64,000 nucleotides of DNA from positions 183,024,001 to 183,088,000 of the forward strand of contig CM097882.1 of NCBI GenBank assembly GCA_044892505.1, given 5' to 3'. Under the pieces are notes generated by a model that was given only the letters and a program-made list of their open reading frames with translations, had not been told where the DNA came from and ran no database searches. Numbering within the stretch: the first letter of the stretch is position 1; every line of letters starts with the position of its first letter. Below are positions 1 through 64,000 of this stretch, one piece after another. The position numbers and the translations under genes are program-made. The stretch is from Schmidtea nova. Taxonomy: Eukaryota.

Positions 1-715
1 CGTCTCCTTCGCACGCCCCTAACTATTCCCTAGCTAGTTAGGTTGGAACTGCGTGCGGTGGTTGAAAAATGATGGGCAGGTGAGCTCCATCGCTGGAACT
101 ACTCCCCATTTATTTTCACGGGTTCCCGCTGCCGCTAGAAGGTCTTACGCGTTATTCTCTCAATGTCTACGCTCAAATTCTTTAAAAAAATTAACAAACG
201 TCTTTTAAATAGAGATTTTATTTAGCTACAAACTCCTTACGCTATATAAAACCCAAAATAATGCGCTGCACCTTAAAATTATATTTATTTATAAAAACTC
301 TCGAAAATCTCCTTTACTTAAAATCACCGCTATGTCGTTGAATTGCTATGCGTAACAAAATCTATTGATCAAGTTCGTCTTGCTAACATTTTAATTCTGA
401 AATTAAATCGCTACATAAGATGTAAAATTCCTGTAAAACTCCAAAATTATCGCTGAAAAATGCGCAAACCTCAAAACCTATCGTTCAACACTCAAAAATC
501 CTATCACTATATGAAACCCTCAAAATCTATCGCAATTACCAAAACTATTCTCTATGTGTAACGATTCATTATGTGCAACCGAAAAAATATCCGAAAAATC
601 CCAGAATACATAAATTATAAAAAGGTACAACCGCCGTGTGAAGCAACGAGGCTCCACGATGACGGCTATGTCTCCCTCGCCGCGTTAGCAGCATAGGAAG
701 CATATCTATATAAAA
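1..715 (-). mobile_element. Diverged, shorter relative of the giant element's LTR (runs off the window start)
   Basis: Reverse complement of 629-700 matches LTR 22257-22328 (CTTCCTATGCTGCT.ACGCGGCGAGGGAG...CACA.GGCGGTT). Reverse complement of 1-150 matches LTR 24548-24690 (CCTTCTA.CGGCAGCG...AACCCGT...ATAAATGGGGAGTAGT...GCTCACCTGCCCATCAT). Confidence 0.7.
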
Positions 716-1014
716 ATTTTATATAATGACTACAATAATACTCATCATCGAATAGTTATTTTCGGAAAAATTAGCCTCAAAACTTTACTATGACCACTAG
801 ATAACAAATTACCCAACACATCTCACACAAAAATACTCAAATAACACAAAAATACCCGTTCGAAATTGATCCACACGACTGGCGAAATCAAAACCAAAAT
901 TTTGCTCTCAGTAAATTAATGCCAAGTAAGTTTAGATTGTGATTTTTCAGCGTCTATTTATACTAATTTTTCTGACGCTTACATAATTTGTTATTTACAT
1001 AATTTATTAACAAT

Positions 1015-1615
1015 TTAAACTTACTTATTAGTTTTAATAAGTGAGCATTTATTTATCTTTCATAAATTTAACTTTATAATTTGATTTATTTATTTCGAAA
1101 ATATTTGTTTTTAATTCTATTAAATTAGGTGTGTATCCATTGTTTTATTGTGCATTTATTGATTAAAACAATTTAATTTTAAATCTATTTTCATTCCTAT
1201 CTCTCTTAATTTTTGCGATATTTCAATAGGGATTTATTCTATAATTTTTAATAAATTATTTTCTTTATTCTGATACTGATTTTATTCTTTGATCATGCTT
1301 TTCATAATCACTTTACAAGCACTGATCTTCCCCATTCAATTCTCATGCGGTCCTTCGTGTGTAAATCCGACCTGCACTCAAATTGTGTGCTCTTCCTTGA
1401 GATGCCTCTTTTTTATCGCTTCAACCCTATCTCGATCGACTTATAAGATGCGGTTCGTATGACTACTATTGTACTTAACTGTTTTTATTTTCCTTGCGTT
1501 ATTTTACTGCTTAACGTCTTGTCGTGCGTTTCTCTTTGTTTCTCATTGTATGTATTTAATTTTTAATAATTTTTAATTAAATTCTATTTTTGATTTCACC
1601 AGCCTAACAAATGTA
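1015..1615. repeat. Dispersed AT-rich repeat, uninterrupted copy
   Basis: Colinear with 52842-53362 plus 58393-58490 (shared TTTAATAAGTGAG, TTCTTTGATCATG, CGTGTGTAAAT..ACCTGCACTCAAATTGTG, CGTATGACTACTATT). Confidence 0.75.
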
Positions 1616-1639
1616 ATTTTTAAAAATTGCTGATTGATG

Positions 1640-2480
1640 AAATTTAATAGCCATATGAACTTTAATTATATTAACACCAAGTGAAAGAAGTCTCTAATGA
1701 AGAAAGTGGTTCATCTTGGGATAATGCGTAAGAATTAAATTCTTCACTTTCGAATCTGGTGCGCACATATTTTAGGCTGCCACTGGTAAGTCATCTAATT
1801 TATCATGTATCGAAGAAAGAATTTCTAGATCTACTTCAATTGTGTAACCAAATGAAAAGTAATTCTAGATCTGCCGATTTACAATGAAATATTATATTAT
1901 TTAATTCGGTGATTTCCGTTACCCATTGAAATTTACCCGTAGGTAATTTTTGGCTAATTGCACAATCATACAGATTGTTGATATCAATATACAACAACTC
2001 TGTATTTTCATCCGTCTTGACATAATGTTTATTAACAAATGTTAACCCCCTCCTCAACCCACCCTCAAAGAAATTATACATTTCCATATCTTGAAGCAGT
2101 TCAATTGGGAAATCTAGTGTTATGAGAGATGAACTTCAAGACATGCTGGGTATCCCTAAGAAATTTCATGTCTCAAGACGATTATGATTAATTGATTTTG
2201 TTCGAAATTGTTGAAAGTAGTCTGCAAGTAAAATAACATAAAGTTTAAGATAAACCATCATGTAATCAAGTAGTGATTTACAATTGGTTTCATCCCATAT
2301 ACATATTGAGCTAAAGTGTATTCAGTTTCGGTAACTTCTACCAAAATTGGTGGTAAATGCATAGTAGATTCAAGTACCTCTAAATTTGTAGCTATATTAT
2401 ATAGAAATATCCCCTTTGAATTTATTATTGACCCCATAAATTCGCTTGATGTTAATGGTAATGAATTTAAAGTTTTCACA
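1640..2480 (-). pseudogene. Decayed protein-primed family-B DNA polymerase fragments (Polinton/adintovirus-like)
   Basis: ORF 1836-2087 MYNFFEGGLRRGLTFVNKHY...LLYIDINNLYDCAISQKLPTGKFQW resembles the pPolB segment MYxFxExGIRGG...YxDxNNLYGxAMSxxLPxGxFxW. ORF 2258-2479 has an LPP...TETEYTLAQYVY remnant. Frame is broken. Confidence 0.6.
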
Positions 2481-3129
2481 GCCTTAGATAATGAATAGTT
2501 AATAAATTGACATAAATCTATAAATTTTAATTAAAATTCTTCTATTTTAGCTGTTAAAGTTAGAAACTTTTCGTTAGTTGTTGGAATGCAATTAAATTTC
2601 CATTTTAAACATTTACTAAAACCATATTTAAGTATATGATGAAGATCATATCCTATCAAATTATGAAATAAAATCGGTAAAAATCGATTGATTCGACGTG
2701 AAACATTACAATTCCTACAAACAGCACCTAAAACCTTTCCAGAGTACTGGTCATAATCACGAACCTTGGCTATTAATAAGTATTTGTTCGGTTTCTGAAA
2801 TTAAGGGAACATTATTTAGCGGTATATTATTTAAGTTTCGATATGTGCAGGTTGAATATTTAAGTGTTCTTTAACTTCTTCTTCGGAATCTGAAATAATG
2901 ATTATTTCAGGTTTTATATCTTCGAAGATTATTCTTACATTATTTTTACGGAATATTTTAGTGGGACTATTTCTATCGCAATTACATTTTCGTTTATTAT
3001 TTTTATTATTAATGTTGTTATTATCAATTCTGTTATTAAGTAGGTAGAAGTGTGGAGCCGGAAACAAAGACATGAGTGGGAATGAAAAAGAACAAATAAC
3101 CCCCTCCCCAAGGGGGTAAAAAAAATTTT

Positions 3130-3575
3130 GATGACTCATAATTTTTTCGAAAATTTTTCTTTTTTCAAAAATTTTTTTTATGACGTATCGATAAGTCATT
3201 ATTGACTCATATTTTATCGAAAAATATTGTTTTTTCAACAATTTTTTTTTAAAAATCTTTTTTTAGTCATCGATGACTCATACTTTTTTTATAAAACAAT
3301 TCAATGTTTTTTTAAAAAAAAAATTTATTTGACTAATTGATGACTCATCCAAAAATTTTTATGACTCGTCAAAAAATAAGAAAATTTTTTTTTGAACTTT
3401 CTCAATTTTGATTATTTTGAATTTTTTTTTTGGTTTGTATGACTCATCTCTGACTCAGCTATTTTTTGAGAAGTTTTTTTTAATTTTAAAACTTTTTATA
3501 TTTAAATCGATGACTTATCACATTGATGACTCACCCTCATGACTCATCGATGACTCACTCGATGACTCATTTAAA
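3130..3575. repeat. Cluster of about ten TGACTCA motifs in poly-A/T spacers (probable transposon subterminal repeats)
   Basis: (A)TGACTCA at about 3132, 3204, 3274, 3341, 3440, 3452, 3527, 3540, 3551 and 3563. Confidence 0.55.
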
Positions 3576-5245
3576 ATGTGAATTAAGTGACGTCATCGAT
3601 AACTTATTTCAAATTAAAAAAATTTTAAAAGTACAAGTATCAAGGTCAAATTTGATATCGTTCGCAAGACATTTTAGTGACGCACACTATGGTACAATTT
3701 TGGAAGGTGTCCGATCAAAAAATAAAATTTTGAAACAAAAAGAAAAATACTTAAAGTACCAAGGTTAAAAGTGGTATCGTTCACTCTGCATTTCAGTGAC
3801 GCACACGGTGGTACCATTTTTTAAGTTGTCTGATAGAAAAATTAAATTTTGGACCAAAAATTAAAAAAAATTCAAGTACCAATGGTATCATTCGAACCGC
3901 CACCGCTATATGAACACGATGCTATATAATTTCATACTTAGTTTTGCCCGGGTGAACAATAAAATTTTAAAAAAAATAATAATTAAATATTGAAACTTGG
4001 CTCAAACCTTTTAAGAACAAAAAGAAATACATTTTCTTAGAAATTTTATTTGATATATAAACATTTTATTGCCAAATATTATTCAAAATTTATATTGGCC
4101 TCATTGTGATATTTTCTAAAGCATCCTACTACACATAAATAAACGTTGCATTCGTCATACTGATAATGAGTTTTCCGTCGAATTTTCTTTCCTCTGGCGT
4201 CTTTCATTCGATGGCATAGTATACACTGGCGTGTAGGGTTTTTTCAGTAGGAAGAATAAATCCAGGGAAATGCTTGCTGGATAAACGGTGGAGTAACATT
4301 GCATTTTCTGAATTTGGTCGGCCACATATTTTCTAAGCGTATAAACTGTAAACGAGTATATTCTGGTGGAAACTAAATGAGACTGACAGCGCAGAACTGC
4401 ATTATATTTAATATGCAGTTTGCCCGAGTAATCTCGGGATATACCAAATTTGCTTTTTTTATTGCCCGAGTATACTCGGGCGAGACGGTTAAGTGGTTAA
4501 TATAATTGACAATATTATCATAAAATAAATTTAAAAAGTAAAATAAATTATTATTATTAAGAAAATTCTCTTAAAATAAATACTTTCATTTGTTTCCTTT
4601 ATTGTTGTCAATCATCGTGGAAATATCAATCGAGGCATTATAAACATTTTCGTTTAAATTTCCTATTAACAATATTAATATCTATATAATAACTTAAAAA
4701 AATAAGTTTAAAGTTTCCATTAATTCGATATACTGATTCATTTAAATTTCCTTTAATAAATAAAAACAGTTAAGAAACTAACTAGATTATTATGTCATTG
4801 ATTATATAATGGAAATATGAATATAAAGTGCTACGTAATATACAAAGTAATTATATAATACTACAGTATTACATATTTTATATACCCCTATCCCCAAAAC
4901 AAATAAGGGGCGCTAGGGGTGACTGTAAAATTATTATGTAATTTATACAGTTTATGGATAAATGGCTTGTGCCAGAGAGCTCACATTTTTATAAAACCCC
5001 CTATTTTAATTCTTTCAAAACATTTGTAATGAAGATAAGAAGCACAACAGACCATAAAATTTGTAATCACATATCAGATATAGAATTCTTAAAAATTTAA
5101 AACTTTTTTGTTAATTATAAATACCCTGGCCTACCAAATGTCTCCATTCAGGCAGTTATTTACATATTGCAGTTTATAAGGAACATCAATGGGAACAAAT
5201 GTCACAAACACATACGAATACTGAATGTCTGTAGTACTGAAAGAG

Positions 5246-5780
5246 TTAGTACTTCTTTATATTACTTTTCATATGGATAACAAGGCGCACTCGTTTAGGC
5301 ATTATATAGACCACTTTTGCCAGGAAATCAAGGGAGATGTGTGACCATTCCTCATACAAATGCGTTTTCAGTTCGGAGGCGTTACGGGTAATGGGAATCC
5401 TTTTGTGAACTCGTCTATCAAGGACGTCCCACAGAAATTCAATAGAATTCAGTAGTTTGTGGAACCCAATCCAAAACGTTGATGCTGGCATGCACAGGGC
5501 CAGTGTTAAATATGGACACTAATTTGGACAGGGGTAACCGACGATGAGTCACCACAAGTCGTTTCAGCTGCCGTTGTGGACGGATGCTCAGAAGTTTATG
5601 GCGGCCTGAACGTTGCTTGTTGATGTGTGTCTGCTCCTGGCGGTACTTCCTCAGGAAGTAGTTAATAGTTCCTTTGAGATGGCCAGTCAATGCAGCAGTT
5701 TTACTCTGACTTTTTCCACAAAGGTAACATCCGTAAATAATGTCTTTCTGAAAGTCTGTAAGCTCTCTCCGAGTAGCCAT
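5246..5780 (-). pseudogene. Internally deleted Tc1/mariner transposase
   Basis: N-terminal Tc1/Tc3-type HTH region (RRELTDFQKDII...RSGRHKLLSIRPQRQLKRLV) is joined directly to the C-terminal end (SIEFLWDVLDRRV...LKTHLYEEWSHI...MPKRVRLVI). The DDE core is missing. Confidence 0.8.
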
Positions 5781-6555
5781 ATTCTAAGAAAATGACAATC
5801 CTTCATTAACATGACTCACTTTTATCACTGTGTGTGTCTGGTGTGAGTAGTCATATTCTGTATGCGTTTGTGTGTGTGAGTGCGTGTGTACATGTGCGCA
5901 TGCAGCATGTTGAAGGTGTTGGTGACCTTTGTTCCCATTGCTGTTCATTTTTTCACTACAGACGTTCATTATAAACTGTAATATGTAAATAACTGCCTGA
6001 CTGGAGACTTTTGGGAGGCCTGGGTATTTTATAGGAGATTTTTTTACCAAAAAAAAATACATTGAAAACAAAAGAGTGATAAAAATGTTGAACACTTTAC
6101 CAGCACTTAACATACCAGAGTGGTGTAATAACTACTTTTTAGACTTTTAAATGTTTTCTAATTATTTCATTAAATATATTTTGTTTTATTGCCTATACTA
6201 AAAAATGATTTTAACTTATTTTTATTGTAAATAATTTCAAAAACATGGAAAAAATCATTATTTCCTACAAAGTAATTAAAAATAAAATATAAATACGATT
6301 TTAGAACATATATAATCTTACAAAGCTTGTAAATATCTTCTATCATTATGAGACCGAAATAAAAGCCTTAAAAGACACCTTTATAAATTAATTTTGCCGA
6401 CAGTCATTTAAAAATGACTAAATTGCTATAAATGAAACAAACATTTATAACAAACAAACATCATAAAACGTTTATCTATTTTAGAGAATTATTCTGTAGA
6501 AAACTATGTATCGGGGTTGCAACTTTCATTGCTGATACCCCTAAAACAAAAGTTA

Positions 6556-6711
6556 CAGGGTTGTTCAAAACCATATATTCATTTATTCAAAACTATATAT
6601 TCATTTATTCAAAAATAAATTAATATATAGTTTTGAATAAATTAATATATAGTTTTGAAAAAATGAATATATGGTTTTGAATAAATGAATATATGGTTTT
6701 GAATAACCCTG
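6556..6711. mobile_element. 156-bp mariner-type fold-back MITE
   Basis: TA-CAGGGTTGTTCAAAA...TTTTGAATAACCCTG-TA. Arms are built from about 22-bp units (AAAACCATATATTCATTTATTC) in inverted orientation; TA flanks both ends. Confidence 0.8.
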
Positions 6712-6784
6712 TATTAAGAAAAATCAAAAATAAACATTTATTTAAAAAATATCTTCTTTCGTTGGTTAAAATTTTGCTTGTTGA

Positions 6785-6975
6785 AATTTTCTGCGTTATA
6801 AATTTCAATTCTCTGCGTTGTAAATTTAAATTCTTCTGTGTTGTAAATTTAAATTCTTCTGCGTTATAAATTTCAATTCTCTGCGTTGTAAATTTCAATT
6901 CTTCTGTGTTGTAAATTTCAATTCTTCTGCGTTATAAATTTCAATTCTTCCGCGTTATAAATTTTCTGCGTTTTT
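6785..6975. repeat. About 21-22 bp minisatellite running into an assembly gap
   Basis: Repeated TTCTGYGTTRTAAATTTMAATTC units. Confidence 0.8.
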
Positions 6976-8096
6976 TGAATTTCCTCTCAAATCTGNNNNN
7001 NNNNNNNNNNNNNNNNNNNNNNNNNNNNNNNNNNNNNNNNNNNNNNNNNNNNNNNNNNNNNNNNNNNNNNNNNNNNNNNNNNNNNNNNNNNNNNNNNNNN
7101 NNNNNNNNNNNNNNNNNNNNNNNNNNNNNNNNTACTAAAAAAAATTTTATCTTAGTTAAAAGTATCGAAATTTAATTATTTTTCCACAAACATATTCCAA
7201 ACATACTTTAATCTTATAAAATAAATAATCATAAATATTTATAAATATTATTACTTTTTTGTACTATTAAATGTTAATTTCTGATAGATAGGACCTTGTA
7301 CAAACACCAAATTGAAATAAAACATTTTTCTCCACAACTAAATAAACAGAAAATAATAAGATTAATTAAATTGAAATGATAAACTTTAAAAATTTAATAT
7401 AAGTTTAAATTTGCCAAGAAATATTATAAATTTCATATGCCATGAATTTTCGGCACTTACTCAAATGACAAAAATTCGTGTTAAATATGAAATAAAATGT
7501 CGACTGATCTATATACATATATTTTGTTGTAACTGTTATTTTTTTATTGATTAGTTATATGCTTATTATTCCGAGTCCTACCCCCTTTGTTGTCATCGTA
7601 TGGCCGTTTATTCCCTATAGTAAGTACCTTGCCAACATACTATAGGGAATTTGAAAAAAAAAATTAATAAAAATTATTAATTAAAAATCCTCTAGAGATT
7701 ATAACCCATAGTTCCTCGACGACTCTCTGCCAAGTATTATTTGTTATTAACTATCCGGCAAGAATGTGAGTAGCCAATTTTCTTTTTTTGTTGTGTTTCA
7801 AAAAATACAATTTTATAAAGTTATTATTTAATATTTGCGATTACTAATTGTTAATTATCAAAACAACAACATACACCTGCAGGTAGTCATCACATTACAT
7901 ACCCAACACAACATTCACCCCAGCTGTCCCGACACACTTTTACAGGTGACTCGGCTGGGCTCACCAGACTTCCTAATAACATTACCATTTACCACAAATT
8001 ACCACAACATAAAGTTACATTACAATTATACATACATTTAATTACATACACAGATAAACACAATACAAATATAATCATATAATTTCCCAATATAAC

Positions 8097-8590
8097 TGGT
8101 GTCAGAAGCAAAAACAATAAAATACACAACATACACATTCGACGAATCTTTGTGTTTTTCAAACGTGAAGTCTTATATAATACCTATTATAGAAGTATAA
8201 AGATTAACGTCTCTGTTAGCTGAACACAGTAGGCTATAACCTTCAAACACCATCAATTTTTTCACATCACAAACAACAATAACAAAAACAAACAAATGGC
8301 TACCAACCCCTTCAACCAATTAAAAAAGCAACACTAAACCCAAACTACCCCAACAAGCCTAACGAAGACCCATTCGACTACAACGCAGACAGCACATATA
8401 CAATCAACTCAATAACAAACCCAGAAGGCTACATACCTACATGTTTCACTGATGAAAACGGAACCTCACAAAAATGGCTAGACTTATCAAAATTAACTTT
8501 AACCTTAATGGGAATAAAATCGCCAAAAACACTGTGTTCCCACATACTAGCCGCACTACCCTACAATAAATTGACATACTATTGAGAAAT
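8097..8590 (+). mobile_element. Gypsy 5' remnant: PBS-like motif and decayed gag start
   Basis: TGGTGTCAGAAGC (a common Gypsy PBS form) at 8097, followed by a frameshifted gag-like peptide ...PTCFTDENGTSQKWLDLSKLTLTLMGIKSPKTLCSHILAALP. Truncated by the N gap. Confidence 0.45.
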
Positions 8591-8949
8591 CATATATAAT
8601 CATATAATTATAATTATAATATNNNNNNNNNNNNNNNNNNNNNNNNNNNNNNNNNNNNNNNNNNNNNNNNNNNNNNNNNNNNNNNNNNNNNNNNNNNNNN
8701 NNNNNNNNNNNNNNNNNNNNNNNNNNNNNNNNNNNNNNNNNNNNNNNNNNNNNNNNNNNNNNNNNNNNNNNNNNNNNNNNNNNNNNNNNNNNNNNNNNNN
8801 NNNNNNNNNNNNNNNNNNNNNNNNNNNNNNNNNNNNNNNNNNNNNNNNNNNNNNNNNNNNNNNNNNNNNNNNNNNNNNNNNNNNNNNNNNNNNNNNNNNN
8901 NNNNNNNNNNNNNNNNNNNNNNNNNNNNNNNNNNNNNNNNNNNNNNNNN

Positions 8950-9071
8950 CTAAATAGCGAATATACTTCATGACATCAGGAATTGATGTAAAAGGAGCTT
9001 CTAAATATAATGCCATGACGTTATAAGTTAGTCTCAATGATGCTAACTTATTTACCAATAATGAAGAAATT
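8950..9071 (-). CDS. ABHD12: ABHD12-like lipase exon (GISSLLVNKL...ALYLEAPFTSIPDV), runs into gap
   Basis: LYLEAPFT matches ABHD12 LILESPFT. AG acceptor at 9072-9073 after a 58-nt GT-AG intron; phase-compatible with the previous exon. Confidence 0.75.
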
Positions 9072-9129
9072 CTAATTAACATCAATATAGTTAAAATAAT
9101 AATGCAAATCATCAAAAAATATATTTTAC

Positions 9130-9262
9130 CCAGTTCCAAGTGAATGCCCCCAGAGAAATACAGAACTGTTCGGAGCTATTTTCATTAAATAACTGAAAGT
9201 CGTGAAAGCATCTTCAAGTACGTCATCTTCGGTTTTTAGGGTTCCATCGGAATCTCCATATC
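9130..9262 (-). CDS. ABHD12: ABHD12-like lipase exon carrying the catalytic GHSLG nucleophile elbow
   Basis: Not in the ORF track. Translates GYGDSDGTLKTEDDVLEDAFTTFSYLMKIAPNSSVFLWGHSLGTG, with AG and GT borders; the phase joins the DYRG exon. Confidence 0.85.
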
Positions 9263-9972
9263 CTATTATGAGAAGAAAAATTACTTCATAACTTCTGATT
9301 TCAATTACATAAAAAATGAGGTTTTAAACTCAATGCCTGCAATTAATTAGTTAATTTATTCAAATTTATTTGCGGGACAGCTTATAAAATGCTTGCTAAA
9401 GATATTTATTGAAATTATTTTATTTAACTATCCTATAAAGTTTATATTATAAACGAAATTATTTTGTAATTTGAAGTTTAAATTGATCTTGATTGGAGTT
9501 TGCATTTGAATTAGTGTTGGGAAGATATTCTTTTATTTAGAATAAAAAAAATTCTAGATATATTTAAAAAATTACATTGAAAAATAAATTATTAACTTTA
9601 TAAATTATTAAGCTTTATTAACTGTAGTTTATTTAGGGTTTTCAGTTGCCCCGTGAATCATGAATAAAACTGTTTTAATGACTTTTATAGAAAATATAAA
9701 TTGTGAAGATTAACATAAGCAGATATTAATTTTCTATGTATTACTTCTGACACTCCACACATTTCTGCCAGCACTATAAGAAGTATAAAAATGTAATAGG
9801 ACCATAGAACCAAAAGGAAATCCTAGAAAAATGGCTAAAAAGAAAAAAGAGAGACCTCTGATTCTTACAAAAGAAACATTGGAAAGTGTACTCCAAATCA
9901 AACTCGATATGGAAACATTCAAAAAGATAAGGATTTTCTTATAAATACGAATTCAAATCAGAAAATGACAGA

Positions 9973-11280
9973 ATGATCACTTACAGAATCATATCGGAAT
10001 ATCTTAATAAAACAAAACTGCAAAACATGGAAAATATAAATATCGCAAATTTTGCAAATAAATTCTCAATTACCGAATCATGGTTAAAAAATCTAAAACC
10101 AAAAATTAGCAAGCCAGTCTTAAGGGAAGAAAACATCATCTTGCTAAACACCCTCTCCGCACTAGTAAATGACTTTCAATTCACAGACCAGAGCGAACAA
10201 ACAAGAATTGCTAACTTCTTCCAATTCTTCACTCAAAGAACCATAATAGGTATCCCTAGGGAGTACAAATTCCAGAAAAGTATTACAAAACACAAAGTCA
10301 AACCAACTCATAAAACAACGACGAAAAATCTAGCAAAACCAAAGAAAGCGATTTTAAAGGAAACATTACCAATACCTAATAATGATATGTCTTCACGAGA
10401 TTCATATGAGGACATAAGCTCAATTATAGAAAGATCACATGAGTCTGATCACCCATACTACTATGAAGATCCTATGTACAAAGCAATTACACCATCACAA
10501 ATCGTTGATTATGATAAAAATTGCAGAAAGAAAAAGAACTCGTATGGAGAAAAGTGAAAGAAAGCTATCAGAAACACTATAAGGCTGATGCGAGAAAAAA
10601 AACATTACCACTCAATAATCAACACAAATTATGTAACAACAAACTCAAAAGAGACTATTAATGACAGCTTGATTTCCGAAATTAAGTCTGAATGTACGAA
10701 AAAAATTGATTCTAAGACTGATCCACTACCAGTTATCACATAAACTCTTCTACCTAGGAAATAAACTGCACCAACTGACTCCTTAGAGGAAGAAAACCAA
10801 AGAAAGAGATTCCAAGCTATTTCAACAAACTATTTCAACGTGAACGAAAGTCAAAAAGATCTTCCAAAGTTTGGCCTAATTCTTCACAAGACACGAGGAA
10901 TAATATGCAACATGGGTTGCGATAAAGCTTCTACATCCTATCATAACGCAATGAACCACTGCCGTCAGAAACATAATTACCCTTCAAGGAAACCAGCAAC
11001 GGTACAGTGTTATCACTGATTTGAAACTATACAATCGAACAGCTGGGATGAACACATAAAAACACATATGAAACCGATCATTACACCTAAAGTAGATGAA
11101 TCCCATGACAGCTCTCGAAACATTGATCTTGACCTCATAAGATCTGAATCAGAGTACTCAACTTCCAACAAACCAAGTGGACAACATGAATTAGACATTT
11201 CAGGATCGGAAACGGAATTCTCAGCACCCGAACAACTGCCAACACCAAATGAACCCGATTGCCATTGGGAATTCCAATAA
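9973..11280 (+). pseudogene. Degenerate ORF cluster with one C2H2 zinc finger, probably transposon-derived
   Basis: ORFs 9973-10557 and 11068-11280, plus an in-between frame at about 10905-10975 reading CNMGCDKASTSYHNAMNHCRQKH (C-x3-C-x12-H-x4-H). Multiple stops; no RT motif seen. Confidence 0.3.
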
Positions 11281-11554
11281 TCTTTCTAAAGCCTCATCTA
11301 GAAACAAGCATACTCAGCAAAGAACATCAACAACCAAGCCTATTCAGCAAAAAGAATGAATGCAAATACCCAACCAATGACGATAAGTACATAATTCAAC
11401 TAAAAGAACACAAGAATGAGAAAGGAAAGACCTCTGGGTTGAATAAAGTAAATCGCTAGCTTCAGGTTTGGGTTTTTATCCTCTTAATAACCGACCTGAC
11501 TCTGAGATCAGATACAATAGTCTATCATTGAATGTTGTAATTAATAAATTTTTG

Positions 11555-11774
11555 ACTTTTCTGACACCTCTTGCTACATACTCTGTACAATTCAAAAGGA
11601 TCGGTAGGCCGCGCTTTCACGGTATGTATTCGTACTGAAAATCAATATCAAGGAAGCTTTTCCCATTTTAGTCAACACCAGGTTTCTGTCCTGGTTGAGC
11701 TTCCCTTGGGACATCTGCGTTATCTTTTGACAGATGTACCGCCCCAGTCAAACTCCTCGCCTGACACTGTCCTC
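11555..11774 (-). rRNA. Isolated eukaryotic 28S rRNA fragment (pseudogenic)
   Basis: Minus strand reads GACAGTGTCAGGCGAGGAGTTTGACTGGGGCGGTACATCTGTCAAA...TTTTCAGTACGAATAC...GAGGTGTCAGAAAAGT, matching the conserved LSU core. No flanking rDNA. Confidence 0.9.
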
Positions 11775-12719
11775 AAAACAGTTCAAAAGTATCCATAGAT
11801 CGTCTAACGGAAACCAAACTAGAAAACTAACAGTAATTTACATGGTTTAATTAGGACAATATCCTGCCTAATGTGGACAATTTATGATCACAATACGTGC
11901 ATAGTATGACATCGTACGGTACATATTTACATGTTTTATTACATGTAATATATGTTGTTTTCAGTTACCGCTAAATATCTAGGCGAGTTAGACGTACTGT
12001 AGTGTAATCCTACTTGCTTCTGTCAATTATGTATATTTAGAGTTATTTGTGCAAACTTGTTTCGATCCATTTTATTAAAAAATTTATTACACTTCCCAAG
12101 ATGCCAAGAAATGATTTGACACTTAGAAAAAATTTCTCTACTCGATACAATTAAATAGCAGCCTAAGTTTGCTAAGATAACTGGTGTACAAAAATCTACC
12201 ATTTCACGCCTCTTAAAACAAGAAAATAAACCTCGTCAGAAGTAGGTAGTTGTGAACCCTCGATGACTTATCTTTGCAGGTGAGAACATCCATCCAGAAA
12301 ATCTTGTGCATCCGCGATGACATCGATTTTCCTGTGATTTCAGTAATCGAAAAGCCATCCAGGGTTCAAAAACAAAGGAATTTCCACGGGATTTTCAAAT
12401 TTCACACCCCCAAAAGTACAAGATATCTCTGAGATCTGCATGATACGTCCATAAAAAGTTTGAAACAAAGAAATATTTTAGTAATAAAAAATTAAAATTT
12501 ATATATAATTTACTATAATTTTTTCTTTTTAACCATTTCACTAGCACTATGCAAAAGGGCACCGTCTCCCACGGACCAATGACATATTTTTGAACAGTTT
12601 TACACAAAAAAAGTCAGAATCTATGCCTATATCATTGTCCCAAATATGAGACGTTGGTCTGTTAAAACAAACCATATGGCACATATTTCACCCGGGTGGT
12701 AGCGAACGTGTTAAAATAA

Positions 12720-14275
12720 TTGATTCGACACCCGATATTTCTCACACTGACCAATTATCATTGATAATTCGATATGTTGATATTGCTAACGGCAAAACAG
12801 TGGAACGATTTTTAAATTTTTTCGACAATGTTGATCATAAAGCGGACGAAATGTTTGAAGTAATATTGAAGTTTTTGGATAAATTCAAATTAAATTTGGC
12901 AGATTGCAGGGGACAATCATATGATAATGCAAATAATATGTCCGGAATCTACAACGGCTTAAACGCCAAAATTTTAGGAATAAATTCACGTGCTATTTTT
13001 GTCCCATGTGCTTGCCATTCTATAAATTTAGTTGGTCAATGTGCTGCTGAGTGTTGCACAGAAGCTGTGCATTTTTTCATACTAATTCAAAAAATTTATA
13101 AATTCTTTAGTGTATCAACAAAGCGGTGGGCTCTATTGAAAGCAAAATTAGGGCCAACCAAAAAACTACCTAAGTCCTTATCTGACACTCGTTGGTCAGC
13201 TAGATCAGATGCCTGCACAGCCTTGTTTCAAAATTATAAAGAGATAATTGATGTACTTAAAGAAATTGAAAGTGACAATTTGGAAAAAGTATTGACTCGT
13301 ACTGAAGCTGGCGGATTATTAAGAAAAATGGAAAAAATGGAAATGGCACTGCTCCTTACTATTTGGCAAACTATTTTAGAACGTTTTGATAGTGTAAATA
13401 AAAAATTACAAGCCGCTAATACGAACCTGCTTACTGTTGTTCAGCTATACGATTCGTTATTAGACTACTTGTTGGAAATGAAGCAAAAATTTTTTAGATT
13501 TCAAGAAAAAGCTTTGACAATTTCGGTTAGCTCTAGTTATGAACAGAAAAGAAATAGAAAAAGGAAAATGCATTTTGATGAATCCGAAGATGATGAGATT
13601 ATAACAGATAGTCCAAATGAATTATTTAAAAAGAATGTATTTGATAAAATTATATCAGTTTTGATAAAAGAATTACAAAAGCGTAAAAATTCATACAATT
13701 TTTTGAATGAAAAGTTTGGATATCTCGAAAATATATGTTCTATTGATACCGATGTTATTATAAAAAAAACAAAAGATCTGTACGAATTTTATGAAAGGGA
13801 TTTGGACTGTGACGAACTAATGGAAGAAATTCTTCATTTTAAACAGCTTTTACAGAAAAGTGATTTATCCGACTCTGAAAGAAGTATCGCAAACCAGTTC
13901 AATTTTTTATTTAAAAAAATATAATAACGTGTTTCGAAATTTGGAAATCATCTTCAGAATTTATCTGTCACTAGCAGTAACAAATTGTTCTGCTGAAAGA
14001 TCGTTTTCTTGTTTAAAAAGAATAAAAACTTATCTTCGTTCACAAATGAAAGAAACCAAATTAAATGCCGTTTCAATTATGCACATCGAACACGACCTTT
14101 TAGAGAAAATTGAGTTTGAAGACATAATTAATAAATTTGTAAATCAAAAAATTAGAAAGAAAATATAAATAAATTAAACTCTTTAAATAATACAATGTGC
14201 TTTTTATTTCAATTCAAATTACACTAAAATTCATATAAAGTGCCTAGGGGCGGCACATTCTTAAATCCGCCGCTG
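12720..14275 (+). mobile_element. 5'-truncated hAT transposon (ZMYM1-like transposase, frameshifted)
   Basis: ORFs 12761-13924 (CRGQSYDNANNMSG, VPCACHSINL, LSDTRWSAR) and 13860-14168 (hAT dimerization motif AVTNCSAERSFSCLKRIKTYLRS). TIR-like end AATCCGCCGCTG at 14264-14275. Confidence 0.9.
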
Positions 14276-14613
14276 TCCGACTGTATCTAATAACCCAACT
14301 TATAATGCAAGTTTACATCATATAAATATATCCTTTATTGACAGAATTGTAATAACAATTAAAAGTAAAGATAAATAAATATTTAACTGTGTGTTAAGGA
14401 TTCTGAATTATTTTATTGATTAAACTGTTGAGATAGCATTAATTAAAAAAAATTAATCTTAGAAGTAAAAATTATATAGTTTTTCAATATTACTTATTTT
14501 CTTTTTGTTTTATACATTTATCAAATAAACTAAGTATCTAATCCTTTTATCGTAAGCTAAGTTTATATTAAATTAAATACAAATAAAAACGCATTTATAA
14601 GTTTAAATATAAC

Positions 14614-14813
14614 CTCTATAATCAACTGTCAAAACATGGAATCCGATTTTTCTCAAAAGATGATAAAAATTAACACGATAGTAAGCTGCTCTACTACCCT
14701 TATTTCCATGAAAATACAATAAAATTGGTCTATTATTTGAAAATATTCTTTCGAATTCTTTTTTATTTAATGGCACATAACCTGGAGTTTCATCATCTTT
14801 GCATATTATTTGC
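14614..14813 (-). CDS. ABHD12: ABHD12-like lipase exon
   Basis: PILLYFHGNKGSRAAYYRVNFYHLLRKIGFHVLTVDYRG matches ABHD12 [39 protein letters not shown]. AG and GT borders. Confidence 0.85.
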
Positions 14814-15769
14814 CTATACATAAATAACATATAATAATTAATAAATGAAAATTGTTTTTTATTAATTATAATCAGTAATCAAATTTTACCTGAAAAGTAA
14901 ATACCTTATAACTGTATATTATATTGAAGTCAATATAGTTAACATTAAGAACGAAGAATCTAAGTGAAGTCCACTGGGTGGATGAATTTTTAAATGTTTT
15001 ACATTCAATAAGTTCGCTCTTCAAAACACGCTAAAATTTTGCACATCATGGAAAATATTTCTTATTCAAGTATCGTTCTATTAGTAGAGAACCTTCTCAA
15101 TTTTGACTTGAAATGGGCACACCGACTCGGTAATTTAAACAAGTTTTACTTCACAAAAGCTACACTCTAATAAACGAGGATAAAATTGTGGAAGCTTATC
15201 CACTACGCTTTTCCTAGTTTCCTTGAAGGTCGAGAAGATATCGCAAAATTTTCAACTTCTTAAGCACAAGGTAACACAAGTTTAGAAACAGAAATAAATG
15301 AATTGCTTTAATCTAGTAATTCTAAATCATTGCTAAATATTTTGCTGTGAAATGCTTTAATCTGAACGTCCTTAGGACATCGTCGACCGCATTTAAGACT
15401 TAATCTCTGAGAAAATATGGTGAGTTTGATTATTAATGTTAATTGGCTAAATTCAATTTTGTTATCTTTATTTTAACTTGATAAATTTTACTGAAGATCT
15501 TAATACATTATTTTCAACATGTTTCTGTTTTCAGTATTCTTTATTTTCATTTCTTTAGAACCATATAATATTTAAAAATAAACATGGATTTTCAAAACAG
15601 CCTTTCAAAGTAAACAATCAGTTAGTATCTAAATCGATTTTCAAAAGTGAAGAATTGAAAATACAAACTAATGAATTCATTATTATAAAAGTGGAAAAAA
15701 AGATTCAATATTTAAAATTATTTATTAAAGTCTGGCATTCATAAATTTATCTATTACGAGAAAACTTAC

Positions 15770-15884
15770 CATGCACCTAATTCATAATTATACTTTGAAT
15801 TTCTTATACGAAAATTTCGAAAATTTCTCACAGTGAATCTAAAGTTTTCTGGATCTTTAAGATATGCTGTGTTTTTTGAGGAAC
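15770..15884 (-). CDS. ABHD12: ABHD12-like lipase exon (upstream)
   Basis: Translates SSKNTAYLKDPENFRFTVRNFRNFRIRNSKYNYELGAW. Ends TG|GTAAG; the phase-2 junction completes the Trp with the next exon, matching the ABHD12 IGVW position. Confidence 0.7.
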
Positions 15885-18800
15885 CTAAATGACTTTGATT
15901 CATTTAAGCTAACCTTTCAAAAATAAGCAAACCTTGGAAAACAACTCTTATGAATATAGAAGGAATGACATATACTACGAAAGGGATAAATAGAAAAATT
16001 ATAAATAAAGAACATCCGGGATATGAGTAAAATGGAAAAGTCATTTAGCTATTAAATTATCATGTCCATTTCAATATTATTCTTAATTAATTTTCAAAAA
16101 GGTTAAATAAGCAGATTATTAATGTCGCGAAGGTTGATTGAGTAATTAAACAAAAAGCGTTTTGATTGAGGTCGATTAATATAATTTCTATATAAGGAAA
16201 TTTTGAAATATTTTGCAATAAAAGATAAAATTATGATCCTTGATTTTAACAAAATTATTTGTAATTTTTAACAAAAAAATACAAAAGAATTCATTTTAAT
16301 AAGAACTGGTACATTTAAAAATTTTGTTTACTAAATAAAACTGAAGTTATTCCCGGATTCTAATAAGTTACTAATTTTGGATATAACAACTTCTTTATAA
16401 ATTAGGTTACTAATTAATCATAAGTGTCTATAAGTGTCTATTTGACTTATGAAAATTTTCAGATTGTTGTTTAGCTTGGTATTGGTCGTAAACACACATT
16501 TCTAAAGGTGCTTCACTTGAGGTACGTTTCTGATTATTGATTAAAATTTTCTTCATATCACAAATTTGTTGGGCAAAAACTGAACCCCATCAATTTTAGA
16601 GCGAGTTAGAACATAACATGTAGTGTGTACAAACAAACCATGTAACGATCATGCAAGAAGTATACTCAAATATCTGAGAAAAACACCAAATAAGCAAAAT
16701 TAATTAGCAATACATAGTGTTGGGCAAAAATTGTAGTTTTTTAAATGGCGTGGAATTATAACATGTAGAGAGCGCGCAAGAAGTAGATTTGAAATTCTAT
16801 GAACCCAAAACACCAAGTACAACCCATTAACAGCAGAATACATGAAATAATTGATTAAAACACGTCGAAAAATTGAAACGAACAAAAGCGCATTGAATGT
16901 ATACGTAAAAACACGTTTATAACGTGAGAACATCAATTGTGTAACGGAGTAGTACACAAGAAAAAATTAACGTCTTTTCGGGTGGAAATTTTCAAATTTT
17001 AGTGTAGAAATTCAAAAATATACGAAAGAAAATTGTTTTAGTTATAAATTAGGATAAATTAATTAAATTAGGAAACACTTTGATATAAAAATGGAATTTT
17101 AGATCACAAATAAATTATTTAGAGTTTATTTAAAATACAATGCAAAAATAATAATTCAGTTTTGCGTAAAATTATTAAAATTAATTTTCAAGAATCGGAA
17201 AATTCCTTCTAGAACAATTTGTTTTAATACACCAATGAAAATAATAATTTGAGCAACTATATATACTGCCATCAAAATGGATTTCATCAGAATTTGCGGA
17301 GAAGATATTCGATTATGTAAGAATTATGAATTTTATGTTATGCAGGCTAGCAAATCATGTCCTGTTACTCTGCCATAGGTATTCTGATTTGATTTTCATT
17401 TTCATTTGAAGTTTGACAATGCGTTATCTTATGGTAAAATATATAATGATTATTATAATTTTTCTATTCAAGTTTTAATTTTTTCTTTGATCATATTTTC
17501 TCACAATCTGACATTATTATATTGATATTAACTTATTTGTATTTTTTTTAATTAAAACCATTTCCATACGTCTGATAATGGTCCACCTAGTCGTTGTACC
17601 GTCATTAGTCGCTTTGGTGAATCATCAGTTCGCTGGAGTCCTTTCAGTGTTCTGATCCATATTTTCATTGAAGTGAGTGCAAACATCCAAAAACGCTTCA
17701 TCTCATACCTGGATATATGAGGAGTAGTGGATTGGCCAAGCGCAAGGTTTGTTCAAAATAATTAACGTCTAGAATCCTATTATATTTTTTTGAAATGCGA
17801 TATGGTATTCAACGACGCAAATGAATATTTTATTTATAGTATCGTATTTATATTTATTACATCAAATTGTATAATTCTAATAACTTCATAAAAATGCGAA
17901 CATAATAAAAATGAATCGAAAATATTCATTCGTCTCGTCAATCGCCTTTGCTCAATAAACGTCGTCTTTACTTCACTACGAAAGAATTCGAAAAATCGAT
18001 TAAAATGTCAAACGTATAAAAGCTCGTAAATGAACCCTCAAAGAGCAGTAAAATTGTTATATTGATTTATGCTTACAAATCATGCTCGATAATAGTACGT
18101 TGAATTTTTACTCTAAATCGTGAACATCATCGATAAAAATTTCTAAGAATATTAGAGATCACGAAAAGTACCGGCTTGAAATTTTATATATACCTTATTC
18201 TTAGAGACTCATATATGATCCGAACTAGTTTTTGTAAAAATTATAATTTACTTTTAAAGATAATTTAATATATAAAAATTTTTTAGATTGAATTATTTAG
18301 ATTGCGAAATTTGTGAATAAAAATTTTATTATTGTATAAATTTTATGAAATTTCAAATTTGGTCATAAAAATAAAAATTTACTTTTAGAGATACTATGTT
18401 AAGTAAAAGTTATAATATAAAAATTATAAATCAAAAATTTTCCTAGAAATTTTTAATCAAACCTTATATTGGATTGCATGAAAATTGTGAATCAAAGATT
18501 TTATTATTATATTAAAAATTTTATTATTTTATAAAATTCTAAAGTTAAAATTAAATAGAAAAATTTACAATTGATATGGTTATTATCTTAATTCTTAAAA
18601 TTATTTTATATATACATCTTAAATATAAAAATTAGAAATTAGAAATTTTATTATTATATAACTTTCATAAAATTGAAAATTTAAAATTTGTAGAAAGAAT
18701 TATGAAAATTACTATTATCATTTTAATTCTAAAATTATTTTATATATAAATATATATTATTTTATAAATACTCCCCCACGATATCATGAAGATCATAATA

Positions 18801-21800
18801 CATCCATAATTGCAAAACAATACATCCAGACCATTCATTAACACCATCCATATCTAATATCACATGCAAAATTTATTTAACTACAATGCACACACTACAT
18901 CATTTCATTCAACCACATCCATAAAATTCACACAAGAAATTCATTCATTAGCATTCACCAGCATCATACATCCAGAAAATCCCACAAATACTCAATCTGT
19001 CACTTATTTCACCCAACACACTATCACATACATTCACAACAATAAAACACGCATTTCAAATCTATAATAGTATACATACACACAAACGTATAACCACTAC
19101 ATCTCATATCATATATTGTCAGAATTCATTTCAAAGCCACCTCATGTCAAAATTCAACACTTGCATCTCCTATCATGCCATTACCACCAGAATTTCATCA
19201 AGTCAAACATTTCAGACAATCTACATCCACGTTCAACCACATTATTCATATTGGATCACCTCACTCATAAAATGTCAGTTATTTATTTATAAAGAAGTAA
19301 AAATAATTTCAGTTAAAATAAAATAAATAACTACAAATGCAATATTTATTTTGCTAACGATCTTTATTAAAAAAGTAAATCAAAATTCCAACTAAAATAA
19401 AATCAATAATTGCAAAAAATGCAATATTTATTTTACTAATTAACTTTATTAGAAAGTAAATCAAAAGGTATTTGTCAATTGAAATTTGTGAAATTTCCGA
19501 TGAAAACGGACGATCTGATGAATCGATAAGGAGGTCAGAGTTGGCCACTGAAAGTTTTTTTTGTTTGTTGACTTTGCCATTTCCTGGATAAATTCCATTC
19601 AAAAGCAGAGACTCGTGTCGAGTTATTAAACGATTATTTTGGATAATACCAAATCCTACTCTAGACAATCCTGTCCACTTGTATTCTCATGGTCCTGTAT
19701 GTATTATAGATAGTCTCTTCAACAGTTGACGAATTATTGCACAAAACTTCAGGATCTTCGTTACATTTAGATGACACATAGTTTTTAAGAGATGAAATTA
19801 TGCTTTCTAAATTCCGCATTCAATTAAGAGGATAATAGCATAATTTTTAAGCAAGTTATTCAATCCCATTCCAACAGAAAGCAATAGCGGATGTTTCGTA
19901 GGAAGATTCGTAAATGATTATAAGTTCAGTTATTCCTTTAGAATTAAGTAACTCCATTAACAGTTTAGGATTGACATTTTTTTGTGAGAATGATTGAAAA
20001 CATTGATCCTAGCTTCCGCATTCAGATACTATGGAAGTAATTAATTTCTGTTTATCAATTTTAATTAATAAATTAACTTGTTTTTTGTCAATAAATAACC
20101 TTTTATGGAAAATTTGAACAAGATTTAATGAATTAGAACAATGAGTTCGCATGCATTTTCCAACCAAATGCTTAGAGGAATTGAGTAGAATTCAAACTTT
20201 TTGAAGGTCGAATAGAGTTTTAAACAAACGAAATATTATCGGTAATTCAAACAAAGAAAAATATTTATATATATAAAAATAGGGAAAAAACCAAATTAGG
20301 AAATAAAATTATTTTTGTAATTTAAAAATTAAGGTTTTATTTTTTTAGCAGATTAAATTTTTCTTTTAGAATGTTTTATCTAATGATTACCATAAATTTC
20401 AATATTAGCAAAATTTAATGTTTGGTTAGTGTTTTTGATGCTCGGAATGATTCATTTGGATTAGATAATAAATTTATATTGATGTAGAATATTTATGTTG
20501 AATTGCCGATAAAATTTTATTGAGTGTTTATAGATAAATCGTTGAAGAAGGAACAAAATGTGCATTAAACCTTCTATCGGTAGCCCTTGGACCCAGGAGA
20601 TATTCGGTCAATCATAGTTTCGAATTTTCGACGCTCACTGATTGCGAATACCCACCCATTTGTTGCATTACCAACGTTATATTGTGACGGGCAACAAGAT
20701 GGTTAATCTAATGTTTTGTATGTTGAGTTGTTGATGTGAGCCATAGCAACTTCAAATTCATATTGACGGTCAACAACCCACCAATAGGTAAAAATTAACT
20801 AAAAGAAAAGTTAATATTTAAAATATGCAAACGCAAGAAGTAAACACGGAAAAATCACAATCAAAACAAATTAACAAAAAACTGATAAAAGAATTAAGTA
20901 AATATTAAAATTCAGAAAATTTTATAAATTTTATTAGTATAAATGTAAAAAATGCAAAATTAAATTGTAAAAATTAAATTTAAAGCAGTTAAAATTTAAT
21001 TAAAATAAAAAAAATTGATAAATATAACATTTATGTAAACAATGAATAAAATTTTACACATAAATATAAATTTATTTTAGTAAAAATTAAATATTTAACT
21101 TTTAAAATAAATTAAATAAAAAGAACATTCTAGAAAATTTTGTTTTACTAAATCAATTAAATTAAATGGTCTGAAAATAGTTTACATAGCAGTGCTATTT
21201 TCAGTCATTTTATACACTTTTCGAAAAACTTGGTTTTTTAAAAACTCTTGTTTGAAAAAAATACTGTTTTTTAGTTTGAAAATACTTTTAGAAGGATGAA
21301 CTCTACAACTAAATCGATGAGTCATCGCAATGCAGAATTTTTAAGGAATGGCATCATTCTGTATATACCGAGTATGTCAGTTTGATGTTTTACCCATCCT
21401 ATTAATTTTATTTGGCACCCGCCAATGCCATGGTTACCTATGTTTATGCTCATTTATTATTTCTCTGACGAAATAAATGTTTCAAATAAAAAAAATTAAC
21501 TTTTTCTCGATAATTAATCAAAATTCTGCATACATAAAAAATGAAATTACTTTTGATTTTTTTGTTCATTTTCTTGACCTTCTCAGTAGCTAACTTCTTG
21601 TGGTATCCGAGCTTGTTGTGATGTAGATAGTGTTGGGCCCGCCAAATCACCTAAAAAACACAAGGAACGAACAAAAGCATGAAACAATAAAGAAATAATA
21701 AAAATAAAAATAGCAAGAAAAACAAATTAAAAATAACAATAAAACGACAAATAATAATTAATAAATTTTCAGTAAAAGGAAATTTTGAAATAAACCGGTA

Positions 21801-21980
21801 AACAACCGCAAAGGGGGGCCTGAAATAAGAAAAAATAGAATTAAATAAAATAATAGTGCAAATAATTAATTAATTACTTGGAAAATCAGGACCACCCAGC
21901 GAGAAACCGGAAAAGGAAACAAAATAATGTTTAGATTAGATTAAAATAATAAAAATACTTTGAAGGACGGTCTGATCCTG

Positions 21981-22015
21981 ATTGGTCAATCCAACCAGAC
22001 GGATCAGTATAAATA
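21981..22015 (+). promoter_or_regulatory. Putative LTR promoter: reverse CCAAT (ATTGG) and TATAAATA
   Basis: ATTGG at 21981 and TATAAATA at 22008-22015, between an inverted CTGATCC/GGATCAG pair. This implies a short U3 of about 400 bp and a very long transcribed R-U5. Confidence 0.5.
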
Positions 22016-23052
22016 CCGATCCAAAAATCACAGACTTAGACGTTTACTTTTCACTCACAATCAAGACTAAACTTTGATTTGAGTAAATTTTTGAAAAAAC
22101 CGAATTTCATGCAAGGAACCACACATTCAAGTACGGAAGTAATTTTTTATGTTATCTTATATGATGTACCCATGATTTTTATTTAATTAAAATCTTATAT
22201 GTAAACGTTATTTGATCTTATTTTTCCTTTTTGATATTTTAATGCATATAGTTATACTTCCTATGCTGCTCACGCGGCGAGGGAGTCCGAGTCGTCGTTG
22301 TGGGGCCTCACGGTCTCACATGGCGGTTCAACCTTTTTATTGTTTTGGTTTTCATATTTAATTTGGTAGTTGAAATAATTAAATTACATCATTCGAATTT
22401 AACTAGATATTTATCAGCGAGATTAGAGAATTTTAATGCTTATTTAGTCGAGTAAAATTTTCAGTCACGAAATATCGATAATGCGAATACGTCCAGACAG
22501 TTTTCTGGCAATAAGTAAAAAAGTCATCATTTGGTTGTACAGGGGACGTAGCGCAGCGGGCGGTAGAGAAGGTCTAAGGAGATACCAAGAGGGGGTAAAG
22601 TACCCGATAGGTGTCAGGTACCCGAGACAAATGGGTTGACACGCTGAGGTTAAATTTGAGGACGAGAGAGCAGGTATAGCATGACAAGTTATAAAAACTT
22701 TCCAAGTAAATCGATCAAACTGATGAATTTCAATTGAGGTCAAGGTACAGGATATCGCAACTGCATGACAGAGATTAGTAAGACTGAAAATCATAAATTC
22801 TAAAAATACTTTAAATTCCAGTCTAATAAAACTAAAAATCTGTAATTCTAAAAATACTTTTATGCCGATCGCTGTACATAGCGCGGTAGCTCAAAATAAT
22901 CTTATCCTGATCGTCGTACATGGCGCAGGGAAACAAATATCTTATCCGACCGTGGTATATCGCGGTGATGGTTTAAAAATGAGATGGTATTAACTAAAAG
23001 GATTGAGATTAAATAGAATTTACATTTAACTCTTTATTAAATAAAATGACAG

Positions 23053-23529
23053 ATGCTGACATCGTTGAACGAAAGATTAACGCGGATTCGGAACTCAGGA
23101 AAGGAGGACAGGGCGAATGAATGGGCAAATCAGCTCAAGGAGTTGCCCCAGCCAATTCTGCGGACCATTAACGCCCAAGCATACAAGTGGCGGCAAGGGT
23201 TTGGTCGAAAGTGCCCGTTTTCCATCTGGGACGGAGGAAACGATATAATACTCTATCGAGGAGGACCGAACTGGCCGATTTCTCAAAGGCCGTACTCAAA
23301 CAAATTTGGCCGACTTGTCGTACTGATCAAGGACACAGATGGACGGACAAGCCGTGTAATTTATTGGGGGCATATCCCTCGTCGGGAACTATGCCAACTA
23401 GGTCTACACGAATTCCTACCGCGAAAACCGTTCGGCAAGGAGTGCCAGAAGGGACAACCCTCATTCTCTTGGGCTCGTCTTCGTCAGAAACCGATTAACA
23501 GCGAATTGCATAGTTTGTTTCGGAGATGA
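23053..23529 (+). CDS. LTR-encoded hypothetical protein A (158 aa), also at 49679-50155
   Basis: ATG directly after CAG; intact in both LTRs; GC-balanced composition. No recognisable domain. Confidence 0.45.
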   Translation: MLTSLNERLTRIRNSGKEDRANEWANQLKELPQPILRTINAQAYKWRQGFGRKCPFSIWDGGNDIILYRGGPNWPISQRPYSNKFGRLVVLIKDTDGRTSRVIYWGHIPRRELCQLGLHEFLPRKPFGKECQKGQPSFSWARLRQKPINSELHSLFRR

Positions 23530-23715
23530 AAACTGATTAACAAATGTTGAAATTGTGTTAAAATATTAGAGTTCATTAGTGCATTTTTGTTTTGTTGTTT
23601 TGAGTTTTGGTTTTGTGTTTTTAATAGTTCGTATTGTAACCTAATAATCCTATAATCAAATTTTAATTTTTCACATAATTTAATCATAAAGTAAATATCC
23701 TAAATAAATTATAGA

Positions 23716-24336
23716 ATGACCACCGATTTGATACAGAGAGAATTGGAAAAGATGTGGCGGATCCGGAGAGCCCAGGACAAAGAATTGGGTCTCCTCAAGG
23801 CACAATTGATCAAAGCAGAGGCACAGATCGCATACTTGCGCAAAAGCTGGTTTGCTCCGGCCCGAATGAAGGAGCAAATCAGTAAAACCGAGCGCGCCCA
23901 ACAGACTGCAGCCGATTACCAAATGGAATGGGAGGCCACAAGGATAGAACTCCGAAAATGCCTCCATTCCGTAACTGCCTCATATATTGAGAAAGAGCTC
24001 AGAGAGCAAATCCGTCCGGTTACGTACCAAGCGTGGACATCAGAAAAGAAGACGGTAAATTCGATTGGCACGGATGTCGCCGATCTAATCGAAAGTCGGA
24101 ATGAGACAGCTCCTGCAGCAAATGCAACCACCTCATCGGCGAATGCGCACCAGAAACGCAAGCGCATTGGGCAGAAACGGCGAAGACAGAGGAAATTATT
24201 TGCCCAGCAATTACAAAGCCAAGTAGATGGTCTACATCAGATGACCGAGGAGGCATTATTGACGGAGATTTTCCCTCCGGCTGGAGTTTTTTTCGGAATT
24301 GATGAAAACTTAAATAAAATTTTCGTGTTAATTTAA
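23716..24336 (+). CDS. LTR-encoded coiled-coil protein with Arg/Lys-rich motif (206 aa), also at 50342-50962
   Basis: Heptad-like N-terminal half and a KRKRIGQKRRRQRK basic motif. TTATAG|A-ATG context; AATAAA at 24397. Confidence 0.7.
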   Translation: MTTDLIQRELEKMWRIRRAQDKELGLLKAQLIKAEAQIAYLRKSWFAPARMKEQISKTERAQQTAADYQMEWEATRIELRKCLHSVTASYIEKELREQIRPVTYQAWTSEKKTVNSIGTDVADLIESRNETAPAANATTSSANAHQKRKRIGQKRRRQRKLFAQQLQSQVDGLHQMTEEALLTEIFPPAGVFFGIDENLNKIFVLI

Positions 24337-24788
24337 AATTGTTATCGTTCTTTTAAATGGATTTAATTAACTTTACAAATGATTAGATAAAGATAGAATA
24401 AAAGTATAAACTCATTTTACAAAATACCTAATAGAGATAAATAAATAATTAAACGAGCATTTGTTGAAATACTTCTTGCAGAATGAGAGAGGTTAAAGAT
24501 AAATTTACTGAAAGATATTGCGGAACACCCAAATAGATGATTAAAGCATAAGTCCTTCTAACGGCAGCGATGAACCCGTAAACATAAATGGGGAGTAGTA
24601 CTAGCGATAGTGCTCACCTGCCCATCATTGTTTAACCACCCTGCGCATCACCAACTTGGTTATACAGGGAAATAATCAAGGGCGCTTGAGTGTAGAATTG
24701 CAATTTTGTGCATGATCATGGATGAGGGAATCCCTAGTCATTGTTAGAGCATTTTTCATCTAACCCCTCCATGAACCCAGCATAAATT

Positions 24789-24806
24789 TGGGGGCTCAGC
24801 CGGGAT
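24789..24806 (+). promoter_or_regulatory. Primer-binding site, tRNA-Pro-like
   Basis: TGGGGGCTCAGCCGGGAT, 6 nt after the LTR end; 16/18 identical to the tRNA-Pro PBS TGGGGGCTCGTCCGGGAT used by MLV. Confidence 0.85.
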
Positions 24807-25112
24807 CAACTTCGTTTTATCGGAAAAATGTAAACGTAAAATCTGCAGAGAGGTTTAAAATGCTCGGGTCAATTAATTTAATAAAAAACAGAAAGGTTAT
24901 AATTAAATATAAATTATTGTATAAAAATTAAATAAACAACACGGCAGTGAACAAAAGTGAATTTAGAAATTAAAATGCATGCATAATTTGTCGGGACGAC
25001 AATTTTCGGAAACACGGGGAGGATTGATAAATATCAAAGATACAAAACGAAACATATTACTACTTTAAAAATGATAAAAATAACAGAGTTAAAACGATTA
25101 TTTATTTAGTAA

Positions 25113-25574
25113 ATGGAGGAAAAACTGAAAGAAATTGAAGAATTTCTCAACACAGAAAGCGAAACATTAGAAACGATTGGCAAGAAAATAAACCGATTTA
25201 GAGAAATTGAATTTCAGGAACCCACAACACAGACTGAGGAAACAGAGGAATTAATAAAGATAACAGAGAGAACAAGAAAAATCGACATAAAGACCCGCTA
25301 CAAATGGTACAGAACACGATTAGAAAACGCAGAATTAAATATTAAGTGCAAGCAAATAGAACAACAATTAACCTCAACATACAATCAATGGAGGGCGCAA
25401 GGGGTAGAAGCAGCGAAAAAATACCGACAGTGCTATATATGTGGGGATAGCGAGATACAAATTATGTTTTTACCTTGCGGACATTTTCGTTTTTGTAAGA
25501 TATGTGCCAGCAAGTGCGACCTATGTCCTATGTGCAACCTGAGGATAGACGATAAAATTATTGTATATTTATAA
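25113..25574 (+). CDS. Coiled-coil plus C-terminal C3HC4 RING protein (IAP/MDM2-type RING)
   Basis: CYICGDSEIQIMFLPCGHFRFCKICASKCDLCPMCNLRI at the extreme C-terminus. No BIR motif seen. Confidence 0.85.
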   Translation: MEEKLKEIEEFLNTESETLETIGKKINRFREIEFQEPTTQTEETEELIKITERTRKIDIKTRYKWYRTRLENAELNIKCKQIEQQLTSTYNQWRAQGVEAAKKYRQCYICGDSEIQIMFLPCGHFRFCKICASKCDLCPMCNLRIDDKIIVYL

Positions 25575-26055
25575 TAAATAAATTTGAATGGAATTTTATT
25601 GGTTTATTAATGATGAAATCATGGGTACAATTGTCATATATAAATAATTTTTGAGCTACTGCAAAGTAGTCCGATAAGAATCCATTGGGAGGTACCGATT
25701 GATCAACCTAGTCAGGGTGTATAGAAAGGGGCCCATCGCAAATGTTGGAAAGTTTTTGTGATGTGATTGATCACCACATCCTGCATTAATGGACCAACGC
25801 GATCTTTTTGTATATTTTGGTTGGGGAGAGAGATAGGGAAATCTTGATGGAGTAAAGCGCGCACAGAGAAAAATAAATAAAAAGTTGAAGCAGACTGATC
25901 AGGAATTAGTTATGATAGAATAAAGAGATAAATGACAATTTTTGAAAGAATAAAAGGTGCATAGTCAGCTCGCATAGAAGTAGTTATAACTCAGCTGAGA
26001 AATTTTAATCGCTAGCGAAGTTAAGAATTGTGATTAACCGGTTAAATAAAGTTAG

Positions 26056-26433
26056 GAGATTTGTCCCTTGAAACAAAGGGTTATGAGATTTGTCCCTTGA
26101 AACAAAGGGTTAGGAGATTTGTCCCTTGAAACAAAGGGTTATGAGATTTGTCCCTTGAAACAAAGGGTTAGGAGATTTGTCCCTTGAAACAAAGGGTTAG
26201 GAGATTTGTCCCTTGAAACAAAGGGTTATGAGATTTGTCCCTTGAAACAAAGGGTTAGGAGATTTGTCCCTTGAAACAAAGGGTTATGAGATTTGTCCCT
26301 TGAAACAAAGGGTTAGGAGATTTGTCCCTTGAAACAAAGGGTTATGAGATTTGTCCCTTGAAACAAAGGGTTAGGAGATTTGTCCCTTGAAACAAAGGGT
26401 TATTAGCGGTTTGTCCCTTGAAAAAAAAGGGTT
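26056..26433 (+). repeat. Tandem array of a 29-bp unit, 12 near-perfect copies plus 1 degenerate
   Basis: GAGATTTGTCCCTTGAAACAAAGGGTTA[T/G], with no spacers. Confidence 0.95.
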
Positions 26434-26475
26434 GAGGCCAATGAGCCATATTGAATGACCTAGCTAGGCGTTATG

Positions 26476-26699
26476 GAGAGATTAAATTAAGGCCAAGAGA
26501 GCCATTTGAGAGATTAAATTAAGGCCAAGAGAGCCATTTGAGAGATTAAATTGAGGCCAATAGAGCCATTGGAGAGATTAAATTAAGGCCAAGAGAGCCA
26601 TTGGAGAGATTAAATTAAGGCCAAGAGAGCCATTTGAGAGATTAAATTGAGGCCAATAGAGCCATGTGAGATATAAAATTGAGGCCAGAAGAGCCATAG
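26476..26699 (+). repeat. Tandem array of a 32-bp unit, 6 near-perfect copies plus 1 degenerate
   Basis: GAGAGATTAAATT[A/G]AGGCCAA[G/T]AGAGCCATT[T/G]. Confidence 0.9.
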
Positions 26700-27308
26700 T
26701 GAATTATAGAGATATCCGGATAAATAGTAACAGGGGGAATATAGACCCATAGTATAATCGTCGACGAGATTTAGAGTAGTGCGCACCAGTAGTTAAGAGA
26801 ATGCGAGTAAAGCTGATTATGCAACCTTAAGTAAAGCATGCAAGAAGAATAGTAAAAATTTGGGCTGACCGGAGCAACCGGCAGAATGAGTAAAACGATT
26901 GCTAGCAGGGAATAATGAATAGAAATGATAAAATAATGATAAACGAGTCAGAAAGACTCAGGTAATTAGAGCGCTCGAGCGACCAATAATTTGGGAAACT
27001 GTGGGAAAAGTAATCGATTTGATAAAACATAGATAATTATTACGACGTAAATAGATAATTGTGACCAGTCTATAGATAATTTAAATAGACTAAAAATAAA
27101 GGGGAATCTGGGAATTGGGAAATAATGAAAACCCAGTAATAAGTAATCCCGAAAGAAAGGGAATAAAAGCGCGACGATAACAATAATGTATCGTTGAGGA
27201 CCTTTGTATTTTAGATATACAAATCAATCAAACCAACCAATCGAACAAGAAGAATCAGAACACGATAAGAGATAAGACAGGAAAATTGAGTATACAAAAG
27301 TAATCCCG

Positions 27309-30300
27309 TTGAGAACAGGAGTAAAGAGTGTCGTAATAAAGCCAACAGAAAAGAAAGTCGGCAGTGAGAGCAATAAAAAAGACAAAACTAGTACTACAAC
27401 AAAAACAACAAAAAAGCAGAAAGCCGGCAAAGATAACAACAAGAACCCACAAGGGAGTAAAGCGAGGAAAATAATAAGAGATAAAGCGATTATCGAAAAC
27501 GATAAATTGTCAGTAGTAAGCAACAGTTCAAGTAACAAAGAAAACCAAGCAGAACCCAAAGAGAGCCAAACAAGTGAAATAGAAGTAGACGAAACTAATA
27601 ACGATAATATAGAAGAATTAGAGAGTGAAGTAGAACAAGAAGTAGAAATCAACGAGAGCGATAACGATAGTATAATATCAGATCACGAAGTAATAAGAGA
27701 AACAGAAAGCGATTCAAGCTCGAGTAAAACGGAAGACGAACATAACAACGAACTAGAAACAAGAGGAAACGAAAGTAAAATAACTCAAGACAGCGGAATT
27801 GAAATGGGTGAACCAAGAGAAGAAATAAAGGATAAATTTTCAGGAGAACCGTTTAACGGAGATGCGAGCAAATTAGAAACCTTTTTAAAAGAATTTGGCA
27901 TATTCGTGGAGGTATGCAAGTGGAAAGCTGAAACAACGGTAAGCAGAATTCAGTTATATTTGAAAGATAGTGCATTGGACCTATATTTGGAAGCGAAAAA
28001 TGGTACCAATCCACCTACAAGCTGGACAGCGATAAAGGATTTTTTCCAACAAACATTTGGAATAAATAAAGTGCTGAGCGAGGCATTCATAGAATTCTCA
28101 ATGAGGAAACAAAAGATGAATGAATCTAATGCGGTATACGCGAGCGAACTGAAAAAATTAGCAAAATCGGTATTCAAGGATGGAGGTCCAATAAACGAGG
28201 AGTTAATGGCAGCCATCTTCATAGGAGGATTAAGAAGACCCGACATAAGAGCACAAGTGGGATGTCAAGGATGCAAAACCATAGATCAAGCGTTAGAAAC
28301 AGCTAACCGATTTGAATTGCATATGATAGGAAGCGAAGGCAGAATTTATTTAGCCATGGACACAGCGCAAACCGAACCAGAAGTAAATCTCAACAATCAT
28401 ATTCCAAATTCGCAACAATTAAACCGACCACCCCCTCAACGAAGGAATGAAGGAAATAAAGTGCAGAACTTTGAAAATCAAAACAATTACAACCCTCAAA
28501 GACAAACAAAACAATGTAAAACATGCGGGAAGTTGGGACACTGGCAGCAAGAATGCTATCAAAATTTGAATTGCGGAAAATGTGGAGTCAAAGGACACTC
28601 GGAAAGCAGATGTTCTACAATAATCTGTTTTAATTGCGGACGACCTGGTCACTATTCAAGAAATTGCGGACAAAAAAGTAATCAACGAGGAAACTGGCAG
28701 AGTAATGGGAACCGACCAAATTACGGAAATCAAGCAAATACCGTAAACCGACCAGATTATGGGAACCAACAAGTCAATAATAACAATAATCAGAACAAAA
28801 CCACCCCCAAAGAAATACATTTAATGCAAGAAGTCCAAAGATTGACGGAACTTATAAACAATACGACGAGAGGAAATCCGCAAACCAATCAACAGCAAAT
28901 TAGCATGATGAGAAAAATAGAAAGCGAAAACGAACGATTGAATCGAGAAAGTCAAGCACGACACGCTCAGGAATGGGCAAGAATACAAAGAGAGGATGAA
29001 CAAAAACAGCAAGAAAGAGAACGACAACCTCTAAGAATTAACATGCTAAGAGCAACAAACCAAACAGACACTCGCGAGAAAGAAACCACACTGGAAATGA
29101 ATTCGATAGACCCGAATCCAGCCGACAACGAAAGTCGAAAAGAAATAGTACAAAAAGATGAAGAAGTAGAAAAAGAAGCAGAAAAGGGAGAGGAAACCGA
29201 GATAAACCAGGAAGAGAGAAGAAAAATTTGGAAAAAAGGAATGATGGTAATCATGCCCAACGACCATATGTTTCGATTCCAATATAACGCAAAAGAAAAG
29301 GTGGAAATACTGTTCAATAAAGTAAACCAGATGATTCCAGGAGTGACAAAACTGCCCAGAGAAGCGTTCTTACAAATAGGAGATGCACCATCAGTAAAAT
29401 TGAAATTAACGGATATATGGGAAAACATGGGAGTAGTAGAAACAAAAAGAAATGTGATGAGAATTAAAGAAATAGAACCAGAAGAAATACCACCACCAAT
29501 ACGTCACGAAACCCGAATCCGGCGAATATTTGAAGGAAAAATGATAAGAAGACGTTTAAAAGAGATAGACGAGTTGGGAAAGAAAATGGAAAAAGTCGAA
29601 GTAATAGAGGACAAGAGTGAACCAACACCAGAAATTGACAAAAACGAACCAGAACCAACGGAGAATATACAAGGAGAAACGAACCAAACAGCACATATTA
29701 ATATGTTAAGAAATACCACCAGAGAGTTTTCCGATGAAGAAGAAGATAGTGATATCAGTAGCCTAGCAGGAGACATATTAAACGAATCCGAAGACGAAAA
29801 TAAAGAGAGAGAAGTAATAAAGACCTCAGAACCTACACAGATAAAAGTAGATGAAATCCAGAAATTACTAGATAACTCGCTAGAAGTAATATATAACGAA
29901 GAGTTCATGGACAAGAAACAATATCGGAAATTCATGAAAGCATTATTACAAATGAACTACAAAGAATGGTTACAAGACCGGGAAGTAGACATGTTGAATC
30001 GATACGTAGGGAAATTAATAGAGGAACCACTTCTCAATTACACCATCTCAATAATAATAAATACATCTACACCAAGAATCTGGATCAAAACTCCATTTAC
30101 AGATGATATCTACAGATGGGTAGAGGACAGACTAGGGAGTTCATATAAAAACAAATTCATCTATTCGCAGAATAGACTCGTAAAGAAAAGAACGCACTTA
30201 GTAGAAACAGGTATATGGCCAGGAGAAATAACCCTATTATCAATATGTGATGAAAAGGAAGAAGAAAACCTACAAGAAGTTGCAAGGGAGGCAAACACGT

Positions 30301-32669
30301 GCTTCGAAAGGAGAATAAAACCTCGGTTAGAATACGAGAAAGAACGAGTCTTACGAAAGAATCTAAATTCCCTGATAGAACAAATCATACCACAAGTCAA
30401 AAAACATAGAAAAGAGTTAATGAGAAGCGAATACGAGAAATTGAAACGATGTATTGAGTGCATACGTGACACAAGTCACACGAGATGGTCACAAATCTCA
30501 CACGATAAATTAATCGCAAAAATGGGAAAAACAATGTTTAGACAAGGGAAAATAACAGATCTAAAAATTTTAGTAGAATTGCCTAACGAAGACACCAAAG
30601 AAATCGAAGTGGTAGCGGACTGCACCATTAAAGAATTAATAAATGTCATCAACGAGACACTAGTGCAAAGAGAACCAGAAGACGAAGGGGAAGACGACAT
30701 AATCATACAATACAACGAACATGTATTATGGGATCACGATGAGAGACGACTATATAAAATCGGTATATGGGATAATCACCAAACCATCCACGTTAGCAGA
30801 ATGGACGATACACCAAGAGAAACTGCTAAAGACGAGAAAAAAGAACGGGAACGACGGAAAGAAGTTGTGCGCAAATTACAACAAATAGTAGAAATTTATC
30901 GAAATTGGCGAATTTGGCCAGAGTGGGAAAATGTATTAGAAGAACTCAATCTCAACAGACGAATACGAACACCCGTAGAAAAACAATGGAACGAGAAAGG
31001 AAAATGTTGGGAACCAAAAGAAGGGGAATATGAAGAAGAATATAAAAGAGGAATTGAAGATGACTGCGAACCAGAGATGGGAAGGGTTTGCATGGTGACA
31101 AGGAAAGCTACGCCAATAGACCTAGATGGACCAGAAACCGCGGCTATGTGGTTGGAAAGGGAAAAGCAAAAAACGGAAGAATTTGTCGAAATATTAAAAA
31201 CTAATGCGCACGGTAAGAGAAAAGTAATAAAGGGTCTCGCAGATTTTTTCGTGGTAAATGGGGAAGATATAACATGCTTGCGTAAAGTAGCAAAAGCAAT
31301 CGCGGAATATAAAAGAGTTAACGAGTGGTGTCCGGAACAACTAGACCATGTAATTAGGAAATGGAGAAACCAAGAATTCTCGCAGGAAATTCCACAGAAA
31401 GTACATTTAAGAATAATATACCCAAACAAGGATAAGGAAGAGTTGTGGGTAGGAATAGCAGAAAAAATTCGAGATATTAAAAAGAAATTGAGATACGAAC
31501 CACCATTCCATTTACAACACCAAGGACGATCATTAGATAACAGTTTGGAAATCGGAATAACACCAGCACAATTAGACCTCATGAATACCTTGACAGTAGA
31601 AGCAATAGCGGGTCAACCATTGAAACGTAAAGAAGAAAACCATAAACCACACGGAAGTATAAGTACGCCGAGCCCGATGAAATCAGCACTAACACCAGGG
31701 ACAAGTTCGAGACGATCTGAGACAACACCCAGAGGAAATAGAGAAAGGACTCCACCACAACCATACGACGTGGACGAAATTTTAACGGATAGCGACGATA
31801 TGATAGAAGAGTTAACCGAATTAACAAGGGAAAAGGACGATAACATTTTCGAAAGAATACAGGAACTACCTACGACAATACAAGTAACTAACACCGGAGA
31901 AGCAGAAGTCGAAGAAGAAATAATAATAGAAGAAGTAAACGATTTGATAGAAGACGAAACGAGAGGAGCGAATGTCGAAAATGTACAATTAACGCAAGAA
32001 ATGGAAAGATGGTTAGAGGAAAGAGCTAACGAACCAAGAGATGTTACGGAAGAAACAGGACGGGCAACAAGGTTCGTGGAAACAGGTACAGGAATGGATA
32101 AACGACCTAGAGGTAGACCTAAGACAGACCCAGCGAATATAGTTATAAGAAATAAAGATGAAAAGAGACAAGATCAATGGGAATTATGCCTAAGGAAACT
32201 AAATAAAATTGCGGAGATGAAAGAAAAAGAGACAACACCAATATGTCAAGGGGAGGAATGGATATCGAAAACAATAATGGAAATATTGGCAATAATTGAT
32301 CCGGAATTAAGAAAATACTGGCGTATAACTGAGATAAGCGAAAAGGCGAAGTCACTACACAGCGCAATCGCACCCATCTTACCGGAATTCATAAAAGAAA
32401 AGACGAAGTCAAACCATTTAGACTGGCAAGGAACCACTACGTTAATAAAGAAACTGACAGAAAGAGCGGAAACGGATAACAAATACGTAATAGCCATTGC
32501 ATACACGATATACAATCTGTTGACATTGAGTAGAGGTCGACCAAAACCCACTGCATTAGAGAGACATATAAAAAATACCGCAAAGATTATAGCTAGAGAA
32601 ATAGAACCCTACGTCATTAACAAAGGAGGATGGGAAACATTTATAAAAACTAACCAGAAGAAAACATAA
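27309..32669 (+). CDS. gag: Extended Gag polyprotein: acidic/basic N-terminus, capsid-like region, 3 CCHC zinc knuckles, ubiquitin-like modules, C-terminal Bcl-2-like domain
   Basis: FSGEPFNGDASKLETFLKEF capsid-like start; CKTCGKLGHWQQEC, CGKCGVKGHSESRC and CFNCGRPGHYSRNC; BH2-like YVINKGGWETF. The track start is TTG and the first ATG is at 27804, so the true start is uncertain. Confidence 0.9.
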   Translation: MRTGVKSVVIKPTEKKVGSESNKKDKTSTTTKTTKKQKAGKDNNKNPQGSKARKIIRDKAIIENDKLSVVSNSSSNKENQAEPKESQTSEIEVDETNNDNIEELESEVEQEVEINESDNDSIISDHEVIRETESDSSSSKTEDEHNNELETRGNESKITQDSGIEMGEPREEIKDKFSGEPFNGDASKLETFLKEFGIFVEVCKWKAETTVSRIQLYLKDSALDLYLEAKNGTNPPTSWTAIKDFFQQTFGINKVLSEAFIEFSMRKQKMNESNAVYASELKKLAKSVFKDGGPINEELMAAIFIGGLRRPDIRAQVGCQGCKTIDQALETANRFELHMIGSEGRIYLAMDTAQTEPEVNLNNHIPNSQQLNRPPPQRRNEGNKVQNFENQNNYNPQRQTKQCKTCGKLGHWQQECYQNLNCGKCGVKGHSESRCSTIICFNCGRPGHYSRNCGQKSNQRGNWQSNGNRPNYGNQANTVNRPDYGNQQVNNNNNQNKTTPKEIHLMQEVQRLTELINNTTRGNPQTNQQQISMMRKIESENERLNRESQARHAQEWARIQREDEQKQQERERQPLRINMLRATNQTDTREKETTLEMNSIDPNPADNESRKEIVQKDEEVEKEAEKGEETEINQEERRKIWKKGMMVIMPNDHMFRFQYNAKEKVEILFNKVNQMIPGVTKLPREAFLQIGDAPSVKLKLTDIWENMGVVETKRNVMRIKEIEPEEIPPPIRHETRIRRIFEGKMIRRRLKEIDELGKKMEKVEVIEDKSEPTPEIDKNEPEPTENIQGETNQTAHINMLRNTTREFSDEEEDSDISSLAGDILNESEDENKEREVIKTSEPTQIKVDEIQKLLDNSLEVIYNEEFMDKKQYRKFMKALLQMNYKEWLQDREVDMLNRYVGKLIEEPLLNYTISIIINTSTPRIWIKTPFTDDIYRWVEDRLGSSYKNKFIYSQNRLVKKRTHLVETGIWPGEITLLSICDEKEEENLQEVAREANTCFERRIKPRLEYEKERVLRKNLNSLIEQIIPQVKKHRKELMRSEYEKLKRCIECIRDTSHTRWSQISHDKLIAKMGKTMFRQGKITDLKILVELPNEDTKEIEVVADCTIKELINVINETLVQREPEDEGEDDIIIQYNEHVLWDHDERRLYKIGIWDNHQTIHVSRMDDTPRETAKDEKKERERRKEVVRKLQQIVEIYRNWRIWPEWENVLEELNLNRRIRTPVEKQWNEKGKCWEPKEGEYEEEYKRGIEDDCEPEMGRVCMVTRKATPIDLDGPETAAMWLEREKQKTEEFVEILKTNAHGKRKVIKGLADFFVVNGEDITCLRKVAKAIAEYKRVNEWCPEQLDHVIRKWRNQEFSQEIPQKVHLRIIYPNKDKEELWVGIAEKIRDIKKKLRYEPPFHLQHQGRSLDNSLEIGITPAQLDLMNTLTVEAIAGQPLKRKEENHKPHGSISTPSPMKSALTPGTSSRRSETTPRGNRERTPPQPYDVDEILTDSDDMIEELTELTREKDDNIFERIQELPTTIQVTNTGEAEVEEEIIIEEVNDLIEDETRGANVENVQLTQEMERWLEERANEPRDVTEETGRATRFVETGTGMDKRPRGRPKTDPANIVIRNKDEKRQDQWELCLRKLNKIAEMKEKETTPICQGEEWISKTIMEILAIIDPELRKYWRITEISEKAKSLHSAIAPILPEFIKEKTKSNHLDWQGTTTLIKKLTERAETDNKYVIAIAYTIYNLLTLSRGRPKPTALERHIKNTAKIIAREIEPYVINKGGWETFIKTNQKKT

Positions 32670-32678
32670 GCCAAGAAT

Positions 32679-35600
32679 ATGAAAAAGAAATTCGAAAAAA
32701 TATTGGAAGAGTTAGAAAAAGAACAAGCAGGAACAGGAAACGCAAAGTCATCAATGAATCTGAGTGCCATAATAATGATGATGTTGATTTGGATGATTAG
32801 CACCGATAGCGCAACAGCATTCGAAGTGTTTGATTGCGACCAAATGAAGTTAGGAGAAAAGTATTCATTGAGAGGTACGGAGCAATGCAAAGATGCAACT
32901 CCAGTAGAGTTGCAAAAGATTAAAAAGGAACAATGGTACCACGTGTATCAAGAAGCAGAACTCATAAAGACAATGGTGAATGAATGTAAAGTGCAGAAGA
33001 CGAGATTCGCATTCTACTGCGGGAGAGGACATTATTCAGCAATTGTCATGCCAGGAACGGAAAGAGAACCAATCGTGTTACAAGGAGAAGACTGCGAAGC
33101 ACTGTTTAAACATGGAGAAGTAACAACAAGGGATAAAATCAAGATAAGAGGAAAGCCAGGAATGATGATGCAACAGACGTACTATGTAGCAGGACGGATT
33201 ACGGGAGGAGAAGGATATTGTCAAGGCGAAACCTACCCGATATTCGGAGTACCCGCAACCAACTTAGTGGTGATGGATACGTATATAGTCGAACTAAAAA
33301 GCTACGAAGCATTCTTCGAACCAACAACGGGAGAAATGAAAACGTTATCCATGTGTAAAATCGACAGGAGCATGTGTCAAACGGGAATGTCAACATTAGT
33401 GTACAAACCAAAGGTGAACGAATGTCAATTACAACTGCTACAAGGAGCACAGTTCGACGAAATCCAAGGAAAAACGTTTCAGGAAGAAGACGATGACGAC
33501 AAAGCTAGAGCAAAGCATCTCAAGGAAGCTTTGGAGAATAAAAGACAATTGAAACCGGATCATAGAGAAAAACGGATAGAGATGAGAGCCACACCAACAG
33601 TGTTGATAACCACAAATCAAGATGTGGGAATGAGATTCATAAAAGGGAAAGCAACCCTTAAGTGTAGTACAACGGTATATGAAACGAATTACCCAGGAAT
33701 ATATGTGTCAAAACAAGAAGTGCCAAATGCGAAACCCAAAATCGACACAATGGATATCAAACTACACTTGTATGTGAATAATAAAATGGATTTCCTATTC
33801 CATAGAGGACAAGCCTCATTACAAAAAGTGTATTACGATCTGATCAATAACGATTGTATACTGAATCGAGAAATACTAAAGACAAAATTGGCCGTAGCAA
33901 TTACGAATCCCGATAGCGCGATGCCATTATTACCACTGAGAGAAGGACATTTCGGAAGAGTGGTTGGAGAAGCAATGTATGTATACATCTGCGAAAAGAC
34001 ACACGCATCGCTAGCAGCAACAACACAGTTGAAACCTGGAACCTGTACAAATGAGTTAGAAATCGATTACAAAGGAAAAGTACGATACGTTCAACCGGTG
34101 ACGAGAATCATCAATCCACCAGGGTTTGAACCAAATCCATTCAACTGTAGTAATGCGTATGGACCGCTTTATCAGAAACCAGATGGTAAATGGGTTATGT
34201 TCCCAGGAAGATCCGAAGTGATAGCACCAAGAGAATTCGAGCTAATGCAGTTGTCAAAGGATAGGCAATTCAGCGACGTAGATGTCTCAAACAATGGAAT
34301 ATATAGTCCGAAAGATTTAGAAGCAGCAAGGCAGAATATATTATTCCCAGCAAGAAGAGAAGCATTACTGTCAAATATCGTAACGATAACGGGAGGAACG
34401 GATTATCGAGAAGGACCGAATTATGAACTATTGTTGTCACCAGCACATTTCAAGAAAGCCACAGAAAATATGATGAAAGCAATGTGGGGAAGATTTTTGA
34501 TATTCGGACAAATGATGGCCGGAATACTGGGGGTCATATTAATAATCCAAATCGTCAGAGTGATAATAACGCAAATGCTCGCATGTTTCGATATCTACAA
34601 GAGAGAAAAGAAAGTGAATTGGAAAATGGTAGTAGGGTTTTTACCATTCCTTGCGAAAACGATGGTGTTACACGGGCACTCAAAAGATATCCACCGAATA
34701 AAAAGACTCCTAAAGATATTAGCAAAAATGAAGGGAACAGATGAAGAAGTAGGACGAAAATTTAAAAAGATAATGAATGATGAACAAGCAAGACAACAGC
34801 TCAAGAGAGAAAGAAAAGGTTTATGGGAGAGGATGAAAGGATATAAAACCCAAAATGATTCGAGTGACGACGACGATGACGATGACGACTATAAGGGAGG
34901 ACAGGTGTATAAGAACCAAGCACCACAATACATCGAAAAGAATCCAGCCGACGCATGGAAATGTTACGCACCTCCACCAACAATGTATCAAGAACCACTA
35001 CAAGGAGGAAAAAATAGCACGATGCAAATGATGCCAATGACAAATGTATATCCCATGATACCAGAAGATTATAAAATGAGAAGATGTAGAAGCGTAGATC
35101 CACAAGGGGATACACACACGATCGCAGTAATGTCATCAAACACAGGTCCAGTATTAACCACGACAATAGAGATTAACGGAAGGGAAATCGAAGCAATGAT
35201 CGACACGGGAGCAAACATTTCCGCCATCGACATCAAATGGATACCACAAGAGCAAAGACGAGAAATAGAAAGGACAAACGTCCATGTAATTGCATGTAGC
35301 AAAGAAGTTGTAGAAGTAGCAGGAAGATGGTGGGTAAAAATACGCCATTTAAACACGGAAATCGATACGTACGTAGCTGTCATACCAGCATTAAGCGTAC
35401 CTTGCATTATCGGAACAGATTTGATGCCAGCACTATTTAAAGAGATTGTAATCGATCTTGGAACAATGAGACTAAAAGATCGCACCGGACAAATATGCGC
35501 AATAGAAGCCAAAGTGACAAGTTCAAAGCAAATGATAATACCCGCAAGAAAGGAAAAAATATGTTATGTAAAAATAGATCCAACAATCCAAGGGGATATG

Positions 35601-38600
35601 ATTTTCGAACCAAGTAAGAGATTCGAGAAAAGAAAAGCGTTGCCAATGGCAAGAGGACTAGTTAACATAAACGATGATGGAGAAATCCCAATAAACGTAG
35701 TAAACTTCGATGAAGAGGACAAAATAATATACGAAAACGAAAGATTAGGTAAATTAACCCCAATGATGGATATCGAACTACCAATAGAAGGAGCAGAGAA
35801 AGATAAAGAACCAACCTGGAATATTGATAGTGAATTATTAAACGAGGATCAAAAGAAGCAGTTAGAAAAACTTTTGATGGAGTATAAGGATATATTTGCA
35901 GCATCCGATTTGGATCTAGGAACATGTGATGTCACACTACATACAATACCATTAACAGATGAAACACCAATTGCATTAAGGCCGTACAAATTAGCGGAAG
36001 CACAGAAAGCAGTAGCAGAAGCAGAAGTGAAGAAAATGTTGGATGCAGAAGTAATCGAACCAAGTTGTTCACCCTGGCAATTTCCAGTGGTAATGGTAAA
36101 GAAAAAAGACGGAACACAGAGATTCTGCATAGACTATCGAAGATTGAATACAGTGACAAAAAGGGATACTTACCCATTACCAGACATTAATGAAATGCTA
36201 TTAACATTACAAGGAGCAGCATATTTTACGTCGTTAGATCTGAAAAGCGGATATTGGCAAATAAAAATGAAGGAAGAAGATAAGGTGAAAACTGCCTTTA
36301 CCATCGGGAGAGATTTATATCAATTTCGAAAAATGCCATTTGGATTAACGAACGCACCAGCATCATTTCAGAGATGCATGAATTTCGTCACCCGTGGAAT
36401 AAAGCAGTGTATGGTCTACATAGACGACTTATTAATTTATTCTAGCACGTTTGAACAACACATACAGGATATTCGAGATGTATTCGTTAGGCTTAGACAA
36501 TGGAAGTTAAAACTCAAGCCATCAAAATGCGATTGGGCAAAAGAAAAGGTTACATTTTTAGGACATATAGTGTCAGCAAAAGGAAAAGAACCGGATCCCA
36601 GAAATATCGACAAAGTAAAAGAATGCCCAGTACCAAAAACAATAACCCAAATACAAGAATTTCTCGGACTATGTGGATACTATAGAAAGTTTATAAAAGA
36701 TTACGCTGGAATCGCAAAGCCTATACAGGAACTGGTAAAGAAAGATGTATCATTCATATGGGGAGATGAACAACAAACAGCCTTTGAAACATTGAGAGAT
36801 AAACTGATAACCGCACCCATATTAGTACACCCAGACTTTAAGAAGCCATTCTTACTTGCAACGGATGCAAGCGGATATGCAGCAGGAGCCGTATTAGGAC
36901 AATACGACGACGAAGGAAAAGAACGGGTAATCGGATATTATAGCCGAACATTCAAAAAGCACGAGAAAAATTACTCAGTAACAGAACGGGAAGCATTAGC
37001 AATTATATTAGCTATTAAACACTTTAAATATTTACTATGGGGTCACATCATTTGCATAACAACAGATCACCAACCGCTTGTATGGTTAGGACAGCACAAG
37101 GAAACATCCAGTAGATTAATGCGATGGGCAATGCAGTTACAGGAGTACTCACCAGACATAAAATTTAAATCAGGAAAAGCGAATGCGAATGCAGATTGTA
37201 TGTCAAGACTGACATTTCCGGAATTAACCGATCCTGATGTACAACGAATTTGTGTGTTAATAGCGGAAGATTTAGATTTTAGTGAGTTAAAGAAAGATCA
37301 ACAGGAAGACAAAGAATTGGGACAGATCATAGAGTTCCTAACGTCTCGAAATATGGAGGTATTTAAGGATAATAAGGAATTAAAGGAACATATAGGAAAA
37401 TATCAACATCGCTACATAATAAATAAAGGATGGTTGTTAATACAAGACGGGGAAAAGAGATTGATGTGTTTACCGGAAAACAGAAGGAAAGAGATAATGA
37501 TCAAATACCATGATGGGAAATTGGGAGGTCATATGTCCGAGAAAAAGACCATAAATCGTATGAGACAAAAATATTATTGGCGAACAATGGAAGAAGATAT
37601 AAAGGAATGGATTAAAAATTGTCTAACTTGCGCAACCAGAAAGGATAGTGGGAAGAAATGGAAGAACCCGCTACAACCAATGCCGATACCAGCAGAGCCA
37701 ATGACAACTATAGCAATGGACGTAATAGGACCACTACCAGAAAGTTTAAACGGAAATATTTATATATTGGTAATAACGGATTATCTGACAAAATTCCCGG
37801 AAGCATTTGCCATGCAAGATCAAAAAGCAAAAACCGTAGCAAAAATTTTGGTAGAAGAAATATGTTGCAGATACGGAACTCCAAAACAAATACTCACAGA
37901 CCAAGGAACTAATTTTATGAGTGAGTTATTGAACGAGGTGACAAACTATTTCAGAATAGCAAAATTGAGAACTTCACCATATCACCCGCAAACGAATGGA
38001 CAAACAGAGAGATTCAACGGTACATTGATTAGAATGTTATCAAATTACGTCAGCAGACACCAAACTGATTGGGACGAATACATAAAATTATGTTTAATGG
38101 CATACCGAATGTCGATACATGCAGCAACAAAACTAAGCCCATTTCAACTTATGTATGGAAGAGAATGCAACATGCCCATAGATTTAGAGTATCAGCCACC
38201 ATTATCACAATATATGGAAGACGACGACTACGTAACCAAATTCAAAGAAAGAATGCAGGAAATATGGAAAACGGCAGAACTCAACATTAAATTTTATCAG
38301 GAAAGTTATAAGGACTTACACGACCAGAAGAAAAATGTTAAAGCGAACGATCTAAAACCAGGAGATTGGGTGATAATAGAAACTCCCGAAATAATACCAG
38401 GAACAGTTAAGAAACTCCAAAGACCTGGAAGAGGACCTTATGAAATTATATACAAAAAGGACAATAATGTCAAAGTTAAGCTAATAAATCGACCGTTAAT
38501 ACGACCCATATATGTAAACACCTGCAGATGTAAGAAGGTGCCTAAAACGATAACTACAACACCAGAAAATCGAATAATAACTAGATCACAAACAGCCAGG

Positions 38601-41600
38601 ATAAATATGCTCAGAGCTAATGTAACTGAAGACGACAAAGCAGAAATAAGGCAAAAAGAAATCAGAAACAAAGAGATCATATTGAAGGCGAGAGAAATAA
38701 TGGGAAGATGGCATGTTAGAGACGAAGCAGGCATATCAAGGGATATTAGACATATGATTAGCCGTTACGCACAAGGATTACCAACCGAACCAATTATTTC
38801 TGAATTATTGGAAAAAATCCCTGAAATACTCTTATTGAAAGATGTAGGAGGACAACCAGCCTTACATAATGCGATAGAGTGTAAAAACATTGAAAGAGCA
38901 AAAGAATTCCTAAAAATCGCAAAAGAAACAAACCAAAACTTGGACGTAGGGAATCGGGAACAAGAAACTCCATTAATGACAGCCGCAATCCACCAAGCAG
39001 ATAAAGAAATGATAGACCTATTGATAAAAGCTCATTTCAGTTGGACAGAACGAGATAGAGAGGACAAAACAGTGCTAAATCACGTAATATGGAGTTCTCA
39101 CCAACCAATGCTGAAATACATAATAGCTAACTCCACTTGGGAGATAGACGAACTAGTTAAAGGAGACATTATCAAAGAGGCAATCAAAATTGGTAAATGC
39201 AACACGATCCGTAAGTTAATCAAATGGAAACGACCAGAAGATGATACATGGGTCTTAGACATAAACGAAGTATACAGCGAAGGACAAAACGCACTGTTAA
39301 GATACCTTTTGAAATTTACTTGTGATCAGAAGACATTACTAACCTTATTAGACAGAGGAAACATAAACATCACAAAGAATGAAGAAGAATACAAATTCGA
39401 TAAAGAGAAGGAAGCCTTATTCAACAAGATTAGGAAATGGTGTGCGAAACCACTTGATAAACTAATAACATACAAAGACATAAACAATTTTAACGAGAAA
39501 TACCAGACGATAGTAAGCGAATATGAGGAATTAGTAAAAATCTTAAACCATCCCGAAAAATGCAAACAGGTTTTAGAGAAAAAAGAAAGAGAAAGTAACA
39601 AGAAACTCACACCACTCTTCAAAGCAGAAGCACCATACCAAGCTAGACTAGATGCGATACAAGAAAAAGCAAAAGAATTGTTACCGGAATTCGAGAATAG
39701 TAAACATGCACTGGAAATACTCGGCGCATTAGTTGAAAAAGTACACGCATACGCAAAAGGAACATACAATGGTAACGACATAGTAATAATAAAAAAGGAA
39801 ATGCCAGTAACATTCCTATTACCAAAAGACGGAATAATGCCCATACATAGAGCTCTACGAAATGGCAAAGATAGGAAAGTAATGGAAATTGCAAGAGTAA
39901 TGCTAAATTGCGGAAGCAATATGAATATGATAGACGAGAAAGGAGATACACTTATGGTATTTGCAGCAAGGGCCAAAACGAAAACAAAGGTATTAGAAGA
40001 ACTATACAAAGCAGGTGCAGGACTTACAGGAAAGACAGATAAAGATAATTCGATATTAGATGTAGCATTATTAACACACAATTGGGAAATGGTCAATTTC
40101 ATTAAAACCGTCCCAAATCAGGAAGAAATAGATCACCTAACTGATACGGTCAAGAAACCCAGTGTACTAGCAATGATGAACAACGTCGAACTAACAGAAT
40201 CAATACTTACGTGGATAAATCCTAATACTAACGAACCAGCATTCAGGATTAATAAATTTACAGAACATAACCAAAACTGGTGTATAAGAAGTGCCTTAAT
40301 AACGTATAAATGGCCAGAGATATTGAAGATGTTTATGGAAAGAAAGGATCTAAGAATCACAACCAGCCCGAAAGAAGAAAAATACACAGGCAAATGGAAA
40401 GAATTGATGAAGACATACATCAACAATTGGATCAAGGCCAAAAAGGAAATCTTGGAATATAAATCCACTAACAAAGTAATACCGGAGCAGGTAGAAACAC
40501 AAGAATTTGAGGCAAGCAATCTAACGACATTAGCATATGCAAAATTAATAGAAGAAATCAATGTCGAGGACGACATTTTCGACGAGCCAGGGGGAGATGA
40601 CAACACAGATAGTGACGACGATAACAACTCAGAAAATTCAAGCGATCACGAACCACCCGATAAAGAGGAAAACGAGAGAAAAGACAAGAAACGAGACAAG
40701 GAAGGAAAGAAAGGTGAAGACGAAAAACAAAGAGATGAAGAGAGAGAACAAGGAACAAACGACCAAGGAGATAAAAATGACACCCAAAGAACAGGTTATA
40801 AATCAACTATAAAACCATTCTTCAGACCAGAGTTACTATTATTAACAGTGATTTTAACGTTAATTAATCCAAGTCAAGGAATGACATGTGAAGAAAGGGC
40901 AATAATACAAATAAAAAACGCAAAAGGAATCGAACGAGTATGTTGGTCGAAAAAGGACAAAATCACGGAACAAAATAGCCCGATGGATTGCAGAATCTCA
41001 GAACACGAGCAAGAAATCATAGAGATCAACGACCTAGATCTAGATACCTGGTACAAAATATGCACCGTTAGGAAACAAAAGCATCCAAGATCACACAACA
41101 CAATCGCATGTGCAAAATACCAAACACCTAAAGCAGCCATGACAATACAACAGTCACCCAAAGGAGATTACATCCTCGGAAAATGTGGAAGAACAGAGAC
41201 ACAGGGAACAGAAAACAAAAAACCCCAGGCAATAGATAAGCAAACAACACCAACCCTACGAATTACAATAAAGAGGCCCGAAACAAGAATTGCCACAAAC
41301 GAAACCGAAAGAGTGTCTTACCAAATGGAAGTATTATGCTTAGCACTCATACTAATAATAATAAAACGATTAGAGGAAGGAATAGAAATTGAAACTATGA
41401 CAATAACAGAAGTAGAAGATACACAGAATACTAACATAAAATGTTGGGCGAGGAATAACGAGGAAATCGGCGTAAATGAAATAAGGAAAAGTCGAAAACC
41501 AACAACGAATAAAGTAATTAAAGTATCCAAAGTAAAAGCAGATAAGACGTACAAACTATGCCTACTAGAAAAAGAGACAAACAAGAAAGGTACCACAAAA

Positions 41601-44282
41601 TGTAAAACATTCCAACCTGGAGAAGTAATAAAGTTCAGAAGGAGAACGAGGAAGAGAAATAAACAAATCAAACAGAAAGTAAACATAACATTAGAAATAA
41701 AAGAGATAGAACCAAATGTGAAAGGAGTATGCTGGAGGAAGTACGAAAAAGAAACGAATGAAAGAAAGACACCACAATGTCGAACAAACACAGGAACAAC
41801 GACAATTCAAATAAAAGGTTTAGAAAGTAAACAAACCTACGAAATATGTTTAGTAAAGAAAAATGATCAGATAACGATAAACGACCTAGAATGCGGAATA
41901 TACACCACTTCATCCGGAACAAGAACTAAAACGTTAACACGAAAAAATAAAAGAAGACAACGAAACAAAGGGAAACCGAAGTACACCACTACCTTTAAAA
42001 ACAATAAACAACCGATAAGCCAAGAAGTTACGACAAAACCCGAGAAAAAGACATCAGCAACTCTGACATTATGGAAAATAGAGAATAAAACATTGGAGAT
42101 ATGTTGGATAATAGTCCAGAAACATATAAGAAGACAATCAAGAGAGTGCAGAAAAACAAATAAAGAAATCAAGATCGAAAAACTACAATTTAATAGCGAG
42201 TACGAAGTATGTACAATAGAAAAAACGGACGCACTAGGAAACCAACAAGAAAGATGCGAAACCTACTATACACCAGCGAACGCAACATCAAAAGGAATAA
42301 CAAGGAAACTCGAATTCAGGGAACTAAGCCAAACGAATGAACAAATGGACGTAGAAAAAACAATAACCGACCCTCAAGCAAAATGGACACCCGAAGAAGT
42401 TATCAAGGAAGTCAAAAGAAAGCAAGAGGAACGGGAACAATTAATGAGAAAACTAAAGGGACAATACGGAATAATGTTCAACCAAAGCGAATCTATACAA
42501 ACAGACGAGAATAAAGAAATTAAAGAACTAATTGGCTTAGGAATATTAACAGCGACCATACCAGTAATAATCGCGTTATCAGCTATATGGATACGCAAGA
42601 TAAACCCAAAGAAATCGGTAACCCAATGGACAAATAGAGACAGTACAAGCCATGGAGTGGAAATGCTAGAAGAAGAAGCACGAGAAGAACCAAAAAAGAA
42701 AGAAGCAAAAAGCGGAAAACTAGGAATAAACAACAAAGACAAGAAAATAAAAGAGATTAAAGGAGAAGAGAAAAAATATGAAAGGCGAACCAGAAGCCTA
42801 CCGCAGAGTTCAACATGGTTGAGTCTAACAATAATATTGACATTAATTAATAGGGAAGAAGCAATAAACCCACAGACAGGGATAAAAGTAATAAATGTCC
42901 AGGAAGTCGAGAAAATATGTTGGTATAGAGAAGATGAACCAATTGGAGAAAATAACCCACTAAAATGCATAATCAGAAAATCCGACCAGGATATCGTACG
43001 AATAGAAGAAATGGATGGAGGAACCATGCATCGGATATGCATAATAGAAAAGGAAAAGAAGTCGGGACTACCTAAGACAGTCGTATGCCAGAAATATGAA
43101 ACGCCTAGACTTGAATGGTATAGAGTAAAACCAACAAAGAAAGAAATCAAAAACACAATAGATCAACCAGCAACTCAGATAAGAAACACAACGGATAAAC
43201 CAGGAGAAGGAGAGAAAAGCACCAATAAAACGAGAGAAAGAATATCACCCCAACAGGAGTGCGTATGCATAGCATTAATAATAGCAATGTCCAAACGTAT
43301 CAATAAAGGAATAACAATAGAACAAATGGCCATGACAATAAGGAGAAAAGGCCGGAGTAGCAACAAAATATGCTGGGGATGGTACAACGAACAAAAAGAA
43401 TACCAAGTTCAGACAAGCGACGAATCACGAACAAACAAGGAAACCGAAATACAAGAAATACAAATGGACGGAGAAGGAAGTATATGTATATGGGAGAAAG
43501 GAATCCAAGAAGATCAACCCGGAATAGAAAAGTGCAAGACATTCCAAAAAGGAGAAATTCTGAAATTCGATGAAAAAGAATTAACCAAAACAGAAAGAAC
43601 TCTGACATTAACAGGACTTGATCAGACAGTGAAAGGAATATGTTGGACAAAACATAACCCAGAAGGAGAGGAAGGTAACCTAACCCACTGTAAAGAAACA
43701 GGGAATAAGGAAAAAGTCGAATTAAAGAAAATGGAAGTAAATAAGACATACGCGATATGTACCTTCACTAGAAAAGGTTCAGAAAAACCAGAATGCGGAT
43801 TATATCAGATCTCAGAGAAACTACAACAACAGATCAAACCATTAAACGTGGAAAACCGAACAAAAGAAAATAACGTCAAACAACTACTAAATCGCCATTG
43901 GTCTACACAAGAAGTAATGAACAAAGTCAAGAATCAAGTACAGAAGGAGAAGAAGCCAGAGGCTCAAACCCAAAATGAGATAAAAGCGAATCAGAATAAA
44001 ATCAAAGCAACAAACCGTGGAAAAACAGTAATAGGATTAATCAGTATAGGAATATTAATAGCATATGGGATAATGACGACAAGCATAATAGTATATTGGA
44101 GATACAGAAAGAGAAACAAAGCGACAGCCATACAATGGCCAGATATTAAAATTATGAAGCAAAGAATAGAAATACCAGAAGAGATACAGCAAGAATTCCA
44201 AAGAAGAACGAAAGGTAACGAATTCTGGAAACAAAGAGAAGACGAAGAACGATACGAGGAAAAGACGATAATGATGGTATAG
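32679..44282 (+). CDS. pol: Env-Pol-cargo polyprotein (3867 aa): signal peptide, chuvirus-like glycoprotein with TM, PR, RT, RNase H, integrase, ankyrin repeats, two FN3-like membrane modules
   Basis: MIDTGAN (35202), VYIDDLL (36417), ATDASG / NYSVTEREALA / TDHQPL, HDGKLGGH..CLTC, MDVIG..TDQGTNF..TERFNGTL, GPY. Ankyrin motifs GQPALHNA, ETPLMTA and GIMPIHRA. Confidence 0.95.
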   Translation: MKKKFEKILEELEKEQAGTGNAKSSMNLSAIIMMMLIWMISTDSATAFEVFDCDQMKLGEKYSLRGTEQCKDATPVELQKIKKEQWYHVYQEAELIKTMVNECKVQKTRFAFYCGRGHYSAIVMPGTEREPIVLQGEDCEALFKHGEVTTRDKIKIRGKPGMMMQQTYYVAGRITGGEGYCQGETYPIFGVPATNLVVMDTYIVELKSYEAFFEPTTGEMKTLSMCKIDRSMCQTGMSTLVYKPKVNECQLQLLQGAQFDEIQGKTFQEEDDDDKARAKHLKEALENKRQLKPDHREKRIEMRATPTVLITTNQDVGMRFIKGKATLKCSTTVYETNYPGIYVSKQEVPNAKPKIDTMDIKLHLYVNNKMDFLFHRGQASLQKVYYDLINNDCILNREILKTKLAVAITNPDSAMPLLPLREGHFGRVVGEAMYVYICEKTHASLAATTQLKPGTCTNELEIDYKGKVRYVQPVTRIINPPGFEPNPFNCSNAYGPLYQKPDGKWVMFPGRSEVIAPREFELMQLSKDRQFSDVDVSNNGIYSPKDLEAARQNILFPARREALLSNIVTITGGTDYREGPNYELLLSPAHFKKATENMMKAMWGRFLIFGQMMAGILGVILIIQIVRVIITQMLACFDIYKREKKVNWKMVVGFLPFLAKTMVLHGHSKDIHRIKRLLKILAKMKGTDEEVGRKFKKIMNDEQARQQLKRERKGLWERMKGYKTQNDSSDDDDDDDDYKGGQVYKNQAPQYIEKNPADAWKCYAPPPTMYQEPLQGGKNSTMQMMPMTNVYPMIPEDYKMRRCRSVDPQGDTHTIAVMSSNTGPVLTTTIEINGREIEAMIDTGANISAIDIKWIPQEQRREIERTNVHVIACSKEVVEVAGRWWVKIRHLNTEIDTYVAVIPALSVPCIIGTDLMPALFKEIVIDLGTMRLKDRTGQICAIEAKVTSSKQMIIPARKEKICYVKIDPTIQGDMIFEPSKRFEKRKALPMARGLVNINDDGEIPINVVNFDEEDKIIYENERLGKLTPMMDIELPIEGAEKDKEPTWNIDSELLNEDQKKQLEKLLMEYKDIFAASDLDLGTCDVTLHTIPLTDETPIALRPYKLAEAQKAVAEAEVKKMLDAEVIEPSCSPWQFPVVMVKKKDGTQRFCIDYRRLNTVTKRDTYPLPDINEMLLTLQGAAYFTSLDLKSGYWQIKMKEEDKVKTAFTIGRDLYQFRKMPFGLTNAPASFQRCMNFVTRGIKQCMVYIDDLLIYSSTFEQHIQDIRDVFVRLRQWKLKLKPSKCDWAKEKVTFLGHIVSAKGKEPDPRNIDKVKECPVPKTITQIQEFLGLCGYYRKFIKDYAGIAKPIQELVKKDVSFIWGDEQQTAFETLRDKLITAPILVHPDFKKPFLLATDASGYAAGAVLGQYDDEGKERVIGYYSRTFKKHEKNYSVTEREALAIILAIKHFKYLLWGHIICITTDHQPLVWLGQHKETSSRLMRWAMQLQEYSPDIKFKSGKANANADCMSRLTFPELTDPDVQRICVLIAEDLDFSELKKDQQEDKELGQIIEFLTSRNMEVFKDNKELKEHIGKYQHRYIINKGWLLIQDGEKRLMCLPENRRKEIMIKYHDGKLGGHMSEKKTINRMRQKYYWRTMEEDIKEWIKNCLTCATRKDSGKKWKNPLQPMPIPAEPMTTIAMDVIGPLPESLNGNIYILVITDYLTKFPEAFAMQDQKAKTVAKILVEEICCRYGTPKQILTDQGTNFMSELLNEVTNYFRIAKLRTSPYHPQTNGQTERFNGTLIRMLSNYVSRHQTDWDEYIKLCLMAYRMSIHAATKLSPFQLMYGRECNMPIDLEYQPPLSQYMEDDDYVTKFKERMQEIWKTAELNIKFYQESYKDLHDQKKNVKANDLKPGDWVIIETPEIIPGTVKKLQRPGRGPYEIIYKKDNNVKVKLINRPLIRPIYVNTCRCKKVPKTITTTPENRIITRSQTARINMLRANVTEDDKAEIRQKEIRNKEIILKAREIMGRWHVRDEAGISRDIRHMISRYAQGLPTEPIISELLEKIPEILLLKDVGGQPALHNAIECKNIERAKEFLKIAKETNQNLDVGNREQETPLMTAAIHQADKEMIDLLIKAHFSWTERDREDKTVLNHVIWSSHQPMLKYIIANSTWEIDELVKGDIIKEAIKIGKCNTIRKLIKWKRPEDDTWVLDINEVYSEGQNALLRYLLKFTCDQKTLLTLLDRGNINITKNEEEYKFDKEKEALFNKIRKWCAKPLDKLITYKDINNFNEKYQTIVSEYEELVKILNHPEKCKQVLEKKERESNKKLTPLFKAEAPYQARLDAIQEKAKELLPEFENSKHALEILGALVEKVHAYAKGTYNGNDIVIIKKEMPVTFLLPKDGIMPIHRALRNGKDRKVMEIARVMLNCGSNMNMIDEKGDTLMVFAARAKTKTKVLEELYKAGAGLTGKTDKDNSILDVALLTHNWEMVNFIKTVPNQEEIDHLTDTVKKPSVLAMMNNVELTESILTWINPNTNEPAFRINKFTEHNQNWCIRSALITYKWPEILKMFMERKDLRITTSPKEEKYTGKWKELMKTYINNWIKAKKEILEYKSTNKVIPEQVETQEFEASNLTTLAYAKLIEEINVEDDIFDEPGGDDNTDSDDDNNSENSSDHEPPDKEENERKDKKRDKEGKKGEDEKQRDEEREQGTNDQGDKNDTQRTGYKSTIKPFFRPELLLLTVILTLINPSQGMTCEERAIIQIKNAKGIERVCWSKKDKITEQNSPMDCRISEHEQEIIEINDLDLDTWYKICTVRKQKHPRSHNTIACAKYQTPKAAMTIQQSPKGDYILGKCGRTETQGTENKKPQAIDKQTTPTLRITIKRPETRIATNETERVSYQMEVLCLALILIIIKRLEEGIEIETMTITEVEDTQNTNIKCWARNNEEIGVNEIRKSRKPTTNKVIKVSKVKADKTYKLCLLEKETNKKGTTKCKTFQPGEVIKFRRRTRKRNKQIKQKVNITLEIKEIEPNVKGVCWRKYEKETNERKTPQCRTNTGTTTIQIKGLESKQTYEICLVKKNDQITINDLECGIYTTSSGTRTKTLTRKNKRRQRNKGKPKYTTTFKNNKQPISQEVTTKPEKKTSATLTLWKIENKTLEICWIIVQKHIRRQSRECRKTNKEIKIEKLQFNSEYEVCTIEKTDALGNQQERCETYYTPANATSKGITRKLEFRELSQTNEQMDVEKTITDPQAKWTPEEVIKEVKRKQEEREQLMRKLKGQYGIMFNQSESIQTDENKEIKELIGLGILTATIPVIIALSAIWIRKINPKKSVTQWTNRDSTSHGVEMLEEEAREEPKKKEAKSGKLGINNKDKKIKEIKGEEKKYERRTRSLPQSSTWLSLTIILTLINREEAINPQTGIKVINVQEVEKICWYREDEPIGENNPLKCIIRKSDQDIVRIEEMDGGTMHRICIIEKEKKSGLPKTVVCQKYETPRLEWYRVKPTKKEIKNTIDQPATQIRNTTDKPGEGEKSTNKTRERISPQQECVCIALIIAMSKRINKGITIEQMAMTIRRKGRSSNKICWGWYNEQKEYQVQTSDESRTNKETEIQEIQMDGEGSICIWEKGIQEDQPGIEKCKTFQKGEILKFDEKELTKTERTLTLTGLDQTVKGICWTKHNPEGEEGNLTHCKETGNKEKVELKKMEVNKTYAICTFTRKGSEKPECGLYQISEKLQQQIKPLNVENRTKENNVKQLLNRHWSTQEVMNKVKNQVQKEKKPEAQTQNEIKANQNKIKATNRGKTVIGLISIGILIAYGIMTTSIIVYWRYRKRNKATAIQWPDIKIMKQRIEIPEEIQQEFQRRTKGNEFWKQREDEERYEEKTIMMV

Positions 44283-44406
44283 GGGCGGATTATGACTGTA
44301 AATAATAGTGTAAATAACAAAGCATTACCGTAATAGTATGGGTATCGATATTATAAAAATTGTAAAAAGCTAGAAAAACAAAGTAAATGATGTATATAAT
44401 TTAGAA

Positions 44407-44763
44407 ATGACCGAACAGGACGAAACAACTGAAATAACTATGGCTATGAGATGGAAGGCACAATGTGATTTATTAGTACGAACAGTCAACTCATTACAGA
44501 ACCAATTAGCGGAAAGACAAATGTTATTATCAGAGAGTTATAACAATTGTTTCGAACAATTACACAGAATAGAGGAACAACAAAGAGTGATAACTGAACT
44601 CACCAGAGAAAATCAAACGATAAGCAACACCAATCAAAGACAAGCAATAGAAATAAACCATTTAACACGAGGAGAAAGAGAAGGATCCGAAGAAGGATGG
44701 ATGAGTTGGGTAATAAATAGATTAAACAGCGAAGCGGAACCAGATTCAACGAATGAGCCATAG
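44407..44763 (+). CDS. Small coiled-coil protein (118 aa)
   Basis: Heptad-rich LVRTVNSLQNQLAERQ...LHRIEEQQRVITELTRENQ; TTTAG|AA-ATG context. Confidence 0.65.
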   Translation: MTEQDETTEITMAMRWKAQCDLLVRTVNSLQNQLAERQMLLSESYNNCFEQLHRIEEQQRVITELTRENQTISNTNQRQAIEINHLTRGEREGSEEGWMSWVINRLNSEAEPDSTNEP

Positions 44764-44856
44764 ATAAATAAAGCGGAAAACTGTAAATATGTAAAAATAA
44801 AAACAAGAAAAATCAAAAAATGAATGACAAGTCGAATGTATATATTATTGTAGAAA

Positions 44857-46233
44857 ATGGACAGAGAAGAACGAATCATCGAAATTTTGAGATTAGAAAA
44901 CAGAAAATGGAGTAAGAGGCTCACATGCGGGAAGTGTAACAATTTATTACGAGAACCCAGACAAACGATATGTGGATGTAGAATATGTACAAAATGTATA
45001 CAAGAATTGGATGCAACAGGAATAACAACATGCCCAGAATGTAAAGAAGGAGGAATAGTGTTGGACGAAACCAGAACGGACAAAGCAACCCAAAGAGAAA
45101 TTATGAGCACCACAACGGAGTGCGTAAATACACCTTGTACATGGCAAGGACAAATAAGTAATCTAGAAAACCATATGGAAAAATGCGAAGAAAAGAGAGC
45201 CGAATGCGAGAAGTGCCAACAGACAATAATTCTAAAGAAGAGAGAACAACACAAGGAAGAATGTAAAGAAGAAGAAATCGCATGCGAGTATTGTGAAGCC
45301 CGAGAAACAAGGAGAAAAATCGAAGAGGAACACTTGAATATAACAGAGGAGAAAGTATGCAGACAATATGTAAGTAAATGTCCAAACAATTGCGAAATAA
45401 CAGAAGAAGTAAAGTTACATGAACATTGGAAAGTATGTACCGAAAGACCAAGAGAATGTCCATATAACAAACAGGGATGCAAAGAAAAGCGGACGCGGCA
45501 ATCAATGAAACAACACCTAGAAGAAGCAGCACTAACGCATGTGGAAATGTCAAACGAAACGACAAAAGGAACGGAACAGACAATCCAGAAATTAGAAAAA
45601 GAAGTAGAATCACATAAGATAATGATGAGTTTACTACTAGAAACAAGAGAGCAGTTTGAACTAACTCGCGAAAAAATGGAAAAGAAAATAATAGCCATAG
45701 AAGAATTAGGAAAAGGAATGAAAATACAATATAATCAATTAATACGAGAAATTGACGAAAGAAGGGACTTACCAATCGCACCTTACCTATGGAAAGTAAC
45801 AGATTTCAGAGACAAACTAGCAGAAGCCAGAAATATGACGAAAACAGCAGTAATAAGCCCACCATTTTATTTATGGAAAAACGGGGTTAAAATAAGATTG
45901 AAAGTATACCCAAATGGAGACGGAAGAGGACAAGGAACACACGTGTCAATATTCTTCTCACTATGTAAAGGAGAATACGATGACCTAATAGAATGGCCCT
46001 TGAAAGTAGGAGTCATTATAAGAATCAAAAGTATGGGAAAACCAGTAGAAAAGTTCTTTGAAACAGATAAACATACCAGTACGAGCGAAAAACCCACAAC
46101 AGAATGCGGACTAGCAGCAGGAGAACCAATGTTTATAAGGAAAGAAAACCTATGGGAGCGACTATATGCAGACACGCTATACATAGAGATGGAGAGGCAT
46201 GAGAAAACAGACAGAAAAGGATGGTTGGCGTAA
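44857..46233 (+). CDS. TRAF-family protein (RING, TRAF zinc fingers, coiled coil, MATH)
   Basis: RING CGKCNNLLREPRQTICGCRICTKC..CPEC; CVNTPCTWQGQISNLENHMEKC; MATH WKVTDF..ISPPFY..RLKVYPNGDGRGQGTHVSIFFSLCKGEYDDLIEWP. Confidence 0.95.
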   Translation: MDREERIIEILRLENRKWSKRLTCGKCNNLLREPRQTICGCRICTKCIQELDATGITTCPECKEGGIVLDETRTDKATQREIMSTTTECVNTPCTWQGQISNLENHMEKCEEKRAECEKCQQTIILKKREQHKEECKEEEIACEYCEARETRRKIEEEHLNITEEKVCRQYVSKCPNNCEITEEVKLHEHWKVCTERPRECPYNKQGCKEKRTRQSMKQHLEEAALTHVEMSNETTKGTEQTIQKLEKEVESHKIMMSLLLETREQFELTREKMEKKIIAIEELGKGMKIQYNQLIREIDERRDLPIAPYLWKVTDFRDKLAEARNMTKTAVISPPFYLWKNGVKIRLKVYPNGDGRGQGTHVSIFFSLCKGEYDDLIEWPLKVGVIIRIKSMGKPVEKFFETDKHTSTSEKPTTECGLAAGEPMFIRKENLWERLYADTLYIEMERHEKTDRKGWLA

Positions 46234-46346
46234 TGAAGGAAGTGACCATGTAAATAAAATGTATAGAAACAATATAAATTAACGAATAATCAAAAACAAT
46301 AAAAATAAAAAATGATTAAATATTCTTTTTATCTGTAATTATAGAA

Positions 46347-47408
46347 ATGGGAAATATAGAAGTAACCTTACAAGAAGTAACAGTACATCAAGACGAAATG
46401 ATCAGAAATCACATGGAGCGGATTGGGATATGGATTCATGCCTATTATCGAAAACAGGAGGAATTGGAAAGACAAACCCAAGCACTAAGAGAAGCCGAGA
46501 AAACGAATCAAAGAAGTCGAGAAAAAATAGAAGAAGTCTACAAACTACTAAGACAACAAAACGAATACTACAAAGAGATGATGAAAGAGCGACGAGAGGA
46601 TAGGGATAGACAACAAATAAAAACAGACCATAAGATTCAGTCAATCACAGAACAATCAAGATATTGGAAGAAAGAGGCAAAAGACTCTTATAAGGAAGCA
46701 AGGGAGATAATAGAACGAACAGCGTACAGCGATGATTGGAAACTGTTTAAAGAGATCGATGAATTAAAAGAGGAATTAGGGCAAAAGATCAGTCAAGAAG
46801 CGTCAAATAAAGTATGGAGTAAGAAAAGACAACAATTTATCAGAGAACAAGCCAAGAAAATAAAAGAATTAACTTATCAAGTACAAAGAATGGGAGAAGA
46901 TTTAGCCAATCAAGAACAATTAAAAGGTATGCTGACCGGAATGTGGAATCACAAAGAAGAAAACATGAAAAGAGATATAAATGGATATCAAGGAGTGATC
47001 ACCCAGAAGAAAATAGAATTAAAAAGAACTAAAGAAAGACTGGAAGAAACGAGGCAGAGTTATGAAGAGAACATAACAAATTTGACAAAAGAAAACGAAG
47101 AACTGAGAAAGAAGTTGGCAGAAAAACCAACGCCAATAAAAGAAACAAGTATCACAGCAGCAGTGACCGAAATGATGGAGAAAGAAGAGAGAGAGAAAAG
47201 ATTAATGGAACTAGAAAGACAAATTGAAACCCTTACAGAACAAGCAAACTATTTGGAATACTTGTTAGACGAAGAGATCCAAATATCCCACACATACCGA
47301 GAAGAAGTCGAAATGTGGAGGAGCACGGTAATATGGATGCCACTCCCCATAAATCAGGTGGAACCTCAAGACGAAGGTTTTCACGAACCCAACGAAACCC
47401 TTGTATAA
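46347..47408 (+). CDS. Long coiled-coil protein (353 aa)
   Basis: E/K/Q/R-rich heptads throughout; no other motif recognised; TTATAG|AA-ATG context. Confidence 0.75.
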   Translation: MGNIEVTLQEVTVHQDEMIRNHMERIGIWIHAYYRKQEELERQTQALREAEKTNQRSREKIEEVYKLLRQQNEYYKEMMKERREDRDRQQIKTDHKIQSITEQSRYWKKEAKDSYKEAREIIERTAYSDDWKLFKEIDELKEELGQKISQEASNKVWSKKRQQFIREQAKKIKELTYQVQRMGEDLANQEQLKGMLTGMWNHKEENMKRDINGYQGVITQKKIELKRTKERLEETRQSYEENITNLTKENEELRKKLAEKPTPIKETSITAAVTEMMEKEEREKRLMELERQIETLTEQANYLEYLLDEEIQISHTYREEVEMWRSTVIWMPLPINQVEPQDEGFHEPNETLV

Positions 47409-47483
47409 ATGTGCGGAAACCAAGTGTAAATAAATTATGTAAAATAAAAAGTGTCAAGCTGTATTGACCGATGTATAAAAGAG

Positions 47484-48053
47484 ATGAGAAAGCTCGCAAT
47501 AACAACACTCCTATGGTTAACAACCATTACCCTACAGAGAGAAGATCTACAACTAACCGAAACCCAATTACGAGTGCTACCCGACAAAATCTACCAGAAA
47601 GTAGACATACTAATCGAAGAAGTACTTAGAGAAATCAACGAATTCCGACAGAAATACCCTCACAATCAAGATCATCAAATCCAACAAATCTTCGATAACC
47701 AACAACTGAAACTAGAAGAAACCCGAAAAATTCTGAAAGAAGGTAGAGAACCCATAAAAAGCCTATCCCAAGCTGAAATAGAATATCAAGAGAAATGGAT
47801 CATAGCAATCATCATAATCCTAGCAGTCAGCACAACTATCATCGCAATCACAATCCTAATTGCCTCATATAGAATAAAAATCCTAAAACAAAAGCAGAAA
47901 ATCTACAACCAAACCTCCAGACGAGATAACCGATCTCAAAGACAAATAAGGAGCCATCTCAATCACATTCAAACCCACTACGAGCTACAAATGATCAACG
48001 AGAGGACCCGAACCCAACCCCAAGCGAGCCAGACGATCGAACAAATTGTATAA
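47484..48053 (+). CDS. Putative type-I membrane protein (signal peptide, helical ectodomain, TM, basic tail)
   Basis: The track start 47451 is GTG; ATG 47484 gives MRKLAITTLLWLTTITLQ. TM WIIAIIIILAVSTTIIAITILIASY followed by RIKILKQKQK. Confidence 0.7.
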   Translation: MRKLAITTLLWLTTITLQREDLQLTETQLRVLPDKIYQKVDILIEEVLREINEFRQKYPHNQDHQIQQIFDNQQLKLEETRKILKEGREPIKSLSQAEIEYQEKWIIAIIIILAVSTTIIAITILIASYRIKILKQKQKIYNQTSRRDNRSQRQIRSHLNHIQTHYELQMINERTRTQPQASQTIEQIV

Positions 48054-48226
48054 ATATTATGATAACTTATCGAACTATTGTGACAAATCATTACATTTTG
48101 ACTATTTAGTGACAAACCTTATGATATGTATAAATTCGATCACCCTATGTGATTTTTTCTTTGCATGTATAACTTTATAAAACTTTTTATGGATGATGAA
48201 AATAAGTAGTTATGTATAATTAATTG

Positions 48227-48256
48227 CGGGACGCAATTTTAGGGGTCCCCGGGTGA
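48227..48256 (+). promoter_or_regulatory. Atypical polypurine-tract region before the 3' LTR
   Basis: CGGGACGCAATTTTAGGGGTCCCCGGGTGA|TGTTGGG: the usual Gypsy CGGGAC..AATTTT plus G-tract layout, interrupted by a palindrome. Confidence 0.5.
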
Positions 48257-51200
48257 TGTTGGGCCCGCCAAATCACCTAAAAAACACAAGGAACGAACAA
48301 AAGCATGAAACAATAAAGAAATAATAAAAATAAAAATAGCAAGAAAAACAAATTAAAAATAACAATAAAACGACAAATAATAATTAATAAATTTTCAGTA
48401 AAAGGAAATTTTGAAATAAACCGGTAAACAACCGCAAAGGGGGGCCTGAAATAAGAAAAAATAGAATTAAATAAAATAATAGTGCAAATAATTAATTAAT
48501 TACTTGGAAAATCAGGACCACCCAGCGAGAAACCGGAAAAGGAAACAAAATAATGTTTAGATTAGATTAAAATAATAAAAATACTTTGAAGGACGGTCTG
48601 ATCCTGATTGGTCAATCCAACCAGACGGATCAGTATAAATACCGATCCAAAAATCACAGACTTAGACGTTTACTTTTCACTCACAATCAAGACTAAACTT
48701 TGATTTGAGTAAATTTTTGAAAAAACCGAATTTCATGCAAGGAACCACACATTCAAGTACGGAAGTAATTTTTTATGTTATCTTATATGATGTACCCATG
48801 ATTTTTATTTAATTAAAATCTTATATGTAAACGTTATTTGATCTTATTTTTCCTTTTTGATATTTTAATGCATATAGTTATACTTCCTATGCTGCTCACG
48901 CGGCGAGGGAGTCCGAGTCGTCGTTGTGGGGCCTCACGGTCTCACATGGCGGTTCAACCTTTTTATTGTTTTGGTTTTCATATTTAATTTGGTAGTTGAA
49001 ATAATTAAATTACATCATTCGAATTTAACTAGATATTTATCAGCGAGATTAGAGAATTTTAATGCTTATTTAGTCGAGTAAAATTTTCAGTCACGAAATA
49101 TCGATAATGCGAATACGTCCAGACAGTTTTCTGGCAATAAGTAAAAAAGTCATCATTTGGTTGTACAGGGGACGTAGCGCAGCGGGCGGTAGAGAAGGTC
49201 TAAGGAGATACCAAGAGGGGGTAAAGTACCCGATAGGTGTCAGGTACCCGAGACAAATGGGTTGACACGCTGAGGTTAAATTTGAGGACGAGAGAGCAGG
49301 TATAGCATGACAAGTTATAAAAACTTTCCAAGTAAATCGATCAAACTGATGAATTTCAATTGAGGTCAAGGTACAGGATATCGCAACTGCATGACAGAGA
49401 TTAGTAAGACTGAAAATCATAAATTCTAAAAATACTTTAAATTCCAGTCTAATAAAACTAAAAATCTGTAATTCTAAAAATACTTTTATGCCGATCGCTG
49501 TACATAGCGCGGTAGCTCAAAATAATCTTATCCTGATCGTCGTACATGGCGCAGGGAAACAAATATCTTATCCGACCGTGGTATATCGCGGTGATGGTTT
49601 AAAAATGAGATGGTATTAACTAAAAGGATTGAGATTAAATAGAATTTACATTTAACTCTTTATTAAATAAAATGACAGATGCTGACATCGTTGAACGAAA
49701 GATTAACGCGGATTCGGAACTCAGGAAAGGAGGACAGGGCGAATGAATGGGCAAATCAGCTCAAGGAGTTGCCCCAGCCAATTCTGCGGACCATTAATGC
49801 CCAAGCATACAAGTGGCGGCAAGGGTTTGGTCGAAAGTGCCCGTTTTCCATCTGGGACGGAGGAAACGATATAATACTCTATCGAGGAGGACCGAACTGG
49901 CCGATTTCTCAAAGGCCGTACTCAAACAAATTTGGCCGACTTGTCGTACTGATCAAGGACACAGATGGACGGACAAGCCGTGTAATTTATTGGGGGCATA
50001 TCCCTCGTCGGGAACTATGCCAACTAGGTCTACACGAATTCCTACCGCGAAAACCGTTCGGCAAGGAGTGCCAGAAGGGACAACCCTCATTCTCTTGGGC
50101 TCGTCTTCGTCAGAAACCGATTAACAGCGAATTGCATAGTTTGTTTCGGAGATGAAAACTGATTAACAAATGTTGAAATTGTGTTAAAATATTAGAGTTC
50201 ATTAGTGCATTTTTGTTTTGTTGTTTTGAGTTTTGGTTTTGTGTTTTTAATAGTTCGTATTGTAACCTAATAATCCTATAATCAAATTTTAATTTTTCAC
50301 ATAATTTAATCATAAAGTAAATATCCTAAATAAATTATAGAATGACCACCGATTTGATACAGAGAGAATTGGAAAAGATGTGGCGGATCCGGAGAGCCCA
50401 GGACAAAGAATTGGGTCTCCTCAAGGCACAATTGATCAAAGCAGAGGCACAGATCGCATACTTGCGCAAAAGCTGGTTTGCTCCGGCCCGAATGAAGGAG
50501 CAAATCAGTAAAACCGAGCGCGCCCAACAGACTGCAGCCGATTACCAAATGGAATGGGAGGCCACAAGGATAGAACTCCGAAAATGCCTCCATTCCGTAA
50601 CTGCCTCATATATTGAGAAAGAGCTCAGAGAGCAAATCCGTCCGGTTACGTACCAAGCGTGGACATCAGAAAAGAAGACGGTAAATTCGATTGGCACGGA
50701 TGTCGCCGATCTAATCGAAAGTCGGAATGAGACAGCTCCTGCAGCAAATGCAACCACCTCATCGGCGAATGCGCACCAGAAACGCAAGCGCATTGGGCAG
50801 AAACGGCGAAGACAGAGGAAATTATTTGCCCAGCAATTACAAAGCCAAGTAGATGGTCTACATCAGATGACCGAGGAGGCATTATTGACGGAGATTTTCC
50901 CTCCGGCTGGAGTTTTTTTCGGAATTGATGAAAACTTAAATAAAATTTTCGTGTTAATTTAAAATTGTTATCGTTCTTTTAAATGGATTTAATTAACTTT
51001 ACAAATGATTAGATAAAGATAGAATAAAAGTATAAACTCATTTTACAAAATACCTAATAGAGATAAATAAATAATTAAACGAGCATTTGTTGAAATACTT
51101 CTTGCAGAATGAGAGAGGTTAAAGATAAATTTACTGAAAGATATTGCGGAACACCCAAATAGATGATTAAAGCATAAGTCCTTCTAACGGCAGCGATGAA

Positions 51201-51408
51201 CCCGTAAACATAAATGGGGAGTAGTACTAGCGATAGTGCTCACCTGCCCATCATTGTTTAACCACCCTGCGCATCACCAACTTGGTTATACAGGGAAATA
51301 ATCAAGGGCGCTTGAGTGTAGAATTGCAATTTTGTGCATGATCATGGATGAGGGAATCCCTAGTCATTGTTAGAGCATTTTTCATCTAACCCCTCCATGA
51401 ACCCAGCA
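48257..51408 (+). repeat. 3' LTR (3152 bp)
   Basis: Colinear copy of 21631-24782, followed by TSD ATAG. Confidence 0.97.
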
Positions 51409-51867
51409 ATAGTCAATGTGTTTTACAAGTTTGAAGTAAATTCTCCCGAACAGTTCATCTTATGCTTTCATTGTGACTTCCATTTTCGGCCTCATACTCG
51501 ACCAAGATGTGAAAGTATGGATGGAGGAGTATCCGCAAAGTTTTTATAATAAAATATTTTATCTTAAAAAGCAGTTTTATTTTTTTAAAGTTCAAATTAA
51601 AAGCTTCTTTAAATAGTAGGAACAAATTTTATATATAAATATACTGCATAAAAGAGATAGATGCTCTTAGAGTATGAAAAGATGGCAGAAAAGTGTTTTT
51701 ACGATTGTTCATAAAGATTTAGATGTTGAACATGTCGAAATTATCAAAGATAATTAAGAAATTATGTAAATAATTTAATTAATTGCTTTATAATCTGCAT
51801 GTTTGTGTAATAGAAGTACTGTAAAATACACTATTATATTAATAAAACGAAATTCACCCAGTATAAT

Positions 51868-52330
51868 CAGCGCCGTAATATCACAAGTGCAACAAGTGCA
51901 ATGGTACTGGGCCCCCTATCTTTGAGGGGCCCCCAAATATTAAATACATTGGAAAAACTTCCCCATTAGCAAAAATATATTTTAGAAGATAATTATACTA
52001 TTATGGAGAATTTGGAATACATTTTAGAAAGAAGTTTGGAAGAATTAGATCCAAATGTATGTATCATATATCGAATAATTTTAACAGTACCCATTTTACC
52101 TTTGCTCATTGTGAACAATTGTTTTCAAAACTAAAATTAATTGAAAATTATCTACGGTCTACAATGTCACAGGAAAGACTTCCTGGATTGGCAATACTGC
52201 CGATTGGAAATGCAACAGCCAGAGCAATTGATTACAATGATATAATTAATGAATTTGCCAGCAAAAAAGCTAGAAAAATTACTTTATAATTGCTTTGTAT
52301 TATTTTTTTAAATAAAATCAATAAAAAATT
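51868..52330 (+). mobile_element. Internally deleted hAT element
   Basis: CAGCGCCGTA...GGGCCCC..GGGGCCCCC terminal region at 51868, and a hAT dimerization remnant (CEQLFSKLKLIENYLRSTMSQERLPGLAIL) at 52059-52289. Confidence 0.7.
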
Positions 52331-52841
52331 AATTCAAATTAAAAAAAAAATTTTTAGTTTCTGCACTTTTACTATCAGACTATAAACAGATAGTCAAAAA
52401 GCTTCTTTCTCGAATATTTTCATCCAGTAGCAGAATCTAGGTAAAAAACTTCTTTTGTGTCGCTTTTTATGATTGGAGGTTTATTTCGAAAATATATAAC
52501 ACACACATATATTTATAAGTATTACTGTATAAGTATTACATTTTCAATGACTGTTTTAATTTTTAGATTGATTTCAAACATACATGAATCACCACAATAA
52601 TTACTTGCATACCTAATTTTCATCAAGATTTCAATGACAGTTTTCATGGAAGCAGAACCTTAAGTAGCAGAACCCACTTTTTGATGATTTTGGAGTTTAA
52701 ATTCTTCCACTCGAATATACATTTTATAAACAAACGCAAGAAGTAAACACGGAAAAGCACAAACAAAACAAATTAACAAGAAAACTTCATAAAAAAATAA
52801 TAAATAAACTACTGATTTATACTAAATAATGATTTTAACGA

Positions 52842-53362
52842 TTAAACTTATTTATTGTTTTTAATAAGTGAGTATTTATTTATTTTTCGTAATTTTAATT
52901 TTATAAATCGATTTAGTTATTTTCTAAAATATTTATTTTTAATTCCGTTAAATGATGTATGTTGTTTTTGTTCAAACATTGATTGATTAAAACAATCAAT
53001 TTTTTATTCTATTTTCCTTCTTATCTCTGTTATTTTTACAATATTTCAATGGGGATTTTTTTCTATAATTTTTAATAAATTATTTTCTTTATTCTGATAC
53101 CAATTTTATTCTTTGATCATGTTTTTCATATTAACTAAACAAGTAATGATCTTCCCCATTCGATTCTCGTGCGGTCTTTCGTGTGTAAATGCAACCTGCA
53201 CTCAAATTGTGGGCTCTCTTTTGAGAGGCCTCTTTTATATAGTTTGAACTATATGGAATTCGTATGACTACTATTCGTATGACTACTATTCGTATGACTA
53301 CTATTTAATCTTAAATGTTTCAATTTTTTATGTTATTTTACTGCTTAATGCTTTATTGTGCG
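52842..53362. repeat. Second copy of the dispersed repeat, split by the 5-kb Gypsy (continues at 58393-58490)
   Basis: Colinear with 1015-1615; includes CGTATGACTACTATT three times. Confidence 0.75.
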
Positions 53363-53667
53363 TATTAGCAGCAACGATCTCAAATTCGTTTTCGGCATCC
53401 ATTAAAAATTAAATCAGCAACAAAATTTATTAAATTTAAAACTTCGCTTTTTTTTCCAAATATTTAAACAAAAACTTGAAGGCTATTCTTCTGTAATTCT
53501 GATATTGATTCAAATGCTGGATAATTTTTAAATAAGAATTAACATATATTTTAAGATTAATTTAATTAATTAATTTAAGATGTTTAAATAAAAATTTATG
53601 AAATCTGACAAATACAATTTAAATGTTTATTAGCAATTTTAATTTAAACGTGAATTCTACCCTTTCA
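53363..53667 (-). repeat. 3' LTR of the compact Gypsy
   Basis: Direct repeat of 58088-58392, preceded by the PPT. Confidence 0.93.
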
Positions 53668-56600
53668 TCCCCCTTCTTTAAATTCTTTAATCTTTTCAAT
53701 ATTCCTGATTAAAGACTTTTCATATTTATCTCTCAGCTCATAACTACGATCGTGTATTCGTCTTGTTACCGTGTATGGTCCTTCATACCTATCTTGATCC
53801 TTGTTTCGTATTTCTCGTTTGATTAACACTTTTTCTCCCACTTCCAACTTCCTTGCAGTTGGTGTTTCGTCATTTAGTCTTTTACTTTCAATTTTCAATG
53901 CTATTTCTTTTCGGTTGATTCTACTATCACTATACCATTTCGATCTATCAATTCTCCTACCAAAAACAATTTCAGCTGGACTTACTCCTGTTGTTTTTTG
54001 GATTGTTGCGTTGAGTGTATATTCTATATCTGGAATAAGATCTGCCCAGTCTTTTGCATTTCCGTCTTTCAGCGATGCATTAATAAAATCTCTTATTGTC
54101 CGGAATTGTCTTTCGATTATACCATTCGTATTATGATGATATGGACTCGAATACACTATTTCGATCCCTGCTTTCTTGCTTATGTTCTTTATGCTATTCG
54201 CTTCGAATGTTTTCCCGCAATCTACATGTAGTTCCTTGGGTGCCCCAAACTTTAGAATCCAATTGTTTAACAATATCTTCCCAATTGTCTCTTCATCCTG
54301 TTTATTTATTGCTGTTAGCAAAATGTATTTACTGTAATGGTCGATTATTGCGCAAATGTATCTTTTCCTGTTAAATGTTTCTTTCATTGGGCCACAGATG
54401 TCCATATATATTTTCTCGAAAGGTTCTGATGCTTCAAGTACTTTTGGTTTCTCTTTCATCTTTGTAGTTACAACTTTAACTTTTTGGCACGATTCGCAGT
54501 TTGATATTGTTGTTCTTACCTCATTTATTAAATCTCTCATATCAAAATTGTTTTGGATGTATTTGATAACTTTATCAACTCCGGCATGACATAATAATAA
54601 ATGTGTTTTCTTAATCATTTCTCTTCTTTTACTTTCTGGTATCCATATTCTTTTTTCTTTGGTGTAAATAATGTTATCTTCTATTATAAACCTTTTACTT
54701 GGTTGAGTTCTTATTTTATTTTTAATGTCCTCTATTTCTTCACTATTTCTTTGCCATTCTTCTCCTTTCCCTTCAGTCATTATATTTAACAATCTGGTTT
54801 TCATTCTTCCTATTTTAGGATTATCGTGATCCATAAGACATTGCACACATGTGCCACACGTTTTCCTCGATAGCATGTCTGCGTTAGCGTGTAATGTGCC
54901 TTTTCTAAATTCCATTTTTATATCAAGGCTGCTTAAATAGTTTATCCAGGTCTGGAATTGAGCTGTAATTGGCTTCTTTGTTGTTAGCATAAATGTTATT
55001 GCCTTATGATCTGTACGTAGTGTGAATCTTTTTCCATATAAATAGTGGTTGAAATGTCGACAAAAATAGTATATAGCCAAAAGTTCTTTTCTTGTAATAC
55101 AATAACCCTTTTCGTGATCATTCATCGCATGTGATCCATATGCGATAACTTGCTCATATCCCCTGTCATCCTTCTGTGATAAGACTGCGCCAATCGTATC
55201 AAAACTTGCGTCCGTATCCAATATGAATTCTTTCTTAAAATCCGGAAATACCAAGATCGGTGCGGTTATCAATGCCAATTTCATATTCTCAAAAGCCTGC
55301 TCACAATTTTCATTCCAAATTATTTTGTCGCTATTTTTACCACATATACTCTCTAAAGCTCTTGACTTCTTTGCGTAGTCTTTAATAAATCTTCGATAAT
55401 AGTTGCAAATTCCCAAGAAACTTCTTAAATTTTTCAAACATTTTGGCCTTTGGAATGATTGAATAGCTTCAATTTTGCTTTGATCAGTTTGAATGCCGCC
55501 TTTATTTATAATATGGCCTAAGAATTTCACTTCACTTTTCAGTATTTGACATTTTTCTGGGTTAATTCTTAGTTTAGCATCCGCAATTTTCTGCAATACT
55601 CTTTCCAGCAGTTTATAGTGTTCTTCCATTGTATTCGTAAAAATTAATATATCGTCCAAATAAACCATTACTCCGTCTTTCCATAAATCTTTTAATATCT
55701 TCGTCATGAGCTCTTGAAAAGTGCCTGGTGCTGCTGCGATACCAAATGGCATTCGATTAAAACAGAATTGTCCCTCTTTCGTTGAAAAAGCTGTTTTCTC
55801 CTGTGATTCTCTATCCAATCTTACCTGATAGTATGCATTTCCAAGGTCAATGGAACTAAAATATCTAGTTCCATGCAAAGCATCTAAGATCTCCTCGACA
55901 TTGGGCATCGGGAACGCTTGCCTTTCAGTAATTTGGTTAAGTTGTCTAAAGTCCAAACAAAGTCTGATATCCTTCTTTTCTTTTTTCCAAACGCACACTA
56001 ATGGGGTGTTCCAAGGTGAATTACACTTCCTTATAATATTATTATCCTCCAGATTTTTAATGGCCATGTTTATTTTCTCTTCCAAGTTTATAGGCTGCCT
56101 TCTTGGCTTTATCATTATTGGTCCACCAGTTGTTTCAATTTTATGTTCAATTAAATCAGTGCATCCAATATCCCACTTGTCAGCCATGAAAACACATTTA
56201 TTTCTCTTGATAATTTCTAAAAGGAATTTATCTTCTTTTACTTTCAACTTCTCTATCGCATATTGGAATCTTTCTTCATTTGTAATATTCCTCCCAAATT
56301 TAGCATCAATTTCACATATACGTTCGTTATATATTATTTCATCCTCTTGAATCCATCTTAATTCAATACCGAATTGTTTCTGTAATTCTACACCTCCAAT
56401 AACATCTGGGACAATGTTTTGGACTACAGTAAAGGTCACTATTTTTGTTAGTTTCCCTATCTTTACATCAATTTGAATTTTACCGATAGTCTCCAATTTA
56501 CTGTCATTTGCACACCTTAGCATTTCATCTGTTTTTATTATCTCGACTTTGTCCAGTTTATCCAGTACCGCTTTAGACATAACATTAATTCGTGCTCCTG

Positions 56601-57099
56601 TATCTAAGAGACACTCAATTCTGCGGCCCTGAATTTCAAGTGTTATACTTGGTCTACCTTGCATTTTATGATAAGTCATACGAGGTCTTCTCCAATCGTC
56701 TTTTGTAAATATATTTTGTTCCACTTTATTCTTTATACTATCGGAAATTTCATTAATCCACATAATCTTATCTTCATTCATATCAAATGTCTTTTTTAGG
56801 AATCTATATACTTTTTCTTCAGTTCTTTCATCGCTACACATTAGTTTTCTGTTTTCATTTTTCTGATCTATACTGCCACTTTTATAAACATTAAAATTAG
56901 TTTTATTATCAATATTATTACATAAATCTTTACTAACAAAATTAAAATTATTTACATTATTTAAATTATTTACATTATTCAAATTATTTACATTATTAAA
57001 ATTATTTAAATTATTATAACCAGCATTTTCATCAAAATCAAAATTACCTAATAAATGGCTCCGATCATCGCCTCCTGTGATGGAGCTTCCTCGTTTGGG
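53665..57099 (-). CDS. pol: Pol (PR-RT-RH-IN), probably reached by a -1 frameshift
   Basis: LLDTGA, VYLDDIL, DTDAS..TDHK, HLLLCHAG..CESC, MDICG..VDCG..ERQFRT, GPY. The frame is open from the slippery site at 57093-57099; the track start 56982 is TTG. Confidence 0.9.
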   Translation of the reverse strand, partial: PKRGSSITGGDDRSHLLGNFDFDENAGYNNLNNFNNVNNLNNVNNLNNVNNFNFVSKDLCNNIDNKTNFNVYKSGSIDQKNENRKLMCSDERTEEKVYRFLKKTFDMNEDKIMWINEISDSIKNKVEQNIFTKDDWRRPRMTYHKMQGRPSITLEIQGRRIECLLDTGARINVMSKAVLDKLDKVEIIKTDEMLRCANDSKLETIGKIQIDVKIGKLTKIVTFTVVQNIVPDVIGGVELQKQFGIELRWIQEDEIIYNERICEIDAKFGRNITNEERFQYAIEKLKVKEDKFLLEIIKRNKCVFMADKWDIGCTDLIEHKIETTGGPIMIKPRRQPINLEEKINMAIKNLEDNNIIRKCNSPWNTPLVCVWKKEKKDIRLCLDFRQLNQITERQAFPMPNVEEILDALHGTRYFSSIDLGNAYYQVRLDRESQEKTAFSTKEGQFCFNRMPFGIAAAPGTFQELMTKILKDLWKDGVMVYLDDILIFTNTMEEHYKLLERVLQKIADAKLRINPEKCQILKSEVKFLGHIINKGGIQTDQSKIEAIQSFQRPKCLKNLRSFLGICNYYRRFIKDYAKKSRALESICGKNSDKIIWNENCEQAFENMKLALITAPILVFPDFKKEFILDTDASFDTIGAVLSQKDDRGYEQVIAYGSHAMNDHEKGYCITRKELLAIYYFCRHFNHYLYGKRFTLRTDHKAITFMLTTKKPITAQFQTWINYLSSLDIKMEFRKGTLHANADMLSRKTCGTCVQCLMDHDNPKIGRMKTRLLNIMTEGKGEEWQRNSEEIEDIKNKIRTQPSKRFIIEDNIIYTKEKRIWIPESKRREMIKKTHLLLCHAGVDKVIKYIQNNFDMRDLINEVRTTISNCESCQKVKVVTTKMKEKPKVLEASEPFEKIYMDICGPMKETFNRKRYICAIIDHYSKYILLTAINKQDEETIGKILLNNWILKFGAPKELHVDCGKTFEANSIKNISKKAGIEIVYSSPYHHNTNGIIERQFRTIRDFINASLKDGNAKDWADLIPDIEYTLNATIQKTTGVSPAEIVFGRRIDRSKWYSDSRINRKEIALKIESKRLNDETPTARKLEVGEKVLIKREIRNKDQDRYEGPYTVTRRIHDRSYELRDKYEKSLIRNIEKIKEFKEGG

Positions 57100-58127
57100 T
57101 ATGGCATTTCTTCGTATTTCTCTTCGGCTTCACTTGAATAATTTACTTGATAGTTTGCATCTTGATTTCCAATTGCTGCAACCTCTCTTCTATTATACTG
57201 ATTGTTTTGTTGAAATCGGTCCCCTTTATTTTGATATGCTGCATTGTTCCTTCCATGTTGGTTCATTTTCGACTTAAATCTTTCTAGGTTTGTATAGCAT
57301 TCAGTTTCTTTGTGACCTCGTAGATGACATCTCCTACACTGGATGTTTGGACATTCTCGGCGTACGTGTCCATATAATCCACATCCAAAACACTGAATCT
57401 TCCTCTTTATAGAACATTCCCGGCTTATATGGCCTGGTTTCTGGCATGTCCAGCATACGACGTTTTTAGTCACTTCCAATGGTTTTGACATCGGAATCAC
57501 ATTTGTCTGTGCAGGTCTCTGAACGGCATCTCTGTAGCTTTTGGAAGGTTTCGGATATGCTATAGGTCGAATCGTGTTAACATGGCTTATAGCTTTATTC
57601 ACTTTCTCAACTTTTCTAATTGTGCTTTTAATTTCTTCTGACGTCTTTAGTTCTTGCATTTCTAGTTCTTTTTTAACTTTTTTTTCTCGAGTTACATTCA
57701 TGAGCAGACATTTTTTAATTTCTTCTTCGTTCCACTCATGTCGTAATAATCTTTTGGTTAATTTCTCCACTTTTTCAATGAATCGGTCTGCTGAATCGGA
57801 TCCTTGTTCATAATTAAGAGCTTCTTTTAAGTCTTCAAATAATGATTTTGGCCTCGAAAATGCTGTTCTGAGCTTTTCCTCGAATGTTTTTCCTTCTGCT
57901 TTTTCATATTCATCATATAATGGTTTATCCAACAGTGTGGTAACCAGAATCATCTGCATTTTGACAGATATTTTCGTTATATTAAAAAACTTTTGACATT
58001 CTTTGATGAATTCTTCCAAGTCATCGTCTCTGTGGAATCTTTCTGGTAACATCCTGCTAATCAATAGGTTTGTTGGCGTGGTCGCCATATTAGCAGCAAC
58101 GATCTCAAATTCGTTTTCGGCATCCAT
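57048..58127 (-). CDS. gag: Gag with three CCHC knuckles
   Basis: CWTCQKPGHISREC, CFGCGLYGHVRREC, CRRCHLRGHKETEC. ATG options at 58127 (inside the LTR) or 58088 (LTR/PBS junction). Confidence 0.92.
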   Translation of the reverse strand: MDAENEFEIVAANMATTPTNLLISRMLPERFHRDDDLEEFIKECQKFFNITKISVKMQMILVTTLLDKPLYDEYEKAEGKTFEEKLRTAFSRPKSLFEDLKEALNYEQGSDSADRFIEKVEKLTKRLLRHEWNEEEIKKCLLMNVTREKKVKKELEMQELKTSEEIKSTIRKVEKVNKAISHVNTIRPIAYPKPSKSYRDAVQRPAQTNVIPMSKPLEVTKNVVCWTCQKPGHISRECSIKRKIQCFGCGLYGHVRRECPNIQCRRCHLRGHKETECYTNLERFKSKMNQHGRNNAAYQNKGDRFQQNNQYNRREVAAIGNQDANYQVNYSSEAEEKYEEMPYPNEEAPSQEAMIGAIY

Positions 58128-58392
58128 TAAAAATTAAATCAGCAACAAAATTTATTAAATTTAAAACTTCGCTTTTTTTTCCAAATATTTAAACAAAAAC
58201 TTGAAGGCTATTCTTCTGTAATTCTGATATTGATTCAAATGCTGGATAATTTTTAAATAAGAATTAACATATATTTTAAGATTAATTTAATTAATTAATT
58301 TAAGATGTTTAAATAAAAATTTATGAAATCTGACAAATACAATTTAAATGTTTATTAGCAATTTTAATTTAAACGTGAATTCTACCCTTTCA
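58088..58392 (-). repeat. 5' LTR of the compact Gypsy
   Basis: Direct repeat of 53363-53667, followed directly by the PBS. Confidence 0.93.
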
Positions 58393-59637
58393 GTGCGTTT
58401 TTAAACTTGTTACCATTTGTATATATTTAATTTTTGATAAATTTTAACAAGATTTATTTTTCGATTTTGCCAGCCCAACAATTTGATAAAAATTGTTTTT
58501 CTTTGTTCAAAAAAAATCTTTCTTTAAATTTAAAAACACGCAAGACATGAGTGAAAGTGGCAGGAAAAAATGTGTGAATAACGACAAATGATAAAAGAGA
58601 GCTGAGAAAAAGTCACGAAGATTGCGATGTTTTTTTCAGTATGGTGTTGAGTAAAAGTCGAATATACTGTTTAAAGTTTAACGATCATTAAGATTATTAT
58701 TACTTGTTACCTAAAATATTCGATTTATGGAAACTTATTTCAATTCATAAAAACATTTAGTTATTTTTAAAAAATTTATATCTTAAATGAAAAGAATAAA
58801 ACGAACTAAAATTAATAAACTCGCTATAATGTCATAGAAAAGAAAACAATAAATTTCCAGTAAACTGTAAAAGAATATCCCAACCATGAGTTAACTATAA
58901 TATAATTTTTTTGTTCATAATAGACAAATATGAGCTCACTGAGCACAGAAAAATTGATCTGATATTTGATAACAGCATTTAATTTTGAACCTTTCTTGTC
59001 CAAAATCTTTCTAAAAACTCTGCTTATAATCACGAATGAAATTTAATAATAAAAAAATAAATAAACCCATTCCTTCAGAAATTTTCACATTCTTACAGTA
59101 AAATCAGTATAAATAACAATGGGCACTTACTGCAGTACCTTCTATAAAATGTGTTCAAGCGTTCTTGCAAGTTTCATAAATGACGTGGAGTATCGGAGAA
59201 TGATATTTTTTTATTAATTTAGGTAGTTAAATTATAATTAACTATTTGGCACCAATATGCACTTTATATCAATATTAACACGCGTCATTCGTTCTTTTAC
59301 CTTCTGCTTGTCTTTGGTGGGCCCAAAACCTTTCTTTTGTTCATGATCATCCATAATAATATAAATAACATTTTTAAAAATAATTATTATGTTATTTGTA
59401 CTATCACTTCATTATGAAACGTTTAATATAAAAACTCCTATTTCAATTTACAATTAACTTAATTTCTTAGTTTGCTTAAACATATGTTTTATATTGATAA
59501 TAAAAACAAAGTTATTTTAAGAATTACAATGACAACAAGATTATTTCTTTTCAATTTTAATAAACATAAAATTTCATCATATTCTTATTCTGTAATATTT
59601 AATTTTTATTTCTCCATGTATATTTGAAATTTGAAAG

Positions 59638-59866
59638 TTAACCTTCGAGTACCGAAACCTTGAAAATGGTATCGGGAACCGATGGGGTACAAATGTACCC
59701 CAAATTGAAATTGAAAAATTTTAATTCAAAATTCAAATTCAAAAGTCAATATAATGCTAAAATTAATTTAGATATTCATTTTTGAGCAAATGGTTTGGTA
59801 CAAATGGTTTAAATAACAAGAATTTGGGGTAAAAATGTACCCCGCGTAGTGTCGTGATTAAGTTAA
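59638..59866. mobile_element. Possible piggyBac-type MITE
   Basis: Bounded by TTAA on both sides, with two internal GGGGTA.AAATGTACCCC palindromes. Terminal inverted match is poor. Confidence 0.35.
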
Positions 59867-60136
59867 AATCTGGATTAATGAGTATAACATTTAATTATTA
59901 AAAAAATATCTAAGAGTTTCAAATTTTTTGTTAATTTCAATTGTAAATGGGAAATCGATTATTTAATTTTATGGAAAAATCACCGGTAAAATTTATTGGA
60001 TTTTTCAACCAATCATTTCCAGACAACCGTAAAATCCATTTGCTATTATTTTGTGATATTAATACTGCTGTTACCAGATTAAATGTTATTGTTAGACTTT
60101 TTGTTGTAAACAAATTCTCAAAGTCAAATCAAAATT

Positions 60137-60565
60137 ATGGTCAAAATTTCTCCAGCGAAAATTTTGTTGATAATTTTTGCTTTGTCTTTAGTTTGTGCTA
60201 TTATTGCCATTGTAACGCAATCCGGTGTTTTCCATGGCAGCGATAGATCAAAGGCATACGGTTCGTTTCTAATCATTGCTATAATAAGTCTAGGATTGGT
60301 ATTATTTTTCGAAATTTTGTTGAATTTTGTCAAATCATTATCGGAAAATAAAATAATTCAAATTTTATCAATCACTTTCATGGTCATTGCAGGTAAATTT
60401 AAACAGAATCATTTGCCATTTTATGTCCCTAATTCAGGTGTTTCGCTTATTATATCGTGTTCCATTTATGGAGATGGTGATATGTTATACGGGTGGACTG
60501 TAGCAAGCTGTACTCTAATTATGGAAGCTATTCTGATATTTTTAGTGATTCGATTTTGTTCATAA
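60137..60565 (+). CDS. Small four-TM host protein (claudin/PMP22-like tetraspan), probable 45-nt intron at 60393-60437
   Basis: Four hydrophobic segments. GCAG|GTAAAT...TTCAG|GT removes a hydrophilic 15-codon insert from TM3. Confidence 0.6.
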   Translation: MVKISPAKILLIIFALSLVCAIIAIVTQSGVFHGSDRSKAYGSFLIIAIISLGLVLFFEILLNFVKSLSENKIIQILSITFMVIAGKFKQNHLPFYVPNSGVSLIISCSIYGDGDMLYGWTVASCTLIMEAILIFLVIRFCS

Positions 60566-61730
60566 AATGAAAGGGGTAATGTATTTTAAAGAAGGATTTT
60601 TTTTCTTATTTTATGATATTGGACTTCATTGTAAATCTTTCAAAATTTTGATGAAAATTAACGATTATTTATTTTGATCAAATAATATTCTTAAATAATG
60701 TAATTATTTGAATTGGTGACTTCTTGTGAATTGAAAGCGAAAATGAATATTAAGCAAATCTATTTCCTAGCCAAGGGTATAAAAATTTTGATAACCTAAA
60801 TGTTCCAAGTAATTAAACTTCACAAAATTGATCAGTTTGTTGGATTGAATCCGCAGACGCGTAATTCCATTAGTCTTCATACAGCCATTTAGTGGAAATT
60901 TGCGGACTTATATGCATGAAATGGTCTTAATCATACCGAGGAAAGTCAATGCCTTGAGGACAGGCGATCTTGACTAATATTGACTAATTCCTAAAAGTAA
61001 TTTTTAAGCAAATAAATAATAAAAATAAAATACCATTTAAAACCGTAACTCTAGTGAAAATCCAGAAATCTAAAATTGAAAACTAAAAATCGATAAATTA
61101 CATATGAAAAAGTTCTTACCATACTGTGGGCCAGCCAATGAGAGTTCGGCATGGTTTGTAATTTAACTGTTTTACAAAATTTTTAAAAATAGAATGAAAA
61201 TTGTTTTAGAATTCTATATAGTCTGATTAAATTACAATTCCTGAATTCAGGAGAAAGAAAATATTTAGAAAGAAGTGGGAAGTCAATTGGAAAGAATTTC
61301 TTATTGGAGTGATCACGATCTTTTTAAGATCAAAATATTTCATTTGAATAAACATTGCGGAGANNNNNNNNNNNNNNNNNNNNNNNNNNNNNNNNNNNNN
61401 NNNNNNNNNNNNNNNNNNNNNNNNNNNNNNNNNNNNNNNNNNNNNNNNNNNNNNNNNNNNNNNNNNNNNNNNNNNNNNNNNNNNNNNNNNNNNNNNNNNN
61501 NNNNNNNNNAGGGATTTATTATAAATCGACAATTTGAGAATAATAAAATCTTTGCTACGCATGTGGCATCTTCCAATTAACGTAATCTTGTTTTCGGAGA
61601 ATTCAGGACTTGCATTTATTGGCGCAAGAGATAACCACTCTTTTTGTTGGGATGATTTTATCTAGATAATACGGTTGATCTATGATGATCTTATGCAGCC
61701 AGATACCTGTATAGAAATAACAGTTGTAGA

Positions 61731-61800
61731 CAGAGGCGGATTTACGCACGGGCGCAGGGGACACGCGCCCCGGGCCCCGACATCTAGGGGGCCCCGCAAA
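61731..61800 (+). mobile_element. hAT terminal sequence
   Basis: CAGAGGCGGATTTA...GGGCCCC..GGGGGCCCC, similar to the reverse complement of the hAT end at 14264-14275. Confidence 0.55.
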
Positions 61801-62083
61801 TATCTAATTTTAATGACTTTTTTAATGACAAGTTGGGTTTCATATGTGCAATTTCTATTACATACAATGCTACTTTATTAAAATTATTTTTAAATACTGA
61901 TCTGTAAAACTGACGAGAAAAATTTTAATGAAACAAGAAGTTATAAGTTATAAGTTATTACTAAATTGTGATAATTAATTATTATGTTAGTTTGAATAAT
62001 GTAAAAAACGTAATTGCAGATTTTATGAATTCTTAATAAAGTCATTCTTGTGCGTTCGACTTCAAGCTATCGCGGCTAAATTC

Positions 62084-64000
62084 ATGGAATTTATTAAATA
62101 TATTGAAAAATTTGATGGAACGGGTGACGTGACGATATGGTTCTCCCAAGTAAGAACTATAGCTCTCATGCAAAAGATTGAAAACCTAAATTGAAAACAA
62201 AAGATTGATGTTTCTGCCGATTCTGATGAAAGAAGACGCATGTGCGGTGTATCAGCATCTCAGCGATGAAGTCAGAGGAAGTTTCATCAAGACCGAAGCA
62301 GCAATAAAGAGAGCCTTCTCTATGTCAATGTTTCTTGCCTTTGAGAAATTGAAGAATCGATCATGGAACAATGAGCCTGTCGATGTTTATCTGGCCGAAA
62401 TAACATCTCTGGGTAAGTTATCTGGGGTCAATCATGCCGTTATCAGATGTTCGTTCGTTACTGGACTTCCAGCGTCTATATAACAGTCACTACAGGCTAT
62501 TCCGAACATTGAAACAATGGCAATGGATGTGGTCGTACAGATAGCTCGAGCTATGTTAAGTAATGCAGTTTCTCAACAAAGTTGTATGCTGGGAGTAAAA
62601 GAAAGAAGAATTGCCAATCCTAATAACCAAATGTGTTCGTTTTGTGGAAAGAAAGGGCACAATGAATATTCATGTTTCCGAAAAAACAAACAATGTTGGA
62701 TATGTGGTGATAAAGCCCACCTCGCGCGATCGTGCCCAAAGAAACAGACGGGAAACGCTATTGGAGTAACACGTGCGCCAGTGTTCACTCCGGAAAAACA
62801 ATAATGGCGCTGCAGACTGTCGTTGTAACTGTCAACGGAAGGACTTCCAAAGCTTTAATAGATTCAGGTTGTACCCAATCTATTATTTTGTCCTCGTTGG
62901 ACAGTGGTCCGTATGGGAAGAGTGAGAGTGTGCTGGTGGCTGATGGATCATTGGCCAAGAGTTTGGGAACCGTCGAGGTTAACATTGTTATTAGAAAGAC
63001 AAGTCTGCGAGTGGTCTGCCTGGTGATGGAAAACCTTCCAAGAGATTTTGGTGTAATTTTGGGAATGGATGTTATAGGAATGCTCGGCAGGGTGAATATA
63101 TCAAGACAAGGGTTATTGTTTCCTTTGGCCAGCGCCGTGGGGAGAAAGTCCGATTTCTTGAGGGCAGACGAACGTCATACCGAGTCTCTGGAAATTAGAG
63201 ATGAAGACTTTCAAGCCAATTTCCTTTCCGGCAATTAGACAGTGAGCTGGAAATGGAAAAATCAACCTCCTGAACTTGGTAATACATGTGCCAACTATGG
63301 AATTAAACCAGAGTTACGCAATGGATTCGACGCGGAAATCACAGAATGGATTAGAAACAGTTGGTTAACGCCTTATGAAGGAAACTCTGATGGTATACTA
63401 CCATTAATGGCAATTATTCAGTCTAACAAAGGAAAAATACGACCAGTACTCGACTATCGCGAACTGAATAAATATGTAACAAGCCACACGGGTCAGAGTG
63501 AAGCTTGCGACCAAACTTTACGATGTTGGCGAAGATTCGGGGAGAAAGTCGAGATGCTCGATCTGAGGAAAGCCTATCTACAAATACATGTAAATCCCGA
63601 TCTGTGGGATTTTCAAAAAGTCAGGTTTAAAGGAAAGATATATGCTTTGACAAGATTGGGTTTCGGTCTCAATGTAGCACCGAAAATAATGTCTGCCATA
63701 GTGCGAAGAGTGTTAGGATTGCGCAAAGACATTAAAGAGGCAACCGACAGTTATATTGACGATATCATCGTAAATACGTAAAAAGTACAATTAGACGAAG
63801 TTGTGCGTCATCTGGCAAGATACGGGCTAGCAGTTAAAACTCCGGAAAAATTCGATACTTCTAAAGTTTTGGGATTACAGATCTCTAGAAGCAAGGAAGA
63901 CAGATATTGGAGGAGAGGAAACGTAATCAATGAGATGGGACCATACGAAGCGATGACGAGGAGGGAGCTTTTTTCCTTGTGCGGTCAGCTAGTCGGTCAC
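62084..64000 (+). pseudogene. Decayed Gypsy gag-pro-RT (continues past the window end)
   Basis: IEKFDGTGDVTIWF; knuckles CSFCGKKGHNEYSC and CWICGDKAHLARSC; LIDSG; VLDYRELN, LDLRKAYLQI, YIDDII. Frameshift near 62190 and in-frame stops at 62481, 63236 and 63779. Confidence 0.85.

Follow-up and report, generated by a model that had tools for sequence, protein, structure and literature searches.

According to a second-hand report (PMC13465017), the cargo of planarian Burro elements includes anti-apoptotic functions that support the stem cells; the available portions of the Burro descriptions (PMC6431247; PMC13465017) are silent on how accessory ORFs are expressed. For Cer1 of C. elegans, a spliced RNA takes the spliced leader SL1 and the 8-kb RNA skips the site (PMC3315495). 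The spliced-leader (SL) acceptors of parasitic flatworms fit the consensus UUNYAG (PMC12582326). At human 3' ends, the CFIm element UGUA lies 20-50 nt 5' of the cleavage position (PMC11529991), and in one case a single TGTA has been assigned both to CFIm and to Pumilio (PMC9636789). In planarian 3'-end data, five hexamers are enriched at poly(A) sites and UGUA is not. A eukaryotic RNA normally has only its first ORF translated, so how the separate cargo ORFs of a retrotransposon get made is a question.

Structure of the element and its cargo

The window, a 64,000-nt stretch of Schmidtea nova DNA, contains a giant element with the following features.

21631-51408, + strand: whole element, Burro-like Ty3/gypsy, 29.8 kb, young
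21631..24782, + strand: 5' LTR, 3,152 bp, TG...CA, 1 mismatch against the 3' LTR
23716..24336, + strand: LTR-B ORF, 206 aa, present in both LTRs, weak coding signal
24789..24806, + strand: primer-binding-site-like stretch, from sequence, which we take to resemble the 3' complement of tRNA-Pro
25113..25574, + strand: RING-finger accessory ORF (Pfam zf-C3HC4_3, E 1.8e-11)
27804..32669, + strand: Gag ORF, zinc knuckles (Pfam zf-CCHC) and C-terminal Bcl-2-like domain (predicted fold)
32679..44282, + strand: Env (Monjiviricetes-type fusion)-PR-RT-RNaseH-IN-ankyrin polyprotein, 3,867 aa, long C-terminal extension (Pfam)
44407..44763, + strand: cargo ORF 1, 118 aa, no confident family (codon score, Pfam)
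44857..46233, + strand: TRAF-like cargo ORF, 458 aa, TRAF zinc fingers and MATH domain (Pfam MATH_2, E 6e-21)
46347..47408, + strand: coiled-coil-like cargo ORF, 353 aa (weak Pfam Filament, E 0.004; codon score)
47484..48053, + strand: last cargo ORF, 189 aa, one predicted transmembrane segment
48257..51408, + strand: 3' LTR

A 4-bp target duplication, ATAG, borders the element (21627-21630 and 51409-51412), and tandem repeats are present in its leader. The flanks are AT-rich and a 45-nt intron is seen; the homologue of a flanking gene scores 0.94 to Platyhelminthes clusters, in support of a flatworm host. No second cargo-bearing copy lies in the window, where we find only two short LTR-like fragments (57-157 and 604-711).

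The Gag frame is open from 27276 and ends at an in-frame TAA (32667-32669), 9 nt 5' of the env-pol ATG. In a predicted model of low confidence (pLDDT 51), the top 18 structural matches of its Bcl-2-like domain are all members of the Bcl-2 family, the best with Z 8.1, rmsd 3.7 and 117 aligned; a sequence search of PDB with this domain gave no match. Relatives with the same domain order as the env-pol polyprotein are 40-47% identical in RT-IN, and a BH2-like GGW motif continues in frame into env in 4 of the 24 relatives examined. A Pfam scan of the nine ORFs of the element found no BIR (IAP) domain at E<=0.01, a scan that a divergent BIR could escape.

Cargo ORF 1 has a codon score of +0.27 in frame, as against -1.03 and -0.40 in the other frames, and the best named homologues of the TRAF-like ORF are TRAF2-like (23-27% identity across most of the length). 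The cargo ORFs are co-oriented and 75-124 nt apart. This lies within the spacing of <=300 bp used for SL-resolved operons and matches the intergenic mode of ~100 bp in trans-spliced genes of Macrostomum (PMC8629364).

Repeated signals in the four spacers

The four spacers, of which the first opens at the stop of the env-pol polyprotein, contain the following short motifs.

44283..44406, + strand: spacer 1, 124 nt; GCGGA 44285; TGTAAATA 44297 and 44309; TGTATATA 44391; acceptor-like ATTTAG, end 44404
44764..44856, + strand: spacer 2, 93 nt; GCGGA 44773; TGTAAATA 44782; second TGTA 44790; AATAAA 44767 and 44796; in the ATG-proximal part, TGTATATA 44837 and acceptor-like TTGTAG, end 44853
46234..46346, + strand: spacer 3, 113 nt; GGA 46238; TGTAAATA 46249 overlapping AATAAA 46253; second TGTA 46260; U-rich tract; acceptor-like TTATAG, end 46344
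47409..47483, + strand: spacer 4, 75 nt; GCGGA 47413; TGTAAATA 47425 overlapping AATAAA 47429; second TGTA 47438; AATAAA 47443

Downstream of each stop, and on the sense strand only, the same words follow in the same order: a single GGA (at +5, +12, +5 and +7 from the stop), TGTAAATA, and a second UGUA (at +27, +27, +27 and +30). The original prediction had counted seven copies of UGUAHAUA in 405 nt of spacer, where well under one was expected, and had placed the first copies 15, 19, 16 and 17 nt after the four stops. These stops end at 44282, 44763, 46233 and 47408. All seven coordinates are exact, as are the distances, and the comparison with shuffled spacers that it suggested bears out the enrichment: dinucleotide shuffles have a mean of 0.35 copies and a maximum of 4, and 0 of 20,000 reach seven. 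It had thereby caught half of a larger layout confined to the sense strand. While the octamer keeps within a range of 4 nt relative to the stop, its distance from the next ATG runs from 59 to 110 nt. Only those four stops, each with a further cargo ORF shortly 3' of it, are followed by the module.

An 8-mer of any kind common to the four spacers, a test that corrects for choosing the motif after the fact, occurs in 913 of 20,000 shuffles; the count falls to 1 of 20,000 when the shared 8-mer must fall in a 5-nt window relative to the stop. No shuffle out of 20,000 had two TGTA in the opening 35 nt of every spacer, and none had GCGGA in three of four. TGTA occurs 15 times in sense and 0 times in antisense, GGA 4 and 0 times, and 7/7 UGUAHAUA copies are on the sense strand, as the Pumilio element UGUAHAUW after a stop should be. 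As a control, the flanks contain 4,569 stop triplets, 9 of which have UGUAHAUA starting at +15 to +19. The motifs, their positions, their strand bias and their rarity by chance are matters of direct observation, as are the types of element and host; that the spacers hold a strand-specific RNA signal is well supported, on an evidence base of four spacers of one element.

Several other properties of the spacers were examined. We find no RNA structure in them (z +0.45 to +1.38), and Rfam and tRNA scans of the window returned 0 matches. Global alignment of the four spacers is uninformative, with a poor match outside the motifs. Decayed coding sequence is ruled out as their source: each frame contains 1-8 stops, and the codon scores are negative. 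Three minus-strand copies of TGTAAATA (56949, 56967 and 56985), close to where gag meets pol in a second, small gypsy element, were discounted as independent support since they form a 9/18-nt tandem repeat in an open pol frame (Asn-Asn-Val repeats).

Acceptor-like sites lie at the other end of the spacers. A WTNTAG, a pattern defined after the sites had been seen, ends 0-3 nt before the ATG in 3/4 spacers and at 5/7 accessory ORFs, as against 2/567 other ATGs in the element; among the accessory ORFs are LTR-B (TTATAG, end 1 nt upstream of the ATG) and RING (ATTTAG, end 3 nt upstream). An exact TTNYAG precedes the ATG of 3/7 accessory ORFs, compared with 3/567 other ATGs. Before the downstream ORF, UUNYAG is exact in two spacers, has one mismatch in another and is absent from the fourth; the ATG of spacer 4 has only weak AAG/GAG acceptor candidates. 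WTNYAG at the end of three of four spacers was reached in 0/20,000 shuffles, and when ranked by T-richness upstream, the three spacer acceptors fall in the top 0.1-1.6% of 2,349 AGs. The two TGTATATA copies (44391 and 44837) begin 16 and 20 nt 5' of the next ATG, within the T-richer tract before the AG, and probably belong to a different class from the stop-proximal copies. The AGs are probably in use.

A proposed two-part junction and its rivals

We tentatively favor, with somewhat less than even confidence, an operon-like reading: one gene-junction signal in two parts, a conditional 3'-end signal and an acceptor, would recur in variant form in each of the four spacers. This signal would split a polycistronic RNA of the retrotransposon into separate mRNAs for the cargo genes. 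The part near the stop, with GGA, UGUAAAUA, a second UGUA 8-13 nt on and usually an AAUAAA that overlaps or follows, would be a CFIm25-plus-hexamer type of 3'-end signal, used conditionally, and would close the upstream cistron, leaving it a 3' UTR of ~45-65 nt. The ATG-proximal half, a T-richer tract often with UGUA and ending in WTNTAG 0-3 nt before the ATG, would be a 3' splice acceptor supplying the cistron 3' of it with a new 5' end, for which flatworm SL trans-splicing would be the simplest source. Full-length genomic RNA would require every junction site to be skipped. We infer that the UGUA pair acts in 3'-end formation; UGUAAAUA may bind Pumilio afterwards as well, two roles that sequence cannot tell apart.

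Given splicing, a leader supplied in trans seems slightly the better guess than one in cis. Donor-like sites occur in the LTR and leader, and given these, cis-splicing would be an open alternative. The donor-like site 26961/26962 was rejected as a common cis leader because splicing it to any of the four cargo ORFs would put the ORF in a different frame from the ATGs upstream of the site, an argument that covers coding leaders and leaves non-coding leaders possible. A leader-supplied AUG would be in frame for TRAF, the last ORF (at the GAG candidate) and LTR-A, in frame with a stop at once for RING, and out of frame for ORF1, the coiled-coil ORF and LTR-B; these mixed frames leave the frame test without discriminating power.

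In favor of the operon-like junctions we count the rarity by chance of the module and of the acceptors, the resemblance of the acceptors to UUNYAG, the spacer lengths, the position of UGUA at human 3' ends, the Cer1 precedent and the flatworm host. We also count that the module occurs only after stops with a cargo ORF close behind and that none follows the stop of the last cargo ORF. Against them we count spacer 1, which has no AAUAAA-type hexamer and none of the five hexamers enriched in planarian 3'-end data. AATAAA occurs in 3/4 spacers and is not enriched (7 against 4.6 expected; 3,168/20,000 shuffles). At the expected place of cleavage, 3/4 spacers are without a clear U-rich element; the T fraction per 20 nt is mostly 0.1-0.4 and rises to 0.45-0.55 solely in the vicinity of two acceptors. 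A good acceptor is missing from spacer 4. UGUAHAUA shows no significant depletion in coding sequence (0 against 1.08 expected; 147/500 synonymous shuffles also have 0). Finally, the position of the module is fixed relative to the stop but variable relative to the next ATG, which counts against nuclear processing, since the nuclear machinery is blind to stop codons.

The original prediction had held that the motifs support separate 3' ends for each cistron whether they are read as CFIm or as Pumilio sites. Separate mRNAs gain independent support from the acceptor-like sites at the ATGs, which it had not mentioned, but the argument itself fails, because any 3' UTR suffices for a Pumilio site to act, with no need for cleavage in the spacer. 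Its CFIm reading agrees with a UGUA upstream of or overlapping a hexamer in 3/4 spacers, and is weakened by spacer 1 without a hexamer and by planarian 3'-end data without UGUA enrichment.

The main rival of the operon-like junctions keeps the acceptors as real and takes the UGUA pair for a cytoplasmic Pumilio/PUF-type site set just beyond the reach of the terminating ribosome. Such a site would control translation or decay of each cistron's mRNA, with the spacer cleaved or not. We consider this unlikely, although a translation-linked constraint would fit the octamer's lock to +15 to +19 and a second UGUA that stays at +27 to +30 even where the internal spacing differs. Sites in 3' UTRs follow a rule of roughly 15 nt past the stop codon, and the sole host gene in the window also has a TGTA at +15 (n=1; background 121/4,569). 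The absence of UGUA enrichment at planarian poly(A) sites removes one competitor, and five exact copies of UGUAAAUA fit the PUM element UGUAHAUW (PMC7796173). However, the second UGUA falls short of a full PUM element in 3/4 spacers, the octamer overlaps AATAAA in 2/4 as a composite poly(A) signal would, and the last cargo ORF and the RING ORF, equally good targets, are without the module; directly 3' of the RING stop there is instead AATAAA with U-rich sequence.

By analogy with the stability element of Rous sarcoma virus, the module might guard each stop from nonsense-mediated decay in long co-terminal RNAs, genomic and cis-spliced subgenomic, all with their 3' end in the 3' LTR. This would explain a stop-locked module after exactly those stops with further ORFs 3' and none after the last, and it needs no internal poly(A) site, so that the missing hexamer of spacer 1 is no problem. 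We nevertheless find it improbable: the stops of the RING and LTR ORFs have no module although their 3' UTRs would be the longest, and binders of UGUAHAUA would have to protect against decay.

It is very unlikely that the spacers act as DNA, as internal promoters. We take GTAAATA in the spacers to be a forkhead-type site and GGA(A/T) an ETS-type core, and the putative promoter region of the LTR has GTAAACA (21798), CCGGAA (21907), ATTGG (21981) and TATAAA (22008); yet a promoter would leave unexplained the strict sense-strand bias, the AG directly before the ATG and the stop-codon lock, and the TATA-like words are merely 12-20 nt 5' of the ATG. Equally remote is a relic of one spacer copied at each cargo capture and since free of selection, for although GCGGA and TGTAAATA in common suggest common descent in the one element examined, the element is young, its cargo ORFs are open, and stop distances held amid poor alignment outside the motifs point to selection.

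The repeated junction signal provides exact coordinates for tests on existing long-read, 3'-end and spliced-leader data. If the operon-like reading is true, a transposon exploits host trans-splicing to carry a gene array and uses a 3'-end signal dependent on UGUA, of a kind that its clade is reported not to have. A possible though doubtful extension is that a portable junction cassette, the stop-anchored UGUA pair with a trans-splice acceptor, was copied with each gene and that the cargo is run as a true eukaryotic operon. Cell-death and ubiquitin-signalling cargo would then be joined to the host spliced-leader pathway, and modular cargo capture would help explain the growth of Burro elements to 30 kb. 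The Pumilio or decay-guarding readings would give a stop-anchored RNA-protein module, of more modest interest.

Comparison with described systems

As far as the available portions of the Burro descriptions go (PMC6431247; PMC13465017, the latter second-hand for Burro1), the element shares with Burro a length of ~30 kb, long LTRs, tandem repeats in the leader, the order gag-BCL2-env-PR-RT-RH-IN-ankyrin, a mononegavirus-like env, here upstream of PR in frame, and TRAF/MATH and RING cargo in addition to ankyrin. The BCL2-like domain directly before env is seen in the low-confidence predicted model. Unlike Burro in these portions, where gag, env and pol form one uninterrupted ORF, the element has the in-frame TAA between gag-BCL2 and env-pol; its TRAF is a separate downstream ORF in a four-gene cargo array, and it has no Pfam match to dUTPase or to BIR, the latter a domain of Burro1.

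Metazoan poly(A) sites with CFIm (UGUA) and AAUAAA, and Pumilio UGUAHAUW sites (PMC11529991, PMC9636789, PMC7796173), use the same words as the spacers. Unlike those sites, the words here come in pairs at a fixed distance from stops, in a clade whose model species has no UGUA enrichment at poly(A) sites.

With the flatworm and nematode operons resolved by poly(A) addition and SL trans-splicing (PMC8629364, PMC12582326), the cargo shares co-oriented ORFs ~100 nt apart and a UUNYAG-like acceptor. The junctions here differ in lying inside a retrotransposon that must also make an unprocessed full-length RNA, and in their stop-locked UGUA pair, whereas no other enriched motif was reported within 50 bases of acceptors (PMC12582326). 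Cer1 (PMC3315495) is likewise a gypsy element with a short RNA that carries the host spliced leader SL1 and a long RNA that skips the sites. Cer1 has a single 5' trans-splice site and a cis-spliced product, whereas the element described here has serial cargo cistrons with repeated junction signals.

The element and its surroundings

The spacers analyzed here separate ORFs of a giant, Burro-like Ty3/gypsy retroelement. The relevant features of the window are as follows.

21631-51408, + strand: giant LTR retroelement holding the spacers (LTRs 21631-24782 and 48257-51408)
internal, sense strand: RING ORF, two tandem-repeat arrays, and Gag ORF with zinc knuckles
internal, sense strand: env-PR-RT-RNaseH-IN-ankyrin ORF, 3,867 aa
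internal, sense strand: cargo ORFs 1 to 4, with lengths of 118 aa, 458 aa (TRAF-like), 353 aa and 189 aa
44283-44406, 44764-44856, 46234-46346 and 47409-47483, + strand: spacers 1 to 4, following the stops of env-pol, cargo ORF 1, the TRAF-like ORF and the coiled-coil ORF
53363-58392, minus strand: second Ty3/gypsy element, small, whose 305-bp repeats are identical
60137-60565: MARVEL-like flatworm host gene flanking the large element
5119-6029, 12851-13924 and 62100-64000: further mobile-element remains, which we take to be a transposase-like ORF flanked by paired inverted repeats, a second transposase-like ORF of 357 aa, and an element resembling gag-pol in a degraded state

The insertion is young, since the two 3,152-bp LTRs differ at a single base and a 4-bp duplication borders the element. 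A profile-free search with the env region returned long polyproteins whose domains come in the same order, with 40-47% identity over RT-IN (four tested). The C-terminal end of Gag has a Bcl-2-like fold (top 18 structural matches all Bcl-2-family, best Z 8.1, from a poor model with pLDDT 51). In the copy examined, stops at 27273 and 32667 interrupt the Gag frame; after the TAA at 27273 it is open from 27276, with its first ATG only at 27804. At 32667-32679, a TAA plus 9 nt separate Gag-Bcl2 from env-pol in the same frame, and 4 of 24 relatives examined carry a BH2-like motif in frame with env; the stop at 32667 may be programmed or a break specific to this copy. The final 1,200 or so amino acids of the pol ORF (40600-44282) are Cys-patterned, with apparently repeated blocks and several hydrophobic segments, and resemble a membrane protein, extracellular in type, in fusion with pol; Pfam and self-BLAST gave no matches for this region.

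The leader between RING and gag contains tandem arrays at 26051-26433 (29-bp, 13 copies) and 26476-26697 (32-bp, 7 copies). Each LTR holds two ORFs (23053-23529 and 23716-24336 in the 5′ LTR, 49679-50155 and 50342-50962 in the 3′ LTR), both with no Pfam match and both with AG 0-1 nt upstream of the ATG; they would fall within the transcribed portion of the LTR given a TATA box at 22008. Two small, related hairpins share the core CG-GGA-CG, one upstream of the RING ORF (24985-25005, unremarkable in folding) and one just before the 3′ LTR (48222-48238, outfolding 196 of 200 shuffles); they may serve in packaging, dimerisation or priming. In the second gypsy element, the pol frame stays open through a tandem repeat rich in Asn as far back as the gag end, which suggests frameshifting. 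As for the host, the MARVEL-like gene has a homologue without 15 of its residues, fitting a 45-nt in-frame intron; this homologue scores 0.94 to flatworm clusters, and the host is therefore a flatworm, we infer a triclad.

A stop-proximal module in the spacers

The original prediction placed perfect UGUAHAUA octamers after four consecutive stop codons, and its coordinates and offsets were all exact on recheck. The enrichment it estimated is also borne out: the 405 nt of spacer contain seven copies vs 0.35 expected, and at least seven occurred in 0 of 20,000 shuffles. Any 8-mer common to the four spacers inside a 5-nt window arose in 1 of 20,000. Density is 17 per kb in the spacers vs 0.27 per kb per strand in the flanks, and the whole window has 30 matches vs 12.3 expected.

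The octamer belongs to a wider layout. A single GGA is present in every spacer (+5, +12, +5 and +7 from the stop in spacers 1-4), and GCGGA is present in three of the four (0 of 20,000 shuffles). After GGA comes TGTAAATA at +15, +19, +16 and +17, and then a second TGTA at +27, +27, +27 and +30. All 15 spacer TGTA words are sense, vs none antisense. Between the first octamer and the next ATG there are anywhere from 59 to 110 nt, so the anchor of the module is the stop codon. Two of the seven copies that the original prediction listed, at 44391 and 44837, are located in the acceptor-like tract instead and probably form a class apart from the stop-proximal ones. AATAAA overlaps or follows the module in spacers 2-4, is absent for spacer 1, and shows no overall enrichment in the spacers, which also lack notable RNA structure. 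The element's codon signature is present in the four cargo ORFs and absent from the spacers. No such module follows the RING ORF, either ORF of the LTR or the final cargo ORF. The coiled-coil and last ORFs have their stops inside TGTATAA (regions 47402-47408 and 48047-48220), and three further copies of this word, at 48127, 48166 and 48213, lie downstream of the last ORF and ahead of the 3′ LTR.

The evidence base is four spacers of one element, and the window holds no second cargo-bearing copy. Three octamer copies in the second gypsy element were rejected as support, being a coding tandem repeat. The junction signal in this Burro-like element is real, non-random and strand-specific.

Acceptor-like sites and competing readings

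Further ORFs on a single Pol II transcript require new 5′ ends, which acceptor-like sites at the ATGs would give. In three of the four spacers a T-richer tract is followed by WTNTAG 2-3 nt ahead of the ATG. Two further ORFs, RING and LTR-B, are preceded by this ending as well. Spacer 4 lacks a good acceptor. WTNTAG, a pattern set after seeing the sites, precedes the ATG of 5 of 7 accessory ORFs vs 2 of 567 other element ATGs. The published flatworm acceptor UUNYAG (PMC12582326) is matched exactly at 3 of 7 vs 3 of 567. The LTR-A ORF, whose coding signal is doubtful, has CAG immediately ahead of its ATG. TGTA falls within the final 20 nt of all four spacers (52 of 20,000 shuffles). The acceptor-like sites are probably used.

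Under a trans-splicing scheme, the upstream cistron would need its own 3′ end, as the original prediction proposed for each cistron. We tentatively read the junctions as an acceptor for spliced-leader trans-splicing plus a CFIm-type 3′-end signal for each upstream cistron, a reading with somewhat less than an even chance of being right. Weak, factor-dependent sites would fit an element that presumably also needs full-length RNA. However, published 3′-end data from planarians reveal no enrichment of UGUA, spacer 1 lacks any of five planarian poly(A) hexamers, U-rich downstream elements are mostly absent from the spacers, and the octamer is not significantly depleted in coding sequence.

The stop-codon lock is more naturally explained by a factor acting during translation. 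For 3′ UTR sites beyond a terminating ribosome, a rule of about 15 nt applies. The module could present Pumilio-type sites (UGUAHAUW; PMC7796173) just beyond such a ribosome, an unlikely alternative that the lock suits. The lock would also suit a module that shields co-terminal RNAs against nonsense-mediated decay, by analogy with Rous sarcoma virus, which we consider quite improbable. TGTA at +15 may be a host convention: the only host gene in the window, a single case, has it there with a G run before (background 121 of 4,569 stop triplets in the flanks). Cis-splicing from an LTR leader may also occur: there are donor-like sites, and a candidate intron at 26962-27214 (CAG/GTAATT ... TTTTAG/) links the ATGs at 26915 and 26936 to the Gag frame, although its donor does not join in frame to any of the four cargo ORFs. 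Internal promoters fit worse, as does the idea that the shared words are a neutral leftover from the copying of spacers; each is very improbable.

Relation to known systems

Prior work has established Burro elements and the domains of their cargo, operons in flatworms, and both UGUA readings. Across the papers cited here and the abstracts that our literature search covered, we found no account of signals between Burro ORFs, nor of retroelement cargo being processed in the manner of an operon. Burro transcripts may be treated in the primary Burro papers (Lee et al. 2026; Grohme et al. 2018) and in the planarian SL3 paper (Rossi et al. 2014). In the portions covered, PMC8532177 and PMC11410931 mention Burro without transcript structure. 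It is tempting, if doubtful, to see here a portable cassette of operon type that serves the capture of cargo.

The layout of the element is that described for planarian Burro elements (PMC6431247). For a spliced leader on the RNA of a gypsy element there is a precedent in C. elegans Cer1, which carries one on its short RNA (PMC3315495). Flatworm operons are resolved via spliced-leader trans-splicing; in Macrostomum, trans-spliced genes lie roughly 100 bp apart (PMC8629364), close to the 75-124 nt of our spacers. Metazoan CFIm sites, as outlined in PMC11529991 and PMC9636789, combine paired UGUA and an AAUAAA that overlaps it.

Follow-up and report, generated by a model that had tools for sequence, protein, structure and literature searches.

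The window analysed here, a stretch of 64,000 nucleotides from Schmidtea nova, carries on its plus strand an uninterrupted open reading frame (ORF) of 458 amino acids (ATG at 44857, TAA ending at 46233) that codes for a full-length TRAF, as judged from the ORF itself, Pfam, AlphaFold2, Foldseek and structure alignment. It comprises a RING of the all-cysteine C-G-C variety (aa 24–62; 44926..45042), recognized in an alignment that includes TRAF structures; five zinc-finger units (aa 89–228; 45121..45540), placed by Pfam and by the ligand pattern in the sequence, with C175 and C179 among the ligands; a coiled coil or TRAF-N helix (aa 225–301; 45529..45759), delimited on the structure model; and a MATH or TRAF-C domain (aa 310–445; 45784..46191), identified by Pfam and alignment. 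The preliminary description of this DNA had stated that all TRAF modules lie in a single uninterrupted ORF, and this is the case.

Pfam detects MATH_2 (E 6e-21, aa 310–445), TRAF-mep_MATH (E 3e-19) and zf-TRAF (E 1e-7, above the cut-off); the RING models match aa 24–62 weakly and under the cut-off (E 0.02–0.03), and aa 21–148 align with the RING–zinc-finger structures of TRAF6, TRAF2 and TRAF5 (E 7e-14 to 2e-11). The AlphaFold2 model, built on an alignment of 23 rows, has a mean pLDDT of 88 and forms one helix (225–301) followed by the MATH sandwich; its top Foldseek matches are the TRAF domains of TRAF1/2/3/5 (E 6e-17).

All eight RING ligands are present with TRAF spacing, Cys standing in place of His, and there is no TRAF2-type insertion after the RING. 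Two of the element families described below, A and B, have Lys between the first two RING Cys, a usually hydrophobic position, and Arg, Lys or Gln is found at the site of the Phe in the FPD of TRAF6. In TRAF6, these positions have roles in E2 binding and RING dimerization. Some triclad host TRAFs have the same RING changes. In the alignment, the peptide-binding groove of the MATH domain differs from that of host TRAFs (HTSTSEKP and LAAGEP in the element, ARSACYQKP and IASGSP in the host) and also varies between element families.

A giant Burro-type LTR element carries the TRAF gene

The TRAF gene lies inside an LTR element of 29,778 bp (21631–51408) with a 4-bp ATAG target duplication. Comparison of its LTRs (5′ LTR, 21631..24782; 3′ LTR, 48257..51408; both on the plus strand, like all features of the element given here) shows that they are 3,152 bp each, have TG...CA ends and differ by one mismatch. 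Both contain a 206-aa ORF (23716–24336 and 50342–50962) preceded by the same splice-acceptor-like word as that of the TRAF, and the 5′ LTR is followed by a stretch (24789–24806) that we take to be similar to a primer-binding site, of the kind of the tRNA-Pro site of retroviruses.

The internal part begins with a 153-aa ORF that combines a coiled coil and an IAP-type RING (25113..25574) and in which domain searches found no BIR, followed by arrays in which units of 29 bp and 32 bp are repeated in tandem (25964–26729). The polyprotein, delimited by ORF and Pfam analysis, consists of a Gag part with zinc knuckles (27276..32669) and a 3,870-aa part (32670..44282) containing, in this order, Env (Monjiviricetes fusion), PR, RT, RNase H, IN, ankyrins and a membrane-protein tail. 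The in-frame stop that separates Gag from Env (32667–32669) is private to the window copy; since it is absent from 20/20 sister copies, the family has a single Gag–Env–PR–RT–RNase H–IN polyprotein. A putative BCL2-like domain before env had no Pfam or PDB sequence match, and an all-helical model of it reached a pLDDT of 45. The polyprotein tail (40800–44282) consists of repeated beta-rich units with several hydrophobic stretches, fibronectin-III-like by eye, and had no Pfam match at E 0.5.

The TRAF gene is the second of four accessory ORFs that follow this tail. On its 5′ side lies a 118-aa ORF (44407..44763), which also has the acceptor-like word before its ATG, occurs in four families and gave only weak unnamed matches in an atlas search. 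On its 3′ side are a conserved 353-aa coiled-coil ORF (46347..47408), likewise present in four families, and a 189-aa ORF with hydrophobic stretches (47484..48053), a membrane protein by eye. The coiled-coil ORF ends in ETLV, ESLV, ETDV or ETIV across the four families (47340–47408 in the window; L132, L052 and L130 elsewhere), presumably a class I PDZ-binding-like end, and the QDEGFHE just ahead of it resembles, as we read it, a beta-TrCP degron.

The element has the characters of Burro elements: a length of about 30 kb, kilobase LTRs with TG...CA ends, a target duplication, env between gag and pol, and ankyrin and MATH cargo. A BIR-containing IAP is the exception, as only an IAP-type RING is present, and we therefore assign the element to a Burro-type family distinct from Burro1 itself. 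The A-rich codon bias noted in the preliminary description was confirmed by comparison within the element and with the host: A occupies 0.73 of four-fold sites in the TRAF, 0.64 in pol and 0.25–0.41 in host TRAF ORFs, and all eight element TRAFs prefer the codon usage of the element pol, as all 12 host TRAF ORFs prefer that of the host.

Elsewhere, the window contains a second, small gypsy element on the minus strand (53363–58392), which has open gag and pol frames, 305-bp LTRs that do not differ from each other and a GTGCG duplication of 5 bp; a hAT-like transposase split across two frames (12650–14168); and, at 26–711, pieces about 79–85% similar to the LTR of the large element, on the opposite strand. 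No tRNA genes were found in the window. A family-C TRAF word occurs 7 kb before the window start.

A splice-acceptor-like word precedes the TRAF ATG

Directly before the TRAF ATG stands TTGTAG followed by one to three A (44845..44856, plus strand), a word that resembles a splice acceptor and to which we ascribe this function tentatively. It was found before the TRAF ATG at 9/9 loci from four families, and its AG is unchanged in all 39 family-A copies. The pattern, defined after the sites had been seen, matches 5 of 631 element ATGs, all of them starts of accessory ORFs. This suggests that the accessory ORFs, including the TRAF, are made from spliced or trans-spliced subgenomic RNAs.

TRAF genes are carried by four element families

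An exact 22-base word of the family-A TRAF, the family of the window copy, occurs 103 times in the genome (control, 0), and an exact word of the family-A integrase 141 times. Three further families encode a whole TRAF flanked by the same neighbouring ORFs: family C (70% amino acid identity; 98 exact-word matches), family B (52%; 118 matches) and family D (43%; some ten close copies of full length). Amino acid identity in the four families spans 43–71%. Counts by exact words are lower bounds on copy number and include broken copies; in total, more than 300 element TRAF copies are present genome-wide. The candidate counts of 565, 582, 552 and 629 were rejected as copy numbers, as no more than about a dozen of the 629 candidates of family D were close matches. 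In a fifth family, which is Burro1-like, a MATH domain without a RING lies inside a 4,706-aa polyprotein. TRAF copies 71–77% identical in DNA to family D (C1:126281183, C1:429549226 and C1:121147828) possibly belong to further element families.

Thus, the element TRAF is multi-copy, as had been surmised, and the possibility that it exists only as a single recent copy is excluded by its occurrence at the same position in four families. It is also stable within the element. On C1, 66 of 72 family-A integrase sites are followed downstream by a TRAF: 53 had one among the listed matches, and 13 of the other 19, all of which were fetched, carry one as well. The six TRAF-less sites comprise five broken off or interrupted copies and one large deletion, so that no clean loss of the TRAF was found among the 72 sites. 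All 39 fetched family-A TRAF copies are located in element sequence, and one of them has a stop codon in the TRAF.

The element TRAF is under purifying selection

The TRAF of the element families is under purifying selection on its RING, zinc fingers and MATH domain. Among 39 family-A copies (the 40 best DNA matches minus the window copy), shared variants comprise 67 synonymous and 34 non-synonymous changes (dN/dS 0.19, p 8e-16); within families the copies are best-scoring matches, and those of family C came from a zinc-finger search, so that these samples lean to intact sequence; even singleton variants give 0.42–0.49 (0.49 among the 39 copies). By domain, family-A dN/dS is 0.08 for MATH, the most constrained, 0.18 for the RING, 0.26 for the fingers and 0.47 for the coiled coil, which taken alone (4 synonymous, 5 non-synonymous, p 0.21) is under no significant constraint. 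Values for other parts of the same family are 0.02 for the integrase, 0.17 for the ankyrin region and 0.40 for the tail.

Under a codon model, pairwise omega of the TRAF reaches 0.08 in the comparison with a subfamily of 94% identity; for family C, at a dS of 3–4, it is 0.05–0.06. Between lineages, dN/dS of the RING and zinc fingers is about 0.11; domain-level comparisons between families with saturated dS were left out. The dN/dS check proposed beforehand therefore speaks for constraint both among copies (0.19) and between lineages (0.05–0.08).

Thirteen family-C copies share one common junction that deletes RT, RNase H and IN, and their TRAF remains constrained (32 synonymous, 25 non-synonymous, 0.29, p 4e-6), although some of these variants are older than the deletion, and selected alleles could have been brought in by recombination with autonomous copies. 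In-frame deletion lineages without RT, RNase H and integrase have spread in families C (L132–L148) and D (L130–L131); they retain env, protease and all accessory ORFs, with a recurring RINM(L/M)R word after the junction.

Element TRAFs fall within the planarian TRAF radiation

The relationship of the element TRAFs to host paralogues was analysed by FastTree on 138 rows and by a more careful tree on 39 of these. The TRAFs of families A–D form one clade (100/99) inside a triclad TRAF clade (100/99), from which mollusc, brachiopod, sponge, shark, Macrostomum and TRAF4-like rows are excluded; the phylogeny thus places them within the planarian TRAF radiation. Cys at the C-G-C site of the RING is found in 8/8 element rows, 8/12 host rows and 16 of the 118 database rows (His in 75). 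The closest named TRAFs are those of Dendrocoelum and Dugesia. No donor or sister gene was found among the sampled host loci, and a grouping of the element TRAFs with L015/P0025 was weakly rejected (p-AU 0.03).

In MATH-only trees (44 and 28 rows), the Burro1-like MATH joins the element TRAFs (98/94; 95/89 under a mixture model), and so do the unnamed proteins P0030, P0047 and P0161. The latter are without the K/E/R/T-rich composition of the element and could be cellular genes from a different flatworm; for this reason, one capture and two are both compatible with the trees. In an env/PR tree, D and E are resolved outside and A, B and C branch without resolution, a topology compatible with co-divergence of the element and its TRAF.

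The earlier proposal of an old capture and long residence agrees with the divergence of the four families, the saturation of dS, the element-like codon usage and the purifying selection. The same proposal took the lack of introns as a sign that a spliced host mRNA had been captured, and this part did not stand. In eight of the 12 host TRAF ORFs that were examined, a single frame spans the protein from RING to MATH; as the nearest host TRAFs are thus single-frame too, the absence of introns says nothing on the capture route. RNA-mediated capture is nevertheless the default for a retroelement. On C2 (about 403–455 Mb), host TRAF/MATH genes form a large cluster in tandem that is a separate clade from the element TRAFs; at 6/6 loci examined there, RING and MATH are in separate frames, apparently in two exons. 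The checked host TRAF loci are free of Burro gag and pol within about 10 kb on either side; small Burro fragments occur near them, and unrelated gypsy pol pieces lie beside L019 and L030.

It had also been suggested that such elements could inflate the apparent host TRAF family. For raw genome counts this is correct: the more than 300 element copies compare with about 73 host-type matches among 150 scored MATH matches, judged by position and score (34 inspected) and mostly from the C2 cluster. The host expansion itself is real and independent of the elements. In S. mediterranea it was described from transcripts (PMC6109357), and the accessible text of PMC6109357 and PMC7586133 draws no link between planarian TRAF expansion and elements.

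Relation to known systems

Burro1–4/GYPSM1, as described in PMC6431247, share with the element reported here a size of about 30 kb, long LTRs, an env placed in frame between gag and pol, and cargo that includes ankyrins, an IAP-type part and a TRAF-type MATH. According to that source, MATH_TRAF_C lies within the polyprotein in S. mediterranea and in a separate upstream accessory ORF in D. tigrina, the domain make-up of which is not given there. Here, in contrast, a free-standing RING-to-MATH gene follows pol as one of four accessory ORFs in series, and no BIR was found in the IAP-type ORF. MATH/TRAF cargo in Burro is therefore already known, and the whole, selected TRAF gene would be the addition. 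No account of a full-length TRAF in Burro, of its selection or of its copy number was found in the literature outside supplements, which may cover it; PMC8532177 and PMC13238120 add little.

The triclad host TRAFs compared (Dendrocoelum lacteum TRAF-2, -4 and -5, Dugesia japonica TRAF2-like A, and the host loci L011, L015, L016, L017, L030 and L049) have the same architecture, the C-G-C RING, a long third finger and single-frame coding, and join the element TRAFs in the 100/99 clade; the element TRAF differs by its 25–30% identity to them, its A-rich codons, the altered groove and its dispersed, multi-copy state in LTR elements. Vertebrate TRAF2/3/5, the best matches among solved structures, also have a RING, five fingers, a coiled coil and MATH, but the RING His ligand is Cys in the element TRAF, the TRAF2-type insertion is missing and there is no one-to-one orthology.

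The earlier remark that viruses usually recruit host TRAFs through short motifs rather than encode one was overstated. The megalocytivirus ISKNV, a DNA virus of fish, is likewise a mobile element with a host-derived TRAF of its own, the 296-aa ORF111L, which comes from fish and is pro-apoptotic via TRADD (PMC3352826), and MATH/TRAF cargo of Burro has been published (PMC6431247). By its description ORF111L is an independent capture. A search for relatives in viral contigs gave 125 pattern matches and one for the sequence around P0030 in contigs from metagenomes gave 98, none of which was confirmed.

Possible function of the element TRAF

Four giant Burro-type families thus hold the whole TRAF as a fixed accessory gene under selection, an ancient capture from the planarian TRAF radiation. 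We consider it probable, if only narrowly so, that it works as a scaffold-type adaptor, probably with its own spliced RNA, that acts in pro-survival signalling. According to this proposal, its RNA would be spliced at the acceptor before its ATG, and the protein would oligomerize through its coiled coil and MATH domain. It would act as a scaffold in the manner of TRAF3 or TRAF2 rather than as a strong ubiquitin ligase and bias the TRAF signalling of the host in favour of the survival of element-carrying cells, and the outcome, together with the IAP-type RING and ankyrin cargo of the element, would be pro-survival or anti-inflammatory. As all modules are kept under selection, the element TRAF appears to matter as a folded TRAF; the Lys in the RING and the lack of the FPD Phe make a scaffold like TRAF3 or TRAF2 more likely than a TRAF6-like ligase.

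The direction of the proposed effect is drawn by analogy. Cell death is reported to rise on knock-down of planarian TRAF (PMC7586133), planarian traf2-1 to restrain TAK1/p38 tissue degeneration (PMC4993586) and the Burro1 IAP to protect stem cells, the last according to a second-hand citation in PMC13465017. The induction of apoptosis by ISKNV ORF111L, the one tested viral TRAF (PMC3352826), counts against a pro-survival role. The smedwi-2 phenotype is reported not to have been relieved by RNAi against BURRO1 (PMC8532177), which says little on the TRAF. Because the groove differs from that of host TRAFs and among families, the MATH domain may have ligands other than host receptors.

The diverged groove and the altered RING positions could also be understood if the element TRAF were a decoy that poisons host TRAF trimers or blocks receptors and silences an antiviral response without signalling of its own. 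We regard this as unlikely, since a pure decoy would not need the RING and fingers that selection maintains (0.18 and 0.26 in family A, about 0.11 between lineages) and some triclad host TRAFs have the same RING changes. The retention of all eight RING ligands, the absence of the TRAF2-type insertion and the strong constraint on MATH would suit an active E3 ligase for which the substrate is a host restriction factor held in the altered groove; however, the usual E2 contact is non-hydrophobic in two of the four families and the Burro1-type family retains MATH without a RING, which leaves this reading distinctly improbable. Slightly more doubtful still is a private adaptor for membrane proteins of the element, a self-contained receptor–TRAF–IAP module following an LMP1-like logic with the TRAF supplied: several predicted membrane proteins lie beside the TRAF in a block that is syntenic in four families, but no PxQxT/S/D or PxExx-aromatic/acidic motif was found in the accessory ORFs or past the end of the integrase–ankyrin part.

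That the TRAF is a passive recent capture or neutral passenger has next to no probability. The window copy is very young, with one LTR mismatch, and carries a private polyprotein stop, as a passenger might; but the selection tests refute this reading, with dN/dS far below 1, as do the presence in four families, saturated dS and full codon amelioration. The favoured proposal of a selected scaffold adaptor might be extended, in a version that we hold to be quite unlikely, to a self-contained death-receptor-type kit of membrane proteins, whole TRAF and IAP-type RING made from separate spliced RNAs, with the planarian now relying on the pro-survival dose from hundreds of dispersed TRAF copies and the Burro1 MATH being a remnant of the same capture. 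If true, reliance of the host on a dispersed TRAF dose would explain retention of the gene in the RT-less lineages.

The absence of introns is no sign of retroposition here, and element copies dominate any genome-level count of TRAF genes in animals of this kind. An interference of Burro elements with apoptosis and ubiquitination, as suggested in the literature, can now be tied to a discrete, selected gene and thereby becomes testable. As three of the families each have about 100 copies that are nearly identical, a few RNAi constructs could silence their TRAFs.
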